64,000 nt of DNA from positions 36,828,001-36,892,000 of the forward strand of contig OX597835.1 in NCBI GenBank assembly GCA_951406725.2, in the 5' to 3' direction. Below the pieces are notes generated by a model that was not told the DNA's origin, did not search any database, and worked only from the letters and a program-made list of their open reading frames with translations. Positions 1-64,000 of this stretch are shown one piece after another. Origin of the DNA: Octopus vulgaris (lineage: Eukaryota). The position numbers were made by a program, and so were the translations under genes. Positions within the stretch are counted from its first letter, which is position 1; every line of letters starts with the position of its first letter.

Positions 1-84
1 TGAAATGTTTTTTATAAAATTATTTTAGCATTTTCTATCTTGACTTGTTTTTTCATATATATCAACTCGTGTGTCCCTTTTCAT

Positions 85-127
<43 letters not shown>

Positions 128-525
128 TTAGCACATCCAACTTAACCTGGATGTAGTTGTTTGTAATGCTATAGGCTGTGGTGATGGTCCTGGAAAATCG
201 TTTCCTGGAGATAACAAATGGTCTAAAGCAAAATTCTATACTGGTTGATTAGATCTAGTCAGTGCCAGCAGATGGCACTACAGTATTGCATGATTTCACC
301 ATGGTACAGTAATGTCATCTGCTGGCACTGATATAGAATTTCAATGTTTTCTAGCATTTTGACATCTGCACGAAATGATTTTTTAGGACATTCACTGCAG
401 CCTACAGTATTACAAAGAACACATCTAAGTCATGTTTGATGTGCAGTTTAAGGTTTGATGCAAAGGTTGCCAATAGCCACTATGTGTGTGTGTGTGCATG
501 CATATGTGTGTATACATATATTATT

Positions 526-921
526 TACTCTTTACTCTTTTACTTGTTTCAGTCATTTGACTGTGGCCATGCTGGAGCACTGCCTTTAATCGAGCAACTC
601 CACCCCAGGACTTATTCTTTTGTAAGCCCAGTACTTATTCTATCGGCCTCTTTTGCCGAACTGCTAAGTAACGAGGACATAAACACACCAGCATCGGTTG
701 TCAAGCAATGCAAGGGAACAAACACAGACACACAAACACACACACGCATATATATATACATATATAGAACAGGCTTCTTTGAGTTTCCGTCTACCAAATC
801 CACTCACAAGGCTTTGGTCGGCCCGAGGCTATAGTAGAAGACACTTGCCCAAAGTGCCATGCAGTGGGACTGAACCCGGAACCATGTGGTTTGTAGACAA
901 GCTACTTACCACTCAGCCACT
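526..921 (-). mobile_element. tRNA-derived SINE, family A (internal TA/TG microsatellite, (AAAGAGT)n tail)
   Basis: Minus-strand head with A-box/B-box-like motifs (TGGCTG.GTGG...GGTTCAGTCCC); same body recurs more than 10 times in the window. Confidence 0.85.
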
Positions 922-1094
922 CATTATTATTATTTTTTTTTTTCCCTTTTTCTTCAAATTTTCTTCCATTTCTTACCAAGTGTTTTACCATACACCTAGG
1001 GCAGAGAAGCTCATTGTATGCATTCCCAGATTACACACACAAATTCACAGGTAAAATATGTATTTAAAAAAAAATTAATTAATAAATAAATTCA

Positions 1095-1693
1095 TAAATG
1101 GATATTGTTTTCACAGCAAGAATGCTTTTCTCCGTACATGAGCCGTTCCAGTTAACATGATTTTTTGCACTTCCTGTAGGGATGGTAAGCCTGGGATCAT
1201 TTTCAAATAGGTTTCAGTACCTTTTATTTATCATTCCTAGAGATCCTACAATCACTGGTACTGTAGTCGCCTTGAGATGCCACATTTTCTCAATTTCTAT
1301 TAGCAAATCTTTATATTTACTAATCTTGTCAAATTCTTTCGCCGCTATATTGTGATCACAGGGAATACTCATGTCAATTAATAAACACACCTTTTCTGTC
1401 TGATCTTTTATAATAATATCCGGTTTATTAGCTTTTATAGTTTTGTCGGTATGTACGGAGAAGTCCCAGAGAATCGACACATTTTTCCCTCAGTCATAGC
1501 TTCGTGATGGTGTTTATACCATTTGTTAGTGGTTTTGATTTTATAATGCCAACATATTGTCCAATGTAAATACTGGCCGACTCTGTCATGTCTTGCTTTA
1601 TATTCTGCAGGTGCTAAGACTCTACACCCTGAGATTAGGTGGTCTATAGTTTTAATCCCATCGTTACAGAATCGGCATTTTGAGTCGGCTCCA

Positions 1694-1695
<2 letters not shown>
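1095..1695 (-). pseudogene. R4/Dong-like non-LTR retrotransposon 3' fragment (CCHC knuckle + restriction-like endonuclease), decayed
   Basis: ORF 1214-1480 has KPDIII..LIDMSIP..K..KY.DL motifs, paralogous to the ORF at 1963-3105. Confidence 0.85.
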
Positions 1696-1742
<47 letters not shown>

Positions 1743-1743
<1 letters not shown>

Positions 1744-3708
1744 TATGTTTGACTTTTGCTTTATATTTGTACAAGTTGGCTCCAAGTCTCACCCAGAGAC
1801 CTCAAGAGACAACAGGGTTGGAAGTTCATGTTGTTGTTATGCCTAGTGTGCCATATATTTGGGGGTGGGGATGTTGTACTAATGAATGTCTAAAAAAAAA
1901 AAAAGTTTTTTTTTTTTTTTTTTTTTTAAACCGAAAATTATGGTTTGTTTTAAACCTTGAGATTACATAGAGAGTATTTTGCGTAGGATATGAGCAGTTC
2001 CCATGAGCACTATCTTTTGAACTTCTGCCATTTTTGGGTTTCCTGGTATCTGAGTTAGGTAGCTATCAGCCCCTTTTGCTATCATTCCCAGGGCACCTAT
2101 GACAACAGGTATTGTTTTAGTCTTCAGCTTCCACATTTTGCTGATTTCTATTTCAAGATCTTTATATTTGCTCAGTTTTTGGTAGGTCTTGACAGATACG
2201 TTTATATCGATTGGGACAGTCATATCAATGAGGAGGCATGTTCTTTGTTTGAAGTCTTTCAATATGATGTCTGGCCTATTTGCATCTATCTTCCTGTCAG
2301 TTTGAATGGTGAAGTTCCAGAGGAGTGAGATGTGGTCATTTTCAAGCACTGGAGGTGGATTGTGTTCCCACCAGTTTTTTTCATGGGGCAAATCCAGGTT
2401 TTTACAGATTACCCAGTGAATATATTGTGCAGCTCTATCGTGCCTGTTGAGATACTCTGTAGGCGCTAGAAGACTGCACTTGGAGACCACATGGTCAATG
2501 GTTTCATTTTGTTGCTTGCATACACGACACGTTGGGCTACTGATCTTTAATATGTTGGCCTGGTAGTTTCTTGTTGGTAGGCATTGATCTTGAGCTGCTA
2601 TGATAAACCCCTCTGTTTCAGATTTTAAGCCAGAGGCCATTAGCCATTGATGGGTCAGGGCTTTGTCGATATCTGCATTATTCGCTCTCTTTGGGTATTT
2701 GCCATAGAGAGGTTTTTCTTGCCATTTATTATTCAGAATATCTAAGGCCGCAGTTTTGGCACGGGTTTTCATGCGCCTAGCTTTTTCTGTGCTTGTTTCT
2801 TGTATGTCTATCTCTAATTCCGAAATTGGTTGTATTCGGAATTCACTTAGATATTCCTTTGCCTGTTTTGTGACTGAGTATGATGCTTTCTTGTTTTCAT
2901 GTTTTGAGACAAGTTTTAACATCCAGTCCTCAGAGTTTTTCAGGTAGGTGTCTAGGCCAATTGTAGCAATCTTCATTGTTATTGCCAGTTGCAAAAGACC
3001 ACGGCCTCCCTCTTTTCTTGGCAGATAGAGTCGTTCTGTATCTGCCTTAGGGTGGTGCATTCTATGCATTGTCAACAGTTTCTTATTTTTCTGTCGAGCT
3101 GACATATTTCAGTAATTGACCAGTTAACAATATTGAAACTGTAAGTCACGACTGGTATAGCTAATGCATTGATTGCTTCGATCCTGTTTCTTGCATTCAG
3201 CTCTGTCTTGAGTATTGCTCTCACTCTTCGATAGCATTCTCTCCTGATCCTTTCCTTCATCTCTGAATGCCTTATTCCGTTCCCTTCAATTACCCCTAGG
3301 TACTTGTAGCTCTCCGCTGGGTCTAGTTCTTTTATGACATTCTGTTGGTCAAGGTTAACGTTAGATGTTTCTGTCATTTTTCCTTTGATAAAGGTAGCCT
3401 TTGCACATTTATCGAGGCCGAATTGCATTCTGATGTCGTCACTGAATTGTTTGACTATCGCTAGTAAGCCCTTGAGTTGTTGATCATTTTTTGCAAAAAG
3501 CTTTAAATCATCCATGTAAACGAGATGATTTATATTTTTATCAAACATTTTATACCCGTACTGCGCGTCATTGAGCAGCTTTGAGAGAGGTATTAAGGAT
3601 AAACAAAAGAGGAGTGGTGACAGTGAGTCACCCTGGAAAATGCCACACGAAATTTTTACATCACCAGCATTTAGGGATTCACTGTCACTGTTCATAGTTA
3701 GTGTGGTT
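1743..3708 (-). mobile_element. 5'-truncated R4/Dong-like non-LTR retrotransposon (RT + CCHC + RLE endonuclease) with 3' UTR, inserted in (TTA)n
   Basis: ORF 3072-3695 has GIFQGDSLSP and YMDD; a frameshift leads to ORF 1963-3105 with CRVC..ETIDHVVSKC, RHD and RPDII..IDMTVP; (TTA)n arrays on both sides (about 1704-1742 and 3712-3763). Confidence 0.92.
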
Positions 3709-3711
3709 CTC

Positions 3712-3743
<32 letters not shown>

Positions 3744-3764
3744 GTTATTATTATTATTATTATG

Positions 3765-3900
3765 AAGACAGCAAGCTGGCAGATTACTTAGTGGTGTTTC
3801 ATCCCTCTTTATGTTCTGAGTTCAAATACTGTCAAGGTTGACTTCGCCTTTCATCCTTTCTGGGTCAATAAATTAAGTACTAGTGAAACACTGGGGTTGA
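3765..3900 (+). mobile_element. SINE family C fragment (Nin-domain-like core)
   Basis: GTTGACTTCGCCTTTCATCCTTTC..GGTCAATAAATTAAGTAC core shared with copies at 21146, 36168 and 57172. Confidence 0.7.
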
Positions 3901-4420
3901 TGTATTCAACAACTAGTCCCATTCCCCAAAAGGTCAGGCCTTCTTCTTCTTCAAATGATGGTGGCGGCAGTCTCATTTGTAGGAAGGCTTTGGTCAGCCC
4001 GAGGCTTTAGTAGAAGACACTTGCCCAAGGTGCCACGCAGTGGGGCTGAACCCGGAACCATGTGGTTTGTAAGCAAGCTACTTACCACACAGCCACTCCT
4101 ATGCCTATATTTAAGATTAATTGAAAGAAACACTGAGCATCTCAACAGAAATGTGATAACAAAAGGGTTAATATCCATTGTCTGTGCTGGCATGGTTGGA
4201 CAGTTTGACCAGAGCTAGCAAACCAGGGAGCTGCACCAAGTTCCAGTCTGATTTCGCATAGTTTCTAAGGCTTGATGCCTTTCCTAAAGCCAACCACTTC
4301 ACATAATGTGCTGGGTGCTTTTGCATGGAACCACACAAGCGCTTTTCTGTGGTGCCAAGCAGGGGCTTTTACATGGCACTGCGCACACACGCACACATAT
4401 ATCATCATCAGCAGCAGCAG

Positions 4421-4760
4421 TGGAGGCGCAATGGCCCAGTGGTTAGGGCAGCGGACTCACGATCAGAGGATCGCGGTTTCGATTCCCAGACCGGGCGTTG
4501 TGAGTGTTTATTGAGCGAAAACACCTAAAAGCTCCACGATGCTCCGGCAGGGGGTAGTGGCGACCCCTGTTGTACTCTTTCGCTCCAACTTTCTCTCTCA
4601 CTCTTTCTTTCTATTTCTTGTCCCCAACTTCCTACGCAATCGCTGAGCCTGGATGCGCATTCATCCATCCGTCGATGCTCTCGGTGTCGGGGGTTGACCT
4701 GCTTTCTCTTCTGCGGGTCTTACAAATAGCAAAGGACCATGTTTCGGACTGCTCAACATC
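4421..4760 (+). mobile_element. tRNA-derived SINE, family B
   Basis: GGAGGCGCAATGGCCCAGTGGTTAGGGCAGCGGAC...GGTTTCGATTCCC head; homologues at 27364, 54665 and 57603. Confidence 0.85.
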
Positions 4761-5777
4761 AGCATTTAACATCTGTTTTCCATGCTGAGCTAGCAAGGCC
4801 AGGGGCCACACCAGGCTCCTTTGTTCTGGCATGGTTTCTATGGCTGGATGCCCTTGCTAATTCAAACCACTATAGTGTACCGGGTGATTTTTATGTGGCA
4901 CCAGTACTGGTATAAATTCTGCTGTGGTGCACGGGCCTTCTCGTGTATAGCAATGTGCCAAATATCTCGGCCCTTAGTCATTATATGTGTGTGTGTGTAT
5001 CTATATGTGTATACTTGATTGCGTGTACTCTTGTGTAGACATCACATGATGGCTGTAAATGAGCATCACCGTCATACAAGCAGTGTTGTCCATTTCTGTT
5101 TCTTCCATGGAGAACATCTTAGCATTACCTTGCTTGGAAACAGTTGAAGGTTGGGAGCAGGAAGAGCATCTGGCTATAGAAAATCTGTCTCAGCAAATTC
5201 TGTCTGGCCTTGTGAACACGAAAAAGTGGACATTAATTGGTGATCATGATGATGGTGGTGGTGGTGGTGGTGGTGGTGAAAGATGCATTGAACAGTGTTG
5301 TCCTTGGTAAACAACTAATATGAAATGGTCATAGCTCAAACACTTCCGTTCATACGGACAGAAACTGACCAGAGACTAGGCAATAACGATAACAACAACA
5401 ACAACAACAACAGCAACAATTTGTCAGATGTTTAATTTTCAAAGTGCGCTGGAAACATTCCAGTGACCAAATATGTGATTGGAATCATTTGAAAGAATCT
5501 CGTTGCTCAAGTCTCCAGTGGGACCTAATCAAAATAAAAACAGGAACGCAGTAATTTCAGCACATGATTTTAAATTGACTGTGTGATTTAATCAATTGTG
5601 ACACCTCGCTCTAAAGTGTTAGACCATGTGTCTGTCTTAGATACTACACACACACACAAACACACACACACACACTCACACATTATTTGTTTCTATGTTC
5701 AGTTATAATGACAACAATTTTAGATTAATCTGAAGGGTGACTCAGTTCTTCTGTAGAGTACAAATTTATTATTCTTT

Positions 5778-5894
5778 AACAAGGATACTATTGACAGTAA
5801 TTTCGAAGTTTTGACCAGCTAAGCTGTCATCAGACTGTCCGATGATAGCTTTACTGGCCAAAATTTTGGAGGCACTGTCAATAATTTCCTTGTT
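5778..5894. repeat. Imperfect palindrome of two head-to-head degenerate hammerhead-bearing fragments
   Basis: AACAAGGA.A.TATTGACAGT...ACTGTCAATAATTTCCTTGTT arms; the minus arm reads GACAGT-CTGATGA...ACTGTC. Confidence 0.6.
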
Positions 5895-6596
5895 TAACCC
5901 TTTCGTTACTCTATTTATTTTGGGATGCTCTGTGTTTCTTTCAATTACTTTAAATATAACAAAGTATTTAGTAACATAACTTAGTTATGTGTGGTAAGTA
6001 GCTTGCTTACCAACCACATGGTTCCGGGTTCAGTCCCACTATAGCCTCAGGCCGACCAAAGCCTTGTGAGTGGATTTGGGTGTTTGTGTTTGTCCCCCTA
6101 GCATTGCTTGACAACCGATGCTGGTGTGTTTATGTCCCCGTTACTTAGCGGTTCGGCAAAAGAGACCGATAGAATTGTACTGGGCTTACAGAAGAATAAG
6201 TCCCGGGGTCGAGTTGCTTGATTAAAGGTGGTGCTCCAGCATGGCCGCAGTCAAATGACTGAAACAAGTAAAAGAGAGTAAAGAGAAAGAGTATCATTAA
6301 GCTAGTATTAGGAACATAAATTGTGACTTAGGTTTCGTGGAAGATTCTAATTCAAAACTTATGAAAACAAGACATTTATACTACAGAGTCAGAGGCGGTT
6401 TCAGCCAGGTTGGTATCAAAAGGGTTAAATATAACAAAGAATTTAGTAAAATAACCTAGTTGTCAATCAGCTAGTATTAGGAACATAAATTGTGACTAAG
6501 GTTTGGTAGAAAATTTTAATTCAGAACTTATGAAAGCAAGACATTTGTACTCAGAGCCTGAGCCAGTTTCAGCCGGGTTGGTAATGAAAGGGTTAA
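5894..6596. mobile_element. piggyBac-like MITE (TTAA-CCCTTT ends) interrupted by a family-A SINE (about 5990-6292), with a duplicated right part
   Basis: TTAACCCTTTCGTTAC at left; AAAGGGTTAA at about 6427 and 6596; the right part is repeated in tandem (period about 170 bp). Confidence 0.6.
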
Positions 6597-6811
6597 GAAT
6601 AATATATTTAGGCGTGGCTGTGTGATAAGAAGCTTGCTTCCCAATCACATGGTTCCAGGTTCAGTCTCACTGCATGGTACCTTGGGCAAGTGTCTTCTCC
6701 TATAGCCTCAGACTGACCAAAGCCTTGTGAGTGGATTTGGTAGATGGAAACTGAAAGAAGCCCATCATACATACATACATATATATATATGCGTGTGTGT
6801 ATGTGTGTGTG

Positions 6812-6897
<86 letters not shown>

Positions 6898-6950
6898 TAC
6901 ATATAAGTAAATAAATGGAGTTGAACGCAGATGCTATTCAAATTCTTTTA

Positions 6951-7033
6951 CTTTCGACATATGTTTCGAAGACAACATTGGTTTTATTCCAAAGGAATAT
7001 ACCGTGTAAAATGCAATCATCTCATCAGGAAAG
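6951..7033 (-). ncRNA. Type I hammerhead ribozyme in a PLE pseudo-LTR fragment
   Basis: Minus strand: CTTTC-CTGATGA-(long imperfect stem II)-GAAA-C-ATAT-G-TC-GAAAG; homologous to the 3' end of the PLE at 15951-16091. Confidence 0.8.
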
Positions 7034-7235
7034 AAAGAGAACCTATCTCAACAACAAGATATTATAACAACTTTGATGACTGCATAAATGATAAACAGAA
7101 CACTATTAGGTATTTTAAAAAATAGTTAGTGGATTCGACATCAAAGGCTGACACTTGGAAGAGAAGGGGTAAAGAAATAACACACACTCGTACATATGTA
7201 TGTGTGTGTGTGTATATATATATATACATATATAT

Positions 7236-8355
7236 TGTTACGAGGGGACCTCCGTCGAACTGTTACGGAATCCCTCACACAGGCCCGTTCGATGCAACGA
7301 ATGTTTTCGCCACGGAAACTCGGAGAGGAGAGGAGAGATACAACAACAGCAACAGCAGCAGCAGCACAGAGGCAACCGAGAGAGGCACAAAGAGGCAAGG
7401 CAACTGGCTTACATTTAACAACTAGTTTATATGACAATCAATTGTTACAACATCAATTACATATCAAGATACATTTAAAAGAGGACCTGCAAGTAACAAC
7501 TCAATACATCATACAGGTATACCACAGATCAAAGCATTTAACAACATGCAGATACAATATAACCGTCCGGTAACAACACATCAAGTTCAATAACAACGGC
7601 AATTAAAGAAAACACATGCAAGAAACAGGTATACAATGTTCATGTCACAAATAATTCACGTTACAAATCAATGTTCAAATCCAATTAAACAAATAACGTT
7701 CACAGTTCTTTAAAGTCTTTTTCTACTTTCTTTTGTAACATGTATCAACACAATTCCGAACATAAATACCACAACTCGATAATCGACACATCAACAAGTC
7801 CTTTACTCAATTCACATTGTTCATTAAATTCCTTTTTGCTGTCTCATTTCTTTTCAACATTTCGATACATCGATTCCTTTTCCTTCTTTTTCTTCACATA
7901 TCAATACACAATTCACGTACCTTACATTAGCCAACGCCTCATATTGCACCTCATCTCTCTCAGTACTGCTAGCTCCAACTTGCCAAACTCTTGCCCCAAA
8001 TTCCCAAATCTTCGCTCCTAAAATTCCAACTGCTCGCTTTGACTTCCAAAGACCGACTGTCCAAAACCTCTTGCTCTCTCACTACCCTCAATCTGTCCCA
8101 GCACTGCTAATACTCTCTCTATCTGCTCTCAGCCCTATCTGCCTATCTTCATCGACGATGTTGCTGTCACTCTCTCACGACAGCTCTCAGATCCCTTAAT
8201 CTGTCTTCCTCTTTCACATTCTCTCTGACCACAAGGCCAAAGGTCCTTCCAAAAGCCATTACTCTTCCGTAAACAAAGGACTATAATTTTGTACTGTAGA
8301 CTTCCAGGCTCCACTCTCAACGAAGTAGGTCAAGAAATACTGTACCAGCCGAACC

Positions 8356-8361
<6 letters not shown>
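7236..8361. mobile_element. Probable solo LTR (about 1.13 kb)
   Basis: TGTT...AACA termini, ATAT on both sides within (TA)n, no coding capacity. Confidence 0.65.
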
Positions 8362-8392
<31 letters not shown>

Positions 8393-8496
8393 TCATCAAA
8401 GCAACCATATCAGAGAAATGATGCACTCATATATCTATCAGTAGAGTAGGTATATTAATAAAGAGCAGTTGCCTTATTTCCTTCCATATCGGCTAA

Positions 8497-8577
8497 CTCT
8501 GATGAGTGTAAAGTTATATACTCGGATTGTTACCTAACACTCCATTGTATCCTTTATGCAAAACTGATTGGTAAGAT
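8497..8577 (+). ncRNA. Degenerate hammerhead ribozyme (GAAA mutated to AAAA)
   Basis: TCT-CTGATGA-GTGTAAAG...CTTTATGC-AAAA-CTGATTGGTA-AGA. Confidence 0.5.
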
Positions 8578-8939
8578 CAGCCAAGATGGATATTTAATGT
8601 TATACATGTCAGATTATATATGTGTATGCATGCATGTATGTATGTATATATGTATGTATGTATGTATGTATGAATATATGTATGAATATATGTATGTATA
8701 AATGCATGCATGCATAAATGTATGTATGTATGTATTTGTGTATGTATGTATGTATGTATGTATTTGTGTGTTTGTGTCTTTTTGTCTTTCACCACCATTG
8801 CTTGACAACCAATGTTGGTGTGTTTATGTCCCTGCAACTTAGCAGATCCACAAAAGAGACCGCTAGAATAAGTATTAGGCTTACAAAGAATAAGTCCTTG
8901 GGCTGATTTGTTTGACTAAAATCCCTTAAGGAGCACCAC

Positions 8940-9200
8940 CTTAATTTCTCTGTGTATATGTTGATATGGGTAATTCCTGTTGTGTTCACAGAAATGGTCA
9001 AGAATTTTGTTCTTACCTTTTGATGGGGGTGTAGTTACTGTTAGTTCTGGCTAACAATTCTTTCTCATATTTGTCATATAGTTCCTTGGCAAGCCGTAAT
9101 TTTCTACAGAATTCCACATCTTTCATTTCGTTGTAGTTGGGACGTGTGGTGATGATGGGGTGAGGGATTTGAGCCCTTTGGAGAGTATGTTGATTTGGTC
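8940..9200 (-). pseudogene. Penelope-like element N-terminal coding remnant
   Basis: Translations ILSKGLK... and ...NYNEMKDVEFCRKLRL...LARTNSNYTP resemble the conserved PLE N-terminal LSKGLKF.P / EFCRKLRL region. Confidence 0.6.
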
Positions 9201-9358
9201 TGGTTTTAGGAAGGGCATTGAGCCATAAAAACCCTACCAAAACAGACACACTGGTCTGGTGCAGGCTTCCGCCTGGCCGGCTCCTGTCAAACCATCCCAC
9301 CTATGCCAGCATGGAAGGTGGACATCAAATGATGATGATGATAATATATGTGTGTATA

Positions 9359-9410
<52 letters not shown>

Positions 9411-9411
9411 A

Positions 9412-9451
<40 letters not shown>

Positions 9452-9512
9452 ATATATATATATATATGTGTGTATATATATATATATGTGTGTATATATA
9501 TATATATGTGTG

Positions 9513-9543
<31 letters not shown>

Positions 9544-9669
9544 GTATATATATATGTATATATATATATATGTATATATATATACATATATATATGTATG
9601 TATATATGTGTGTATATATATATATGTATATATATGTGTATATATATATATGTATATATATATATGTAT

Positions 9670-11020
9670 ATCTCTCTCTCTTCCTCCGTCTGTCTTGATA
9701 GACAATGGGTCACGCCATGGGTGGGGCCTACTTTGATGATGAGCAGCGTCTGCTGTGACTGAACAGTCCAATTCTAGAGTGGCAGTCCCTGGTACAGTTG
9801 CTGCACACGAACATCGATGGGTACGTGTGGGGTGTTGCTGCAGTTGTCCTCCTCCTGTCCCGCCTGTCCGACCACAGCTGTGCAATCCTTTCCTCAGCCA
9901 TGGAAACGCCTTTCCTCACTGTCCGACACCAGGCAGAGCGGTCAGCAGCTGTTACCTCCCACGTGTCCACACAGATGTTGGCAGTCCTCAGGTCGCGCTT
10001 GCACACATCCCTGTATCGTAGCTGTGGACGTCCCTTGGGTCGGGATCCCGTGGTGAGTTCGCTGTACAGGATGTCTTTAGGCATGCGACCGTCCTGCATG
10101 CGGCAGACGTGTCCGAGCCAGCGCAGTCGTCTCCGCACGAGGAGGGCATGCATGCTTGGCATATTAGTCTGTTCTAGGATGACTCCGTTTGGTACTCGGT
10201 CCTTCCAGGAGATGCCAAGGATCCGTCGAAGACACTGCATGTGGAAGCCGCTGAGGCGGCATTCTTGCCAGGTATATGTTGTCCAGCTCTCGCTGCTGTA
10301 GAGTAGGGTGCTCAGCACGCAGGCTCGGTACACTGCGATCTTGGTGGTTATTGTGAGCATGTTGTATTCCCACACTCTCCTGGAGAGCTTAGCCATGGCA
10401 GCAGCAGCCTTCCCAATCCGTCTGTTCAGCTCCGGCTCGAGGGACAGGCTGCTGGAGACCGTCGATCCCAGGTAAGTGAACTCGTTCACCACCTGCAAGC
10501 TGTGGTCGCCGACACTGATGCTGGGGACCCCTCCGACGTCCTGGCCCATGATCTCTGTCTTTTTCAGGCCGATGGTAAGGCCGAACTCTTGCCAGGGAGC
10601 TGACCAGCCTCTGGAGACCCAGCTGGTTGTGTGATGTTAGGGCGGCATCGTCAGCAAAGAGGATCTCTCTGATCAGCACCTGATGGACTTTGGTCTTAGT
10701 TCTGAGGCGCGCAAGATTGAACAATCCACCATCATCCCTGGTGTGGAGGAACACTCCGTTGTCGGACGTTCTGAAGGCATAGGACAGGACAAGGGAGAAG
10801 AAAATTCCGAAGAGCGTCGGCGCCAGAACGCAACCCTGTTTCACTCCACTCTGGATGGGGAATGACTCCGAGGGCGATCCGTCAAACTGCACTGTTCCCT
10901 GCATACCGTCGTGAAAAGAGGTGATGAGTTTCAGCAGTCTGGGAGGGCAACCTATCCTACCCAGGAGCGCAAACAGCCCCTCCCTGCTGACTGAGTCGAA
11001 CGCCTTAAGGCGTTCGACTC
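9670..11020 (-). mobile_element. 5'-truncated RTE (BovB-like) LINE, RT C-terminal half, inserted in (TA)n
   Basis: [25 protein letters not shown]; a frameshift leads to ORF 9728-10549 (FTYLGS, RRLRWLGHVCRM, C-terminal CxxC..H..C). Visibly more GC-rich than the flanks. Confidence 0.92.
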
Positions 11021-11021
11021 G

Positions 11022-11142
11022 ATATATATATATATATATGTATGTATATATGTATGTATATATATATATATGTATATATATATGTATGTATATATATGTA
11101 TATATATATGTATATATATATGTATATATATATATGTATATA

Positions 11143-11195
<53 letters not shown>

Positions 11196-11498
11196 ATATA
11201 TATGTATATATATATATGTATATATATATATGTATATATATATGTATATATATATGTATATATGTATATGTATATATGTATATATATGTATATATGTATA
11301 TATAGATATGTATATATGTATATATATATATGTATATATATATGTATATATATATGTATATATATATATGTATATATGTATATGTATATATGTATATATA
11401 TGTATATATGTATCTATAGATATGTATATATGTATATATATATATGTATATATATATATGTATATATATATATGTATATATATATGTATATATATATG

Positions 11499-11529
<31 letters not shown>

Positions 11530-11531
11530 GT

Positions 11532-11565
<34 letters not shown>

Positions 11566-11676
11566 GTGTATATATATATATATATATATGTATGTATATA
11601 TATATATGTGTATATATATATATATATATGTGTATGTATATATATATATGTATGTATATATATATATATATGTATG

Positions 11677-11753
<77 letters not shown>

Positions 11754-11794
11754 GTATGTATATATATATGTATGTATATATATATATATGTATG

Positions 11795-11829
<35 letters not shown>

Positions 11830-11871
11830 GTATGTATATATATATATGTATATATATATATATGTATGTAT

Positions 11872-11905
<34 letters not shown>

Positions 11906-12136
11906 GTATATATATATATGTATGTATATATATATATATATATGTATGTATATATATATATATGTATGTATATATATATATATATGTATGTATATATATA
12001 TATGTATGTATATATATATATATGTATGTATATATATATATATATGTATGTATATATATATGTATGTATATATATATGTATGTATATATATATATATATG
12101 TATGTATATATATATGTATGTATATATATATGTATG

Positions 12137-12183
<47 letters not shown>

Positions 12184-12198
12184 ATATATATATGTATG

Positions 12199-12229
<31 letters not shown>

Positions 12230-12356
12230 GTATATATATATATGTATGTATATATATATATGTATGTATATATATATATATATGTATGTATATATATATA
12301 TGTATGTATATATATATATGTATGTATATATATATATGTATATATATATATGTATG

Positions 12357-12391
<35 letters not shown>

Positions 12392-12414
12392 GTATTATAT
12401 ATATATATATATAT
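11022..12414. repeat. About 1.4-kb compound (TA)n/(TATG) microsatellite
   Basis: Direct reading. Confidence 0.98.
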
Positions 12415-13177
12415 GCACACACACATGCACACACACATGCACACAATTACATATGTGTATGAATGTATACATGAGCACATGTATGGATATATGTGTGTAG
12501 AAATATATATGTCTGTATGTGTATGCAAATTTTTGGACTGAATTTTATATCTTCTCACAATCTCTTTCTGTTTAGCAGTCAAACTATGTGAAAAATAGAG
12601 TTTTCACATAACCCTTCCGTTTAAATTTTTCATCATGCATTTCGGAAAGAACTGTGTTTCCCTCTCTATAAAGAGATAAATCTCTGATTCAAAGTCAGTT
12701 TGATAAGTAAGCTACAAGAATGCTATTTTGGACTAATGTTGCTTCTGTTGCTAATACACGAATTTTTAATCCAACCTGCCAGGTAACTATAGCATCAGTA
12801 ATTTGTTATCACTGTGTTTCTATATCAGTAAAGGGTAAATTTGTCTTGGCATACAGTTGCTAGTAGATGCTTGCTATTGATGATGCTCAAAAATACAGAA
12901 ATACGTATTTAGCAATTCTACCACAGCCACTGCTGAAAATATTTCTATCTTTTTAACACTTGCTTCGCAACCACATGGTTCCAGGTTATATATATATATA
13001 GGCGCAGGAGTGGCTATGTGGCAAGTAGCTTGCTTGCCAACAACATGGTTCTGGGTTCAGTCCCACTGCATGGTACCTTGGGCAAGTGTCTTTTGCTATA
13101 GCCTCGGGCCGACCAAAGCCTTGTGAGTGGATTTGGTAGACAGCAACTCAAAGAAGCCCATCGTATATATATATATA

Positions 13178-13692
13178 CGGAAGGTAACTTTGTTGGTGCA
13201 ATCCCATGGTCATTCATAAACAAAGGGGGTCTTTGTCCTTTACCCTATGCACATATAATGATGTTGAGAGGGGAGGCTGGTATGCATGGACGACTGCTGG
13301 TCTTCCATAAACAACCTTGCCTGGACTTGTGCCTCGGAAGGTAACTTTGTTGGTGCAATCCCATGGTCATTCATGACCAAAGAGGGTCTTTACCCTTTAC
13401 CCTATGTACATATAGTGGCGTAGAGAGGGGAGGCTGGTATGCATGGACAACTGCTGGTCTTCCATAAACAACCTTGCCTGGACTTGTGCCTCGGAAGGTT
13501 ACTTTGTTGGTGCAATCCCATGGTCATTCATGACCAAAGAGGGTCTTTACCCTTTACCCCATGTACATATAGTGGCGTAGAGAGGGGAGGCTGGTATGCA
13601 TGGACAACTGCTGGTCTTCCATAAACAACTTTGCCTGGACTTGTGCCTCGGAAGGAAACTTTGTTGTGCAATCCCATGGTCATTCATGACCA
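13178..13692 (+). repeat. Tandem array of about 3.3 copies of a ~157-bp unit (probable SINE/LINE 3' end with TTTACCC tail)
   Basis: CGGAAGG(T)AACTTTGTTG recurs at about 13178, 13336, 13492 and 13649. Confidence 0.85.
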
Positions 13693-13995
13693 AAAGGTGG
13701 GGGTCTTCGATTTTTAAAGGGTTAAACAAAATTATAAGTACTGGGGTTGGATATGATCAACAAAAAGCCTTCATGATAGTGCCCCAGCATGGCTACACTA
13801 CAGTCATTGAAGCAAGGGCATTGAAACATAGGCACAGGAGTGGCTGTGTGGTAAGTAGCTAGCTAACCAACCGCATGGTTCCGGGTTCAGTCCCACTGCG
13901 TGGCATCTTGGGCAAGCGTCTTCTGCTATAGCCCTGGGCCGACCAAAGCCTTGTGAGTGGATTTGGCAGTCAGAAACTGAAAGAAGCCTGTCGTA

Positions 13996-14035
<40 letters not shown>

Positions 14036-14405
14036 GTATAGGAAAGAATGGAGATTTAACAAAATTCCTTTATTTTATTTTCGACATATGTTTCGAAGTC
14101 TGCAATATTTCACGTCGACATTTTTAAGCATAAAGCGGAATTCTATAATGCTGCCCTGTCAAAAGCTGGTTATAGGGAAAAGGTAACATATATAGACCTG
14201 GCCCTTCCGAAACCAGAATTTTCTCATCGGGATAAGTCAACTTACAATAATATAAATAATATAAGTAGTGATGGTAGCTTTAGTAATATCGACACAAGTA
14301 CAGCTAACACAAATATAGCTAACATAAATAATTTGCGGTCCAAGGGAGACCATCGTAGGCCAAAACCCATTATTCAACCCAGAGATGCCCCCCTTAATGT
14401 AAGAG

Positions 14406-15416
14406 TTGACTCTCCGAGCCAGTACTAGAACAGGAAAAAACTATATCTGGTTTGTGATTCCCTTTGGTAAACAAATCAGATCTAACCTACCGTTGCAGTT
14501 CCGCCAAGCCATTGCCAGAAATTTTCCCAGAAATTTGAGATATTACTCCACTATAAATTCGCACAAAGTAAGGATAGCTTTCTCAAATACTAAAAATCTT
14601 TCACAGATAATTGCCTCCCATAACATTAAGCTGCTAAATAAGGCCCTGTCACCCATGAGCAGAGACTCTGCCCCGTTAAATTCCAACATAAGATATAGTA
14701 ATAATAATAATAATAGAAGTAGCACAGATATTAGCAGCCTTCATACCAGCATTGGCGTTAGTAATAGTAATAAGGATAAGAGCACTGACCTCGTCATTAA
14801 CGGAGGGAGTCTCAACAATAATATTAGCAGCGGTTTTAACAACAGTAGTTTTACGGACATTATCAATCACAGCATTCCCAGAAACAGGGAATATGCAGGT
14901 GATATTGCCTTAAATAGTAATGATAATGGGGTGAATAGTATCGAATCCAGCGGTAGTTTTTACAACCATCATAGTAATAAGAACGCTGTATTAGTATCGG
15001 AAACTAATCCCAATAGAATAAGGTTCTTATCAAATAACTCCAAAATTAGAAACGCCATTTACCAGTGCAGAATTTATGCTGGATCCGATGTCTTCCTCTA
15101 TATCGGCGCTACATCATCTAAATTAGCCACAAGAATATCGAACCATTTTTCCACATTTAGGGATAAAAAGAAACAACACTCTACTGGGCTAAGCAAATTA
15201 GTCTGGCGTTTGAAGAACACGAATTCAACTTTTAGGCTGGAATGGTCAATATTATCGGTGACTTTACCGTTTGATAAGGGCAAAAAAATCTGTGCCCTAT
15301 GTAATTCCGAACTCTTTCATATTCTGTTTGCCCAAGGCCGACTAATAAACTCGATTGTGGAGAGTTCTTTCAGATGCCCACACTGGAAAAAGCATACCTT
15401 TTTCTCATACCAATGA
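14406..15416 (+). pseudogene. PLE C-terminal region with GIY-YIG endonuclease (truncated; the ORF start is not a real start)
   Basis: IWFVIPF...HN linker, NAIYQCRI...LYIGAT...RISNH, C..C..E, C-terminal CPH. Confidence 0.85.
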
Positions 15417-15950
15417 AGTCTAATATAGATAACCCCTGGATTTCCTAAAAAATTTGAAAGGTGATACCTCATCCCTGTTAGTATAAAAGACTTTCTCATA
15501 GTTGCCAAGAACTACTACCAATCCCAACAGTAACCTTGTATCTTGTCATTGCTATTGTGGCCGCCCTCTCCCTATTAAGTTGTCACATTCGAGCACACAG
15601 ACACAGTCTTTTCAGTTCTTGACCGTTAATTCTTGCTATCTCTCTCTCTCTGCATTCCACACACACTTTCACGCATTCAAAGACGCACACACACATACAT
15701 TAATTTTACACACTCATACATCCGAGCACTCATTTACAGAATACATTCACACTCTTTAATTTTCCTATACCTTCCTTCTACTACCTTAATGCTGCCCTTG
15801 AACTATCTCAACGGACAATTTCTTCTGCTTTCATCCAATCTGGCGTCAACCTCTATAAATAGACATTTTTTATCATTATTTTTATGGGCTCCTCGTGAGC
15901 AGTCGTCGAAAAGCTTGTTGTGCATTTTGTTGGAGAATTAAGATCCTGGT

Positions 15951-16034
15951 TTTTCCTGAAGAGGAAGCTGCATAATGGACTCCTTATTCACTCGGAATTA
16001 GGAACTTTGCAGACTTCAAAACATATGTCGAAAA
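15951..16034 (+). ncRNA. Type I hammerhead ribozyme of the PLE pLTR (G12 mutated to A in this copy)
   Basis: TTTTC-CTGAAGA-G-GAAGCTGCA...TGCAGACTTC-AAAA-C-ATAT-G-TC-GAAAA; the inverted copy near 14080-14105 retains GAAA. Confidence 0.8.
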
Positions 16035-16357
16035 TAAAATAAAGGAATTTTGTTAAATCTTCGTTCAGCTCCATTCTTTCCTATACTTAATATATAAAAC
16101 TTCAAATTTCCGCACTAAGGCACGGATTTTATGCCCTATGGTCGTAACTTCAACCGTGCCCTTTCTGTTGTGAGTTTGCTAACCAGGTATCGGTTATCTT
16201 TCGAATTATCCATAATAAAATAATTCACTTGTCTACTTAAATATATATATATATATTTATTTTATAGAAGGAGCTTCTATAAAATAAATTAATTTACTCT
16301 GCCATGTATTGAGTACCTTATTTACTGTGGTTAACCCCGACTCAACCCAGGGCCTAC

Positions 16358-16405
<48 letters not shown>

Positions 16406-17004
16406 TTGTCCCCCTAGCATTGCTTGACAACCGATGCTAGTGTGTTTATGTCCCCGTCACTTAGCGGTTCGGCAAAAAAGAGACTGATAGAATAAGTACT
16501 GGGCTTACAAAAAAGAATAAGTCCCGCAGTCGATTTGCTCGACTAAAGGCGGTGCTCCAGCATGGCCGCAGTCAAATGACTGAAACAAGTAAAAGAGAAA
16601 AGAGAGTAAGGGAAAGATGAGAGATAAAAGCTATATAAATTCCCTGTGTTTCAGGGATTATATACTCCATTGAAGCTTGGTGTTATTCTTGTCAGAAACA
16701 ATAAGCTGCCCAGTTTAATTCTCCTCGTTTGCACCAGATTCATTTCGTTAAGTATCTTTTATATTTCCTCGCATCAACTAAATTGCAAGATCCTGACTGA
16801 ATAGTGTTCAGCACTCCTTGTTCTCTGCCTACAATATATTGTATAGGTGCGAGTGTGTGTGTGCGTGTGAGCGTGTGTCTGTGTGTGTGTGAAAATACAT
16901 GCGTGTTTGTATGTCTGTGTGCCAGTGTTTAAAAATACACATGAGCATGTATCTGTGTGTGAGTATAATTATATATATATATATATATTTCTATGTATAT
17001 ATGG

Positions 17005-17076
<72 letters not shown>

Positions 17077-17206
17077 AGAGAGAGAGAGAGAGAGAGATAA
17101 ATAGATATATAGATATAGATATATATATTTATGTATGTATATATGTATGTATGTATATCTATATATCTATCTATATCTATATACACATATACATATACTT
17201 ATATGC

Positions 17207-17237
<31 letters not shown>

Positions 17238-17284
17238 CACTCACACACACATACACAAACACACACATATATATATAAATATAT

Positions 17285-17358
<74 letters not shown>

Positions 17359-17748
17359 TATATGCACATGTGTGTGCAGGAGTCCAGTGAACTTGCCATG
17401 GAGAGTGGAAAATCCTATGTTTTATAAAGAGTTTTTCCCCCGGAGCAAAGTCGACAGTAGAGAAATTAATGAGAAACGGCAGAATTTTACATCTGCTAAG
17501 AATTTAACTCTTTCTCATTAATTAATTTCTCCCCTGTCAACTTCTCCCTGACAAACGACTGTCCGAAACGGTGGATTTTCAACTCCTTACAGTAAGTTTC
17601 CTGCACTTGTTTTATTAATTTTCTACACACATACATGTATGTGTGTCTATACACACATATACATATATGTGTGTATATGTACACACACACACACTTACAC
17701 ACATGTACATGCATGCGTCTCTCTCTTTTCATGACACACACACACACA

Positions 17749-17923
17749 CTCTTTTACTTGTTTTAGTCATTTGACTGTGGCCATGCTGGAGGAACACCTT
17801 TTAGTTGAGCAAATCGACCCCAGGACTTATTCTTTGTAAGCCTAGTACTTATTCTATCGCTTTCTTTTGCGCTAAGTTATGGTTGTCAAACGATGTTGCG
17901 GGGACAAACACAGACACACAAAC

Positions 17924-18000
<77 letters not shown>

Positions 18001-18160
18001 GGACTTCTTTCAGTTTCCGTCTACCAAATCCACTCACAAGGCTTTGGTCAGCCTGAGAGCTATAGTAGAAGACACTTGCCCAAGGTGCCATGCATAGGAC
18101 TGAACTCGGAACCATGTGGTTGGTAAGCAAGTTACTTACCACACAGCCACTCCTACGCCT
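17749..18160 (-). mobile_element. Family-A SINE
   Basis: Head, internal (TA)n and tail as in other copies (internal deletion). Confidence 0.85.
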
Positions 18161-18214
18161 AAAATATATATATATATATATATATATATTTGTAATATAT
18201 ATATATATGTATAA

Positions 18215-18245
<31 letters not shown>

Positions 18246-18365
18246 ACCCATGCTAGCATGGTGAACGGATGTTAAACGATGATGATGATATATATATATA
18301 TATATAACATTATTGGTGAATTGAAGAAATGGAGCTGAACTACAAGATTATTCATCTTTCTATTT

Positions 18366-19519
<1,154 letters not shown>

Positions 19520-19685
19520 AAAAAAAATATATATATCTATATATATTACGGAGATGTACTTGCATAGCAAGTGATTTGATCTGGATCGAGTGCTGAAACG
19601 AAAACAATTGCAGCATGGAAGGTGTTTGTAAGTCATTTAAGAAACACACAAAAGCCGTTCGATTCACTTCAACATTTAAGTTTAA

Positions 19686-19736
19686 TTTGTCAAAATATTT
19701 TCGTCGCTTTAAGACCGCGACCTGTTCACTGACAAA
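19686..19736 (-). ncRNA. Minimal type I hammerhead, G3:C8 variant
   Basis: TTTGTCA-GTGAACA-G-GTCGC-loop-GCGAC-GAAA-ATAT-TT-TGACAAA. Confidence 0.75.
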
Positions 19737-19771
19737 AATCCGTGCTGCATCCGTGAGATGCAGCACGGATT

Positions 19772-19822
19772 TTTGTCAGTGAACAGGTCGCAGTCTTAAA
19801 GCGACGAAAATATTTTGACAAA
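19772..19822 (+). ncRNA. Minimal type I hammerhead, G3:C8 variant
   Basis: Same motif on the plus strand in the other arm. Confidence 0.75.
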
Positions 19823-19903
19823 TTAAACTTAAATGTTGAAGTGAATCGAACGGCTTTTGTGTGTTTCTTAAATGGCTTACAAACACCTTCCACGCTGCAA
19901 TTG

Positions 19904-19945
<42 letters not shown>

Positions 19946-20173
19946 ACTATGAAGATATTTAGACCTCTTAGTGGGATGTTTTTATCCAAGATACACTAGT
20001 TTATATATTGTATTTTTGAACAGATATTTCTTCAATGAACACATTACGTAAAATATCATAAAATATCAAATATTATCATTAAATTTGGAAATGGAGAGAT
20101 ATAATGGATACAAATTAATTTATCAATTTGTATCCATTATATCTCTCTGAAAATTTTATAATTATATACACAT

Positions 20174-20210
<37 letters not shown>

Positions 20211-20214
<4 letters not shown>

Positions 20215-20406
20215 ACTGTTGGCGATTTTTTCGCTCGTCTTCCCTTCTCTGGATCTTTCCTTTTCCTATGTTTCTGACGAAGAGCTCCGCTCGAAACGTT
20301 AAACCCTCCTTCTTCCCTTCCTTCCTGAGCATCCAATAATACTATATTTGTTCCATGTCCTCACACTGTTGCGTTTTCTCTTTGTGTTTTCATGTTTGGA
20401 TTCACT
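20211..20406 (+). mobile_element. Solo PLE pseudo-LTR-like unit in (TA)n
   Basis: About 195-bp unit between TA arrays, containing a canonical minimal hammerhead. Confidence 0.7.
20270..20304 (+). ncRNA. Minimal type I hammerhead ribozyme (canonical C3:G8)
   Basis: GTTT-CTGACGA-A-GAGC-TCC-GCTC-GAAACGT-T-AAAC; palindromic ACGT helix III. Confidence 0.85.
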
Positions 20407-21145
20407 ATATATATATATATATATGCTCCGATGGATGTGTAATGTCAGTGTGCAAGCTCAACAGAGTGTAAGTACCTTGAGAGAAAAGTTGGACCTAAGA
20501 AACAGGAGATAGGATACTTGTGAGAGTCCAAATATGGCCAGTTTGAAGATAAAACAATTAGAAAATTTTGGCTAGATGTGGTCGGTTTAACGCTAAAAGG
20601 GTAAAGAATGTGAAGCATTCTGCTCTGTTCATTTTGGGAGAATGACAGCCTTTCTAGTTCTTTATGCAGATCTGTTGTTATGTAGCCCTCAGCTCCGATG
20701 ATTATAGCTAAATAAAAAATCTATAGCCTGAATATAAGAGCTGTAGGTTTCTCATTCATTCTCCATAGATGTTTTCCTGTTTGCCAATTTTTCCACTAAA
20801 CTTTCCTACCCGACCAGCAGAGCTGCCAGTCATTACAACAGAACATGATTTTTGCTTCTTGATCCATAGAGCAATATTTGATTGTATTGGGTTGCTCTCT
20901 TCATTGGAAAGTTCCATTGATGTTCTTCATTCTCAAATGTGTGGGTGCATTCCCATTTTGGTATACCTTTCATATGGCCATCAAGACAATCTTACCTACG
21001 GATAGTGTGCATGTGTGTGTGTGTGTTTGAGTGTGTGCACATGTGTATGCATGTTCTCCACCCTGGAAATACAGGATGTGACTGGTAATATCTACATGCA
21101 TACTTATATGTGTGTGTGTGTATGTTTTTATATATATATATATAT

Positions 21146-21373
21146 TTCGTTATTGTCCACAGGGGGCTAAACGCAGAGGGGTCAAACAAGGACAGACAAA
21201 CGGATTAAGTCAATTATATCGACCCCAGTACGTAACTGGTACTTAATTTATCGACCCCGAAAGGATGAAAGGCAAAGTCGACCTCGGTGGAATTTGAACT
21301 CAGAATGTAACGGCAGATGAAATGCCGCTTAGCATTTCGCCCGGCATGCTAATGATTCTGCCAGTTCACCGCC
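21146..21373 (-). mobile_element. SINE family C (Nin-domain-like core)
   Basis: Minus strand GGCGGTGAACTGGCAGAATC head, GAGTTCAAATTCC B-box and GCCTTTCATCCTTTCGGGGTCGATAAATTAAGTACCAG core. Confidence 0.75.
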
Positions 21374-21434
21374 CTAATATACAAATGCATATTTACATAC
21401 ATACATATATATATAATATATATATATATACATA

Positions 21435-23942
21435 TGGTGGTGGAACACTGTAGTTGACAGGGCTATTAGACAAAAGAGACAGGCTTGGAAGGACTGGAAG
21501 AACGGTGGTAGCAGGGAATTGTATCAGACAGCCAGAAGGGAAGCTAGGAGACAGGTTTATTTAGCCAGAGGGGAAGCGGATAAGAAAAAATTTGCCAATG
21601 TTCTGAGCCATGAGGATGAAAGACTTGAGGTATTTCGTGTTGCAAGACAGTGTGTGAGAGAGAATCGTGATGTGGTAGGAGAGAAGTGTGTTCGCATGGA
21701 TGATGGTTCACTTGTGCTAAATGAGTATGCAAAGAGAGAGGTTTGGAGATGCCACTATGAAAGGTTGCTGAATAAAGAAAATGAATGGGATAAAGAGTGT
21801 CTGCCGAATGTCAACCCAACAGAGCATGAAGACAGGGAAAGCCCCAGGCCCATCAGGAATTACTGCAGAGATGCTCAAAATATCTGGCAGTGTCGGCTAT
21901 AACCTAGTCACCCGTATAGTCAACCAGGTGATACACGAAGGAGTCATACCCAATGACTGGTGTAGCAGCATACTAGTCAACTGCTACAAAGGTAAAGGTG
22001 ATGCCCTGGATACAAATAATTACAGAGGTATCAAGCTGTTGGATCAGGTAATGAAGGTTACGGAGAGGGTCATAGCCCAACTAATTAGAGAGAGAGTTAG
22101 TTTAGATGAGATGCAGTTTGGGTTGTCCCAGGGAAAAGCACCACTGATGCTATATTCCTGGTAAGGCAGCTGCAGGAGAAACACCTAGCCAAGGATAAGC
22201 CCTTGTACCTGGCTTTCGTTGACATGGAGAAAGCTTTTGATAGGGTCCCCCGATCCCTCATCTGGTGGTCAATGAGGAAACTAGGGATAGATGAATGGCT
22301 GGTGAGGGCTGTGCAAGCCATGTACAGAGATGCCGTAAGTAAGGTTAGGATTGGCAACATGTACACAGAAGAATTCAAAGTAGAGGTTGGGGTCCACCAG
22401 GGTTCAGTACTCAGCCCCCTCCTATTTATCATAGTCCTCCAGGCAATTACGGAGGAATTCAAGACAGGTTGCCCCTGGGAGCTCCTCTACGCTGACGACC
22501 TTGCTCTAATTGCTGAGTCACTATCAGAACTGGAGGAGAAGTTCCAGGTGTGGAAGGAGGGTTTAGAATCGAGGGGCCTTAGAGTCAACCTAGCTAAAAC
22601 CAAAGTACTAATAAGTAGGAAGGTAGACAATCCACAAATGTCTTCAGGAAGATGGCCCTGCTCGATCTGTAGAAAAGGTGTAGGTAGAAACTCTATAAGA
22701 TGTACCCAGTGTAAGCTATGGACACTAAGAGGTGCAGCAATGTCAAAGGTAGGCTAACTGGGAAGATAGTTTTTGTATGTGGCAGATGCTTGGGAGCATT
22801 AACCTCCGAAAATCTGCAGAAAACAACTTCCGTCACTTTCCAGGGGAAAAACTAGAAGTAGTTGATAGCTTCCGTTATCTAGGTGACCAAGTCAGTAGTG
22901 GGGGTGGGTGCGCTGAAAGTGTAACTGCTAGAATAAGAATAGCCTGGGCAAAGTTTAGGGAGCTCTTACCTCTGCTGGTGACTAAAGGCCTCTCGCTCAG
23001 AGTAAAAGGCAGACTGTATGATGCATGTGTACGAACAGCCATGCTACAAGGCAGTGAAACATGGGCCGTGACTGCTGAGGACATGCGTAAGCTCGTGAGG
23101 AATGAAGCCAGTATGCTCCGATGGATGTGTAATGTCAGTGTACATACTCGACAGAGCGTTAGTACCTTGAGAGAAATGTTGTACCTAAGAAGCATCAGTT
23201 GTGGTGTGCAAGAGAGACGATTGCGCTGGTATGGTCATGTGGTGAGAATGGATGAAGATAGGTGTGTGAGAAAGTGCCAATCCCTAGCAGTTGAGGGAAC
23301 CCGTGGAAGAGGTAGACCCAGGAAAACCTGGGACGAGGTGGTGAAGCACGACCTTTGAACTTTAGGCCTCACTGAGGAAATGACCAGCGACCGAGACCTT
23401 TGGAAATATGCTGTACGTGAGAAGACCAGGCAGGACAAGTGAGCCCAGCCCACTTATGAATGCCTTTCCTCCCTTGGACACAAAGACCTGTTGAGGCAAG
23501 CGAAGTCAGTATAGAACCTCATCCGACGACAGGCACCCATGCCAACCCCCTTTGCTTGCGAAGACATGTTGGGTCAAGCGAAATAGAAATCGAATTGAAC
23601 CAGCCAGGATCCCTGGTCTGGTGGTACGTAAAAAGCACTATCCGACTCGTGGCCGATGCCAGCGCCGCCTCGACTGGCTTCCGTGCCGGTGGCACATAAA
23701 ATACACCAATCCGACCATGGCCGTTGCCAGCCTCGCCTGGCACCTGTGCAGGTGGCACGTAAAAAGCACCCACTACACTCACGGAGTGGTTGGCGTTAGG
23801 AAGGGCATCCAGCTGTAGAAACATTGCCAGATAAGACTGGAGCCTGGTGCAGCCTTCTGGCTTCCCAGATCCCCGGTCGAACCGTCCAACCCATGCTAGC
23901 ATGGAGAACGGACGTTAAACGATGATGATGATGATGATGATG

Positions 23943-23943
<1 letters not shown>
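21435..23943 (+). mobile_element. 5'-truncated RTE-clade LINE with RT, 3' UTR and (GAT)n tail; frameshifted
   Basis: Consecutive ORFs: GKAPGPSGI, NYRGIKLL, FVDMEKAFDRVPR, GVHQGSVLSP, LLYADD, FRYLG, RRLRWYGHV, GRPRKTW. Confidence 0.93.
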
Positions 23944-23973
<30 letters not shown>

Positions 23974-24259
23974 CGTTTATGAATTTGTGTTGCAAGATTC
24001 CTGATGTGAAGCGATGTGTTGAAACAAATATTGTTATATTTTGAGATGGTTATTTTTTTTTTTTTTGCCAAATAAACACATGCATTATATATTCGTTCTT
24101 CACTCATTTATTCCTGTTCTTATTCCTCATGTCCATTGTCTGGAAATCTTTCATCACACATCTGTGACCTCCTCAGCAACAAATCTATATCTGTATGTAT
24201 ATAAAACAAATCTATATCTGTATGTATGTATATATATATATAAAACAAATCTATATATG

Positions 24260-24304
<45 letters not shown>

Positions 24305-24337
24305 ACACACACACACACACACATATATACATACATA

Positions 24338-24368
<31 letters not shown>

Positions 24369-25905
24369 CCTATTGAGTCAAGTACATCAACATCAAAATA
24401 AAAACCAAAAGATGATGCTGATGATGATAAAGACCTGGTCAATTCAACATGTGCAACTATCAATCCAGACTTGTTTTTTTTTTTATTTTTCCTCTTTCCA
24501 TCTGTATTTTTTTCCTGCTCATTCCTTTCTGTAGAAGAGCATAGGCTTGAAACATCAAGAACTCTTCCATTTTTTTCTTGTGCATCAAACTAATACAGCT
24601 TGTTTATTGTTCTCTCACCTGTCTCCTGTTTTATATACACATATGTGTGTGTGTGTATGTGTGTGTGTTAGGATATTAGGGTTGTGTTTGAAAGTTCTGT
24701 CTGCCATTTAGCATCTAGTTAAAAGTACAACCACGATAATTAGCATTGCATATTTAATCACTAATCGTCTCATTATCTCTGTAATTTCTTTCATTTTCTG
24801 TCACCAACTTAAAGTGTTCTTCATTTTGTATGCAGCAGTCACCTTCCATTAACATCACATACATTGCTGTCCTATTTATTTGATAAAACTCTCCACTACT
24901 TCCTTCCGTCAAGATTTTTCTGTACCTGACTATTAGCTTTTATCGCCCAATCAGCCATAATATTTGATCAGTTCATAGCTTTTGGTTTGGCTGAACCTAT
25001 GCACCAGCTTCACAGTTGTTTTGTAGTCCCAAGCAGGTTTATTCCACAGAGATTCTCAGCTGTTGTCTTCTATGCTACATGTTTTCATATCTTTGGCCTC
25101 AGTTTCAAAGGTATCAATTAGAATTTCTCTAAATTTATACCCCATTCTTTTAGCTTTCAAAAAAACTGAAAGATGCCTATATATATGTGTGTGTGCATGT
25201 ATGTGTGTACATATGTGTGCAATTGTGTGTGTGTGTGCCTTTGTATTTGTGTTTGTTCATCATTACCACTTGACAACAAGAATTGGTTTGTTTGCATCCC
25301 TAACTATTGGATTGGCAACAGAGACTGATAGAATAAATACAAGACTTCAAATAATTAAGTACTTGATTTATTCCACTAAAACCCTTCAAAATTGTGCACC
25401 AACATTAGCCATAGTCCAATAACTGAAACAAATAAAAGATTTCTCAGGTAACAGTATATTTAACCCACTCCTGTTGTCACTTTTCTTTGTGCAGAAAAAT
25501 TAGTATTGTTATTTGTTGCTGGTGAGAAGTTTGGTTGAGGATCCTTTCCATCATACTTTTTGCACACAACACACATCTACTCATAGCCACTCCAGTATCT
25601 CTACAATCTCACCTGATCTACCTTTCAACATTCCTACATTGATGGCTATGACCCTAAAATTTTGGAACTGACAGGAAGGAAGATTAGATTTTTGGTTGTA
25701 AGGCTGTTTGCTTCATAGATGTTGCTTGATGACTTCTGACTTGTAAAGAACAAGAAAGTTTTTGCCATGGCTTGTGAGTATTTAGAAGATTCACAGACAC
25801 ACAATTGTGGTTCTTTTTCATTTAATTTGCTATATTCATTCTCCATCACATGCTATACATGTTACTATAAGTGCTGATTATAGCTGTTATCAACAAATAT
25901 TCCTA

Positions 25906-27062
<1,157 letters not shown>

Positions 27063-27065
27063 AAA

Positions 27066-28190
27066 AAGTGGTATCAAAAAGTTCTCGGACTACTTCTGTA
27101 GCACACCAACAGATGACAGCACATGGTTGCATGTGAAGTGAGAGCTAGCAGTGATCTTCATGAGGCAGTGTGCCAAGCGACATCACTGTGTTTACTTCGC
27201 AAGTTGTGAAATTTGTGCTTTTGTGATCACGTGTATGCTGTAGTCTGCAATTTTGTTCTGGACAGGAGCCAATGGGAAATTTTGCATTAAATTTGGGTTG
27301 TCTGTTACAGAGACACTGGTCATGCTTTGGCAAGCTTACAGCAATGAGGCAATGGGTCGTATGTGGTGGCACATGGCCTAGTGATTAGAGCAGCGGACTC
27401 GCGATCAAAGGATCACGGGTTTGAATCTCAGATAGGGTGGTGTGTGTGTTTATGAGCGAAACTCCTAAGCTCCACGCGGCTCCAGCAGAAGGTAATGGCA
27501 AAACTTCTGCTGACTCTTTCGCCACAACTTTCTCTCACTCTTTCCTCCTGCACCTTGCAGCTCATGTGCGATGGACCAGTGTCCCGTCCAGGTGGGGAAC
27601 CTATATGTCAAGGAAACTGGGAAACCGGCCCTTATGAGCCAGGCGTGGCTCGAGAAGGAACAAACAACAATGGGTCATACGCAATGTTTTGAGTGTCACA
27701 GGTGTTCCAAAAGCTGAAGCACATCCTGAATGACGATGACTGATCTTGAAGACCTGCCCAGAAATTCATACCCCAGGGCCAAACTGTCAATCGAGAATTC
27801 TACTACAGCTTTTTAACCCTTTAATGTTCGTATTATTCTGCCAAAATTAATCCTTTTTTATCCACATTGTTTTGAACTAATCAGGCATTATCCTGTAGTT
27901 ATGAGATTTTGATGAGGTAGCTGTTAATTTTTTAAACGATATTGTAGGGTTGGTGTGAGAGACCAGATAGGGCCAGTTTGAACATAAAACAAGCAGAATA
28001 CTTCTGGCCGGATATGGCCAGTTTAAATGCTAAAGGGTTAAAGCATATGTAGGAGGACATTTGGTGAAAGCGACTGAATCTGTGGTGTGCGAAGAATTGG
28101 ATTCTTCACAACAACGATGCATTCTGTCACAGAGCTCTCCTCAAACGTGAGTTTCTTGTCAAAAGCAACATGACATCACTTCTGCACAAT
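27066..28190 (+). pseudogene. Decayed mariner-like transposon interrupted by a family-B SINE (27364-27670) and a TTAA-CCCTTT MITE (about 27812-28041)
   Basis: Remnant translations TETLVML..AY..EAM and PQGQTVNREFY; MITE ends TTAACCCTTT / AAAGGGTTAA. Confidence 0.6.
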
Positions 28191-28487
28191 AAGAAAGGTA
28201 AAGGTTATCACTGGCCATCATAACAAACCTGCTGTTATCTGCTATGAAGGTAGCCTGCTAGGAAGCACCATAGAAACGAATCTGTTTGACCATTAGTTAG
28301 TCCTAGAAAATAAATACAATGCAATTAGGAGTGGACAGTGTACGTGTGAAAGCGAGTATGCATAGAATATTTGCCTGATGTATACTCATGTGTGTGTATG
28401 TATAATGGAACAAAGGCTCACAAACAAGCAGTGAGTAAGTATCAAATCAATTTGTGACATATTTATACAACATATTGAGGAGAATTG

Positions 28488-28539
<52 letters not shown>

Positions 28540-28579
28540 TAGTAGTAGTAGTAGTTATCACCAAGCTAATATGGCAGTC

Positions 28580-30160
<1,581 letters not shown>

Positions 30161-30181
30161 AGTCCGGGAATATATATATAT

Positions 30182-30572
30182 TCTTTTCTTTTACTTGTTT
30201 CAGTCATTTAACTGTGGCCATGCTGGAGCACTGCCTTAAAGGGTTTTAGTTGAAGAACTTGAACCCAGTACTTATTCTTTGTAAGCCTTGTACTTATTCT
30301 ATCGATCCTTCTTTTCGCTGAACCATTAAGTTAAGGGGACATAAACACACCAGCATCATTTGTCAAGCAATGACGGCAGGGATGAGATGGGGGTGACACA
30401 CACACACATATAAGGTGGGCTTCTTTCAGTTTCCGTCTACTAAATCCACTCACAAGACTGGCTTGGCCTGAAGCTATAGTAGAAGACATTTGCCCAAGTT
30501 GCCATGCAGTGGGACTGAACCAGAACCATGTGGTTGGGAAGCAAGCATCTTACCACACAGCCATGTTTGCAC
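30182..30572 (-). mobile_element. Family-A SINE, older copy
   Basis: Diverged match to the family. Confidence 0.8.
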
Positions 30573-30712
30573 CTATCATTATCATCATCATCATCGTTTA
30601 GCGTCCGCTTTCCATGCTGGCATGGGTTGGATGGTTCAACTGGGGTCTGGGAAGCCAGAAGGCTGCACCAGGCCCAGTCTGATCTGGCAATGTTTCTATG
30701 GCTGGATGAAAC

Positions 30713-30792
<80 letters not shown>

Positions 30793-30843
30793 GTGTGTGT
30801 GTGTGACTGTGTGTCTGTGTGTGTGTCTCTCTGTGTGTCTCTC

Positions 30844-30884
<41 letters not shown>

Positions 30885-30890
<6 letters not shown>

Positions 30891-31416
30891 TATTAAAATT
30901 ACTAAGTCTCTCTAAAAGAGAACAACGGCAGCGTTCCCGGAAAATAATAGTTATCGCCATACTAATATGGCATTCTTATAAAAATAAGAATAAAGCTGAC
31001 CGCTTATTAGCTCCATGAGGCCATCGCCTTAAGTTAGCTATTTGATACACAAACTGTATCCATATAAACTTCGAACAAGGAAGGTCAGTCGCTCCACACT
31101 ACTTGACCGGCAGCTACAGACGCGTTTCGGGGTATTGCCCCTTTTCAATGCAGCGTAGCCAGACCAGTAGGTGTCGCTTCTGACAATCTCTGTTCGAAGG
31201 TTTTATTTACCTAGCTTCGGTGGAATACATCCACTTGTTTTCAATAATAGAAATATTAAAATTACTAAGTCTCTCTAAAAGAGAACAACAGCAGCGTTCC
31301 CGGAAAATAATAGTTATCGCCATACTAATATGGCATTCTTATAAAAATAAGAATAAAGCTGTCCGCTTATTAGCTCCATGAGGCCATCGCCTTAAGTTAG
31401 CTATTTGATACACAAA
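30885..31416 (-). mobile_element. Hammerhead-bearing ~363-nt unit in 1.46 tandem copies (retrozyme / non-autonomous PLE-like)
   Basis: 169-bp direct repeat 30885-31053 / 31248-31416 (period 363); hammerhead in the unique part; starts at a (TA)n array. Confidence 0.8.
31113..31154 (-). ncRNA. Minimal type I hammerhead, U3:A8 variant
   Basis: GCTGCA-TTGAAAA-GGGG-CAATA-CCCC-GAAA-CGCG-TC-TGTAGC; all three helices pair. Confidence 0.8.
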
Positions 31417-32450
31417 TATGGAAAATGATGATGATGATGATGACGATGATGATGACGATGATGATGGTGACGATGATGATGATGATGATGACGATGGTGA
31501 TGATGATGGTGATGACGATGACGATGACGATGATGATGATGATGGTGGTGATGACGATGAGGATGATGATGAGGATGATGATGATGATGATTGATGACAA
31601 TGATGATGAGGATGATAACAATGATGGTGGATGATGAGGATGACAATGCTGATGGTGATGATGATGACGACGATGGCAATGATGGTGATGATGATGATGA
31701 TGATGATACGATGGTGATGGTGATGAATATGATGATGATGATGATACGATGGTGATGATGATAATGATGATGGTGATGGTGATGAATATGATGATGATGG
31801 TGATAATGATGATGATTATGATGATGGTGGTGGTGGTGGTGCTGGTAATGGTAATGTCAGGAATTGATCTGATATCTGGTGAGTGCATGTTTATGGCCTT
31901 GTTCCATTATAACTGCACCAACTTGACCGACGTATTGCCTAGAGACAATCTTTAATCATGGATTTCAGGCACTGATTCACCCTGACCGCACATTGTATGT
32001 ACTTTTCATCTTATGTGTACGTATGTATGTATGTATGTATGTATGTTCTTGTGTGTTATTAATTATTTAAATTCTACCTGTGAATAAGGTGCTGGTTTCT
32101 AACAAAGCTACAAAACTCCATCACTGGAATGTAGACAGCGCAAACAATGTCACATTTTAAACTTGAGAAACATCTTGCATATTTTTACTGTTCCACTTAC
32201 AGATTCTATTTGTAATGTGCGAGTTAACTGGTTGATCTCTTTTACTGAAAACCCTAGCTTATCCAGATTCTCGCTCAGGCATTTATCCACAAAGCCAAAT
32301 ACACCAATTATTATTGGTATAAATGTGAATTTATAATCTGGATATCGAAGCTGGAGGTTTCAAAGCAGATGACCATGGTTATCCTCTTTCTCTTTGATTT
32401 TCAAGGACATATTCACATCAGCAAGACAACCAACCTCTATGTGTGTGTGT

Positions 32451-32500
<50 letters not shown>

Positions 32501-32695
32501 CTATGTAATCTCAGGGTTTAAAACAAACATAATTTTTTTTTTAGACATTCACTAGTACAACACAAACACCCCCCCCCCCAAATATATGGCACACTAGGCA
32601 TAACAACAACATGAACTTCCAACCTGTTGTCTCTTGAGATCTCTGTGTGAGACGTGGAGTCAACTTGTACAAATATAAAGCAAAAGTCAAACATA

Positions 32696-32697
<2 letters not shown>
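32501..32697 (+). mobile_element. 3' UTR-only copy of the R4/Dong-like LINE, between (TAA)n arrays
   Basis: Reverse complement of about 1743-1970. Confidence 0.85.
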
Positions 32698-32737
<40 letters not shown>

Positions 32738-32738
<1 letters not shown>

Positions 32739-33340
32739 GAAATTATTGTATACAGTGCTCAAGTGCACCACAACTTGTCAAAAGTGCGTATAAAGTATAT
32801 GCAGTAATGCACAAATGTCTGGAAACCGAACAGTGTATGAGTCAGATACATGCTTGCGTGTGTATGGAGGGGAGAAAATCAGGTGTAGTGTTGGCGAATC
32901 TCAGGAAGCATGGAAGTTTTGAAGGATGCAGTGCTCCAACAACTAACAACCGATGCCAGCAGTTTGTTCCATGCTTCAGCAGCTCTTAGCGTGAAAAAAT
33001 GTTTCCGAAAGTCATGGGAGCTGTGCTGTTTTCAGACTTTGTAAACATATCCACAGGTGTTAGACAGGTGGAGTTTGAAAAGGTGCTCAGAGTTTCTTCT
33101 GTTTTTAATTATTTAAATTCTACCTTTGAGGAAGGATGCAGTGCTCCGACAACTAACAACTGATGCCAGCAGTTTGTTCCATGCTTCAGCAACTCTTAGT
33201 GTGAAAAAATGTTTCCGAAAGTCATGGGAGCTGTGCTGTTTTCTGACTTTGTAAACATGTCCACGGGTGTTAGACAGGTGGAGTTTGAAAAGGTGCTCAG
33301 AGTTTCTTCTGTTTTTAATTATTTAAATTCTACCTTTGAG
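32738..33340 (-). mobile_element. CR1-like LINE 3' end with a 210-bp tandem duplication
   Basis: Matches 46882-47210; GAAGGATGCAGTGCTCC occurs at 32921 and 33131. Confidence 0.75.
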
Positions 33341-33594
33341 GAAGGAATTGATTTCTAACAAAGATACAAAGCTTCATCCTTCAAACGTAAATAACAAAAG
33401 CAATGTCACATTCTAAACTTGAGAAAACTCTTGCATATTTTTACTGTTTCACTTACAGATTTTTTTTTAACGTATGAGTCAAATGGTTGATTTCTTTTTC
33501 TGAAAACCCTACTTTATCCAGCTTGTCACTTAGACATTTACTCACAAAACCAAGTGCATAAATTATTATTGGTATAAATGTGAATATATTTATT

Positions 33595-33838
33595 CACAGG
33601 AGTGGCTGTGTGGTAAGTAGCTTGCTTACCAACCACATGGTTCCAAGTTCAGTCCGACTATGTGGCACCTTGGGCAAGTGTCTTCTACTTTAGCCTCGAG
33701 CCGACCAAAGCCTTGTGAGTGGATTTGGTAGACGGAAACTGAAAGAAGCCCATCGTATATATTTTATCCAGTTTCAGCTCACGAGCTGTGGCCATGCTGG
33801 GGCACCGCCATTTAATTAATCGCTGCGGGCAGGATTAA

Positions 33839-33881
<43 letters not shown>

Positions 33882-34110
33882 GTGTGTATGTTTGTGTATA
33901 TGTGCCCCCCCCCCGCCAACATCGCTTGACAATCGATGCTGGTGTGTTTACATCCCCGTAACTTAGCGGTTTGGCATGAGAGACATATAGAATAAGTACT
34001 AGACTTACAAAGAATAAGTCCTGGGGTCGATTTGCTGGACTAAAGGCAGTGCTCCAGCATGGCCACAGTCAAATGCCTGAAACAAGTAATAGAGTAAAAG
34101 AGTAAAGAGT
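33595..34110 (+). mobile_element. Family-A SINE with a small insert in its internal microsatellite
   Basis: Head and tail match the family. Confidence 0.85.
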
Positions 34111-34516
34111 CTATAATCTAAATATAGAAACTGGAGGTATGGTAGGTGTATATGTATTAGTTTATTCTTCCACTCTTTTCTCGTCCATTTTTCCCATCCT
34201 AGTATTGATTGAACCAATAAATATTAGAGGCATTGTTTGTTTGTTTTTTTATAGGTGTCTGCCCTTTCCATAGCTTATCCCTACCTGTTCTACTAGTAAG
34301 GCACTTTTTGTTCCATTACAGAGTTAGTAGATGCTTTGGTTGACAGGCAATGTCACAATATACACATTCACACTGACACAAATATATACATATAGGTGTG
34401 TGTGTGTGTGTGTGTATATATTTATATATATATGTGTGTGTGTGTGTGTTTGCCTGTGTATGTGTGAGTGTGTATATATATATATATATATTTATGTATT
34501 TGTGTATGTATGTATC

Positions 34517-34574
<58 letters not shown>

Positions 34575-34629
34575 GCAAGATTTTTTATGTGAAGTCGTGT
34601 GTTGAAAAATGACCATTCCGAATAAAAAA

Positions 34630-34672
<43 letters not shown>

Positions 34673-34679
<7 letters not shown>

Positions 34680-35251
34680 GTTGTATACTGTCAATCTAAC
34701 AAGAACGTGACAGTAGGGGGTACACCACCGTTGTATAGCCCTAGGAGGCATCGAACGCCTCCTGACAGCTTCGACACATTTTTTTCCCTGTGTCCTTATA
34801 TACATATACGAAGGGGAGACAAACACCCCTGGCCGTCGGAACTGCATCTAGGGACACCGTGTTTCAGGATCATTGTCCTTCATCGGCCTAGAGTAGCAGA
34901 CACCGGTCGGCTGGTGATATTTGCCTCGACTTCATAACTGTATATATGTATACTCAGTGAAGTTTATTCACTGATTATCAAAATAAGAAATATTGAATTT
35001 CTAAATCTCTCGTAGAGACATGTACGGTGGTGGGGCGATAGAATGGTTGTATACTCCCCTTCGTATATGTATATAAGGACACAGGAAAAAAAATGTGTCG
35101 AAGCTGTCAGGAGGCGTTCGATGCCTCCTAGGGCTATACAACGGTGGTGTACCCCCTACTGTCACGTTCTTGTTAGATTGACAGTATACAACCATTCTAT
35201 CGCCCCCACCACCGTACATCTCTCTACAAGAGATTTAGAAATTCAATATTT

Positions 35252-35255
<4 letters not shown>
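34673..35255. mobile_element. Hammerhead-bearing ~366-nt unit plus an inverted partial copy spanning the unit junction, in (TA)n
   Basis: AGAATGGTTGTATAC repeats with period 366; 35054-35255 is the inverse of 34984-35054 joined to 34689-34818. Confidence 0.8.
34848..34891 (-). ncRNA. Type I hammerhead-like motif (CCGATGA core)
   Basis: CTAGG-CCGATGA-AGGA-CAATGA-TCCT-GAAA-CACGGTG-TC-CCTAG. Confidence 0.65.
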
Positions 35256-35282
<27 letters not shown>

Positions 35283-35292
<10 letters not shown>

Positions 35293-35533
35293 TTAGAGAC
35301 AAAACAAATAAAGAAAGACTTAATCCAATACATAAAAAATTTTATATAAATTAAATATAATTAATATTATATTTAATTTATATAAAATTTTTTATGTATT
35401 GGATTAAGTCTTTCTTTATTTGATTTGCATAATAGTGGTTTTGTCTCTAATTAATATTATATTATATTTTACTATAAAATTGGATTCAATCCTAAATCTG
35501 ATTTTTCCCTGTAAATTTGGATTTATTCCCTAA

Positions 35534-35538
<5 letters not shown>
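35283..35538. repeat. AT-rich fold-back palindrome (about 35283-35460) with a ~78-nt unpaired tail, in (TA)n
   Basis: AAATAAAGAAAGACTTAATCCAATACATAAAAAA... is mirrored around about 35362. Confidence 0.8.
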
Positions 35539-35577
<39 letters not shown>

Positions 35578-35766
35578 TATAATAAGGGTAGAAATTGATA
35601 TTAATCAATTAAAACCAGTAGCTTAGCATATTTAGAAAAATTCAAAGATTAAAAATTGTGTTACATACAAAATTTAGAGGACTGACCACTAAAGTGGACA
35701 GCCTATATGCTAAACATAGATGTCAAATCGCCATTACCACGAATAATGTGTTCTCAAGAAAAATTT

Positions 35767-35803
<37 letters not shown>

Positions 35804-35861
35804 GCGGTGCTCCAGCATGGCCACAGTCACATGACTGAAACAAGTAAAAGAGTATAAAGAG

Positions 35862-35902
<41 letters not shown>

Positions 35903-36074
35903 TTGTGTGTGTCTATGTATGGGCAAAAGCATGGTTTTGTAGTTAAGAAGTTTGTTTCCCTACCTCGTAGTCCCAGGTTCAGTCTCACTGTGTGACACCT
36001 TTGGCAAATGCCTTCCACTATAAACTTCAAGCCAGCCAAAGCCTTGTGAGAGGATTTAGTAGATGGAAGCTGGC

Positions 36075-37145
36075 AACTAAGGGCCTCTCGCTCAGGATGA
36101 AAGGTAGACTGTATGATGCATGTGTGTGAACTGCCATGATACTGGAAGTGAAACATTGGCCATGACTTATTTCTTTATTGCCCACAAGGGGCTAAACATA
36201 GAGAGGACAAACAAGGACAGACAAAGGATTTAAGTCGATTACATCGACCCAGTGTGTAACTGGTACTTAATTTATCAACCCTGAAAGGATGAAAGCTAAA
36301 GTCGACCTCGGTGGAATTTGAACTCAGAACGTAAATACAAACAAAATACCGCTAAGCATTTCACCCGGCGTGCTAACGATTCTGCCTTCAAACATGGGCC
36401 ATGACTGCTGAGGACATGCTGCTGGATGTATAATGTCAGTGTGCATATACGACAGAGTGTGAGTGCCCTGAGAGAAAAGTTGGACATGAGAAGCATCAAA
36501 TGTGATGTACAAGAGAGACAACCGCGCTGGTATGGTCATGTGTTATGTATGGATGAGGACAGTTGTGTGTGGAAGTGCCACAGCCTAACTGTGGAAGGAA
36601 CCTGTGGAAGAGGTAGACCCAGGAAGACATGGGATGAGGTGGTGAAGCATGTCCTTTGAACATTGGGCCTCACAGAAGCAATGATAGAAGACAAAGACCT
36701 TTGGAGATATACTGTGATTGAGAAGAGCCAGCAACTAAAGTGTTGGACACCCATGATGCATTGGGTGATATGATAGGCTTGACAAGATCTGTTGAATCAA
36801 GTAAAACCAAAATCATAGCTGTGGCCAGTGCCCATGGACTGACTCCCATGCTAATTCCATGTAAAAAGCATGATCAGAACGTGGCCGATGCCAGTGTCCT
36901 CTGACTGGCTCCCGTGCTGGTGGCATGTAAAAAGCACTATCCAAACATGATCCATGCCAAGCCCGCCTGACTGGCTCCTGTGCCAGTGGTACATAAAAAG
37001 CACCCACTACACTGCATCAAGCTGTAGAAACATTGCCAGATCAGATTGGATCCTGGTGCAGCTGCTGGCTTTCCAGACCTCAATCAAACCATCCAACCCA
37101 TGCCAGCATGGTAAACAGACGTTAAATGATGATGATGATGATGAT
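36075..37145 (+). mobile_element. RTE LINE 3' fragment interrupted by a family-C SINE (36168-36386)
   Basis: RWYGHV...GRPRKTWDEVVKH, 3' UTR and (GAT)n tail homologous to 23000-23943. Confidence 0.85.
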
Positions 37146-37709
37146 ATATGTGTGTGCGTGTGCGTGTGTGTGTGTGTGAGAGAGGGTTGCAGGAGAGGTT
37201 AAAGCCCACTGACCATTAGGGTCAGACAAGACGTGTAAAGCACTTTATGGAGGCAAAATCCTTAGAAACCCTATGAAACGACCATAACTAACATTCTCTA
37301 AATCATCATCATCATCATCATCGTTTAGCGTCTGCTTTCCATGCTAGCATGGGTTGGACGGTTCAACTGGGGTCTGGGAAGCCAGAAGGCTGCACCAGGC
37401 TCCAATCTGATCTGGCAGTGTTTCTATGGCTGGATGCCCTTCCTAACACCAACCACTCCGTGAGTGTAGTGGGTGCTTTTTACGTCCCACACGAGGCTGG
37501 CAAACAGCCACGATCGGATGGTGCTTTTTACGTGCCACCGGCATATATATAAGAAGGAAAAGGGATTAAAAAATCCAGGTAGATATCCATAAGGCACTCA
37601 GTTTTAAGTGAATTAGGCTAACTATATCAAACTATCAGACACCAATAAATGCAAGTAGATTAAACATCCAAGCTAATTCCTCCTGTATGACAAGTAGATC
37701 TAAATATTG

Positions 37710-38158
37710 GGATCTTTTCGGTTTGAATGGCAGTTTTTTCTAGCGGTGACATATGAAATTGTCACCCATAATTATGACCCTAGTATCGATCTATTGCATT
37801 TCAATCTGTTTTAGGGTTAGAGTTAGTTAGGATTAGGGTTGGGGTTAGGATTAGGGGTGGAAAGAAAGGGTATTTTTTTTTCTCCAGAAATGTAAATAAA
37901 CCCAATCTGTTTCTGAAACGAGAGACATATTCATATGGCACAGAATGTTTTTTACTTCAATTGAAGTCAGTGATTGGTTGAAATTGCAGAAATTGAAGAA
38001 GAAAAAAAACAACAAATATCTTACAAACTATAGAATTTTCTCAGTAAAGCCAAGAGAAAAAGATGTTTTATAAACACATTCTACCAGTATACGAAGTTTA
38101 AAATTTTTTAGTTACCTAGAAATTATGTTAAAAATTGCCGTTCAAACCAAAAAGATCC
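37710..38158. mobile_element. MITE with GGATC TIRs, 8-bp TSD (AAATATTG) and internal TTAGGG-like repeats; Merlin-like by ends
   Basis: GGATCTTTTCGGTTTGAATGGCAGTTTTT / AAAAATTGCCGTTCAAACCAAAAAGATCC; TSD at 37702-37709 and 38159-38166. Confidence 0.8.
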
Positions 38159-38873
38159 AAATATTGTTTGGAAGAATTTCAAGAAATTCTGAGTATAAGC
38201 CAACAAAAATTCATATTTTTCATATATATATATATGTATGTGTGTGTGTGTGTGTGTGTATGCCATGTAAAAACACTCAGTTCACTCTGTAAAGTGGTTG
38301 GTGTTAGGAAGGGCATCTAGCCGTAGAAGCCAAGCCATTCAGACTGAAGATGTTGCAGCTTCCCAGTTTGCTAGCTCTGGTCAAACTGTCCAACCCATAC
38401 CAGCATGGACAACAGTCGTTAAATGACAATGACGACAACGACGATGATGACAATGATGATGATGATGATGATGATGTACATGTATGTGATGAAATCTGTC
38501 GAAGATAATGTATGAGTGTTCACCTTTTGCCAAACGACCTGCACAAATGATTTGTTTACAGTAATCAAATGTCATGTGTTGCACATCAGTTCACTCACTT
38601 CATCTACTTCACCTTGCTTGTACAGGTGTGCAAGCGTGCCACACATCATCTGTTGAAACAGCTGCAATGCAACGTGAAATGAAGTGTTTTGCTCAAGAAC
38701 ATAATGCATTGCCCAGTCTGGGAATCAGAACCCGTGATCTGGTGATCATGAGTGCAACACCTTAACCCCTGAGCCATATACCTTCTCACGCACGTGCACA
38801 CATGCATGTGCACACACAGACACACACACACACACAAAAATAAATACATATATTGTGTGTATGTCTGTATATA

Positions 38874-39439
38874 TTGTGTTGTCCAGAAAGTTCGTGCCGA
38901 TTTTTAAAGGAAAGAAAAAGGTCAATAAATACTTGCCATTACAATTTTAATCAACCAAATATGAACCATTTTGTTGCACAATGTGTCTCCATCTTTCCTT
39001 TAACTTGAAAATACTCTCTTCCCAGAATTGAGGTGGTTTCATGGCAAAGAATTCATCAAGGTATCTTTTTATGTCATCCAAGGAATTGAAATTTTTACCA
39101 TTAAGACTATTCGGCAGAGACCTGAATAAGTGGAAATCCAAAGGAGCAATATCTGGTGAATACGGAGGGTGGGGTAACACATCCCAGCCAAGCTGCAGCA
39201 ATTTTTGTCTGGTTCCCAAAGCATCAAGTGCCGAAAATGAACTTTCTTATCTTCCATTTTAAAGGGTTACAGAATTAACACAGATTATAGGAGCATAAAT
39301 CTTCTTCCACGAAAAGATAGCTTAAACTGTGCTCTAAATGGAGGTGTAGTCAAATCCTATTTTATGGACTCAACCATTTTCTAAAATAAGACGAAATGTA
39401 AGCTACTATAAATCGGCATGAACTTTCCGGACAACCTAA
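38874..39439 (-). mobile_element. Internally deleted mariner transposon with TIRs and TA target duplication
   Basis: TIR TT(A/G)(G/T)GTTGTCC.GAAAGTTC.TGCCGATTT at both ends; ORF 38947-39219 has HPPYSPDIAP.DFHLF. Confidence 0.9.
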
Positions 39440-39699
39440 TACATTTACTCGAGCCATCCTTGATACATTTACCCACTTTTCAACGAACTTACTGAGAGAC
39501 TGCACCCCCTCTCCATCCTCATTTTTCTTTCTAAGTAGAACCTGAAAATGTCAATGAAGGCTTGGTCAAAGCAGAAAGTGCCTGTCTTCAGCACTTTTAT
39601 TCACATCCACCACACTTCATTCACTATAGCCACCATACAGTGAAAAACCTTTTGTCCTTCCCAGCCAAAGAAAGGCAATGATTCTAAGGCACTTCGATT

Positions 39700-39983
39700 C
39701 TAATCCTTGTTTCCACACTTGAAACTTCTTCTCTAGTTCTGATAGTTACTCAGCAATTAGAGCAAGGTCATCAGCATAGAGGAGCTCCCAGGGGCATCCT
39801 GTCTTGAATTCCTCCGTTCTTGCCTGGAGGACTATGATAAATAGGAGGGGGCTGAGGACTGAACCTTGGTGGACCCCTACCTCTACCCTGAATTCTTCAG
39901 TGTACTCGTTGCCAACCCTCACCTTACTTACAGCATCTCTGTCCATGGGCTTGCACAGCTCTCACTAACCATTCATCTATCCC
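39700..39983 (-). pseudogene. RTE RT fragment (same family as 21435-23943)
   Basis: GVHQGSVLSPLLF...LLYADDLAL. Confidence 0.88.
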
Positions 39984-41625
39984 TCTGTGTGTGTATATAT
40001 TTATATATATTTGTTTGCATGTGTGTATATGTAAAGTGATTTTATTGTGTCTTTTCCAGTCAAGTGAAAATGAGTCATTTGTTCCATCTTCGTTATGTGT
40101 ATCAACAACATTCATTATTACTATTGCCATAATCATTAATGTGTGTGTGTGAATGTGTGTATGTGTGTGTGTGTGTGTGTACGTATGTGTTTTCACTTTT
40201 GCATCTCTTGCGATAAACAAGTGGAAGTAGCAACATCCAAGCGGTTGCTCGACCTGCAAGAAATAGCAGCTAAATGTCTTGCCGACCTTTCTGCAATGTC
40301 TTAGAAGAAAACAATAAAGAAAAAAGAAGGACGCATTGTGATTCATTGTACGAAGCCTCATGCTGTTTCTGAAGAAAAAAGACACCAGATGATCTCAGCT
40401 TCAATACTTTCCTTCATAGAGCTGCTCGGTGCAGACAGCCTAGGGTTATACAGCTACAACGACAACAACAACGGCAACAACAATCACAGCAACAAAACAA
40501 CATCTCCAGGCCTCAAACAAATAAGTCTTAATAAGTGTCTTTTAGCTTTATCAGCTGAAAACGAGGAGACATTTGTTGTATCTTCGTTATCTTTACAAAA
40601 ATCATTCATTATCTCTGTTGCTATTATCGTTATGATAATGCTTATCACTGTCTTTATCATCACCCACCTCTTCCACCTCTTCTTCATCATCATCATCATC
40701 ATCGTTGTCATTGTCTTTACCATCATCATCATCATTGTCGTCGTCATCTTCATCATCATTATTTATCTGTTTTAATAGCCGTGAAGCTGCCAGCACATAT
40801 ATCATTACTATTATAATATTTGCATTGTTGTTGGTCTGTATTATACAATCTGTTACAAGTCTCACCCAGAGACCTCAAATAACAACAGGGTGTTTTACTA
40901 AGGGTGTTATTTATAATTAGCAATGATGTATTCATCATCATCATCATCATTTAATGTCCATTGTCCATGCTGGCATGGGTTGCATGGTTTGACCAGGGCC
41001 GATAAGCTGGAAGGTTGCACCAGATTCCAGTCTGATTTGGCATGGTTTTCTAAGGCTGGATGCCCTTCCTAACACAAACCACTCCGAAAATGCAAAGGGT
41101 GCTACTGGCACGGGTGCCATTTGTCTGACCCCAGTATCTACCACAACTCTGATTTTACTTGGCTGGCATCTTGGCATTAGGAAGGGCATCCAGCCATAGA
41201 AACATTGCCAGATCAGACTGGGCCTGGTGCAGCCTTCTGGCTTCCCAGACCCCAGTTGAACCGTCCAACCCATGCTAGCATGGAAAGCGGATGCTAAATG
41301 ATGATGATGATGATGATGGCTCTTCTTCTCAAGCACAACATAATGCCAAAGGTCTCGGTCATTCGTCATTGCCTCCGTGCGTCCCATCACTTGAAAGGAG
41401 TTCTTCATTTGCCACTGGCATTGGCCACTTTGCTTCCATGAGGCCCAACACTCAAAAGGTGCTTTTTACATGCCACCTGAATGGGTGCCAGTTACGTGAC
41501 ACCAGCCTCAACCATGGCTATGATTCCACTTGACTTGGTGAGTCTTCTCAAGCACAGCATATTTCCCAAGTTCTCATTCACTGGTCATTGCCTCTGCGAG
41601 GCCCAAAGTTCGAAGATCATGTATT

Positions 41626-42030
41626 ACTCTTTTACTCTTTTACTTGTTTCAGTCATTTGACTGCGGCCATGCTGGAGCACCGCCTTTAGTCGAGCAAATC
41701 AACCCCGGGACTTATTCTTTGTAAGCCCAGTACTTATTCTATCAGTCTCTTTTGCCAAACCGCTAAGTGACGGGGACGTAAACACACCAGCATCGGTTGT
41801 CAAGCAACACTAGGGGGACAAACACAGACACACAAACATACACACACACACACATACATATATATACATATATACGACAGGCTTCTTTCAGTTTCCGTCT
41901 ACCAAATCCACTCGCAAGGCATTGGTCGGCCCGAGGCTATAGCAGAAGACACTTGCCCAAGATGCCATGCAGTGGGACTGAACCTGGAACCATGTGGTTG
42001 GTAAGCAAGCTACTTACCACACAGCCACTC
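41626..42030 (-). mobile_element. Family-A SINE
   Basis: Near-full match to the family. Confidence 0.88.
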
Positions 42031-44801
42031 GTAAGGAATAATTATTAATATTGCTATTATTATTACAATTAAGGCAACAAATGGCAGAATTGTTTAAATG
42101 AACCACTACCCCATTATCACCCCACTTTCCTCAGTTTCTACAGCTGGATGCCCTTCCTAATGCCAACCACTATACAGTGTGTGCTGGGTGCTTTCACATG
42201 GCACCACCACAAGCACTTTTACATGGCACCACCACAAGTGCTTTAAACCATCAGAAGGATCAGTCTTAACACTTCTACTGTGGAGTACAGGTCTTCCTGA
42301 GTACCGCAAGGCGCCAAGTTTCTCGGTCCTTGAAACTTTTCAATACCTCGATGAAGGGGCAATACTGCCCACTTTGGGAACCACTGCTCCAATCCACTCA
42401 GCTTGCAAAAATGAATAATCCTGTGACAGGCCAACATGCCATCCAGCGGGTAAATATATAGGCCTTGAAACTGGGAAACAGGCCCTTATGAGTTAGTATG
42501 ACTTGAGAAGGTAACTTTACCTTTTTTACCCTTGTCTTTCTGGTCCTCAAGCACGTCTTTAGAGTGTCCTTATAACTGCCCATTTAAAGTATCAGAGTAG
42601 AAGCTGTATCATTGCACCATCTGAAACCATCTTTCTGGCAGTTGTTTGATCCCTTTGAGTTCTTGTCCTCTGAACAGTTGGCAGCCTTGGTGCCTGGCAC
42701 CAGAGCTAAGCTGACCATAGTAGAGGGCTGAAGGTAAGCAAGAGTCTTCCATGTGTACCACATGGCTAAACCATCTCAGCTGTGCTTTGTGAAAGAGACT
42801 CTCAATGCCAGGAATGATACACCTTGTCAGAACGTCTTTATTGGGGACTTTGTCCTACCACTTGATGATGCAAATCAAATGAAAGTAACAGAGATTGAAT
42901 GTATCTAGCCATTCAATATGGCACTTGGAAAGTATCCATGTTCCACAGGCATGTAAGGGAGGGGTGAGAGAGAGAGAGAGAGAGAAAGTACCATAGATAT
43001 ATAATCATCATCATCATCATCATTATTTAATATCCGTTATCCATGCTGGCATGGGTTGGACCAGAGCTGGCAAGCTGGGGAGCTGCACTAGACTCCAGTC
43101 TGATTTGGCATGGCTTCTACAGCAGGATGCCCTTCCTAATGCTAACCACTTTACAGAGTGTGCCGGGTGCTTTTACATGGCACTGCACAAGTGCCTTTGT
43201 GTGTCACCACACAGGCACTTTTGCATGTCGCTGCATGGACACTTTTACGTGACACCACCACAAGTGCTTTAAAACATTAGAAGGATCAGTCTTAACACTT
43301 CTACTGTGGAGTACAGGTCTTCCTGAGTACGGCAAAGCACCAAGTTTTTTGGTCCTTTGTCATCTCACCTGAGAGGTTCAGCATCCTGAGATTGTTCTTT
43401 AGTACTTGATCCCGTGTCTTCTTGGGTCTCTTCTAATGTGTTCCATCCACTTTGAGAGATTGGTGCTTCTTTATGGAGTTGTTAGCATCTACCCGCATGC
43501 ATATTTGTATATAAGTTGCTCTCTGATAAGAAAATTCTCTGTTCCAAGGGTGTCAAATCTTGCAAGAAACTCTGTATTAAGGACTTTGTGCTACCACTTG
43601 ATGATACAAAGTGAATGAAGATAACAAAGATGGAATGAATCTAGCCATTTGATATGGCACCTGTAGAGTATCTATGTTTTGCAACCATATAAAGGAGAGA
43701 CAAACCCTATAGCCTGACACACATTGATCTCTGTGGCCTGGCAGATATCATGATCTCTCCATAGTTTGTACCAGAGTCTATTTGAAACTGAGCTTGCCTT
43801 AAGCAATCACTGAGTGAATTCTTTGTCCAGTTAAGCATTGTTTGACAGGATGGTTTCCAGGCAAAGATGGCCTGGGGTTATACCACAGCATCAGTAGTAA
43901 CAACAGCAACATAACAACAACTGCAGGCTTCAAACGAATAAATCTCAATAAACGTCTGTTAGTTTTATCAGATAAAATTGGAAAGGCATTTGTACTATCT
44001 TCCATTATCTTCGCAGAGATCATTTGTTATCTCCATTGCTATAGTCATTATGATAATAATTATCACCATCTTAATCATCACCCTCCTCCTCAACATCATC
44101 ATCATCATCACCATCAGTATCATCATTATCATAAACAACATTTGTTTTGATACGCAGTGAAGTCTCTCTATATGTGTGTGTATTATACATACATGCATAC
44201 ATACAAATATTTTCCATTAGTGAGACTTAGGCTTTTAAAATCAGCATGAGAGTGTATGTGTATGTGTGCCTCTGTGTGTGTGTGTGTGTGTAAGTCAAGA
44301 GTGGTTATATATGATGAAATGTATATCTGTACATGTGATTGTGTTTGTAAATGTATGTATGTGTATATGCATACTGTTTTTGTGTCAAGTCATAATAAAA
44401 AACAATTTAACAATAAAATGATGAATTACTCATTAATTTTTGTAAAGTACTTTTACATTTCCTAAACTCTAAAAGTGAAATCTTTTGTTGCTGTCCTTAT
44501 GAAAAGAGATTTGTTTTGGCAACATGGTTGCCCTCTTTTTCAGTCTAGAGTACAACAAACATATAGACACGTACAGCCAATATCCTTAGACCACAACTGA
44601 CGTCATTCTAGTTGGAAACAACTTTTATTTTCTCTGCAGAAAATGTTATAACTTTTCATTTTAATTCTTATTTTTCTTATCATCACCAAAAGCAAACCAG
44701 GACAATATGTACCCCCGGCATAAAAGAGGCTTTGTGCATTTGGCCAGCATGTCTGAAGAGTTGTCAATATTGTGGTGGCAGTGGCGATGACATTTTGATG
44801 A

Positions 44802-44852
<51 letters not shown>

Positions 44853-44854
<2 letters not shown>

Positions 44855-45261
44855 TTTTACTCTTTTACTTGTTTCAGTCATTTGACTGCGGCCATGCTGG
44901 AGCACCGCCTTTAATCGAGCAACTCGACACCGGGACTTATTCTTTTGTAAGCCCAGTACTTATTCTATCGGTCTCTTTTGCCGAACCGCTAAGTAACAAG
45001 GACATAAACACAGACCAGCATCGATTGTCAAGCAATGCTAGGGGGACAAACACAGACACACAAACACACACACGCATATATATATATGCATATATACAGC
45101 GGGCTTCTTTCAGTTTCTGTCTACCAAATCCACTCACAAAGCTTTGGTCGGCCCGAGGCTATAGTAGAAGACACTTGCCCAAGGTACCATGCAATGGGAC
45201 TGAACCCGGAACCATGTGGTTGGTAAACAAGCTACTTACCACACAGCCACTCCTGCGCCTA
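44853..45261 (-). mobile_element. Family-A SINE
   Basis: Full-length match to the family. Confidence 0.88.
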
Positions 45262-45654
45262 CATATATGTATGTAAATGTAAGATCCAAGGATCCAAGTG
45301 TAGGAAGTTAGTAAGCTTTGAGCAGTCCGTAGAAGGTATAAAAAATAATGTTCAGGAACGATAGCAGTTATTGACGTAGAAGGCTGTAAATTTTTCCCTT
45401 ATCAAAGTTCAATAGGCTGAAAAAGGTTATTCTATAGTTCACAGTTAGCAGCTGGGGTTGCTCTGTGTGTGTGAATAAAAATCTAAATTTAGGGGATGGA
45501 GTAGGTATATTAGCAATAATTATGATGCTATAGAATATGGAGACTTGTTCATCCTCAAAATTTATTTCCTCTTATTTTACAGTTTTATACAACATGTTTT
45601 TAGGGTCTTCAGAAAGACCATAATAATATGCTCTATAAATATTGTTAATTATAT

Positions 45655-45972
45655 GGCACGTAAAAAGCACCATCTGTACGTGGTCGATGCCAGTGTCGCC
45701 TTGACTGGCTTCTGTGCTGGTGGCACGTAAAAAGCACCAACCGATCGTGGCCGTTGCCAGCCTCCCCTGGCACCTGTGCCAATGGCACGTAAAAGCACCC
45801 ACTACACTCACAGAGTGGTTGGTGTTAGGAAGGGCATCCAGCTGTAGAGACACTGCCAGATCAGACTGGAGTCGGGTGCAGCCTTCTGGCTTCCCAGACC
45901 CAGGTCGAACTGTCCAACCCATGCTAGTATGGAAAACGGACGTTAAACGATGATGATGATGATGATGATGAT
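45655..45972 (+). mobile_element. RTE 3' UTR fragment with (GAT)n tail, flanked by a long direct repeat
   Basis: Matches 23625-23943. TTAGGGTCTTCAGAAAGACC...AATTATATGG occurs on both sides. Similar 3' UTR fragments lie at about 30575, 37303, 41170, 46705, 54139 and 60335. Confidence 0.8.
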
Positions 45973-46149
45973 GTTATTAGGGTCTTCAGAAAGACCATAA
46001 TAATATGCTCTATAAATATTGTTAATTATATGGAAATAAAATTTGAGGTTGAACAAGTCTCCATATTCTATATCGTCATAATTAGTGCCAAAATATACTC
46101 CAGACAATATTACCGTCCAGTGAAGCGAACATGGAATTACACATCATAA

Positions 46150-46367
46150 CAGTGCTTTTCAAACTTTTTGCTGGAGCGGAACCCCAAGGAAACATTCCAC
46201 TGGCTTGAGGAACCCCTGTGCAATAATTTAATAGTCTTATGCACACATAAGGCGCAGGAGAATTAAAAATTACTGCCGATTTTAGCAGTTTTGTAACTTC
46301 TTGCAAAACCCCTTGACTGTACTGGTGGAACCCTAAGGTTCCGCGGAACCCTGGTTGAAAACCACTG
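46150..46367. mobile_element. hAT-like MITE with 8-bp TSD CATCATAA
   Basis: CAGTGCTTTTCAA / TTGAAAACCACTG TIRs; TSD at 46142-46149 and 46368-46375. Confidence 0.85.
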
Positions 46368-46881
46368 CATCATAAGAATATTCAGAGTGACTGTAAATTA
46401 TGTTCTCCCAGATGAAATAGAAAAAAATAATTCACTCATACATTTCATTGCTGGCTTGGTTTCTATGGCTTGATGTCCTACCAGCACCAACAACTTTACA
46501 GGATACTCGCAGCATTTATCATAGCACCAACACCATAGAGGTTGTAATGTTCTCAAGAAGACTAAAAATTCTCTTAACCCCAATATTTTACTGAGTGTAT
46601 TGGGAGTATTTAACTGTGATGCTTGAACTAGAGGTTACCATATCTTCAATAAAACTTCTTGACCATTCCCTTTCCCTGCTCACTAACCAATCATTTGACA
46701 GAATCATCATCATCATCATCATCATCGTTTAACGTCTGCTTTCCATGCTAGCATGGGTTAGACGATTTTGACTGAGGGCTGGTGAACCAGATGGCTGCAC
46801 CAGGCTCCAATCTTGATCTGGCAGAGTTTCTACAGCTGGATGCCCTTCCCAACCACTCCGAGAGTGTAGTGGGTGCTTTTT

Positions 46882-47570
46882 AGTGCTCAGGTGCACCACA
46901 ACTTGTCAAAAGTGCGTATAAAGCATATGCAGTAATGTACAAATGTCTGGAAAGCGAAGTGTATAAGTCAGATACATGCTTGCGTGTGTATGGAGGGGAG
47001 AAAATCAGGTGTAGTGTTGGCGAATCTCAGGAAGCATGGAAGTTTTGAAGGATGCAGTGCTCCGACAACTAACAACTGATGCTGTTTCCAAAAGTCTAAC
47101 AACTAACAATGTATCCAAAAGTCATGTGAGCTGTGCTGTTTTCAGACTTTGTAAACATGTTCACGGGTGTTAGACAGGTGGAGTTTGAAAAGGTGCTCAG
47201 AGTTATTGTTAGTAAGATGGTTAATCATTTTATTGGTGTCTGCCAAGTCAGTTGCCAGATGTCGGAGTTTCAATGTGTCCATGCCCAGGGAAGTAAGGTG
47301 TTCAGAATATGGCAAATGCCTAATGGAGGATATTCTCTTGGTTGCACTTTGCTGAACGGTTTCCAGATGATTTATATCTTGGGCAAGATAGGGGTTCCAG
47401 ACCAGTGATGCAAATTCCAGGTGAGGCTGTACCATAGCTATATAAAGCTTCATATAGATAGCCGGAGAGCAGCTCACAAAGGACTTGGTAAGTAATGCCA
47501 AGACACCCTCAGCCTTCTTGGCAATTTTAGCAATGTGTTTTGTCCAATGCAAATCGCTGGCTGGATTTAT
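46882..47570 (-). pseudogene. CR1-clade LINE 3' fragment (RT C-terminus + 3' UTR)
   Basis: W.KHI..I.KKA..VL..L.KSF...LY..MV.PHLE...VWNP.L..DI..LE.VQ..ATK. Confidence 0.85.
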
Positions 47571-48471
47571 AGTGTCACTGACAACGATAATCCTTTCTAC
47601 TATAGGCATATGTCTTAAATATTGGGGAGGGAACCAGTCGATTAGATCGACCTCAGAATGCAAGTGGGGCTTAATTTATCGACCAAGAAAGGATGAAAAC
47701 CAAAAGTCAACCTCAGTGGAATTTGAACTCAGAACATAGCGCCACTGATAACAATATTGATAATGCCTTATAAGCTGTCATTTATTTGTGTCTTAGCAGT
47801 GGGGGTTCTATTTGTCCTTTATGAACATTATGTCCCATGATTTTGGGGTGTTAAAATTCATCGAAAAAAGGACCTTACTGGGTCAAATAAAGTGAGGGTC
47901 AGCATGATGAAGGGCATCTTGCCCCAGAATACTGTTGACTCGACAATTTTCACTGAACCCTTTCCAGCCTGGGAAGCAACATAAAACCAAAGGTGGTGAC
48001 TATGACACTGTTGAGAATGATGATGATGATATTGATGATCACTATGACAATGATGGTAATGACAATGGTAGCGGTGAGAGTGGCGATGATGATGAAGATG
48101 AAGATGATCTTTACAATCCGCCTTTCTTACACCACTTGGCAATACTCACTATAGAAATATATATGTCTAATTAATCTTCTCTCTACCTCTCCTCCCTGTC
48201 TCCCCCCTCTCTCTCTTTTTGTTTCAGTCTATTGGTTTTTTTTCCCTCTTTCATTCTCATTCTCAGAATATGACATGTCTCTTTGTTGTATATGTGTAGT
48301 ATGCATGTGGTACACACACACACATATATATATACCTGTGTATGGGTTTGTGTGGATGTGCGCGCGTGCATGTGTGCGAGCATATACGTATAAATATAAG
48401 TATATATATACATTTATACACACTGTCATGCACACACATATATATGTATATATGTATATATATAATTTATA

Positions 48472-48516
<45 letters not shown>

Positions 48517-48588
48517 TACATGTATTTGTATATATGTGTGTATATAAATATGTATGTATATATCTATATATATCTATATATATGTATG

Positions 48589-48664
<76 letters not shown>

Positions 48665-48919
48665 TATATATATATATATATATATATATGTTTATATATA
48701 TATATACATAATATATATATAAAATATATATTTATACATTTATATATATATACATATTTGTGTGTGAGTATGTATATGTATACACATGCTTATATACACA
48801 TCACTACATACACGCATGCATGCAAACGCACACTCTCACATACATACACAAATATGTATGCATATATACACACACATATATATATATATATATGTATGTA
48901 TATGTATATATGTGTGTGA

Positions 48920-48967
<48 letters not shown>

Positions 48968-49515
48968 ACATACACATATGTATGCATGCACACATTGATG
49001 TATTTATGTGTACATGTGTGTGTGAGTGTGAGTGTCTGTGTGTGTGTGTGTGTGCATTTAATTTGCCAGCTACAGAGAGAGAAGAAACAGAAAAATGCTG
49101 CATAATGGATAAAAAGCATAAAGCCTAAAGCCGACTGCAAAGACTAAATCCTCGGCAGCAACTAACTCGTATAAAACAAAATATTCATCGCTGCAGAGTT
49201 GGAGCGATTGCAGCTGCTGTACCCGGTTTGGTGCAGTGACTGCATGCATAGACATAGATAACGGTGGTGGTGGTGGAAGTGAGGTGGGGGTAGAAGTGTG
49301 CTACAGTCTGGGCCAACAGAGAACCTGGACATTCTGGAGTTGAATCAATGCGGCTTGGCAGTGTTGTGGTGATGGTGATGGTGGTGGTGGTGGTTTGGAG
49401 GTGGTGGTGGTAAGTGTTACGGAGGTGGGGTTGTTGATCTCCAGTCGAGAGCTGATAAAAAAGTACCGTCCCGCAGCAGTGCAAGCTGTAACCGAGTAGC
49501 AATAACGATGGTAGC

Positions 49516-49552
<37 letters not shown>

Positions 49553-49561
49553 GTAATGATT

Positions 49562-49597
<36 letters not shown>

Positions 49598-49823
49598 GTA
49601 ATGATTATGATGGTGGTGATGGTGGCAGCAGCGGTGGTGTTGCTACTGCTGCTGCTGCTCTTGACACCTGTTTCTTGTACTTTTTCAGACTCCCTATGTG
49701 TTCACATATATACATTCACATTTATCTATGTATATATATATATAATTGCAGCGTGGGAGGTGTTTATAAGCCATTTAAGAAACACACAAAAGCCGTTCGA
49801 TTCACTCCAACATTTGAGTTTAA

Positions 49824-49873
49824 TTTGTCAAAATATTTTCGTCGCTAAAATCCGCGACCTGTTCACTGACAAA
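49824..49873 (-). ncRNA. Minimal type I hammerhead, G3:C8 variant (left arm)
   Basis: Reverse complement of 53783-53832. Confidence 0.75.
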
Positions 49874-50837
49874 GTCCGTGCTGCATCTAAGAAAGTAACA
49901 GTTAGTTCGTCATATATATGTATGTACGTATGTATGTGTGTATGTACGCATACATGTGTGTATGTATGTACGTATTCATGTCCGCACATACGCCTGTGTA
50001 TGCATGTATGTATGTATGTATGTATATATGTATGTGTGTGTATAAGCACGCACATACACTCTATAAAACATAAAGTTATAAACCTGTAGCGATGGATGGA
50101 TGTAGAGTGACCACTCATCACAACGCTATCAAATTTCAACTCCCTACGGCCGAGGCTAGAAAGTGAATTTATGACGCTTGCTCACAAGAACTATACCCTC
50201 AAATCTATTATCAGATTTTTATCTCTATATCACAGAACTAATGTTTTACTATTGTTCGTATGTATGTATGTATGTATGTGCGTATGTATGTATGTATGTA
50301 TGTATGTATGTATGTATGTATGTATGTATGTACATACGTACGCATGTGCGTATGTATGTATACGCGCCCGTATGCATGTGCCCATGTATGTGTGTGTGTA
50401 CATGTACGTGCGTATGTACGTGTGTATGCCCATACGTAGGTATGTATGTATGTTTGTATTCATGTGCTACGTATGTATGTGAGTGTCTAGGAGAATGGGC
50501 AGATGTGTCCGTGAGAGTGTGTACATGTGTATGTGTATGTGAACGTATGTCCGTGTACTGGCATGTGTCCGTCCAAGTTGTGTACATGACTGTTACTTAG
50601 CTGAAGGTTGTATACATATTTACATATATGTTTGTATAGACGCACACACATATATATATATGTGTGTGGGTGTGTGTTTGTTCCTCTCATCGTCGTCTAA
50701 CCGTGAATGGGTACAACGCCTAGGTGCGACTGTTCGTATCAAACAACGTCTGCTCATACCGTTGTATATAACTGCACATACGCATTGCAACCTGTATGTA
50801 AGGACTACAGGTGAAAGGGAGAGAGAGAGAGGGGTGG

Positions 50838-51737
50838 TTATAGAATAGTCCTTCTGAATGGGATCTGGATGTTATTCCATTCGGACTTTCGGTTGAGAGT
50901 AGGTTTGTATTCTTGTATACAAACAGCTTCTGTGACCTGTCTCAACATTGCATCGGTGGGATGTGTAGATAGGATGTTCAACTTAAGCTCCCCTAAGGAT
51001 CCCTTGTGGCAGTCTACAGCATGTTGGTAGAAGATGGAGTTTGGCTTCCTTTCAATGTAGTTGTCCAGGTGTTCTTTGAACCTATCATTGATGCTTCTAG
51101 AGGTCTCACCTATGTATGACTCCGGGTTAGCCGCGCAAGCTCCCTCCTGGCACTTAATCTGGTATACAGTGCCCTTGGTTTTACAATTTACGTGTGGATT
51201 TGTCGAACACACTGCACAATTACTCTGACAGGTGATTCTATCAAATGGATATGATCTGCATAATGCCGATTTGATAGTCCTACCTGTCTTTTCTACAACT
51301 TTAACTTTTAGGCCCGTAGTGCGCAGGACTTTCTTGAATGCCTTACTTAGCTCGTTCATAGGTGTGGCGTCAACGAACATCACTCCGTGAAATCTCCTGT
51401 TATCGTACCAAGTAACGTTTCTCATCTTTTTGTTGGTGTCCCTCTCTAACCTATTCCAGAACTTGTTGCGGTACAGGGGGCATATACCGTTTTCGTCGTT
51501 CCCTAGAATGCGTTCGAATCTAGCTTTCGCTCCTTTGTACACCCTGACTCTATCGTCTTGTGTGTATCCGGAACGTTGCATTCGGAATATGTAGTGCTGG
51601 ATGTGTTGTTGTCGTTCTTGTGGTTGGCATAGTGGTGATACATTCCTCATTACTCTAACTAAGTCTGCCACTAGGATGTTGAGTTTGGCAGTATCCGACA
51701 CAGCTGAGTCACTACGGATTACTAGTGGATTAGCCAT
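50838..51737 (-). CDS. PLE C-terminal fragment: RT thumb + Cys-rich linker + GIY-YIG endonuclease (Naiad-like by motif)
   Basis: (HYQKP)MANPLVI..., C...CAVC...NCKTKGTVYQIKC...YIGETSRS...RF.EH...RQVTEAV.I....P.LN.K.EW. Confidence 0.85.
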   Translation of the reverse strand: MANPLVIRSDSAVSDTAKLNILVADLVRVMRNVSPLCQPQERQQHIQHYIFRMQRSGYTQDDRVRVYKGAKARFERILGNDENGICPLYRNKFWNRLERDTNKKMRNVTWYDNRRFHGVMFVDATPMNELSKAFKKVLRTTGLKVKVVEKTGRTIKSALCRSYPFDRITCQSNCAVCSTNPHVNCKTKGTVYQIKCQEGACAANPESYIGETSRSINDRFKEHLDNYIERKPNSIFYQHAVDCHKGSLGELKLNILSTHPTDAMLRQVTEAVCIQEYKPTLNRKSEWNNIQIPFRRTIL

Positions 51738-51915
51738 CGGTTTCTGATAGTGTGAGTGGAGTATACATGGTTTAATGTGAGTTTAGTGTGAGTGGAGTAT
51801 ACATGGTTTAATGGTACCATTAACTATAGTTAATGGTACCATTAAACCATGTATACTCCACTCACACTAAACTCACATTAAACCATGTATACTCCACTCA
51901 CACTATCAGAAACCG

Positions 51916-52815
51916 ATGGCTAATCCACTAGTAATCCGTAGTGACTCAGCTGTGTCGGATACTGCCAAACTCAACATCCTAGTGGCAGACTTAGTTAGAG
52001 TAATGAGGAATGTATCACCACTATGCCAACCACAAGAACGACAACAACACATCCAGCACTACATATTCCGAATGCAACGTTCCGGATACACACAAGACGA
52101 TAGAGTCAGGGTGTACAAAGGAGCGAAAGCTAGATTCGAACGCATTCTAGGGAACGACGAAAACGGTATATGCCCCCTGTACCGCAACAAGTTCTGGAAT
52201 AGGTTAGAGAGGGACACCAACAAAAAGATGAGAAACGTTACTTGGTACGATAACAGGAGATTTCACGGAGTGATGTTCGTTGACGCCACACCTATGAACG
52301 AGCTAAGTAAGGCATTCAAGAAAGTCCTGCGCACTACGGGCCTAAAAGTTAAAGTTGTAGAAAAGACAGGTAGGACTATCAAATCGGCATTATGCAGATC
52401 ATATCCATTTGATAGAATCACCTGTCAGAGTAATTGTGCAGTGTGTTCGACAAATCCACACGTAAATTGTAAAACCAAGGGCACTGTATACCAGATTAAG
52501 TGCCAGGAGGGAGCTTGCGCGGCTAACCCGGAGTCATACATAGGTGAGACCTCTAGAAGCATCAATGATAGGTTCAAAGAACACCTGGACAACTACATTG
52601 AAAGGAAGCCAAACTCCATCTTCTACCAACATGCTGTAGACTGCCACAAGGGATCCTTAGGGGAGCTTAAGTTGAACATCCTATCTACACATCCCACCGA
52701 TGCAATGTTGAGACAGGTCACAGAAGCTGTTTGTATACAAGAATACAAACCTACTCTCAACCGAAAGTCCGAATGGAATAACATCCAGATCCCATTCAGA
52801 AGGACTATTCTATAA
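51916..52815 (+). CDS. PLE C-terminal fragment: RT thumb + Cys-rich linker + GIY-YIG endonuclease (identical second copy)
   Basis: Same 299-aa translation as 50838-51737; uninterrupted frame; the RT catalytic core is absent. Confidence 0.85.
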   Translation: MANPLVIRSDSAVSDTAKLNILVADLVRVMRNVSPLCQPQERQQHIQHYIFRMQRSGYTQDDRVRVYKGAKARFERILGNDENGICPLYRNKFWNRLERDTNKKMRNVTWYDNRRFHGVMFVDATPMNELSKAFKKVLRTTGLKVKVVEKTGRTIKSALCRSYPFDRITCQSNCAVCSTNPHVNCKTKGTVYQIKCQEGACAANPESYIGETSRSINDRFKEHLDNYIERKPNSIFYQHAVDCHKGSLGELKLNILSTHPTDAMLRQVTEAVCIQEYKPTLNRKSEWNNIQIPFRRTIL

Positions 52816-53782
52816 CCACCCCCTCTCTCTCTCCCTTTCACCTGTAGTCCTTACATACAGGTTGCAATGCGTATGTGCAGTTATATACAACGGTATGAGC
52901 AGACGTTGTTTGATACGAACAGTCGCACCTAGGCGTTGTACCCATTCACGGTTAGACGACGATGAGAGGAACAAACACACACCCACACACATATATATAT
53001 ATGTGTGTGCGTCTATACAAACATATATGTAAATATGTATACAACCTTCAGCTAAGTAACAGTCATGTACACAACTTGGACGGACACATGCCAGTACACG
53101 GACATACGTTCACATACACATACACATGTACACACTCTCACGGACACATCTGCCCATTCTCCTAGACACTCACATACATACGTAGCACATGAATACAAAC
53201 ATACATACATACCTACGTATGGGCATACACACGTACATACGCACGTACATGTACACACACACATACATGGGCACATGCATACGGGCGCGTATACATACAT
53301 ACGCACATGCGTACGTATGTACATACATACATACATACATACATACATACATACATACATACATACATACATACGCACATACATACATACATACATACGA
53401 ACAATAGTAAAACATTAGTTCTGTGATATAGAGATAAAAATCTGATAATAGATTTGAGGGTATAGTTCTTGTGAGCAAGCGTCATAAATTCACTTTCTAG
53501 CCTCGGCCGTAGGGAGTTGAAATTTGATAGCGTTGTGATGAGTGGTCACTCTACATCCATCCATCGCTACAGGTTTATAACTTTATGTTTTATAGAGTGT
53601 ATGTGCGTGCTTATACACACACATACATATATACATACATACATACATACATGCATACACAGGCGTATGTGCGGACATGAATACGTACATACATACACAC
53701 ATGTATGCGTACATACACACATACATACGTACATACATATATATGACGAACTAACTGTTACTTTCTTAGATGCAGCACGGAC

Positions 53783-53832
53783 TTTGTCAGTGAACAGGTC
53801 GCGGATTTTAGCGACGAAAATATTTTGACAAA
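53783..53832 (+). ncRNA. Minimal type I hammerhead, G3:C8 variant (right arm, 3' pLTR)
   Basis: TTTGTCA-GTGAACA-G-GTCGC-GGATTTTA-GCGAC-GAAA-ATAT-TT-TGACAAA, sense to the ORF. Confidence 0.78.
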
Positions 53833-53969
53833 TTAAACTCAAATGTTGGAGTGAATCGAACGGCTTTTGTGTGTTTCTTAAATGGCTTATAAACACCTCC
53901 CACGCTGCAATTGTTTTCGTTTCAGCACACGATCTCAGATCAAATTACTTGCTATGCGAGTACATCTCC

Positions 53970-54027
<58 letters not shown>

Positions 54028-54057
54028 GTGTATATATATATATTTATATATATGTAT

Positions 54058-54139
<82 letters not shown>

Positions 54140-54278
54140 ACCCATGCTAGCATGGAAAACGGACGTTAAACGATCATGATGATATATATATATATACATA
54201 TATATATATAACCCATGCCCGTCCAACCCATGCTAGCATAAATATATATATATACGATGATATATGATGATTATGATG

Positions 54279-54351
<73 letters not shown>

Positions 54352-54379
54352 CAATATATATACATATATATACATACAC

Positions 54380-54600
54380 ATGACAGAATGCTGAAAAGTT
54401 CCTGGCTTTGGGTAAAAGGAAAAAACAGGTGGATCAGTTAATTATTATTTTTTTCAACTTATTCCCCTCTCATAGTCACACACTTATTGCAGTGGTCCTT
54501 CAGTTTTTCTAAGCCCTGTAAAAGAACTGGTAAGGTTGGATCTCCAGCAAGGCCTTTTTCAATGCCCTTAAAACCAGGAATTTTCAGTCCACCCCCACCC
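54380..54600 (-). pseudogene. Mariner-like 3' end remnant / MITE
   Basis: GLEKL.DHCNKCV.MRGE resembles a mariner transposase C-terminus; TIR-like CTGAAAAGTTCCTGGCTTT. Confidence 0.55.
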
Positions 54601-54628
54601 TCTTGTGTGTGTGCATGTGTGTGTGTAA

Positions 54629-54664
<36 letters not shown>

Positions 54665-54970
54665 TGTGATCACGTGACCGACCAGGCTATCAGATGTTGT
54701 TACACATCGCTGGTCACAAGGCACTTCACATTGTTTTAGCTTTCAAAAGACACCACCCTGCTGGCTAAGCGAGCAGGCCAACAGAAGAAAGAAAGAGCGA
54801 AAGTTGTGGTGAAAGAGTACAGCAGGGATTGCCACCACCCCCTGCGGGAGCCTCATGGACCTTTAGGTGTTTTCGCTCAATAAACACTCACAACGCCCGG
54901 TCTGGGAATCGAAACCGCAATTCTACAACCGCAAGTCCGCTGCCCTAACCACTGGGCCATTGCGCCTCCA
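54665..54970 (-). mobile_element. tRNA-derived SINE, family B
   Basis: Head is the reverse complement of 4421-4600. Confidence 0.85.
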
Positions 54971-55013
54971 CACATATACATACATACATACATACATACA
55001 TACATACATACAT

Positions 55014-55066
<53 letters not shown>

Positions 55067-55734
55067 TACATACATATGAATATCAACCACTTCCAAGGTT
55101 CTGCTTGCTATGAAGCATGTAGCCCGGATCTTATCTACTCCATTCTTTAACTCTTGTATTTTTATTTGTCCACCCAATAACCCTTGGTTGCCTACTGTGA
55201 AATATATAAAGAAATTTTTCTTCAGCTCATTGTACTTTGATACAAAAAGATCCACAACCTTCTGCCTCAATTAACCACTATTGTTCCTGAAAATCATCTT
55301 ATATGTTTACTATGGATTGCTTGAAGCTAACTTTCTTCCTACACCTTGATCCTTTGATCTTACATATACACTAGCAGTATTGCCTGTTTTTATATCTTGA
55401 TTTTTTATTTTTCATGCAATTTACGCATGCTTGCACATGTGGTGAACACAGTTCATGTCAAACAGCTGACTGAGTAAAGTTCACTATTCAATGCATGGGA
55501 TTAAGGCCTAAACAAACACATTATCGATTTTTGCACTTGTGAGATGAATTTCGGAACAGAAATAGTGCAGTTCAATTTTCAATTGCTTAAACTTTAAGTG
55601 ACCCATTTTTGGTGGTTCTACGATTTGTTGGCTAGGAGGAGATGTGCTGGGAAGCTAAACACACAAGTTGAGTTTTATATATATAGATGTATGTATATAT
55701 ATATATTTATGTAAATGTATTCATGCAGTATCGA

Positions 55735-56600
55735 GAATAAATCAACCCACAGATTCACCCAGTTCGACATTGACGACTTCTACCCTTCCATATCTAAGCC
55801 CCACCTTCTGAAGATCCTAACATTTGCTGAGCAAGTATTACCCATACAGGAAATCTAATGAAGAAACAGTATACATTCACAAGAGCTCAAACCATCCCTC
55901 ACTGTAATTAAAAATCTGGTTTCAGGCATTGGCAAATGACTATCTAATCTCTCAGTCAATAGAGAGACCTTTAACAGGGTTGCTACCCACTACAACGATG
56001 CTTTGGCTTGGAGCAGGTTTATGGAGAAGCTCATGTATATGGACAACCCTCATACACCCTCTCCTCGCCCCATCTTTCCACCTATGTTGCTAGGGGCTTC
56101 CTGTCATTAGTTAAGAAATACTTCCCCTGAGGCCACAAGTATTACAAACTTTTCAACCCCCATAACGTCAAGTTGAGCTACTCTCGCTTAGATAACTTCA
56201 CATGCATCAACAGACATAAAAATGTACCCGCACCACCCCAACCCTAACCTGCAACTGTCAAAACCCCACTGTGTGCCCTTTAGAAGGATCCTGCCTCTCA
56301 AGGGCTATAGTATACAGAGCCACCCTTATACCATCCAATGACATTACTAGGCACTATACAGGTATGACAGCTAATAACTTCAAGGGAAGATACGCCCAGC
56401 ATAAGCACTCATTCAGTTCCAGGGACAGAGAGAACTCTACTTCCTTGTCTTGTTTTCTCTGGAGACTCCGTGACCTCCAAGACAAAACACCTAGCATCAA
56501 GAGGACTATTGTCGACTGAGCCCCTAAATGCCAGCTTGGCCTCCTCAAAAACTGCATGTCCTCCAACAACCCACAGTATCCATCAACAAGAAATACAATT
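55735..56600 (+). pseudogene. Decayed, internally deleted Neptune-like PLE (RT motif, thumb, GIY-YIG)
   Basis: FDIDDFYPSIS; YIHKSSNHP; CNC...CPLEGSCL..AIVYRA...YTGMT...FK.RY.QH..SF. Confidence 0.82.
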
Positions 56601-57171
56601 TATCTTATTGCTGTCACCAGAGATATGCCCTTCTGGCAAATTTCAAGCCTTTGACTGCCAAAAACATGGATATACCTCCTTAGTACCAGTTGCTACTCAG
56701 CATCACCTACACCAAGGTTACCACCATCAACCAACCCCATGAGCATGACCACCAGTGCTTGTTATGTGCATATATAGTCATACATATGCATGCATGAGTA
56801 TGCATGTGCACGCACACTAATATGTATGTGTACATGCATGCTTACATATGCACATATAAATGAATATGCATATATGTGTGTGTATATGTGTATGTATGTG
56901 CGTATGCACATGTATGTGTGTGTGCACTTCTGCATGTTCATTCATGTGTGTGTGGGGGCATGCATGTGCATGCTTGCATCAATACAGACATGCATGCAAA
57001 ACCATATGAGCATGTGCAGACCCCCCACATACACAACTATTTATTTGCACACACCGGCCCTTCCTACTTCCTATTCAACAACCTGACCGATTTCCTGTGA
57101 AGCACGCGGTCGATTTCCTGTCCACCACACGGTCAATTTCCTGTTCACCTTATACCAATATACCAACATCA

Positions 57172-57905
57172 AAGGTGATGAGTTAACAGAATCGTTAGCA
57201 CGTTTCGTCTGCCTTTACATTCTGAGCTCAAATTCCGCCAAGGTCGACTTTGCCTTTCATCCTTTCGGGGGTCGATAAATTAAGTACCAGTTATGCACTG
57301 GGTCGATATAATCGATTTAACCCCTTTGTCTGTCCTTGTTTGTCCCTTCTGTGTTTAGCCCCTTGTGGGTAGTAAAGAAATAGGTATTTCGTCCGCCGTT
57401 ATGTTCAGAGTTCAAATTTTGCCAAGGTCAACTTTGCCTTTCATCCTTTCAGGGTCAATAAATTAAGTACCAGTTATGCACTGGTAGTAATAATGTAATC
57501 GATTTAACCCTTTTGTCTGTCCTTGTCCTTGTTTGTCCCCTCTATGTTTAGCCCTTTGTGGGCAATAAAGAAATAAGAATCGTTAGTACGCTGGGCAAAA
57601 TGTGGAGGCACATGGCCTAGTGGTTAGAGCAGTGGACTCACGGTCGAGGGATCGCGGGTTCGAATCTCAGACTGGGCGATGTGTGTGTTTATGAGCGAAA
57701 ACACCTAAGCTCCACACGGCTCCGGCAGAAGGCAGTGGTGAACTTCTGCTGACTCTTTCGCCTCAACTTTCTCTCACTCTTTCCTCCTGCATCTTGCAGC
57801 TCACCTGCGATGGGCCGGCGTCCCATCCAGGTGGGGAACCTATACGCCAAGAAACCAGGAAACTGGCCCTTATGAGCTAGGGATGACTCGAGAAGGAACA
57901 AACAA
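57172..57905 (+). mobile_element. Tandem family-C SINE units followed by a family-B SINE (57603-57905)
   Basis: Two Nin-like cores; the family-B copy interrupts a third unit and is flanked by CGCTGGGCAAAATG on both sides. Confidence 0.8.
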
Positions 57906-59262
57906 AACGCTGGGCAAAATGCTTAATGGCATTTCATCTGCCTTCATGTTCTGATACATATATATACAAGTCTTGGAGTAGATTTGTAGACATATGAAAA
58001 AAAATGTTTGTGTGTAGCCTTGTCTAGACATTATGTGATGGTTGTAAATGAACATCCCCATCATAGAAGCGTGGCTGTTTGTTTCCAATCATGCATGAAA
58101 AGCATTTCTAGTTATGGAGAAATATTACTTCACTGGGAAATAAGTGAGGGTTGATGACGAGAAGGACATCCAGCCTTAGGAAAATCTAACTTGGAAAAGT
58201 GGGAGTTAAAAGTGGGCAAGGACAATGATGGTGATGATGATGATAATGATGTTGACGATGATGACAATGACAATAACGATGAAGATGATGACTGTGATGG
58301 TGATGATGATAACGGTGATGATGATGATGATGATAACGATGGCAATGACGACGATGATGATAATGACAATAATGATGTAGACGATGACAGTAATGGTGAT
58401 GATGATAGCAGTGGTGATGACAATGACAGCGATATGATGATGATGATAATGACAATGGTAATGATGATATTGATGATGAAGATATCGATGATGGTGATGA
58501 CAGTGCTGAGAGGATGATGATGATGATAATGATGATGGTGACAACAATGTTGATGGTAACGATTCATTTGTGTATAAGTCACTCTATTTTATCATTGATT
58601 TTAACTGAAAAAAGGAAAACTGGGGCTTGATTTATACACAGGGCAAAACTGACATCAAGTTTGACTATGAAGGGGAAAAAAATTTTGGACCAAAATTTAA
58701 TATTTTATCAAGGGTGTGCAACTTATACATGAGTAAACATGGTAATTATTTAGATTTTTTATTCACCAGATGGATTGGTTTGTATCGCTGCCAAAACAAT
58801 AGCAGAAATGAAAAATCTATAATAATAAACACGAAATTCTGTCTGTCCGTGCGTCTGTCTGAGACCCCTGTATCTCAGTCTACATTTGCTCCACATAGAC
58901 ATATTATACCTTTTCGGAATCGGTATGATCCTGGGATTGAGAATTTGCCCTTCATTTGGTTCTTGAACATTCAGCATTGGGATCAGGTCGGGATGAGGAT
59001 TTGTTATATGCTAACAGTTAAAAATTCAAATTTTTAAAGAACTCCAAAAATTTGCGAAGTTTAAAGTTTTTCATTTGAACTGAATTTAAAGTAATACCAT
59101 ATTGGTAGGGTACCAATAAATGCTTTATTACTATTGCTCTCTATTTAGTTTTGGGCTGCAGGCCCAATTAGCCCTCCACAGGAGCTGACTTAAAAGTCCT
59201 CACGGAGTGCAGTGTTTAAGCTAGTTTTGAATAAACGTAGCTTTCTCTTCTTCCATAATCTA

Positions 59263-59675
59263 TTCTTTTACTCTTTTACTGGTTTCAGTCATTTGACTGT
59301 GGCCATGCTGGAGCACCGCCTTTAGTCGAGTAAATCGACCCCAGGACTTATTCTTTGTAAGCCTAGTACTTATTCTGTCGGTCTCTTTTGCGGAACCGCT
59401 GAGTTATGGGGATATAAACACACCAGCATCGGTTGTCAAGCGATGTTGGGGGACAAACACAGACACACAAACATACACACACAGACACACACACATATAT
59501 AACATATATACGATGGGCTTCTTTCAGTTTCTGTCTACCAAATCCACTCACAAAGCTTTGGTCGGCTTGAGGCTATAGTAGAAGACACTTGCCCAAGGTG
59601 CCACACAGTGGGACTGAACCCGGAACCATGCGGTTCGTAAGCAAGCTACTTACCACACAGCCACTCCTACGCCTA
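59263..59675 (-). mobile_element. Family-A SINE
   Basis: Full-length match to the family. Confidence 0.88.
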
Positions 59676-60043
59676 TGTTCATACTTTATGGATATAGCAG
59701 CTAATGCATCGATTTCATAGAATGACGTTTATGTATCATGAAATCTATTCCAAGAAACTCCTGCATAGCCACACTTATTTCTCCTTGATTTTAACTGAAA
59801 AATCTCAGGTGCAACTTACAGGTGAAGTATCTGGGTGCAAGTTATATGTGAAGCAAGACTGGCATCAAGTTGGAATATGAAAGGGAAAAAAATTTTGTAC
59901 CAAGATTTAATGCTAAATTAGGTGTGTGATTTATGCATGAATAAATATGGTAGTTATTTTGAATTTTTATTCACCAGAGAGATTTGCATGATTATACAAA
60001 CACTTTAGATGAGTTGTAGTGCACCTGAGCACTGTACACAATG

Positions 60044-60075
<32 letters not shown>

Positions 60076-60076
60076 A

Positions 60077-60187
<111 letters not shown>

Positions 60188-60201
60188 CATTATTAATATT
60201 A

Positions 60202-60247
<46 letters not shown>

Positions 60248-60254
60248 TATTATT

Positions 60255-60310
<56 letters not shown>

Positions 60311-61259
60311 TATTATTATTATTATTATTATTTTATGTGCCGGTGGCACATAAAAAGCACCATCCGATTGTGGCATGTAAAAAGCACCATCCGTCCATGG
60401 CTGTTTGCCAGCTCCATCTGGCACCTGTGCGGGTGGCATGTAAAAGGCACCCACTACACTCACGGAGTGGTTGGCGTTAGGAAGGGCATCCAGCCGTAGA
60501 AACACTGCCAGATCAGACTGGAGCTTGGTGCAGCCTTCTGGCTGCACAGACCCCAGTTGAACCGTCCAACCCATGCTAGCATGGAAAGCGGACGCTAAAT
60601 GATGATGATGATTATTATTATTATTATTATTAAAACAATTGTAGAGATATGAAATTTTGAATAAATGTGCTTTTCTTTTCTTCCATAATCTATATTTGTA
60701 TTTTATGGATATTGCAGCTAATGCACCTACTCCATAGGATTACATTTATGTATCATAAACCCTCTTCCAAAGTACTCATACATAAATCACTCCTATTTCT
60801 CCTTGATTTTCACTGAAAAAAACTGGGTGCAACTTATGTATGAAGCAAGGCTGATGTCAAGTTTGAATATTAAGTGGGGGAAAAATTTGTACTGAGATTT
60901 AACACTAAATTAGGTGTGTGATTTATGCATGAGTAAATGTGGTAGTTATTTGGAATTTTTAATTCACCAAACGGATCTGGCATTTATCACGGATGTAAAT
61001 GGCATCTTTGAAAGCGTAGTCATGGCTGTTGCTGGTGTCCTGTAAACGGCACCTTGCTGATGTTAATTAAATGGCAGCAGAGGAATCGTCATCATGGCCA
61101 TTGTCAGTGTCCATGTAAGTGGCACAATAGAAGTATTCATTACACTCTTGGGGTGGTTGGTGTCAGGAAGGGCATCCAGTCGTAGAAACCATGTCTAATT
61201 AGCGGTTCAGCAAAAGAGACTGGCTTACCAGTTCCAATCAAACTGTCTTGACCATTAAA

Positions 61260-61293
<34 letters not shown>

Positions 61294-62499
61294 GGTTTAT
61301 GGTGGTGATGATGATGGTGATGGTGATGATGATGATGGTGGTGGTGGTGGTGGTGGTGATGATGATGTGATGGTGATGACGATAGTGATGGTGATGATGA
61401 TGGTGGTGGTGGTGGTGGTGTTGATGGTGATGGATGATGGTAATGATGATGATGGTGATGATGATGATGATGATGATGATGGTGATGATGCAAAGTCAAT
61501 TGCAGGGACATGAAGTTATGAATAAATGTACATTTCTTCCATAATCTACGTCTGTACCTTCTTCCCTCCCCCTCCCTCAGCCTTTCTCTTCCCCACATCC
61601 CTCCCTCGCTCTCTTCCTCTCCCCTTCCTCCTCTCCCCCTTCCTCTCTCCACTTTCTATAGTAAGGTCTGGCTTTGAAGAATATTTACCCACTAATTCTA
61701 GCAAGTTTAGTGACCACAAAAAAGGCTCTCGCTTTGGTTGTTGTTGTTGGTGGTGGTGGTGGTGGCGGCGGCGGTAGTGGTGGTGGTGGTGGCGGCGGCG
61801 GTAGTGGTGGTGGTGGTGGTGGCGGCGGCGGCGGTGGTGGTGGTGGTGGTGGTAGTCATAGTAGCTGTAGCAGTAGCAGCAATAGTGCTAATAGTACCAC
61901 TACCACCACCACCACCACCATCAACTGGTGTTTTGTACCTAGAAGACAATACTAGACATTCAAGCAATTTATTAATTATTCAACATGGCAAACTCGTTGC
62001 TCCATATTTACTTTCCAATTGGCTTCACTAAGTTAACGAAGCAATGTTCAATTTCTTCTGTAATTATTTTGAAGTTGAAGTTCCACTCTGTCTTAAATTT
62101 GCGTTTCCCTAGTAACCCTTTAGCATTTAAACTGGCCATATCTGGCCCCAAATATTCAACATGTTTTAGGTTCAAACTCACCAGATCCAACCTCTTGCAC
62201 CTGCTCTACAATGTCATTCTAAAAATAAATAATCACATTAATGAAATCTGAAGATAAAGGTAAAAAGTAAAGACCCCCCTCCCCGTCTAGAATGTTCCCC
62301 TCCAATATAACAGAAAAGTCTAATTCTTCAATTGCATGTAACATGGGCAACGCCGGGTATCTCTGCTAATTATTTATAAATATTTGTGTACATGTGTATC
62401 TCTTGTGTGCTACACCTGGTTCTTATTGCACCTAACTTTTATGTCATACATGCCCACCGATGGTGCACGTCCATTGGAGCATACTAGCTCCATTCTTCT

Positions 62500-62940
62500 C
62501 CATTCTTCACATGTCCTCTGCTTTCAGGGCCTATGTCTCACTACCATAGAACTACCATAGCTGATTTACACAGGTATCATGCAATCTGCCTTTCACCCTG
62601 AGAGGGAAGCATTTTGTTGCCAATAGAGGTAATAGCTCTCTGATCTTTCTCCATTCTTATTCTAGCAACTATTCTTTCAGAACATCCTCCTCCACTGCTA
62701 ATTAGGTCCCTAGGTAACAGAAACTACCTCAAGCTCTAGAGAGCCTCCTGGGTTTTGAGAAAATCTATTTCATATGTGTACTTGGGGTTTATTGTTCCTG
62801 CACATCTGCCACATACAAAGACTACATTCTCTGCTAATCTGCCTGTGATTCTATTGCACCTCTTATGCATCCATAGCTTGCACTGAAAGCATCAAATGTG
62901 ATTCCTTCTAATGCCTTTCCTACATTCTCAGTATGTATAT
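62500..62940 (-). pseudogene. Old RTE LINE fragment
   Basis: Remnant ISSGGGCSE.IVARIR, homologous to VSSGGGCAESVTARIR at about 22890. Confidence 0.65.
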
Positions 62941-63621
62941 AAAACATCATTTAATGTTTGGTGCTGCATTAAAAGCACCCAGCACACTCTGTAAAGGATT
63001 TGGCATTAGGAAGGGCATCCAGCCATAGAAGTGTAGCCAAGTGTTGGTTGGTTTTACAGGATCCAATGTGTTCAAGGACTGCATTATACTCCAGTGTTTG
63101 TTTTGGCATGGTTTCCATGGCTGGGTGCCAACCACTTTACAGCATCGACCGGGTGCTGATTTTTCATGCCACCTGTACTATTGAGGTTGCCATGCAGCTC
63201 ACAGATCAGCAAACCCTAGGGTTGGGGTGGGGAACAGCTTTGTGCTAGGGGCATGAGAGGATTGAAGTGTGAGAAGGGGAGGTAGCAGTGCAGGTTCTTG
63301 TAGGGGTTCTGCATGGCTACACACATCTAGCAGGAGAAGGAGGGAGAGGAAGAGTAAAATGTGGAGTAGGAGATGCAAGAGATAGATAATGGCAATAAGG
63401 TGCTTAGATAGAATGGGGGAGATAAAAGGATGTGGAAGAGAGTGTGTGTGGCGGGAACAAGCAGTAGGGGTAGTAAAGATAATACAATGGACGATGTGGT
63501 TGGGTAGTCGGCAGGAGCTGGGGTGGGATGGAGAGAAGAGGCAGGCTGCATTCATGGGAGTTGGGGAGAGTCAGTGTAATCTGGGTGGAGAGCACTTGTC
63601 TCTTCCCACCCTGATCTTGCA

Positions 63622-64000
63622 CGTGGTTAGGGTATCGAACTCGTGATTGTAAGATTGTGGTTTCAATTCCTGGACTGGGCGACGTGTTGTGTTCTTGAGC
63701 AAAACACTTCATTTTACATTGCTCCAGTCCACTCAGCTAGCAAAAATGAGTAAACTTGTGATGGACTGACATCCCATCTAGGTGGGGAATATATGCCATG
63801 AAACCAGGAAATCGGCCCTTGTAGGTCAGCATGACTAAAGAAGGTAACTTTACCTTTTTTGTGGAGGTGCATGTTTTAGTGGTTAGAGTGTTGGACTCAT
63901 GATTGTAAGATTGTGGTTTCAATTCCTGGACTGGGCGACGTGTTGTGTTCTTGAGCAAAACACTTCATTTTACATTCCTCCAGTCAAACTCAGCTGGCAA
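63622..64000 (+). mobile_element. Two tandem tRNA-derived SINE copies (family-B-related)
   Basis: GTGGTTAG...GGTTTCAATTCCTGGACTGGGCGACGTGTTG occurs twice. Confidence 0.75.

Follow-up and report, generated by a model that had tools for sequence, protein, structure and literature searches.

A 366-nt hammerhead element of the octopus genome with the insertion ends of a Penelope-like element: a probable non-LTR retrozyme

Introduction

Within the 64,000-nt stretch of Octopus vulgaris DNA analysed here (the window), positions 34673-35253 hold a non-coding element with a unit of 366 nt and a type I hammerhead on the minus strand. The element consists of two 5'-truncated copies joined head to head within (TA)n, and a tail is found at one end only. 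What kind of element is this, and what machinery could have left it in such a form?

Concerning the mobility of hammerhead elements in animals, Penelope-like elements (PLEs) have been put forward as strong candidate movers of retrozymes (Cervera and de la Pena 2020, PMC7229834). In vertebrates, the link between retrozymes and PLEs has been drawn from co-occurrence and pLTR trees, in an account that leaves the mechanism open (Li, Clavereau and Pollet 2026, bioRxiv 10.64898/2026.07.22.740005). PLE insertions are described as displaying partial tandems, an inverted 5'-truncated copy, a tail of 30-40 bp that is often present at one end only, and a bias towards (TA)n (Craig et al. 2021, PMC8557442). 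Biochemical work on a PLE protein has shown cutting and extension of both strands of AT-rich DNA in vitro (Frangieh et al. 2024, PMC11167929). According to the same report, synthesis is initiated within the RNA at two sites, the distance between which corresponds to the tail, and requires RNA beyond these start sites, while hammerhead cleavage is dispensable and uncut RNA is used. Here we describe the locus and propose, with a probability that we put at roughly 0.85, that it is a copy of a non-autonomous non-LTR retrozyme mobilised by a PLE protein.

Results

Anatomy of the element

Unit positions are numbered from the AGAAATATT terminus, and the features are collected in Table 1. The period of 366 nt given in an initial annotation was confirmed by an 18-nt direct repeat (34672-34689 and 35038-35055), and the right end of the element, placed there at 35255, was corrected to 35253. 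The RNA sense of the left arm is the minus strand, and that of the right arm the plus strand. In the hammerhead sense, the 3' ends of both arms point outward (that of the left arm to the left), and the last 53 nt are present only on the right one. The right arm does not include the hammerhead, ending 33 nt before the cut site. The inverted segments (34672-34818 and 35054-35200) are 147 nt long and 99% identical (146/147 nt). Both outer ends of the element sit in (TA)n, with microhomologies of 2-3 nt at the junctions. As the target is (TA)n, a target-site duplication is unreadable.

The inverted copy had been described as crossing the unit junction. The right piece actually begins at the true junction and comprises unit positions 1-200, and it is the left arm that runs across a true junction (34985/34986). 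What had been called the permutation point is position 53/54, where the left piece, the arm without the 53-nt tail, starts; it is not the unit junction.

The only stop-free frames of at least 120 aa that overlap the unit lie for the most part in the microsatellites on either side, and we recognized no protein coding in the unit. An ORF with RT and GIY-YIG endonuclease was not found in the 366-nt unit, and the element was therefore not filed as an autonomous PLE. Immediately to the right, between TA tracts, lies an AT-rich segment with an internal inverted repeat (35290-35540), possibly another head-to-head 3'-end insertion; no second copy of it was found within the window.

We examined the possibility that the two arms are independent insertions into one (TA)n tract, or the product of later DNA rearrangement or mis-assembly. 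The (TA)n tracts of the window do gather many insertions, and the stretch covered by aligned contigs ends at the inversion junction (35055), so that the contigs do not span it. However, the arms are not separated by (TA)n and have outward-facing 3' ends, the 146 of 147 identical nucleotides include family-minority letters, and another family has two further cases of this geometry in the window. We therefore regard this explanation as very improbable, and take the two arms as parts of one insertion of the retrozyme.

Table 1. Coordinates of the element, its sister element and the PLE-like elements in the window
Feature	Positions	Strand	Remarks
Left (TA)n target	34630-34674		Final 2-3 bases common to the left end of the element
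Left arm, 383 nt	34673-35055	-	Unit positions 54-366, then 1-70 of the next unit
Long imperfect stem with the hammerhead at its tip	34790-34953	-	From self-BLAST and circular fold
Type I hammerhead	34842-34899	-	From folds, descriptor and comparison with the sister unit
Hairpin directly 3' (RNA sense) of the terminus	34954-34975	-	Same position in the 363-nt unit
True unit junction	34985-34986		Loose ends of other copies before 34986; homologous junction at 31248/31249
Internal copy of the 53-nt tail	34986-35038	-	Terminal motif and UCUCU/AGAGA hairpin
Inversion junction	35054-35055		2-nt microhomology; links both 5'-truncated ends
Right arm, 200 nt	35054-35253	+	Unit positions 200 to 1; ends at (TA)n with the whole tail
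Right (TA)n target	35254-35289
Sister element	30886-31416	-	363-nt unit and 168-nt 5'-truncated repeat (2 mismatches); terminus at (TA)n
Sister hammerhead	about 31108-31161	-	Core UUGAAAA (U3:A8); palindromic helix III
5'-truncated PLE-like element	14026-16240		GIY-YIG-like frame 14403-15416; inverted 5' piece 14026-14105
Short head-to-head pair	19549-19905		3' end of the same family as 49744-53970; one side tailed, the other without about 55 nt
4.2-kb palindrome	49744-53970		99.8%, between TA tracts; arms are 5'-truncated PLE-like elements

A sister family in the window

The 366-nt unit and the 363-nt unit of the sister element are homologous from end to end, with about 55% identity (210/382 columns, divided as 37/56 and 173/326). 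The global score of the whole units was 192, against 65±12 for shuffled sequences, and after removal of the first 45 nt it was 142 against 54±11; neither value was reached in 1000 shuffles. In terms of the terminal motif, a gapped comparison gave a score of 43 (7.6±5.9 in dinucleotide shuffles, reached in 0/5000), and among 7326 prefiltered window positions only the two elements exceeded a score of 31. The similarity between the termini, which the initial annotation had claimed and proposed to set against shuffled controls, is thus well above them. An ungapped comparison of the 26-nt motif was not significant (15/26, a value that 200/200 shuffled motifs matched somewhere in the window), because the two motifs differ by a 1-nt gap. 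In both elements the motif abuts (TA)n at the outer terminus, as had been noted (30886 and 35253), but the internal copy at 34986 does not.

A short hairpin reported beside the motif was found in both units, with the 5 compared pairs beginning 14 nt from the terminus in each. The distance from the predicted cut site to the terminus is also the same, 233 nt. The notion of a diverged family that keeps its size, ribozyme and 3' terminal region agrees well with these units of 366 and 363 nt, which both carry hammerheads at 55% identity.

The hammerhead and the folded RNA

A hammerhead of the same strand sense had been noted in both units, and our models gave a type I fold on the minus strand for each. 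In the 366-nt unit, helix I is composed of 6 bp, a UAC/U internal loop and 4 bp, helix II of 4 bp, and helix III is short. The core is CCGAUGA with C at position 4 (U4C; C3 is 34886 and C4 is 34885), and the GAAA box lies at 34865-34862. The loop of helix II is CAAUGA here and is either CAAUGA or CAAUA across the two units. Cleavage is predicted to occur after C 34853.

The structural alignment of the two units kept all 27 compared pairs, in the hammerhead and two hairpins near the terminus: 17 were identical, 2 had a change on one side, 8 had changes on both sides and 0 were broken, counts that come from two sequences with the helices placed by hand from the folds. Controls in which the alignment was slid kept 10-15 of the 27 pairs. 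The 3-8 core pair also covaries, being C:G in one unit and U:A in the other. A hammerhead descriptor matched the window twice, in these two units, and had 0 matches in 40/40 shuffled windows; this was not a blind test, since the descriptor was written after both cores had been seen. It had no match in the window's tandem repeats of period 157 (13178-13694), 210 (32921-33346) and 184 (57203-57575). Four local Rfam scans of both units, including scans of 71-nt stretches at E values up to 10, gave no hammerhead, nor did an Rfam search of the whole window among the best 150 of the 271 matches listed, all dominated by microsatellites.

The circular fold of the 366-nt unit had a free energy of -129.3 kcal/mol (z -8.75, 0/60 shuffles), and that of the 363-nt unit a z of -7.6 (0/60 shuffles). 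The opposite strand of the 366-nt unit also folds well (z -4.25).

Both core variants have precedents. U4C is reported to reduce in vitro activity considerably without abolishing the infectivity of a viroid (PMC3088659), and U3:A8 is a described variant in PLEs of Schistosoma (PMC4209133). On account of the lowered activity reported for U4C, the ribozyme of the 366-nt family may be weak or dead.

Other copies of the family and their core

The stretch was present in 20 of 24 listed public runs, representing 9 studies and 4 organism codes. Four runs (X1, X4, X9 and X18) were examined, throughout as contigs, with 2189, 1697, 159 and 40 aligned contigs, respectively, and an aligned stretch that ended at 35055. 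None of the runs with the stretch is recorded as RNA, and these contigs carry no information on expression, strand or circles. By identity, the X1 contigs fell into bands of 642 (99% or more), 730 (95-99%), 626 (90-95%) and 191 (under 90%). The initial annotation had made its proposal depend on other genomic copies, and many diverged ones are present in the contigs of these runs. Contig depth, which is cited below, is not a copy number. An exact 26-nt core pattern had 0 matches in metagenome contigs.

Unrelated AT-rich loose ends were found before 34986 in at least 12 contigs of X1 and at least 14 of X4, indicating that the AGAAATATT terminus recurs among copies. Depth was 104,693 (X1) and 153,342 (X4) at 34985, and 271,366 and 382,044 at 34995. 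Diverged contigs (records 24, 29 and 30) bridge the hammerhead stem and the junction side (34885-34983). Together with the depth at 34985, this indicates that the unit junction also recurs at that distance from the hammerhead.

These data bear on a further possibility, that both units are pLTR remnants of autonomous PLEs, formed by 5' truncation and a subsequent jump to another 3' end, and that no independent short element exists. PLEs do have type I hammerheads in their pLTRs and most of their copies are truncated (PMC8557442, PMC4209133), the depth in X1 falls upstream of the hammerhead (from about 300,000 at the core to 13,000-24,000 at 34922-34947), where some contigs also part from the reference, with loose ends at 34900, 34908 and 34933. 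On the other hand, such remnants would not readily account for the depth at 34985 or for the diverged contigs that bridge 34885-34983. The junction lies at a homologous place in two families that are only 55% alike, with a conserved hairpin alongside, and the helices of 6 and 4 bp are canonical for retrozymes, whereas the minimal PLE type, seen at 15956, has a long helix II. We consider a pLTR origin unlikely, and favour a short retrozyme with a unit of its own.

We examined whether CCGATGA is common to the family or specific to this copy. No variant row fell within 34837-34914 among the best 40 of the 55 listed, at a depth of about 300,000 in X1; the rows outside these 40 include two G>A places in X1. 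As the smallest top share among the listed variant rows was about 21%, the canonical U4 appears to be a minority at most and CCGAUGA the majority core of the family. Letters private to the 34673-35253 copy were recognizable elsewhere, with the contigs differing at 53-99% at 34731, 34747, 34766, 34830, 34836, 34934, 34938 and 34953. Record 16 of X18, which belongs to another organism code, spans 34780-34894 with 2 other letters that match the rows at 34830 and 34836, and its core is therefore the same. Deletion of 1 nt at 34857 was seen at 0.1% of depth in X1, 15% in X4, 27% in X9 and 68% in X18; it turns helix III into a perfect palindrome, the dimer-type form seen in the sister unit. When 27 family variants were placed on the fold of the single copy, 9 kept a pair, 4 broke one and 14 lay at unpaired positions, a split that says nothing for or against the fold. 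Both arms of the element share the minority letters at 34731 and 34747, which is expected because the arms would derive from one source.

Several other signals were considered. Depth at positions 69-94 relative to positions 2-53 was about 2-fold in X1 and about 1.3-1.8-fold in X4, with no excess in X9 and X18. This step was set aside as a sign of a second end at position 54, owing to its absence from two runs and to depth being no copy number. Loose ends at 34954 were likewise set aside as a third terminus, a variable subfamily segment fitting equally well, and a joint in X18 from 35040 back to 34675 is only the ordinary continuation of the unit. Two single contigs of X18 have strand-switch joints within the unit (34786/34818 and 34894/34951), probably other inverted insertions of the 366-nt family; one of the joints ends at 34818, the same place as the inversion in 34673-35253.

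The insertion footprint and PLE-like elements in the window

The locus combines a partial tandem (70 nt, and 168 nt in the sister element), an adjacent inverted 5'-truncated copy, a one-sided tail of 53 nt and a microsatellite, AT-rich target, all features of the PLE footprint; the tail is longer than the 30-40 nt given in the PLE papers. The window itself provides an internal control for this footprint, as a family with a GIY-YIG-like ORF displays the one-tailed head-to-head form twice (49744-53970 and 19549-19905). Each arm of the palindrome has a GIY-YIG-like frame of 314 aa, one arm is without the last 58 nt, and the tail-less ends of the two head-to-head structures fall at the same place. 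Extra short repeats lie at the centre of the palindrome (about 51780-51870).

A third PLE-like element (14026-16240) carries a hammerhead, from 15956, of the minimal type, with a long helix II, a palindromic helix III and a GAAA box with a single change. The 3' region of this element has a 66% relative at 6893-7083. The PLE-like ORFs of the window scored 19.5 and 22.3 bits with Pfam GIY-YIG, just under the cut-off of 22.6. Among 921 candidates, 18 homologues of the ORF at 51871 were 571-1045 aa long, one of them labelled an RT-domain protein. Pfam searches with 4 of these 18 gave one weak RVT_1 match, in the RT-domain-labelled protein, and none in the other three. One homologue, 51% identical, is annotated as an Octopus vulgaris protein. 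A PDB search with one PLE ORF of the window gave 0 matches. The 3' regions of the window's PLEs had no similarity to either retrozyme unit, and the autonomous partner was thus not identified among them.

We also considered a SINE-like element moved by a LINE, with the inversion arising by twin priming of the LINE type. RTE and other LINE pieces, among them RT fragments, are present in the window, and the junctions have microhomologies of 2-3 nt. However, the element has no poly(A) or simple-repeat tail of its own, its arms have 147 nt in common and only one has the tail, an arrangement also seen in the window's PLE pairs, and partial tandems together with a hammerhead are PLE traits (PMC8557442, PMC4209133). 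LINE mobilisation is, in our estimate, extremely improbable, and we retain a PLE protein as the mobilising agent. The LINE-type RT fragments lie at 1963-3821, 9728-11000 and 21417-23358, and very long TA-rich tracts are found near LINE fragments (11022-12414, 18369-19487 and 28800-29998).

The following course of events would account for the structure. Tandem copies would be transcribed into an RNA longer than one unit. This RNA would fold into a strongly paired form in which a long stem bears the type I hammerhead at its end, as the fold and covariation suggest, self-cleavage being putative. A PLE RT/GIY-YIG protein would bind the structured RNA that lies downstream of the hammerhead cut site, at a distance of about 180-250 nt, and nick both (TA)n strands, and the RT would start inside the RNA at positions 1 and 54, which are 53 nt apart; for this step we draw on the ends of this single insertion and the PLE biochemistry in PMC11167929. 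The resulting cDNAs of 200 and 383 nt would be joined at their truncated ends over the 2-nt microhomology that is observed in the junction sequence. Two cDNAs with different starts, joined in this manner, would produce a head-to-head structure with a tail on one side. The supposed permutation point would then be the second RT start site. The terminal motif had been interpreted as a 3' RT-recognition motif, a reasonable inference; it is better read as an internal RT start site, one of two, flanked on either side by conserved structure. The conservation of a hairpin 14 nt past the terminus would be expected if initiation is internal.

The template of the long cDNA

The left arm of 383 nt crosses both the predicted cut site and the unit junction, and its template was therefore longer than one unit. 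A circular or tandem template had previously been proposed. The length of the left arm bears this out, but the argument then given, that the inverted piece reads through the permutation point, shows nothing, because every copy that starts at the terminus does so. In our judgement the template was somewhat more probably an uncut multimer; a circle is the less probable but still serious candidate, and two RNAs bridged by a template jump would be a rather unlikely source. Uncut RNA is slightly favoured because of the probably slow U4C ribozyme and the anole PLE result. The arms differ at 3/53 positions in the distal part of the left arm and at 1/147 in the shared part, a difference too weak to choose multimer over circle (Fisher p 0.058). 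Junction reads, for their part, cannot prove a circle, since closure at the hammerhead site would give a circle that is indistinguishable in sequence from tandem DNA. Copying of more than a unit from circles has already been proposed both for PLEs (PMC4209133) and for retrozymes (PMC7229834).

Discussion

The 366-nt family resembles the animal non-LTR retrozymes (PMC7229834; bioRxiv 10.64898/2026.07.22.740005) in its non-coding unit, which is 150-450 nt long in those elements and 350-390 nt in mussel, its type I hammerhead with a short helix III, its strong self-pairing, its many copies and the presence of PLEs in the genome. With a unit of 366 nt (363 nt in the sister), a type I fold and no coding capacity, and being multicopy and self-paired, the 366-nt family has the attributes of a retrozyme; this likeness is one of sequence and predicted fold, cleavage and circles being putative. 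The two families differ from the retrozymes described in that core variants are found in both (U4C and U3:A8) and that the copies here are dispersed ones of 1-1.5 units and form no array. An active retrozyme has been defined as two consecutive units, each with a complete hammerhead (bioRxiv 10.64898/2026.07.22.740005). As 34673-35253 contains one hammerhead only, it is, by this rule of Li et al. 2026 and judging from its sequence, a dispersed derivative and no active array. We therefore classify the 366-nt family as a new family of non-LTR retrozyme, a known kind of element, and not as a new class.

With PLEs that have an endonuclease (PMC8557442, PMC11167929), the element shares the partial tandem, the inverted 5'-truncated copy, the tail at one end, the (TA)n target and a hammerhead upstream of the RT start region. 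It differs from them in having no ORF in the unit and a tail of 53 nt rather than 30-40 nt, and the proposed RT starts, 180 and 233 nt downstream of the cut site, are further away than in the anole PLE. PLE dependence is read here from the insertion ends, whereas the two retrozyme studies argue, in the accounts cited, from co-occurrence and pLTR similarity. Among hammerhead core variants (Cervera and de la Pena 2014, PMC4209133; Perreault et al. 2011, PMC3088659), U3:A8 is known from Schistosoma PLEs and U4C occurs naturally in a viroid. In contrast to the viroid case, U4C is here apparently the state of most copies in an animal family of high copy number, and an indel in helix III produces a perfect palindrome in part of the copies.

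Among the papers listed on octopus hammerheads and retrozymes, cephalopod Penelope, U4C hammerheads and internal initiation in retrozymes, none was seen to describe this family, a U4C core shared by a whole family or a retrozyme with PLE tails, although the supplements of PMC7229834 and PMC4209133 or repeat libraries may list such motifs. The main text of the 2026 repeat annotation of Octopus vulgaris (PMC13282606) contains neither 'ribozyme' nor 'retrozyme'. Standard hammerhead searches miss such families because of their apparently family-wide U4C core.

The retrozyme at 34673-35253 displays PLE-specific ends, namely two starts, a one-sided tail and arms joined head to head within (TA)n, and the link between retrozymes and PLEs becomes directly testable with an RNA of 366 nt. 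The two sister families show which RNA features persisted over about 45% divergence. As a tentative and rather doubtful extension, the hammerheads might be deliberately weak (U4C in one family, U3:A8 and a dimer-type helix III in the other) and held at a fixed distance of 233 nt from the cut to the RT start, with the PLE protein that binds the start region also controlling the cut. Uncut multimers or circles would then serve as templates, and the ribozyme and the RT-start structure would form one measured unit. If this were true, the two families together would provide a compact natural substrate with which to test RNA recognition by PLE proteins in trans, and could reveal what hammerheads of the PLE type are for.

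Follow-up and report, generated by a model that had tools for sequence, protein, structure and literature searches.

A palindrome in a 64,000-nt stretch of the Octopus vulgaris genome (GCA_951406725.2, contig OX597835.1, positions 36,828,001 to 36,892,000; hereafter, the window) is one very recent insertion of a Penelope-like element (PLE), devoid of its reverse transcriptase (RT), in a (TA)n site. It is a long and very young example of the head-to-head insertions found at about half of the sampled sites of its family. The layout of the insertion, the two classes of 3′ ends, the rule of one tail per pair and the private changes common to both arms are direct observations. As to its origin, we incline towards priming of both target strands at the (TA)n site, bridged by snap-back of a cDNA.

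Structure of the palindrome

In the assembly, the two arms abut without a spacer and form a palindrome of ca. 4.2 kb (Table 1). The alignment of one arm against the other contained no substitutions and two small indels, an additional T in the left arm and an additional TACA unit in the right arm; the symmetry axis (51826|51827) is perfect, with an exact match over 996 bp on each side. The initial annotation had described two spacer-less arms of ca. 2.08 kb and a tail limited to the right arm, both of which were confirmed; the tail runs into (TA)n, as does the tail-less end of the left arm. Its view of the element as very young and Penelope-like was also supported. A 30-nt tandem duplication, with copies 6 nt apart, lies near the centre in both arms and was absent from that annotation. 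Genome-wide, this duplication and the substitution at 53456/50200 had two matches each, in these two arms only, and the palindrome centre occurs once. Position 53768 corresponds to the sharp 5′ end of the short copies of the family and is likely the 5′ end of the family RNA, and the ATG at 53882 in the right pLTR opens the full ORF in tandem copies. A general repeat search of the window was dominated by microsatellites.

Table 1. Features of the palindromic insertion and its flanks, in window coordinates.
Feature	Position	Strand	Remarks
Left target flank	49731..49743	.	13 nt (TA)n; target-site duplication unresolvable inside (TA)n
Left arm	49744..51826	-	Element 5′-truncated; tail-less 3′ end towards left flank
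Left pLTR	49744..49888	-	Mirror of 53768-53912
Left type I hammerhead-like motif	49824..49873	-	G3:C8 core, extra G between 9 and 10.1, palindromic ATAT loop III
Private substitution	50200	-	Common to right arm (53456); 456 nt from tail-less end
Left 299-aa ORF remnant	50838..51737	-	End of RT region, Zn-finger-like linker, GIY-YIG; internal-Met start
Left duplication, 30-nt tandem, copies 6 nt apart	51748..51813	-	Locus-unique
Centre CTATAG	51824..51829	.	Self-complementary 6-mer, in many intact family copies; adjoins natural 16-bp palindrome
Right arm	51827..53912	+	Element 5′-truncated
Right duplication, 30-nt tandem, copies 6 nt apart	51840..51905	+	
Right 299-aa ORF remnant	51916..52815	+	Residues 701-999 of family RT-EN protein
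3′ UTR, microsatellite-rich	52816..53767	+	Private substitution 53456
Right pLTR	53768..53912	+	Rare C allele at 53840 (mirror 49816)
Right type I hammerhead-like motif	53783..53832	+	Predicted cleavage after 53825
58-nt tail	53913..53970	+	In tandem copies, start of next unit's coding region
Right target flank	53971..54140	.	(TA)n-rich

Coding capacity

The ORFs of the two arms are identical and free of internal stops. The initial annotation had read them as intact ORFs, each with its own ATG; the ORFs were verified, whereas the ATG encodes an internal Met, which is residue 701 in P0001, a near-full-length RT-EN protein of 999 aa. Therefore, the suggested endonuclease-only unit is unsupported: the ORFs are what truncation has left of the end of a single RT-endonuclease protein. 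No promoter-like feature was shown upstream; a promoter scan, being based on a bacterial model, is uninformative here. The hairpin dsRNA envisaged in the initial annotation would be a hypothetical product of the locus. Furthermore, the 5′ ends of the 40 other best copies were scattered, as opposed to the recurrent 5′ end expected of such a unit.

Against the Pfam GIY-YIG model (cut-off, 22.6 bits), the window ORF scored 22.3 bits (E = 1.6e-4) and the 999-aa sequence of family copy L113, in which the endonuclease is C-terminal, scored 25.5 bits. L113 also contains DKSG, SLYPS, GGAIG, YVDD and LDT, which we take to be RT motifs. A Pfam search of the L113 protein matched no RT model, its relatives carry RT-domain labels, and a PDB sequence search returned no matches. 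A CCHH signature with two Cys between GIY and YIG was read directly as YQIKC-x4-C...YIG...EH...QH. The RT core has been lost from the window copy. The proposed search for a full-length RT-bearing master yielded no complete uninterrupted ORF in any of the 19 loci that had been retrieved because of their long 5′ parts or inverted arms; the N-terminus is missing from L113, and the frames of L111, L112 and L022 are broken, possibly by consensus errors. The window copy, without means to move by its own RT, is most likely inert. No host exon was recognised among the window ORFs of at least 150 aa, a threshold at which short exons would be missed.

Classification of the family

On sequence criteria, the family belongs to the EN+ PLEs, having RT followed by a C-terminal GIY-YIG, CCHH (as defined for EN+ PLEs in PMC8557442), pLTR tandems and a hammerhead motif. 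pLTRs from partial tandems, an optional tail and an inverted truncated copy are all present in the family. It shares with published EN+ PLEs a head-to-head truncated copy, a tail at one end, palindromic inverted junctions, (TA)n targets, partial tandems and a pLTR overlapping the ORF start (PMC8557442, PMC3846280). However, its tail measures 58 nt versus 30–40 nt, and both arms in the window are truncated at the same base, resulting in a spacer-less palindrome of 2 × 2.08 kb; no multi-kb case was met among the EN+ PLEs in the accessible portions of these two articles.

A CX2-5CxxC linker closely preceding the next Cys, CCHH and, at the C-terminus, GIY-YIG are common to Nematis-type PLEs (PMC8557442, supplementary fig. 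S2), and the linker of the family, C-x3-C-x2-C-x7-C, resembles by eye the Nematis rows of that figure and not the long Neptune rows. Although the linker fits, an assignment to Nematis was rejected because of ca. 68 extra aa between RT3 and RT4, which are conserved in relatives. The RT3-to-RT4 distance is ca. 126 aa in the lineage (at least 121 in 44 of 45 motif-matched proteins) versus ca. 58 in a canonical relative, and canonical PLEs are stated to have no insertion in the RT fingers. The Hydra clade (CCHH absent, CxCX5C linker, DKT) was ruled out by the presence of CCHH and DKS, and Naiad/Chlamys (N-terminal endonuclease) by the C-terminal position of the endonuclease. The family may belong to an unnamed PLE lineage with a C-terminal endonuclease.

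Hammerhead-like motifs

A descriptor built from a type I consensus matched once per arm and never in 500 mononucleotide shuffles of the arm. The hammerhead claimed earlier for each arm is thus retained as a putative motif, with its core swapped to G3:C8 in both arms, whereas Rfam gave no hammerhead in the window at the gathering score or at E ≤ 10, only microsatellite-driven miRNA noise. The predicted fold comprises stems I and II (z −1.9), and diverged family copies keep the stems and core while loop II varies. Of the features listed for such hammerheads in PMC4209133, the motif shows the insertion at 9/10.1, the G10.1-C11.1 pair and a palindromic loop 3. The family is naturally G3:C8, whereas the native core of PAc, the Poseidon element of Anolis, is C3:G8, and G3:C8 in PAc is a double mutant with partial rescue (PMC11167929).

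Head-to-head pairs across the family

The family has 420 exact 3′-motif matches, and the census covered all 74 loci with this exact motif on contigs C1–C3. These comprised 38 head-to-head pairs, of which L090 was called by hand and the other 37 by script, together with 24 solo tailed copies and 12 solo tail-less copies. This tabulation, which the initial annotation had proposed, contradicts its view of the locus as exceptional, given that 38 of 74 loci are head-to-head and that L071 on C2 is a larger spacer-less palindrome with 2.66-kb arms. The layout itself is known: truncated copies in inverted orientation, palindromes at junctions and tails on one side have all been published for PLEs. At four non-microsatellite sites, direct repeats of ca. 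9–15 bp (identified by eye) bracket whole pairs, and a head-to-head pair is therefore one event. pLTR-body tandems were found at L031+L032 and L111.

Nearly all 3′ ends join (TA)n or AT-rich DNA, and they fall into two tight classes (reference 4223–4234 and 4282 onward). Exactly one tail was present in each of the 38 pairs, for which the chance is ca. 4e-14 if ends are independent at solo frequencies. Seventeen pairs were symmetric, whereas the tailed arm was longer in seven and the tail-less arm in 14. At L037, L058, L062 and L070, the tailed arm ends at most ca. 30 nt from the second start site; these four tail-only arms match the pattern of twin priming on one RNA. According to the initial annotation, a 5′-truncated cDNA had folded back and been copied almost to its 3′ end. 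Fold-back is consistent with the private changes common to both arms, but a simple copy almost to the 3′ end is not: tail-less ends constitute a fixed class of junction that stands solo at 12 of the 74 loci, and a copy stopping short conflicts with the 14 pairs having a longer tail-less arm, for which self-copying of a tailed cDNA would need a later deletion. These findings point to a second site of priming at the tail-less end and not to a prematurely stopped copy.

Evidence for possible copying between arms

The presence of the private duplication and substitution in both arms supports fold-back copying. The rare pLTR allele had seven matches at four loci genome-wide and occurred in both arms of all three paired loci carrying it. 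Among the 12 pairs with informative sub-haplotype sites, 10 were free of mismatches and two differed at one site; between loci, 286 of 660 comparisons were free of mismatches. Private variants common to both arms were also found at L100 (3006G) and L071 (2420T), and a check of 1961A at L071 returned one match instead of two owing to an additional C next to the site in the other arm. Hairpin-type centres were observed at L060, L099 and L100, and local snap-back inserts at L126 and L128. The four symmetric long pairs had five shared-private versus six arm-different sites, compared with three versus 26 in another 14 long pairs (p = 0.025 by Fisher's test, which was small and post hoc and left out the old pair L042). 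The differences between arms probably include consensus errors (homopolymer indels; a G-to-A cluster at L060). Gene conversion between the arms, or a source allele absent from the assembly, could also explain shared private variants.

Origin of the palindrome

In the mechanism towards which we incline, both nicked target strands would prime reverse transcription on one RNA, using two fixed start sites ca. 58 nt apart; the tailed end would arise from one site and the tail-less end from the other. One cDNA would extend ca. 2.1 kb, slipping en route to generate the 30-nt duplication, halt at the self-complementary CTATAG and snap back. Its self-copy would build most of the second arm and pair with the short cDNA present at the opposite end of the target, and filling in would then yield the spacer-less palindrome. 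Either cDNA could have been the long one; had the tailed cDNA been long, its partner would have measured < 456 nt. A PLE protein studied in vitro was able to cut and extend both strands of the target and to initiate reverse transcription at two sites on either side of the tail; a dimeric form is predicted for it (PMC11167929). This protein derives from Poseidon, which belongs to another clade. PAc, whose TPRT has been studied in vitro, resembles the octopus family in that two RT start sites bound the tail, the tail lies within the ORF start, the target is AT-rich and the pLTR contains a hammerhead; the portions of the article consulted present no analysis of inverted products (PMC11167929). 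The window alone cannot show how the left end was set, and the two-priming step rests on the family census; the asymmetric pairs could be once-symmetric palindromes with later loss of the centre.

In LINE-1 twin priming, both target strands prime on one RNA, resulting in a 5′ inversion. The arms of such L1 insertions are not known to overlap, and the second primer anneals at variable internal sites, whereas the octopus family has a fixed second site and arms that in most cases are duplicates of one sequence. LINE-1 twin priming is mentioned in 10.1101/2024.12.14.628481.

Alternatively, a tailed cDNA might have copied itself, the endonuclease then cutting the hairpin at the pLTR/tail boundary to leave the tail-less end. 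This pathway, which we regard as unlikely, would explain the private changes in both arms to within 456 nt of the left end and suits the 17 symmetric and seven tail-longer pairs; the tail-less end lies at AATT, PAc cuts ATT motifs (PMC11167929), and a suggestion in PMC8557442 ascribes the tail to endonuclease-mediated resolution. However, the 14 tail-less-longer pairs and the four tail-only arms would require later deletions ending at the second site, and the 12 solo tail-less copies also argue against it. Two long cDNAs, one per target strand, that stopped at CTATAG and annealed, with later homogenisation of the arms by gene conversion, would account for the single tail of each pair, the position of the centre on a natural 6-mer palindrome and the abundance of short symmetric pairs ending at the presumed RNA 5′ end. 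This is nevertheless improbable, since the identical 30-nt slippage would have to occur twice or conversion would have to cross the very centre, the centre duplication exists nowhere else in the genome, and an intramolecular origin is suggested by the hairpin-loop centres of L060, L099 and L100. Self-priming on an antisense transcript, published as a proposal for palindromes at inverted PLE junctions (PMC3846280), would form the head-to-head palindrome before or during integration; it leaves unexplained both the one-tail rule and the joining of fixed start-site outer ends to target DNA, and is very improbable here.

An assembly or fold-back-read artefact, to which the stretch 51770–51875 uncovered by contigs of four runs (two DNA-type, two guessed RNA) and an odd mirror at L070, centred in (TA)n and possibly such an artefact, might point, is scarcely credible, because the two flanks are dissimilar and do not mirror each other, the arm ends are the two biological end classes, the centre shows templated slippage, the same layout recurs at 38 of 74 loci, some inside direct repeats, and a 175-nt contig of DNA run X5 spans the left junction with no differences. 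The latter contig has 30 letters on the element side versus a 31-letter standard, and X5 may be the sample behind the assembly. None of the runs listed as holding the sequence is recorded as RNA. Coverage by the contigs of X1–X4 is confined to the part common to the family, which begins at 51876, and none crosses the centre; such a hole proves nothing. Short-read libraries are expected to lose long hairpins. Given that the contigs of X2 and X3 (RNA type guessed) continue into the RT part, they stem from other copies. The X1 contig terminates exactly at 49744, which fits an empty or heterozygous site without showing one.

Two-strand priming with snap-back also forms part of a wider reading, which we hold tentatively and with slightly more doubt than conviction. 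A dimeric RT-endonuclease would use two fixed sites on one RNA and prime both target strands, snap-back would bridge two same-polarity cDNAs, and multi-kb perfect palindromes would routinely enter an animal germ line; the family would perhaps represent the unnamed lineage, with its 68-aa fingers insertion and natural G3:C8 hammerhead. Under this wider reading, every pair has exactly one tail because both strands prime from two fixed sites. In the accessible part of the open-access literature, no work devoted to multi-kb spacer-less PLE palindromes, dual PLE priming or this lineage was found.

Significance

Taken alone, the locus is an unremarkable dead insertion, towards the long extreme of a known spectrum. 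The formation of tandem and inverted PLE structures is called unresolved in PMC8557442, and the family is useful for studying it, offering hundreds of near-identical copies with clean junctions, a strict rule of one tail per pair, and private variants from which the direction of copying between arms can be traced. It yields testable predictions for the existing in vitro PLE system and offers dated, possibly polymorphic long palindromes with which to gauge palindrome instability in an invertebrate germ line.

Structure of the palindrome and its family

The window (C22, 36828001–36892000) comes from a very microsatellite-rich assembly (2.8 Gb, 227 contigs). As the initial annotation had proposed, the Penelope-like element (PLE) forms a palindrome with a tail on the right only: the symmetry axis lies at 51826|51827, the arms (49744–51826 and 51827–53912) differ by two indels and 0 substitutions, and the 58-nt tail directly follows the right arm. 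The hexamer CTATAG spans the axis and also occurs in many intact family copies. Near the centre, both arms contain a tandem duplication of 30 nt whose copies are separated by 6 nt; its two matches are confined to this palindrome. The 299-aa ORFs of the two arms are identical, with a GIY-YIG match slightly below the Pfam cut-off. The insertion is real and young, and its architecture is already known.

Among proteins, the element's closest relative carries the label Octopus vulgaris (56% identity). A genome search with a 1.1-kb query returned 459 candidates; 40 of these were scored, all with 99–100% identity and a start at query base 49–52; the exact 3′ motif matched 420 times and the tail junction 252 times. 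Copies extended variably into the reverse transcriptase (RT). The search for RT-bearing full-length masters, which had been recommended, found no intact copy among the loci fetched; one of them, L113, encodes a 999-aa protein with RT and endonuclease (P0001). The start Met of the window ORF corresponds to residue 701 of this protein, and the true family ORF opens within the pLTR (53768–53912; mirror 49744–49888) and continues through the tail. Thus, the "own ATG" attributed to each ORF is an internal Met exposed by accident of truncation, which leaves an endonuclease-only unit unsupported.

By its linker and CCHH motifs, which resemble those of Nematis (PMC8557442), the family groups with the C-terminal EN+ PLEs. 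P0001 and its relatives share a conserved insertion of ~68 aa between RT3 and RT4 (RT fingers), whereas canonical PLEs lack one according to PMC8557442; a GGAIG motif is found in the lineage. Because of this insertion, the family was not assigned to Nematis, and it possibly represents an unnamed lineage.

Most family copies are pLTR stumps of 150–200 nt whose 5′ ends fall sharply at a single site (window 53768–53970; many loci in L033–L106). Summed contig depth in sequencing run X1, which is not a copy number, was in the millions over the pLTR versus ~37 on the unique flank, which suggests that an older family derived from the pLTR is very abundant. A Pfam search of window 47145–47675, within one of the RT-like fragments listed below, gave no match.

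Additional family loci and other features in the window
Feature	Location	Description
L071	2360–7736 (G000:C2 156.02 Mb)	Spacer-less palindrome; 2.66-kb arms; 1 substitution and 2 single-base indels; centre natural TATA
L100		Symmetric pair; 2.3-kb arms; 7-nt loop
L060		Symmetric pair; 1.4-kb arms; 2-nt loop
Small head-to-head pair, same family	window 19550–19905	Older (93% to reference); tailed arm 19550–19751 (−), tail-less arm 19756–19905 (+)
GIY-YIG-like fragment	window 56220–56516	Weak Pfam match, E 0.085
GIY-YIG-like fragment	window 14403–15416	By eye only
Fragments resembling non-LTR retrotransposon RT ORFs	window 1963–3821, 9728–10636, 22110–23358, 47142–47675	By eye
(TA)-rich arrays, >1 kb	window ~11.0–12.4, 18.3–19.5, 28.8–30.0 kb

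Hammerhead motifs

For the proposed ribozymes, a type I descriptor search detected one hammerhead-like motif per arm and 0 matches in 500 shuffles; an Rfam search found no hammerhead. The core of the motif is G3:C8, an additional G sits at 9/10.1 and loop III is palindromic. The motif was identical in 109 instances across the fetched loci, and changes in diverged copies fell mostly in loop II. Both arms of the older window pair carry the G3:C8 motif. PLE hammerheads, as presented in PMC4209133, share the insertion, the G10.1–C11.1 pair and the palindromic loop, and a U3–A8 swap is reported there; a C3G/G8C double mutant was partially active according to PMC11167929. At window 31112–31155 (−), and also in L060, there is a distinct type I hammerhead-like motif whose core is U3:A8 and whose loop III is CGCG; it probably derives from another PLE or retrozyme family.

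Census of family loci

The census comprised all 74 loci behind the 98 (of 420) motif matches on three contigs (C1–C3), and leans slightly towards pairs because the motif can sit in either arm. The tabulation of inverted copies called for earlier gave 38 head-to-head pairs (37 by script and L090 by hand), 24 solo tailed and 12 solo tail-less copies. Exactly one tail was present in 38/38 pairs (probability ~4e-14 under independence). Seventeen pairs were symmetric within 10 nt, 14 had a longer tail-less arm and seven a longer tailed arm (script classes 18/14/5, with L099 reassigned from symmetric to tail-longer and L090 added). Most were short and began at positions 4078–4085 of the family reference sequence, probably the RNA 5′ end. 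Direct repeats of ~9–15 bp, identified by eye, bound four pairs at non-microsatellite sites. Since the sample included multi-kb symmetric pairs (L071, L100 and L060), the window palindrome is not unique; L071 is both larger and spacer-less.

Three separate short pairs (L065, L067, L083) and the similar L104 share a centre junction, which would be a hot spot for either 1-nt microhomology or deletion of the centre. At L070 (1998–2385), a small pair precedes a mirror image whose centre lies in (TA)n, possibly an assembly artefact or a secondary fold-back. At the complex locus L031+L032 (G000:C4 22.953–22.961 Mb), an inverted arm of 3 kb that lacks the tail is found together with a tailed pLTR copy of 1.1 kb and a body of near-full length in tandem.

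Formation of head-to-head pairs

PMC8557442 counts inverted 5′-truncated copies and one-sided tails among the typical features of PLEs, and PMC3846280 reports inverted junctions rich in palindromes and proposes self-priming; 10.64898/2026.07.22.740005, 10.1101/2024.12.14.628481 and PMC6155905 leave our reading unchanged. The tail-less end has the properties of a priming junction: it is found alone, may belong to the longer arm and is where the tailed arm ends in four pairs. In agreement with this, two RT start sites and extension of both strands are reported in vitro for the Anolis Poseidon PLE PAc (PMC11167929).

Where palindromes are symmetric, one arm seems to be a copy of its partner. The 30-nt duplication and a substitution at 53456 are private to the window palindrome and common to both arms, as are private variants in L100 and L071; one such check gave a single match owing to a neighbouring indel. 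Excluding the old pair L042, private sites shared versus differing between arms numbered 5 vs 6 in four symmetric long pairs and 3 vs 26 in 14 others (p = 0.025). Source alleles were common to both arms of pairs. The fold-back copying originally suggested fits the shared private changes but not the priming-junction behaviour of the tail-less end. In the simplest model that accommodates both, the two target strands would each prime reverse transcription, one cDNA would stall and snap back, and the copy it made of itself would be captured by the other end. Arm likeness could also reflect gene conversion, later central deletions could have altered pair shapes, and arm differences may partly be consensus errors.

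An assembly artefact is very improbable given the distinct flanks, biological arm end points and genome-wide recurrence of the layout. No contig of four runs (X1–X4) covered the palindrome centre; one contig of DNA run X5, which may derive from the assembly's own source sample, spans the left junction with 0 differences and 30 letters on the element side.

The suggested hairpin RNA would be nothing peculiar to this palindrome. It is the family census that is of value, since with it the formation of PLE inversions becomes testable.

Follow-up and report, generated by a model that had tools for sequence, protein, structure and literature searches.

A minimal hammerhead motif with a G3:C8 core pair in a Penelope-like element family of Octopus vulgaris

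In hammerhead ribozymes, positions 3 and 8 of the catalytic core pair with each other, and catalysis at position 8 uses the ribose 2'-OH. Engineered ribozymes have defined how far the identity of this pair can be exchanged: a G8C substitution slows cleavage about 100,000-fold and C3G partly restores it (PMC8495972), in a full pairwise scan strong positive epistasis within this region was confined to one double mutant, the G:C swap (Roberts et al., 2023; PMC9901934), and the activity of an engineered G3:C8 core is stated, with the data not shown there, to be lower when position 17 is C than when it is G (PMC3884650). Natural 3:8 covariation is in print as a U3-A8 hammerhead family in Schistosoma (PMC4209133), and a collection of natural core variants that likewise includes compensatory 3:8 change names only U3:A8 in its text (Perreault et al., 2011; PMC3088659); six spellings of a G3:C8 core had no match in the text of 11 supplements to that study.

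The closest natural relatives of the motif described here are the minimal hammerheads of metazoan Penelope-like elements (PLEs), motifs that are silent as monomers and weak or very slow even as dimers or trimers (Cervera and De la Pena, 2014; PMC4209133); small PLE hammerheads with a short palindromic stem III have been described as cleaving as dimers (Lünse, Weinberg and Breaker, RNA Biol 14:1499, via PMC6765202). The search descriptors of the former study fixed the core pair as C3:G8 or U3:A8, and its 56 representatives (Fig. S3 of PMC4209133, scored by eye) comprise 53 with C3:G8, two with U3 and A8, one with U3 and G8 and none with G3:C8. The ORF of PAc, a Poseidon element of Anolis, begins within its hammerhead, which cut only with the help of the element's protein; cutting was regained in part by an engineered C3G/G8C double mutant, insertion in vitro could do without the hammerhead, and none of the RNA-seq reads terminated at the cut site (Frangieh et al., 2024; PMC11167929). 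PLEs of the Neptune/Nematis type show a cysteine linker, 5' truncation, inversion, a one-sided tail and microsatellite targets, and Naiad PLEs thrive without canonical hammerheads (PMC8557442).

Anatomy of the G3:C8 motif and its copies

We analyzed a single stretch of 64,000 nucleotides of O. vulgaris DNA, referred to throughout as the window. Parsing of positions 53783-53832 (+) confirmed the initial annotation of this segment, made from sequence alone, as a minimal hammerhead and candidate ribozyme with a GUGAACA core, intact stems I and II, a GAAA and a palindrome, and placed it in type I. The 5' strand of a 7-bp stem I (53783-53789) is followed by the core residues G3 U4 G5 A6 A7 C8 A9 (53790-53796, with G3 at 53790 and C8 at 53795), an extra unpaired G between A9 and G10.1 (53797), a 5-bp stem II closed by G10.1-C11.1 (53798-53802 with 53811-53815) that carries an 8-nt loop II (53803-53810), the GAAA (53816-53819), a 6-nt palindrome extending from A15.1 to U16.1 that corresponds to helix III (53819-53824), U17 (53825) and the 3' strand of stem I (53826-53832), all on the forward strand; the cut is predicted to fall between 53825 and 53826. 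The initial annotation had the core and stems right; it does not mention the extra G, a nucleotide that is in its own right characteristic of PLE hammerheads.

Inspection of the core shows that U4, G5, A6, A9, G10.1, C11.1, G12, A13, A14, A15.1 and U16.1 are intact and that position 17 conforms to H17; positions 3 and 8 are the sole conserved core residues to have changed, and they are mutually complementary (G3:C8, Watson-Crick). The canonical C3/G8 identity (CUGANGA) is replaced by GUGAACA in all four copies found in the window, which marks the motif as a variant of the hammerhead and does not exclude it from the class, the swap being tolerated in vitro. With the metazoan PLE hammerheads it shares type I topology, a location in the pseudo-LTR (pLTR), a nucleotide inserted between A9 and G10.1, the G10.1-C11.1 pair, GAAA, a palindromic helix III and H17 (PMC4209133), and its descent from a PLE hammerhead is close to certain. 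The G at the extra position lies outside the >80% consensus (H) of that published set and occurs in one of its representatives, and the U17 of the window family would avoid a G3-C17 pair. Engineered G3:C8 hammerheads carry the same activity-rescuing swap (PMC9901934, PMC8495972, PMC3884650), but these are laboratory mutants of full-size ribozymes with tertiary contacts, whereas the window holds a natural minimal motif.

The copy at 53783-53832 belongs to an insertion (insertion 1) whose inverted arm holds an identical copy at 49824-49873 (-); insertion 2 holds a copy with a 9-nt loop II at 19772-19822 (+) and, in its other arm, one that differs from it at a single loop position (19686-19736, -). 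The four arms of the original claim are present as four copies, but they are two inverted duplications and count as two observations. The accompanying claim that loop II differs between the insertions while the stems are kept was borne out, with differences at 0 of 42 core and stem positions, 4 of 9 loop II positions and 12 of 153 flanking positions. Core and stems differ from loop II at p=0.0005, with the caveat that the loop is rich in runs, and the comparison of core and stems with the flanks is not significant (Fisher p=0.07). Compensatory stem changes were absent among the window copies.

Set to any Watson-Crick pair at 3:8 and to minimum stem lengths of 7 and 5 bp, a descriptor recovered four motifs in the window and none in any of 300 block-wise, dinucleotide-preserving shuffles, and its loosest setting (3+3 bp) recovered six against a shuffle mean of 0.027. 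The minimum-energy folds of two copies contain stems I and II (z of -3.4 and -2.2), with 1 of 200 and 6 of 200 shuffles, respectively, folding equally well. The prediction that a search for CUGANGA would miss this variant was upheld, and general models fared no better: Rfam gave no hammerhead match at gathering threshold across the 64-kb window, and the 11 matches obtained over 53700-53980 at E up to 10 include no hammerhead family, being driven by microsatellites or chance. A covariance model of the kind suggested at the outset, built from three window copies and run against the window and eight related loci, retrieved the four known copies together with four chance-level matches (E 1.1-3.5) and failed to pick up the motifs of two related loci, L002 and L005 (described below), because three near-identical sequences make the model too narrow. 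An alignment of seven motifs was dropped as a source of pair counts, its stems being out of register.

The window also holds unrelated C3:G8 and U3:A8 motifs. A descriptor search located a minimal hammerhead with a U3:A8 core, a 6-bp stem I and a 6-nt palindrome at 31113-31154 (-), which lies between two 169-nt direct repeats that are 99% alike (30885-31053 and 31248-31416) and is probably the partial-tandem end of another PLE family, as well as, some 370 nt away from insertion 2, a minimal hammerhead with the canonical CUGACGA core at 20270-20304 (+), its stems 4 bp long and its palindrome 4 nt. A second, decayed PLE with short inverted ends (14026-16096), recognized by a domain match to a C-terminal GIY-YIG frame (14403-15416), carries a C3:G8 hammerhead at ~15950-16034 in which G12 is changed; its inverted arm (14026-14105, -) keeps the GAAA and only the 3' half of the hammerhead. 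A decayed hammerhead-like stretch at 12871-12915 (+) combines U3 with G8, a 6-bp stem I, an 8-nt palindrome and a poor stem II. Broken reverse transcriptase frames of non-LTR type (RVT_1, zf-RVT) at 1963-3821 (-) and 22110-23358 (+) are unrelated to the hammerhead.

The host element, its insertions and its relatives

Judged by its sequence features, the host of the motif is a 5'-truncated PLE of Neptune/Nematis type inserted in (TA)n. Insertion 1 (49745-53972) is an inverted repeat of this truncated element with (TA)n flanks and a centre at 51826/51827, and comparison of its arms gives 2082 identities, no mismatches and five gap positions, indicating that the insertion is recent or homogenised. 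Insertion 2 (19547-19905) consists of two inverted arms, ~205 and ~150 nt long, that represent the 3' end of the element, also in (TA)n, and is ~92% alike to insertion 1. Around the inversion centre of insertion 1 (51760-51900) lies a nest of short duplications with a small hairpin, resembling template switching at a truncation point. As the arms are opposite in orientation, a transcript of either insertion would hold one sense and one antisense motif, which precludes a cis dimer at these loci; tandem sense pairs of the motif were absent from the window. A read-through transcript of insertion 1 would be long double-stranded RNA.

An open frame of 314 aa, stop to stop, encodes the C-terminal part of a PLE protein (51871-52815, +), with a mirror copy in the inverted arm (50838-51782, -). 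Its GIY-YIG domain scores just below the Pfam cut-off (22.3 against 22.6 bits; E=1.6e-4), and a CX3CxxC linker (C185-C189-C192) and a CCHH motif were identified by eye. The reverse transcriptase core itself is cut off in the window element, and reverse transcriptase motifs are present in an alignment of 18 longer homologues that are 33-51% identical to the window protein; identity to 44 shorter homologues reaches 54-58% at most. The C-terminal GIY-YIG with CCHH, with the reverse transcriptase upstream in longer homologues, is the layout of endonuclease-bearing (EN+) PLEs, as are the 5' truncation, inverted arrangement and one-end tail of the insertions, and the CX2-5CxxC linker before a C-terminal endonuclease and the (TA)n microsatellite targets are those of Neptune/Nematis elements. 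In a protein tree of 24 rows, made up of relatives and one Octopus protein, the window protein groups with that O. vulgaris protein (support 97/90), a placement that, along with the microsatellite-rich landscape, points to an octopus host. No relatives of the window protein were found among 81 candidate stretches in viral contigs or among 33 in prokaryotic genomes, and 120 prokaryotic matches to a 16-nt pattern were set aside as chance, with at most 23 nt matching the element end. A non-LTR retrozyme, made up of noncoding hammerhead units repeated head to tail, was also rejected as an assignment, since the copies in the window are inverted and coding sequence adjoins one of them.

The hammerhead lies on the sense strand of the element, in the pLTR downstream of the endonuclease, with the stop of the frame 975 nt before G3 and the element end 140 nt downstream. 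A ~60-nt 'tail' (53913-53972, +), present in only one arm of each insertion, is a PLE hallmark (PMC8557442, PMC11167929). Just upstream of the motif, 14 nt before stem I, a candidate branch point, pyrimidine tract and AG (53751-53769, +) form a putative 3' splice site, and downstream of it an ATG 57 nt after U17, followed by 30 open codons to the element end (53882-53971, +), could be the start of the next unit's ORF; four of eight non-CpG variant places in this candidate frame are silent. A splice acceptor followed by a start codon is a layout known from Drosophila and Anolis elements. PAc resembles the window element in having a hammerhead beside the ORF start, in ending within the first codons with a tail, and in that its mutant core equals the core found here; it differs in being natively C3:G8 and of the Poseidon clade, whereas the window element is natively G3:C8 with the CX2-5CxxC linker of Neptune/Nematis, and in that its ORF starts inside the ribozyme, whereas the candidate ATG of the window element follows it (PMC11167929). 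The two arms of insertion 2 start at positions (19752-19757) that correspond to 53768-53769, and one 945-nt public contig (from sequencing run X10) also starts there, at the AG of the candidate splice acceptor; this recurrent 5' boundary could reflect a principal RNA 5' end or a non-autonomous short unit.

A metagenome scan for relatives yielded eight loci (L001-L008), and a descriptor with positions 3 and 8 left free found the motif in two of them. L002, whose protein is 38% identical to the window protein, has a C3:G8 hammerhead ~35 nt after the endonuclease stop, and L005, at 50% identity, has a U3:A8 hammerhead ~70 nt after the stop; each has an extra nucleotide, stems of its own and a palindrome, and in each an ATG lies ~35 nt after N17. 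Of the five related loci extending to the end of the endonuclease, the same descriptor drew a blank in three: the L001 locus terminates in a tandem repeat ~230 nt after the stop, L003 lacks the motif, and L004, in which the relevant stretch follows a more distant PLE, shows at ~2250-2310 a decayed C3:G8-like core with GAAA, a 12-nt palindrome and no clear stem II (seen by eye and not counted). L006-L008 end before the endonuclease. The 3:8 pair therefore covaries, with C3:G8, U3:A8 and G3:C8 at the same place in three lineages only. The initial proposal of a PLE hammerhead with a swapped 3:8 pair is accordingly sustained by a PLE host, by C3:G8 and U3:A8 relatives and by a double mutant that rescues activity (PMC9901934, PMC11167929); its expectation of covariation is answered among relatives by the three states of the 3:8 pair, and the stems show no compensatory change within the family.

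State of the 3:8 pair in public contigs

G3:C8 is the fixed state of a highly repeated PLE family. Part of the coding stretch is present in 20 of the 24 sequencing runs listed, drawn from eight studies and three organism codes, and the contigs of four runs (three organism codes) placed on 53390-53985 number 10624, 1142, 8838 and 168. Coverage is deepest on the last 200 nt, 53611-53747 having been skipped as repeat, and the contigs are graph fragments that report neither copy number nor RNA ends or levels, so that summed depth is not copy number. In the four runs no G>C change reached 3% anywhere on 53390-53985, no C>G change reached 3% inside the motif, every C>G place lying outside it, and no C3:G8 class of at least 3% was seen in the contigs.

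The sole in-motif substitution among the variants listed, at 53828, converts a U-A pair of stem I to U-G at 8-10% of depth in three of the four runs and 2% in the fourth, and the 140 nt downstream of the motif contain 14-17 variable places. Beyond the variants listed, a further 11, 4, 8 and 3 places in the four runs (11 in X1, 8 in X10) have no assigned position; those of the other two runs, X3 and X9, change no G or C, and those of X1 and X10 include G>A, C>T and C>A changes that could fall inside the motif. Insertions in the contigs fall within loop II and just 5' of stem I. The same core appears in loose-end consensuses of 47 and 38 contigs, and a loose-end consensus of 16 contigs (X10) has a changed stem II 5' side. 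Among the listed variants there is one that keeps a pair and none that changes a stem on both sides.

Contigs pass from the element into (TA)n at two places, ~53911-53916 and 53972, which matches the two-ended arrangement of PLEs, and no spliced joint at the candidate 3' splice site appears among the 15 of 17 joints listed. In X1 and X10, individual contigs that reach 53827, 53839 or 53902-53914 jump back to 53783 or 53810, in some cases at high depth. They may be short tandem copies of the stretch around the ribozyme, from which cis dimers could form; they are too few to be called arrays.

A candidate slow ribozyme and competing explanations

The explanation we favor, with a probability of about 0.62, is that the motif is a PLE pseudo-LTR hammerhead in which C3:G8 has been replaced by G3:C8 and fixed, and that it is a slow candidate ribozyme needing a partner copy or a protein. 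The hammerhead of the window family has probably retained the ability to cut. The best fold of the monomer pairs G3 with U17, and closing helix III costs 5.4 kcal/mol; a free monomer would accordingly be expected to be silent, having no stable helix III and a G3 able to pair with U17. A second sense copy in a tandem transcript could complete helix III through the 6-nt palindrome and so permit the cut after U17, or the element's own protein could instead fold the RNA to the same end. The double-hammerhead fold lies 2.2 kcal/mol above two free monomers (3.1 for L005 and 5.0 for L002), and nearest-neighbour energies do not favor a dimer of the window motif. Given that the motif sits between the candidate 3' splice site and the candidate ATG, a cut would shorten tandem transcripts to single units and take off the capped leader, with the bulk of the RNA staying uncut for translation and reverse transcription. 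All four window arms keep an uncut motif, which indicates that they were copied from uncut or re-ligated RNA, and together with the repeated boundary at 53768-53769, which is not the predicted cut, this suggests that uncut RNA is the usual template. A bolder version, which we advance only tentatively, would make this the first natural G3:C8 hammerhead, with cutting selected yet kept slow and gated by a partner copy or protein as a timer between translation and reverse transcription; the lineage would then have crossed an inactive single-mutant state and been restored by the one compensatory change that works.

Several other readings have to be set against the favored one. The motif might be derived from a hammerhead and no longer cut, the ribozyme of the master copy being effectively dead, with G3:C8 carried along and conservation reflecting the youth of the family or other roles (splice acceptor region, leader or protein binding). 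That genomic copies derive from uncut RNA, that G3 mispairs with U17 in the monomer fold, that there are just two independent insertions with a non-significant contrast between stems and flanks (p=0.07), that PLE insertion proceeds in vitro without cleavage (PMC11167929) and that even multimers of minimal PLE hammerheads cleave very slowly (PMC4209133) would all fit such a history. It gives no reason, however, why change should have struck exactly two paired positions, in complementary fashion, with the other eleven kept, an outcome with odds of ~1 in 78 for the position pair times 1 in 3 for complementarity by a rough estimate that is open to ascertainment; nor does it account for motif positions being less variable than the downstream flank in four runs, or for G3:C8 being a known rescue (PMC9901934). 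On balance we consider loss of cutting rather unlikely.

Less probable again, and in our view improbable, is an active ribozyme serving expression control, in which a cut in the leader would decap the mRNA or switch the mode of translation and a slow core would tune protein output. The placement of the motif between a candidate splice acceptor and a candidate ATG, the ATG ~35 nt after N17 in L002 and L005, the Anolis ORF that starts inside its hammerhead (PMC11167929) and the derivation of copies from uncut RNA are consistent with it, but the splice site and start codon are read from the nucleotide sequence only, and an ATG can often be expected within 60 nt by chance. A fortuitous resemblance to a hammerhead would explain why no Rfam hammerhead family matches and why a model of three window copies missed L002 and L005; with 0 of 300 shuffles yielding the motif, a position at the end of a PLE and the same architecture in relatives, it is for practical purposes already refuted.

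Neither the motif nor its host constitutes a new class of ribozyme or element. PLE minimal hammerheads, the dimer model and natural U3:A8 covariation are already known, and it may be that only the G:C state is new. The wording of the full texts and supplements we searched contains G3:C8 solely as laboratory mutants and no natural example; Lünse et al. (2017), the chief survey of such PLE variants, may already list G3:C8, 3:8 exchanges are also the subject of Przybilski and Hammann (2007), and priority for a natural G3:C8 hammerhead is unproven. The word 'ribozyme' is absent from the main text of a 2026 repeat annotation of O. vulgaris (PMC13282606). This highly repeated family escapes searches that rely on CUGANGA, U3:A8 or the Rfam models, and given this blind spot, claims that certain PLE groups are without hammerheads merit rechecking with a free 3:8 pair.

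The finding bears on why PLEs keep hammerheads at all, these being very slow, dispensable in one in vitro insertion system and missing from the Naiad clade. Passage from C3:G8 to G3:C8 needed two transversions with a mismatch between them, and the end point is the only double substitution known to rescue the core, which offers natural evidence for selection of a cleavage-competent fold. Three related elements with C:G, U:A and G:C cores now form a comparable set, and the value of the G3:C8 family lies in the natural evidence it provides that the 3:8 pair is under selection in PLE hammerheads.
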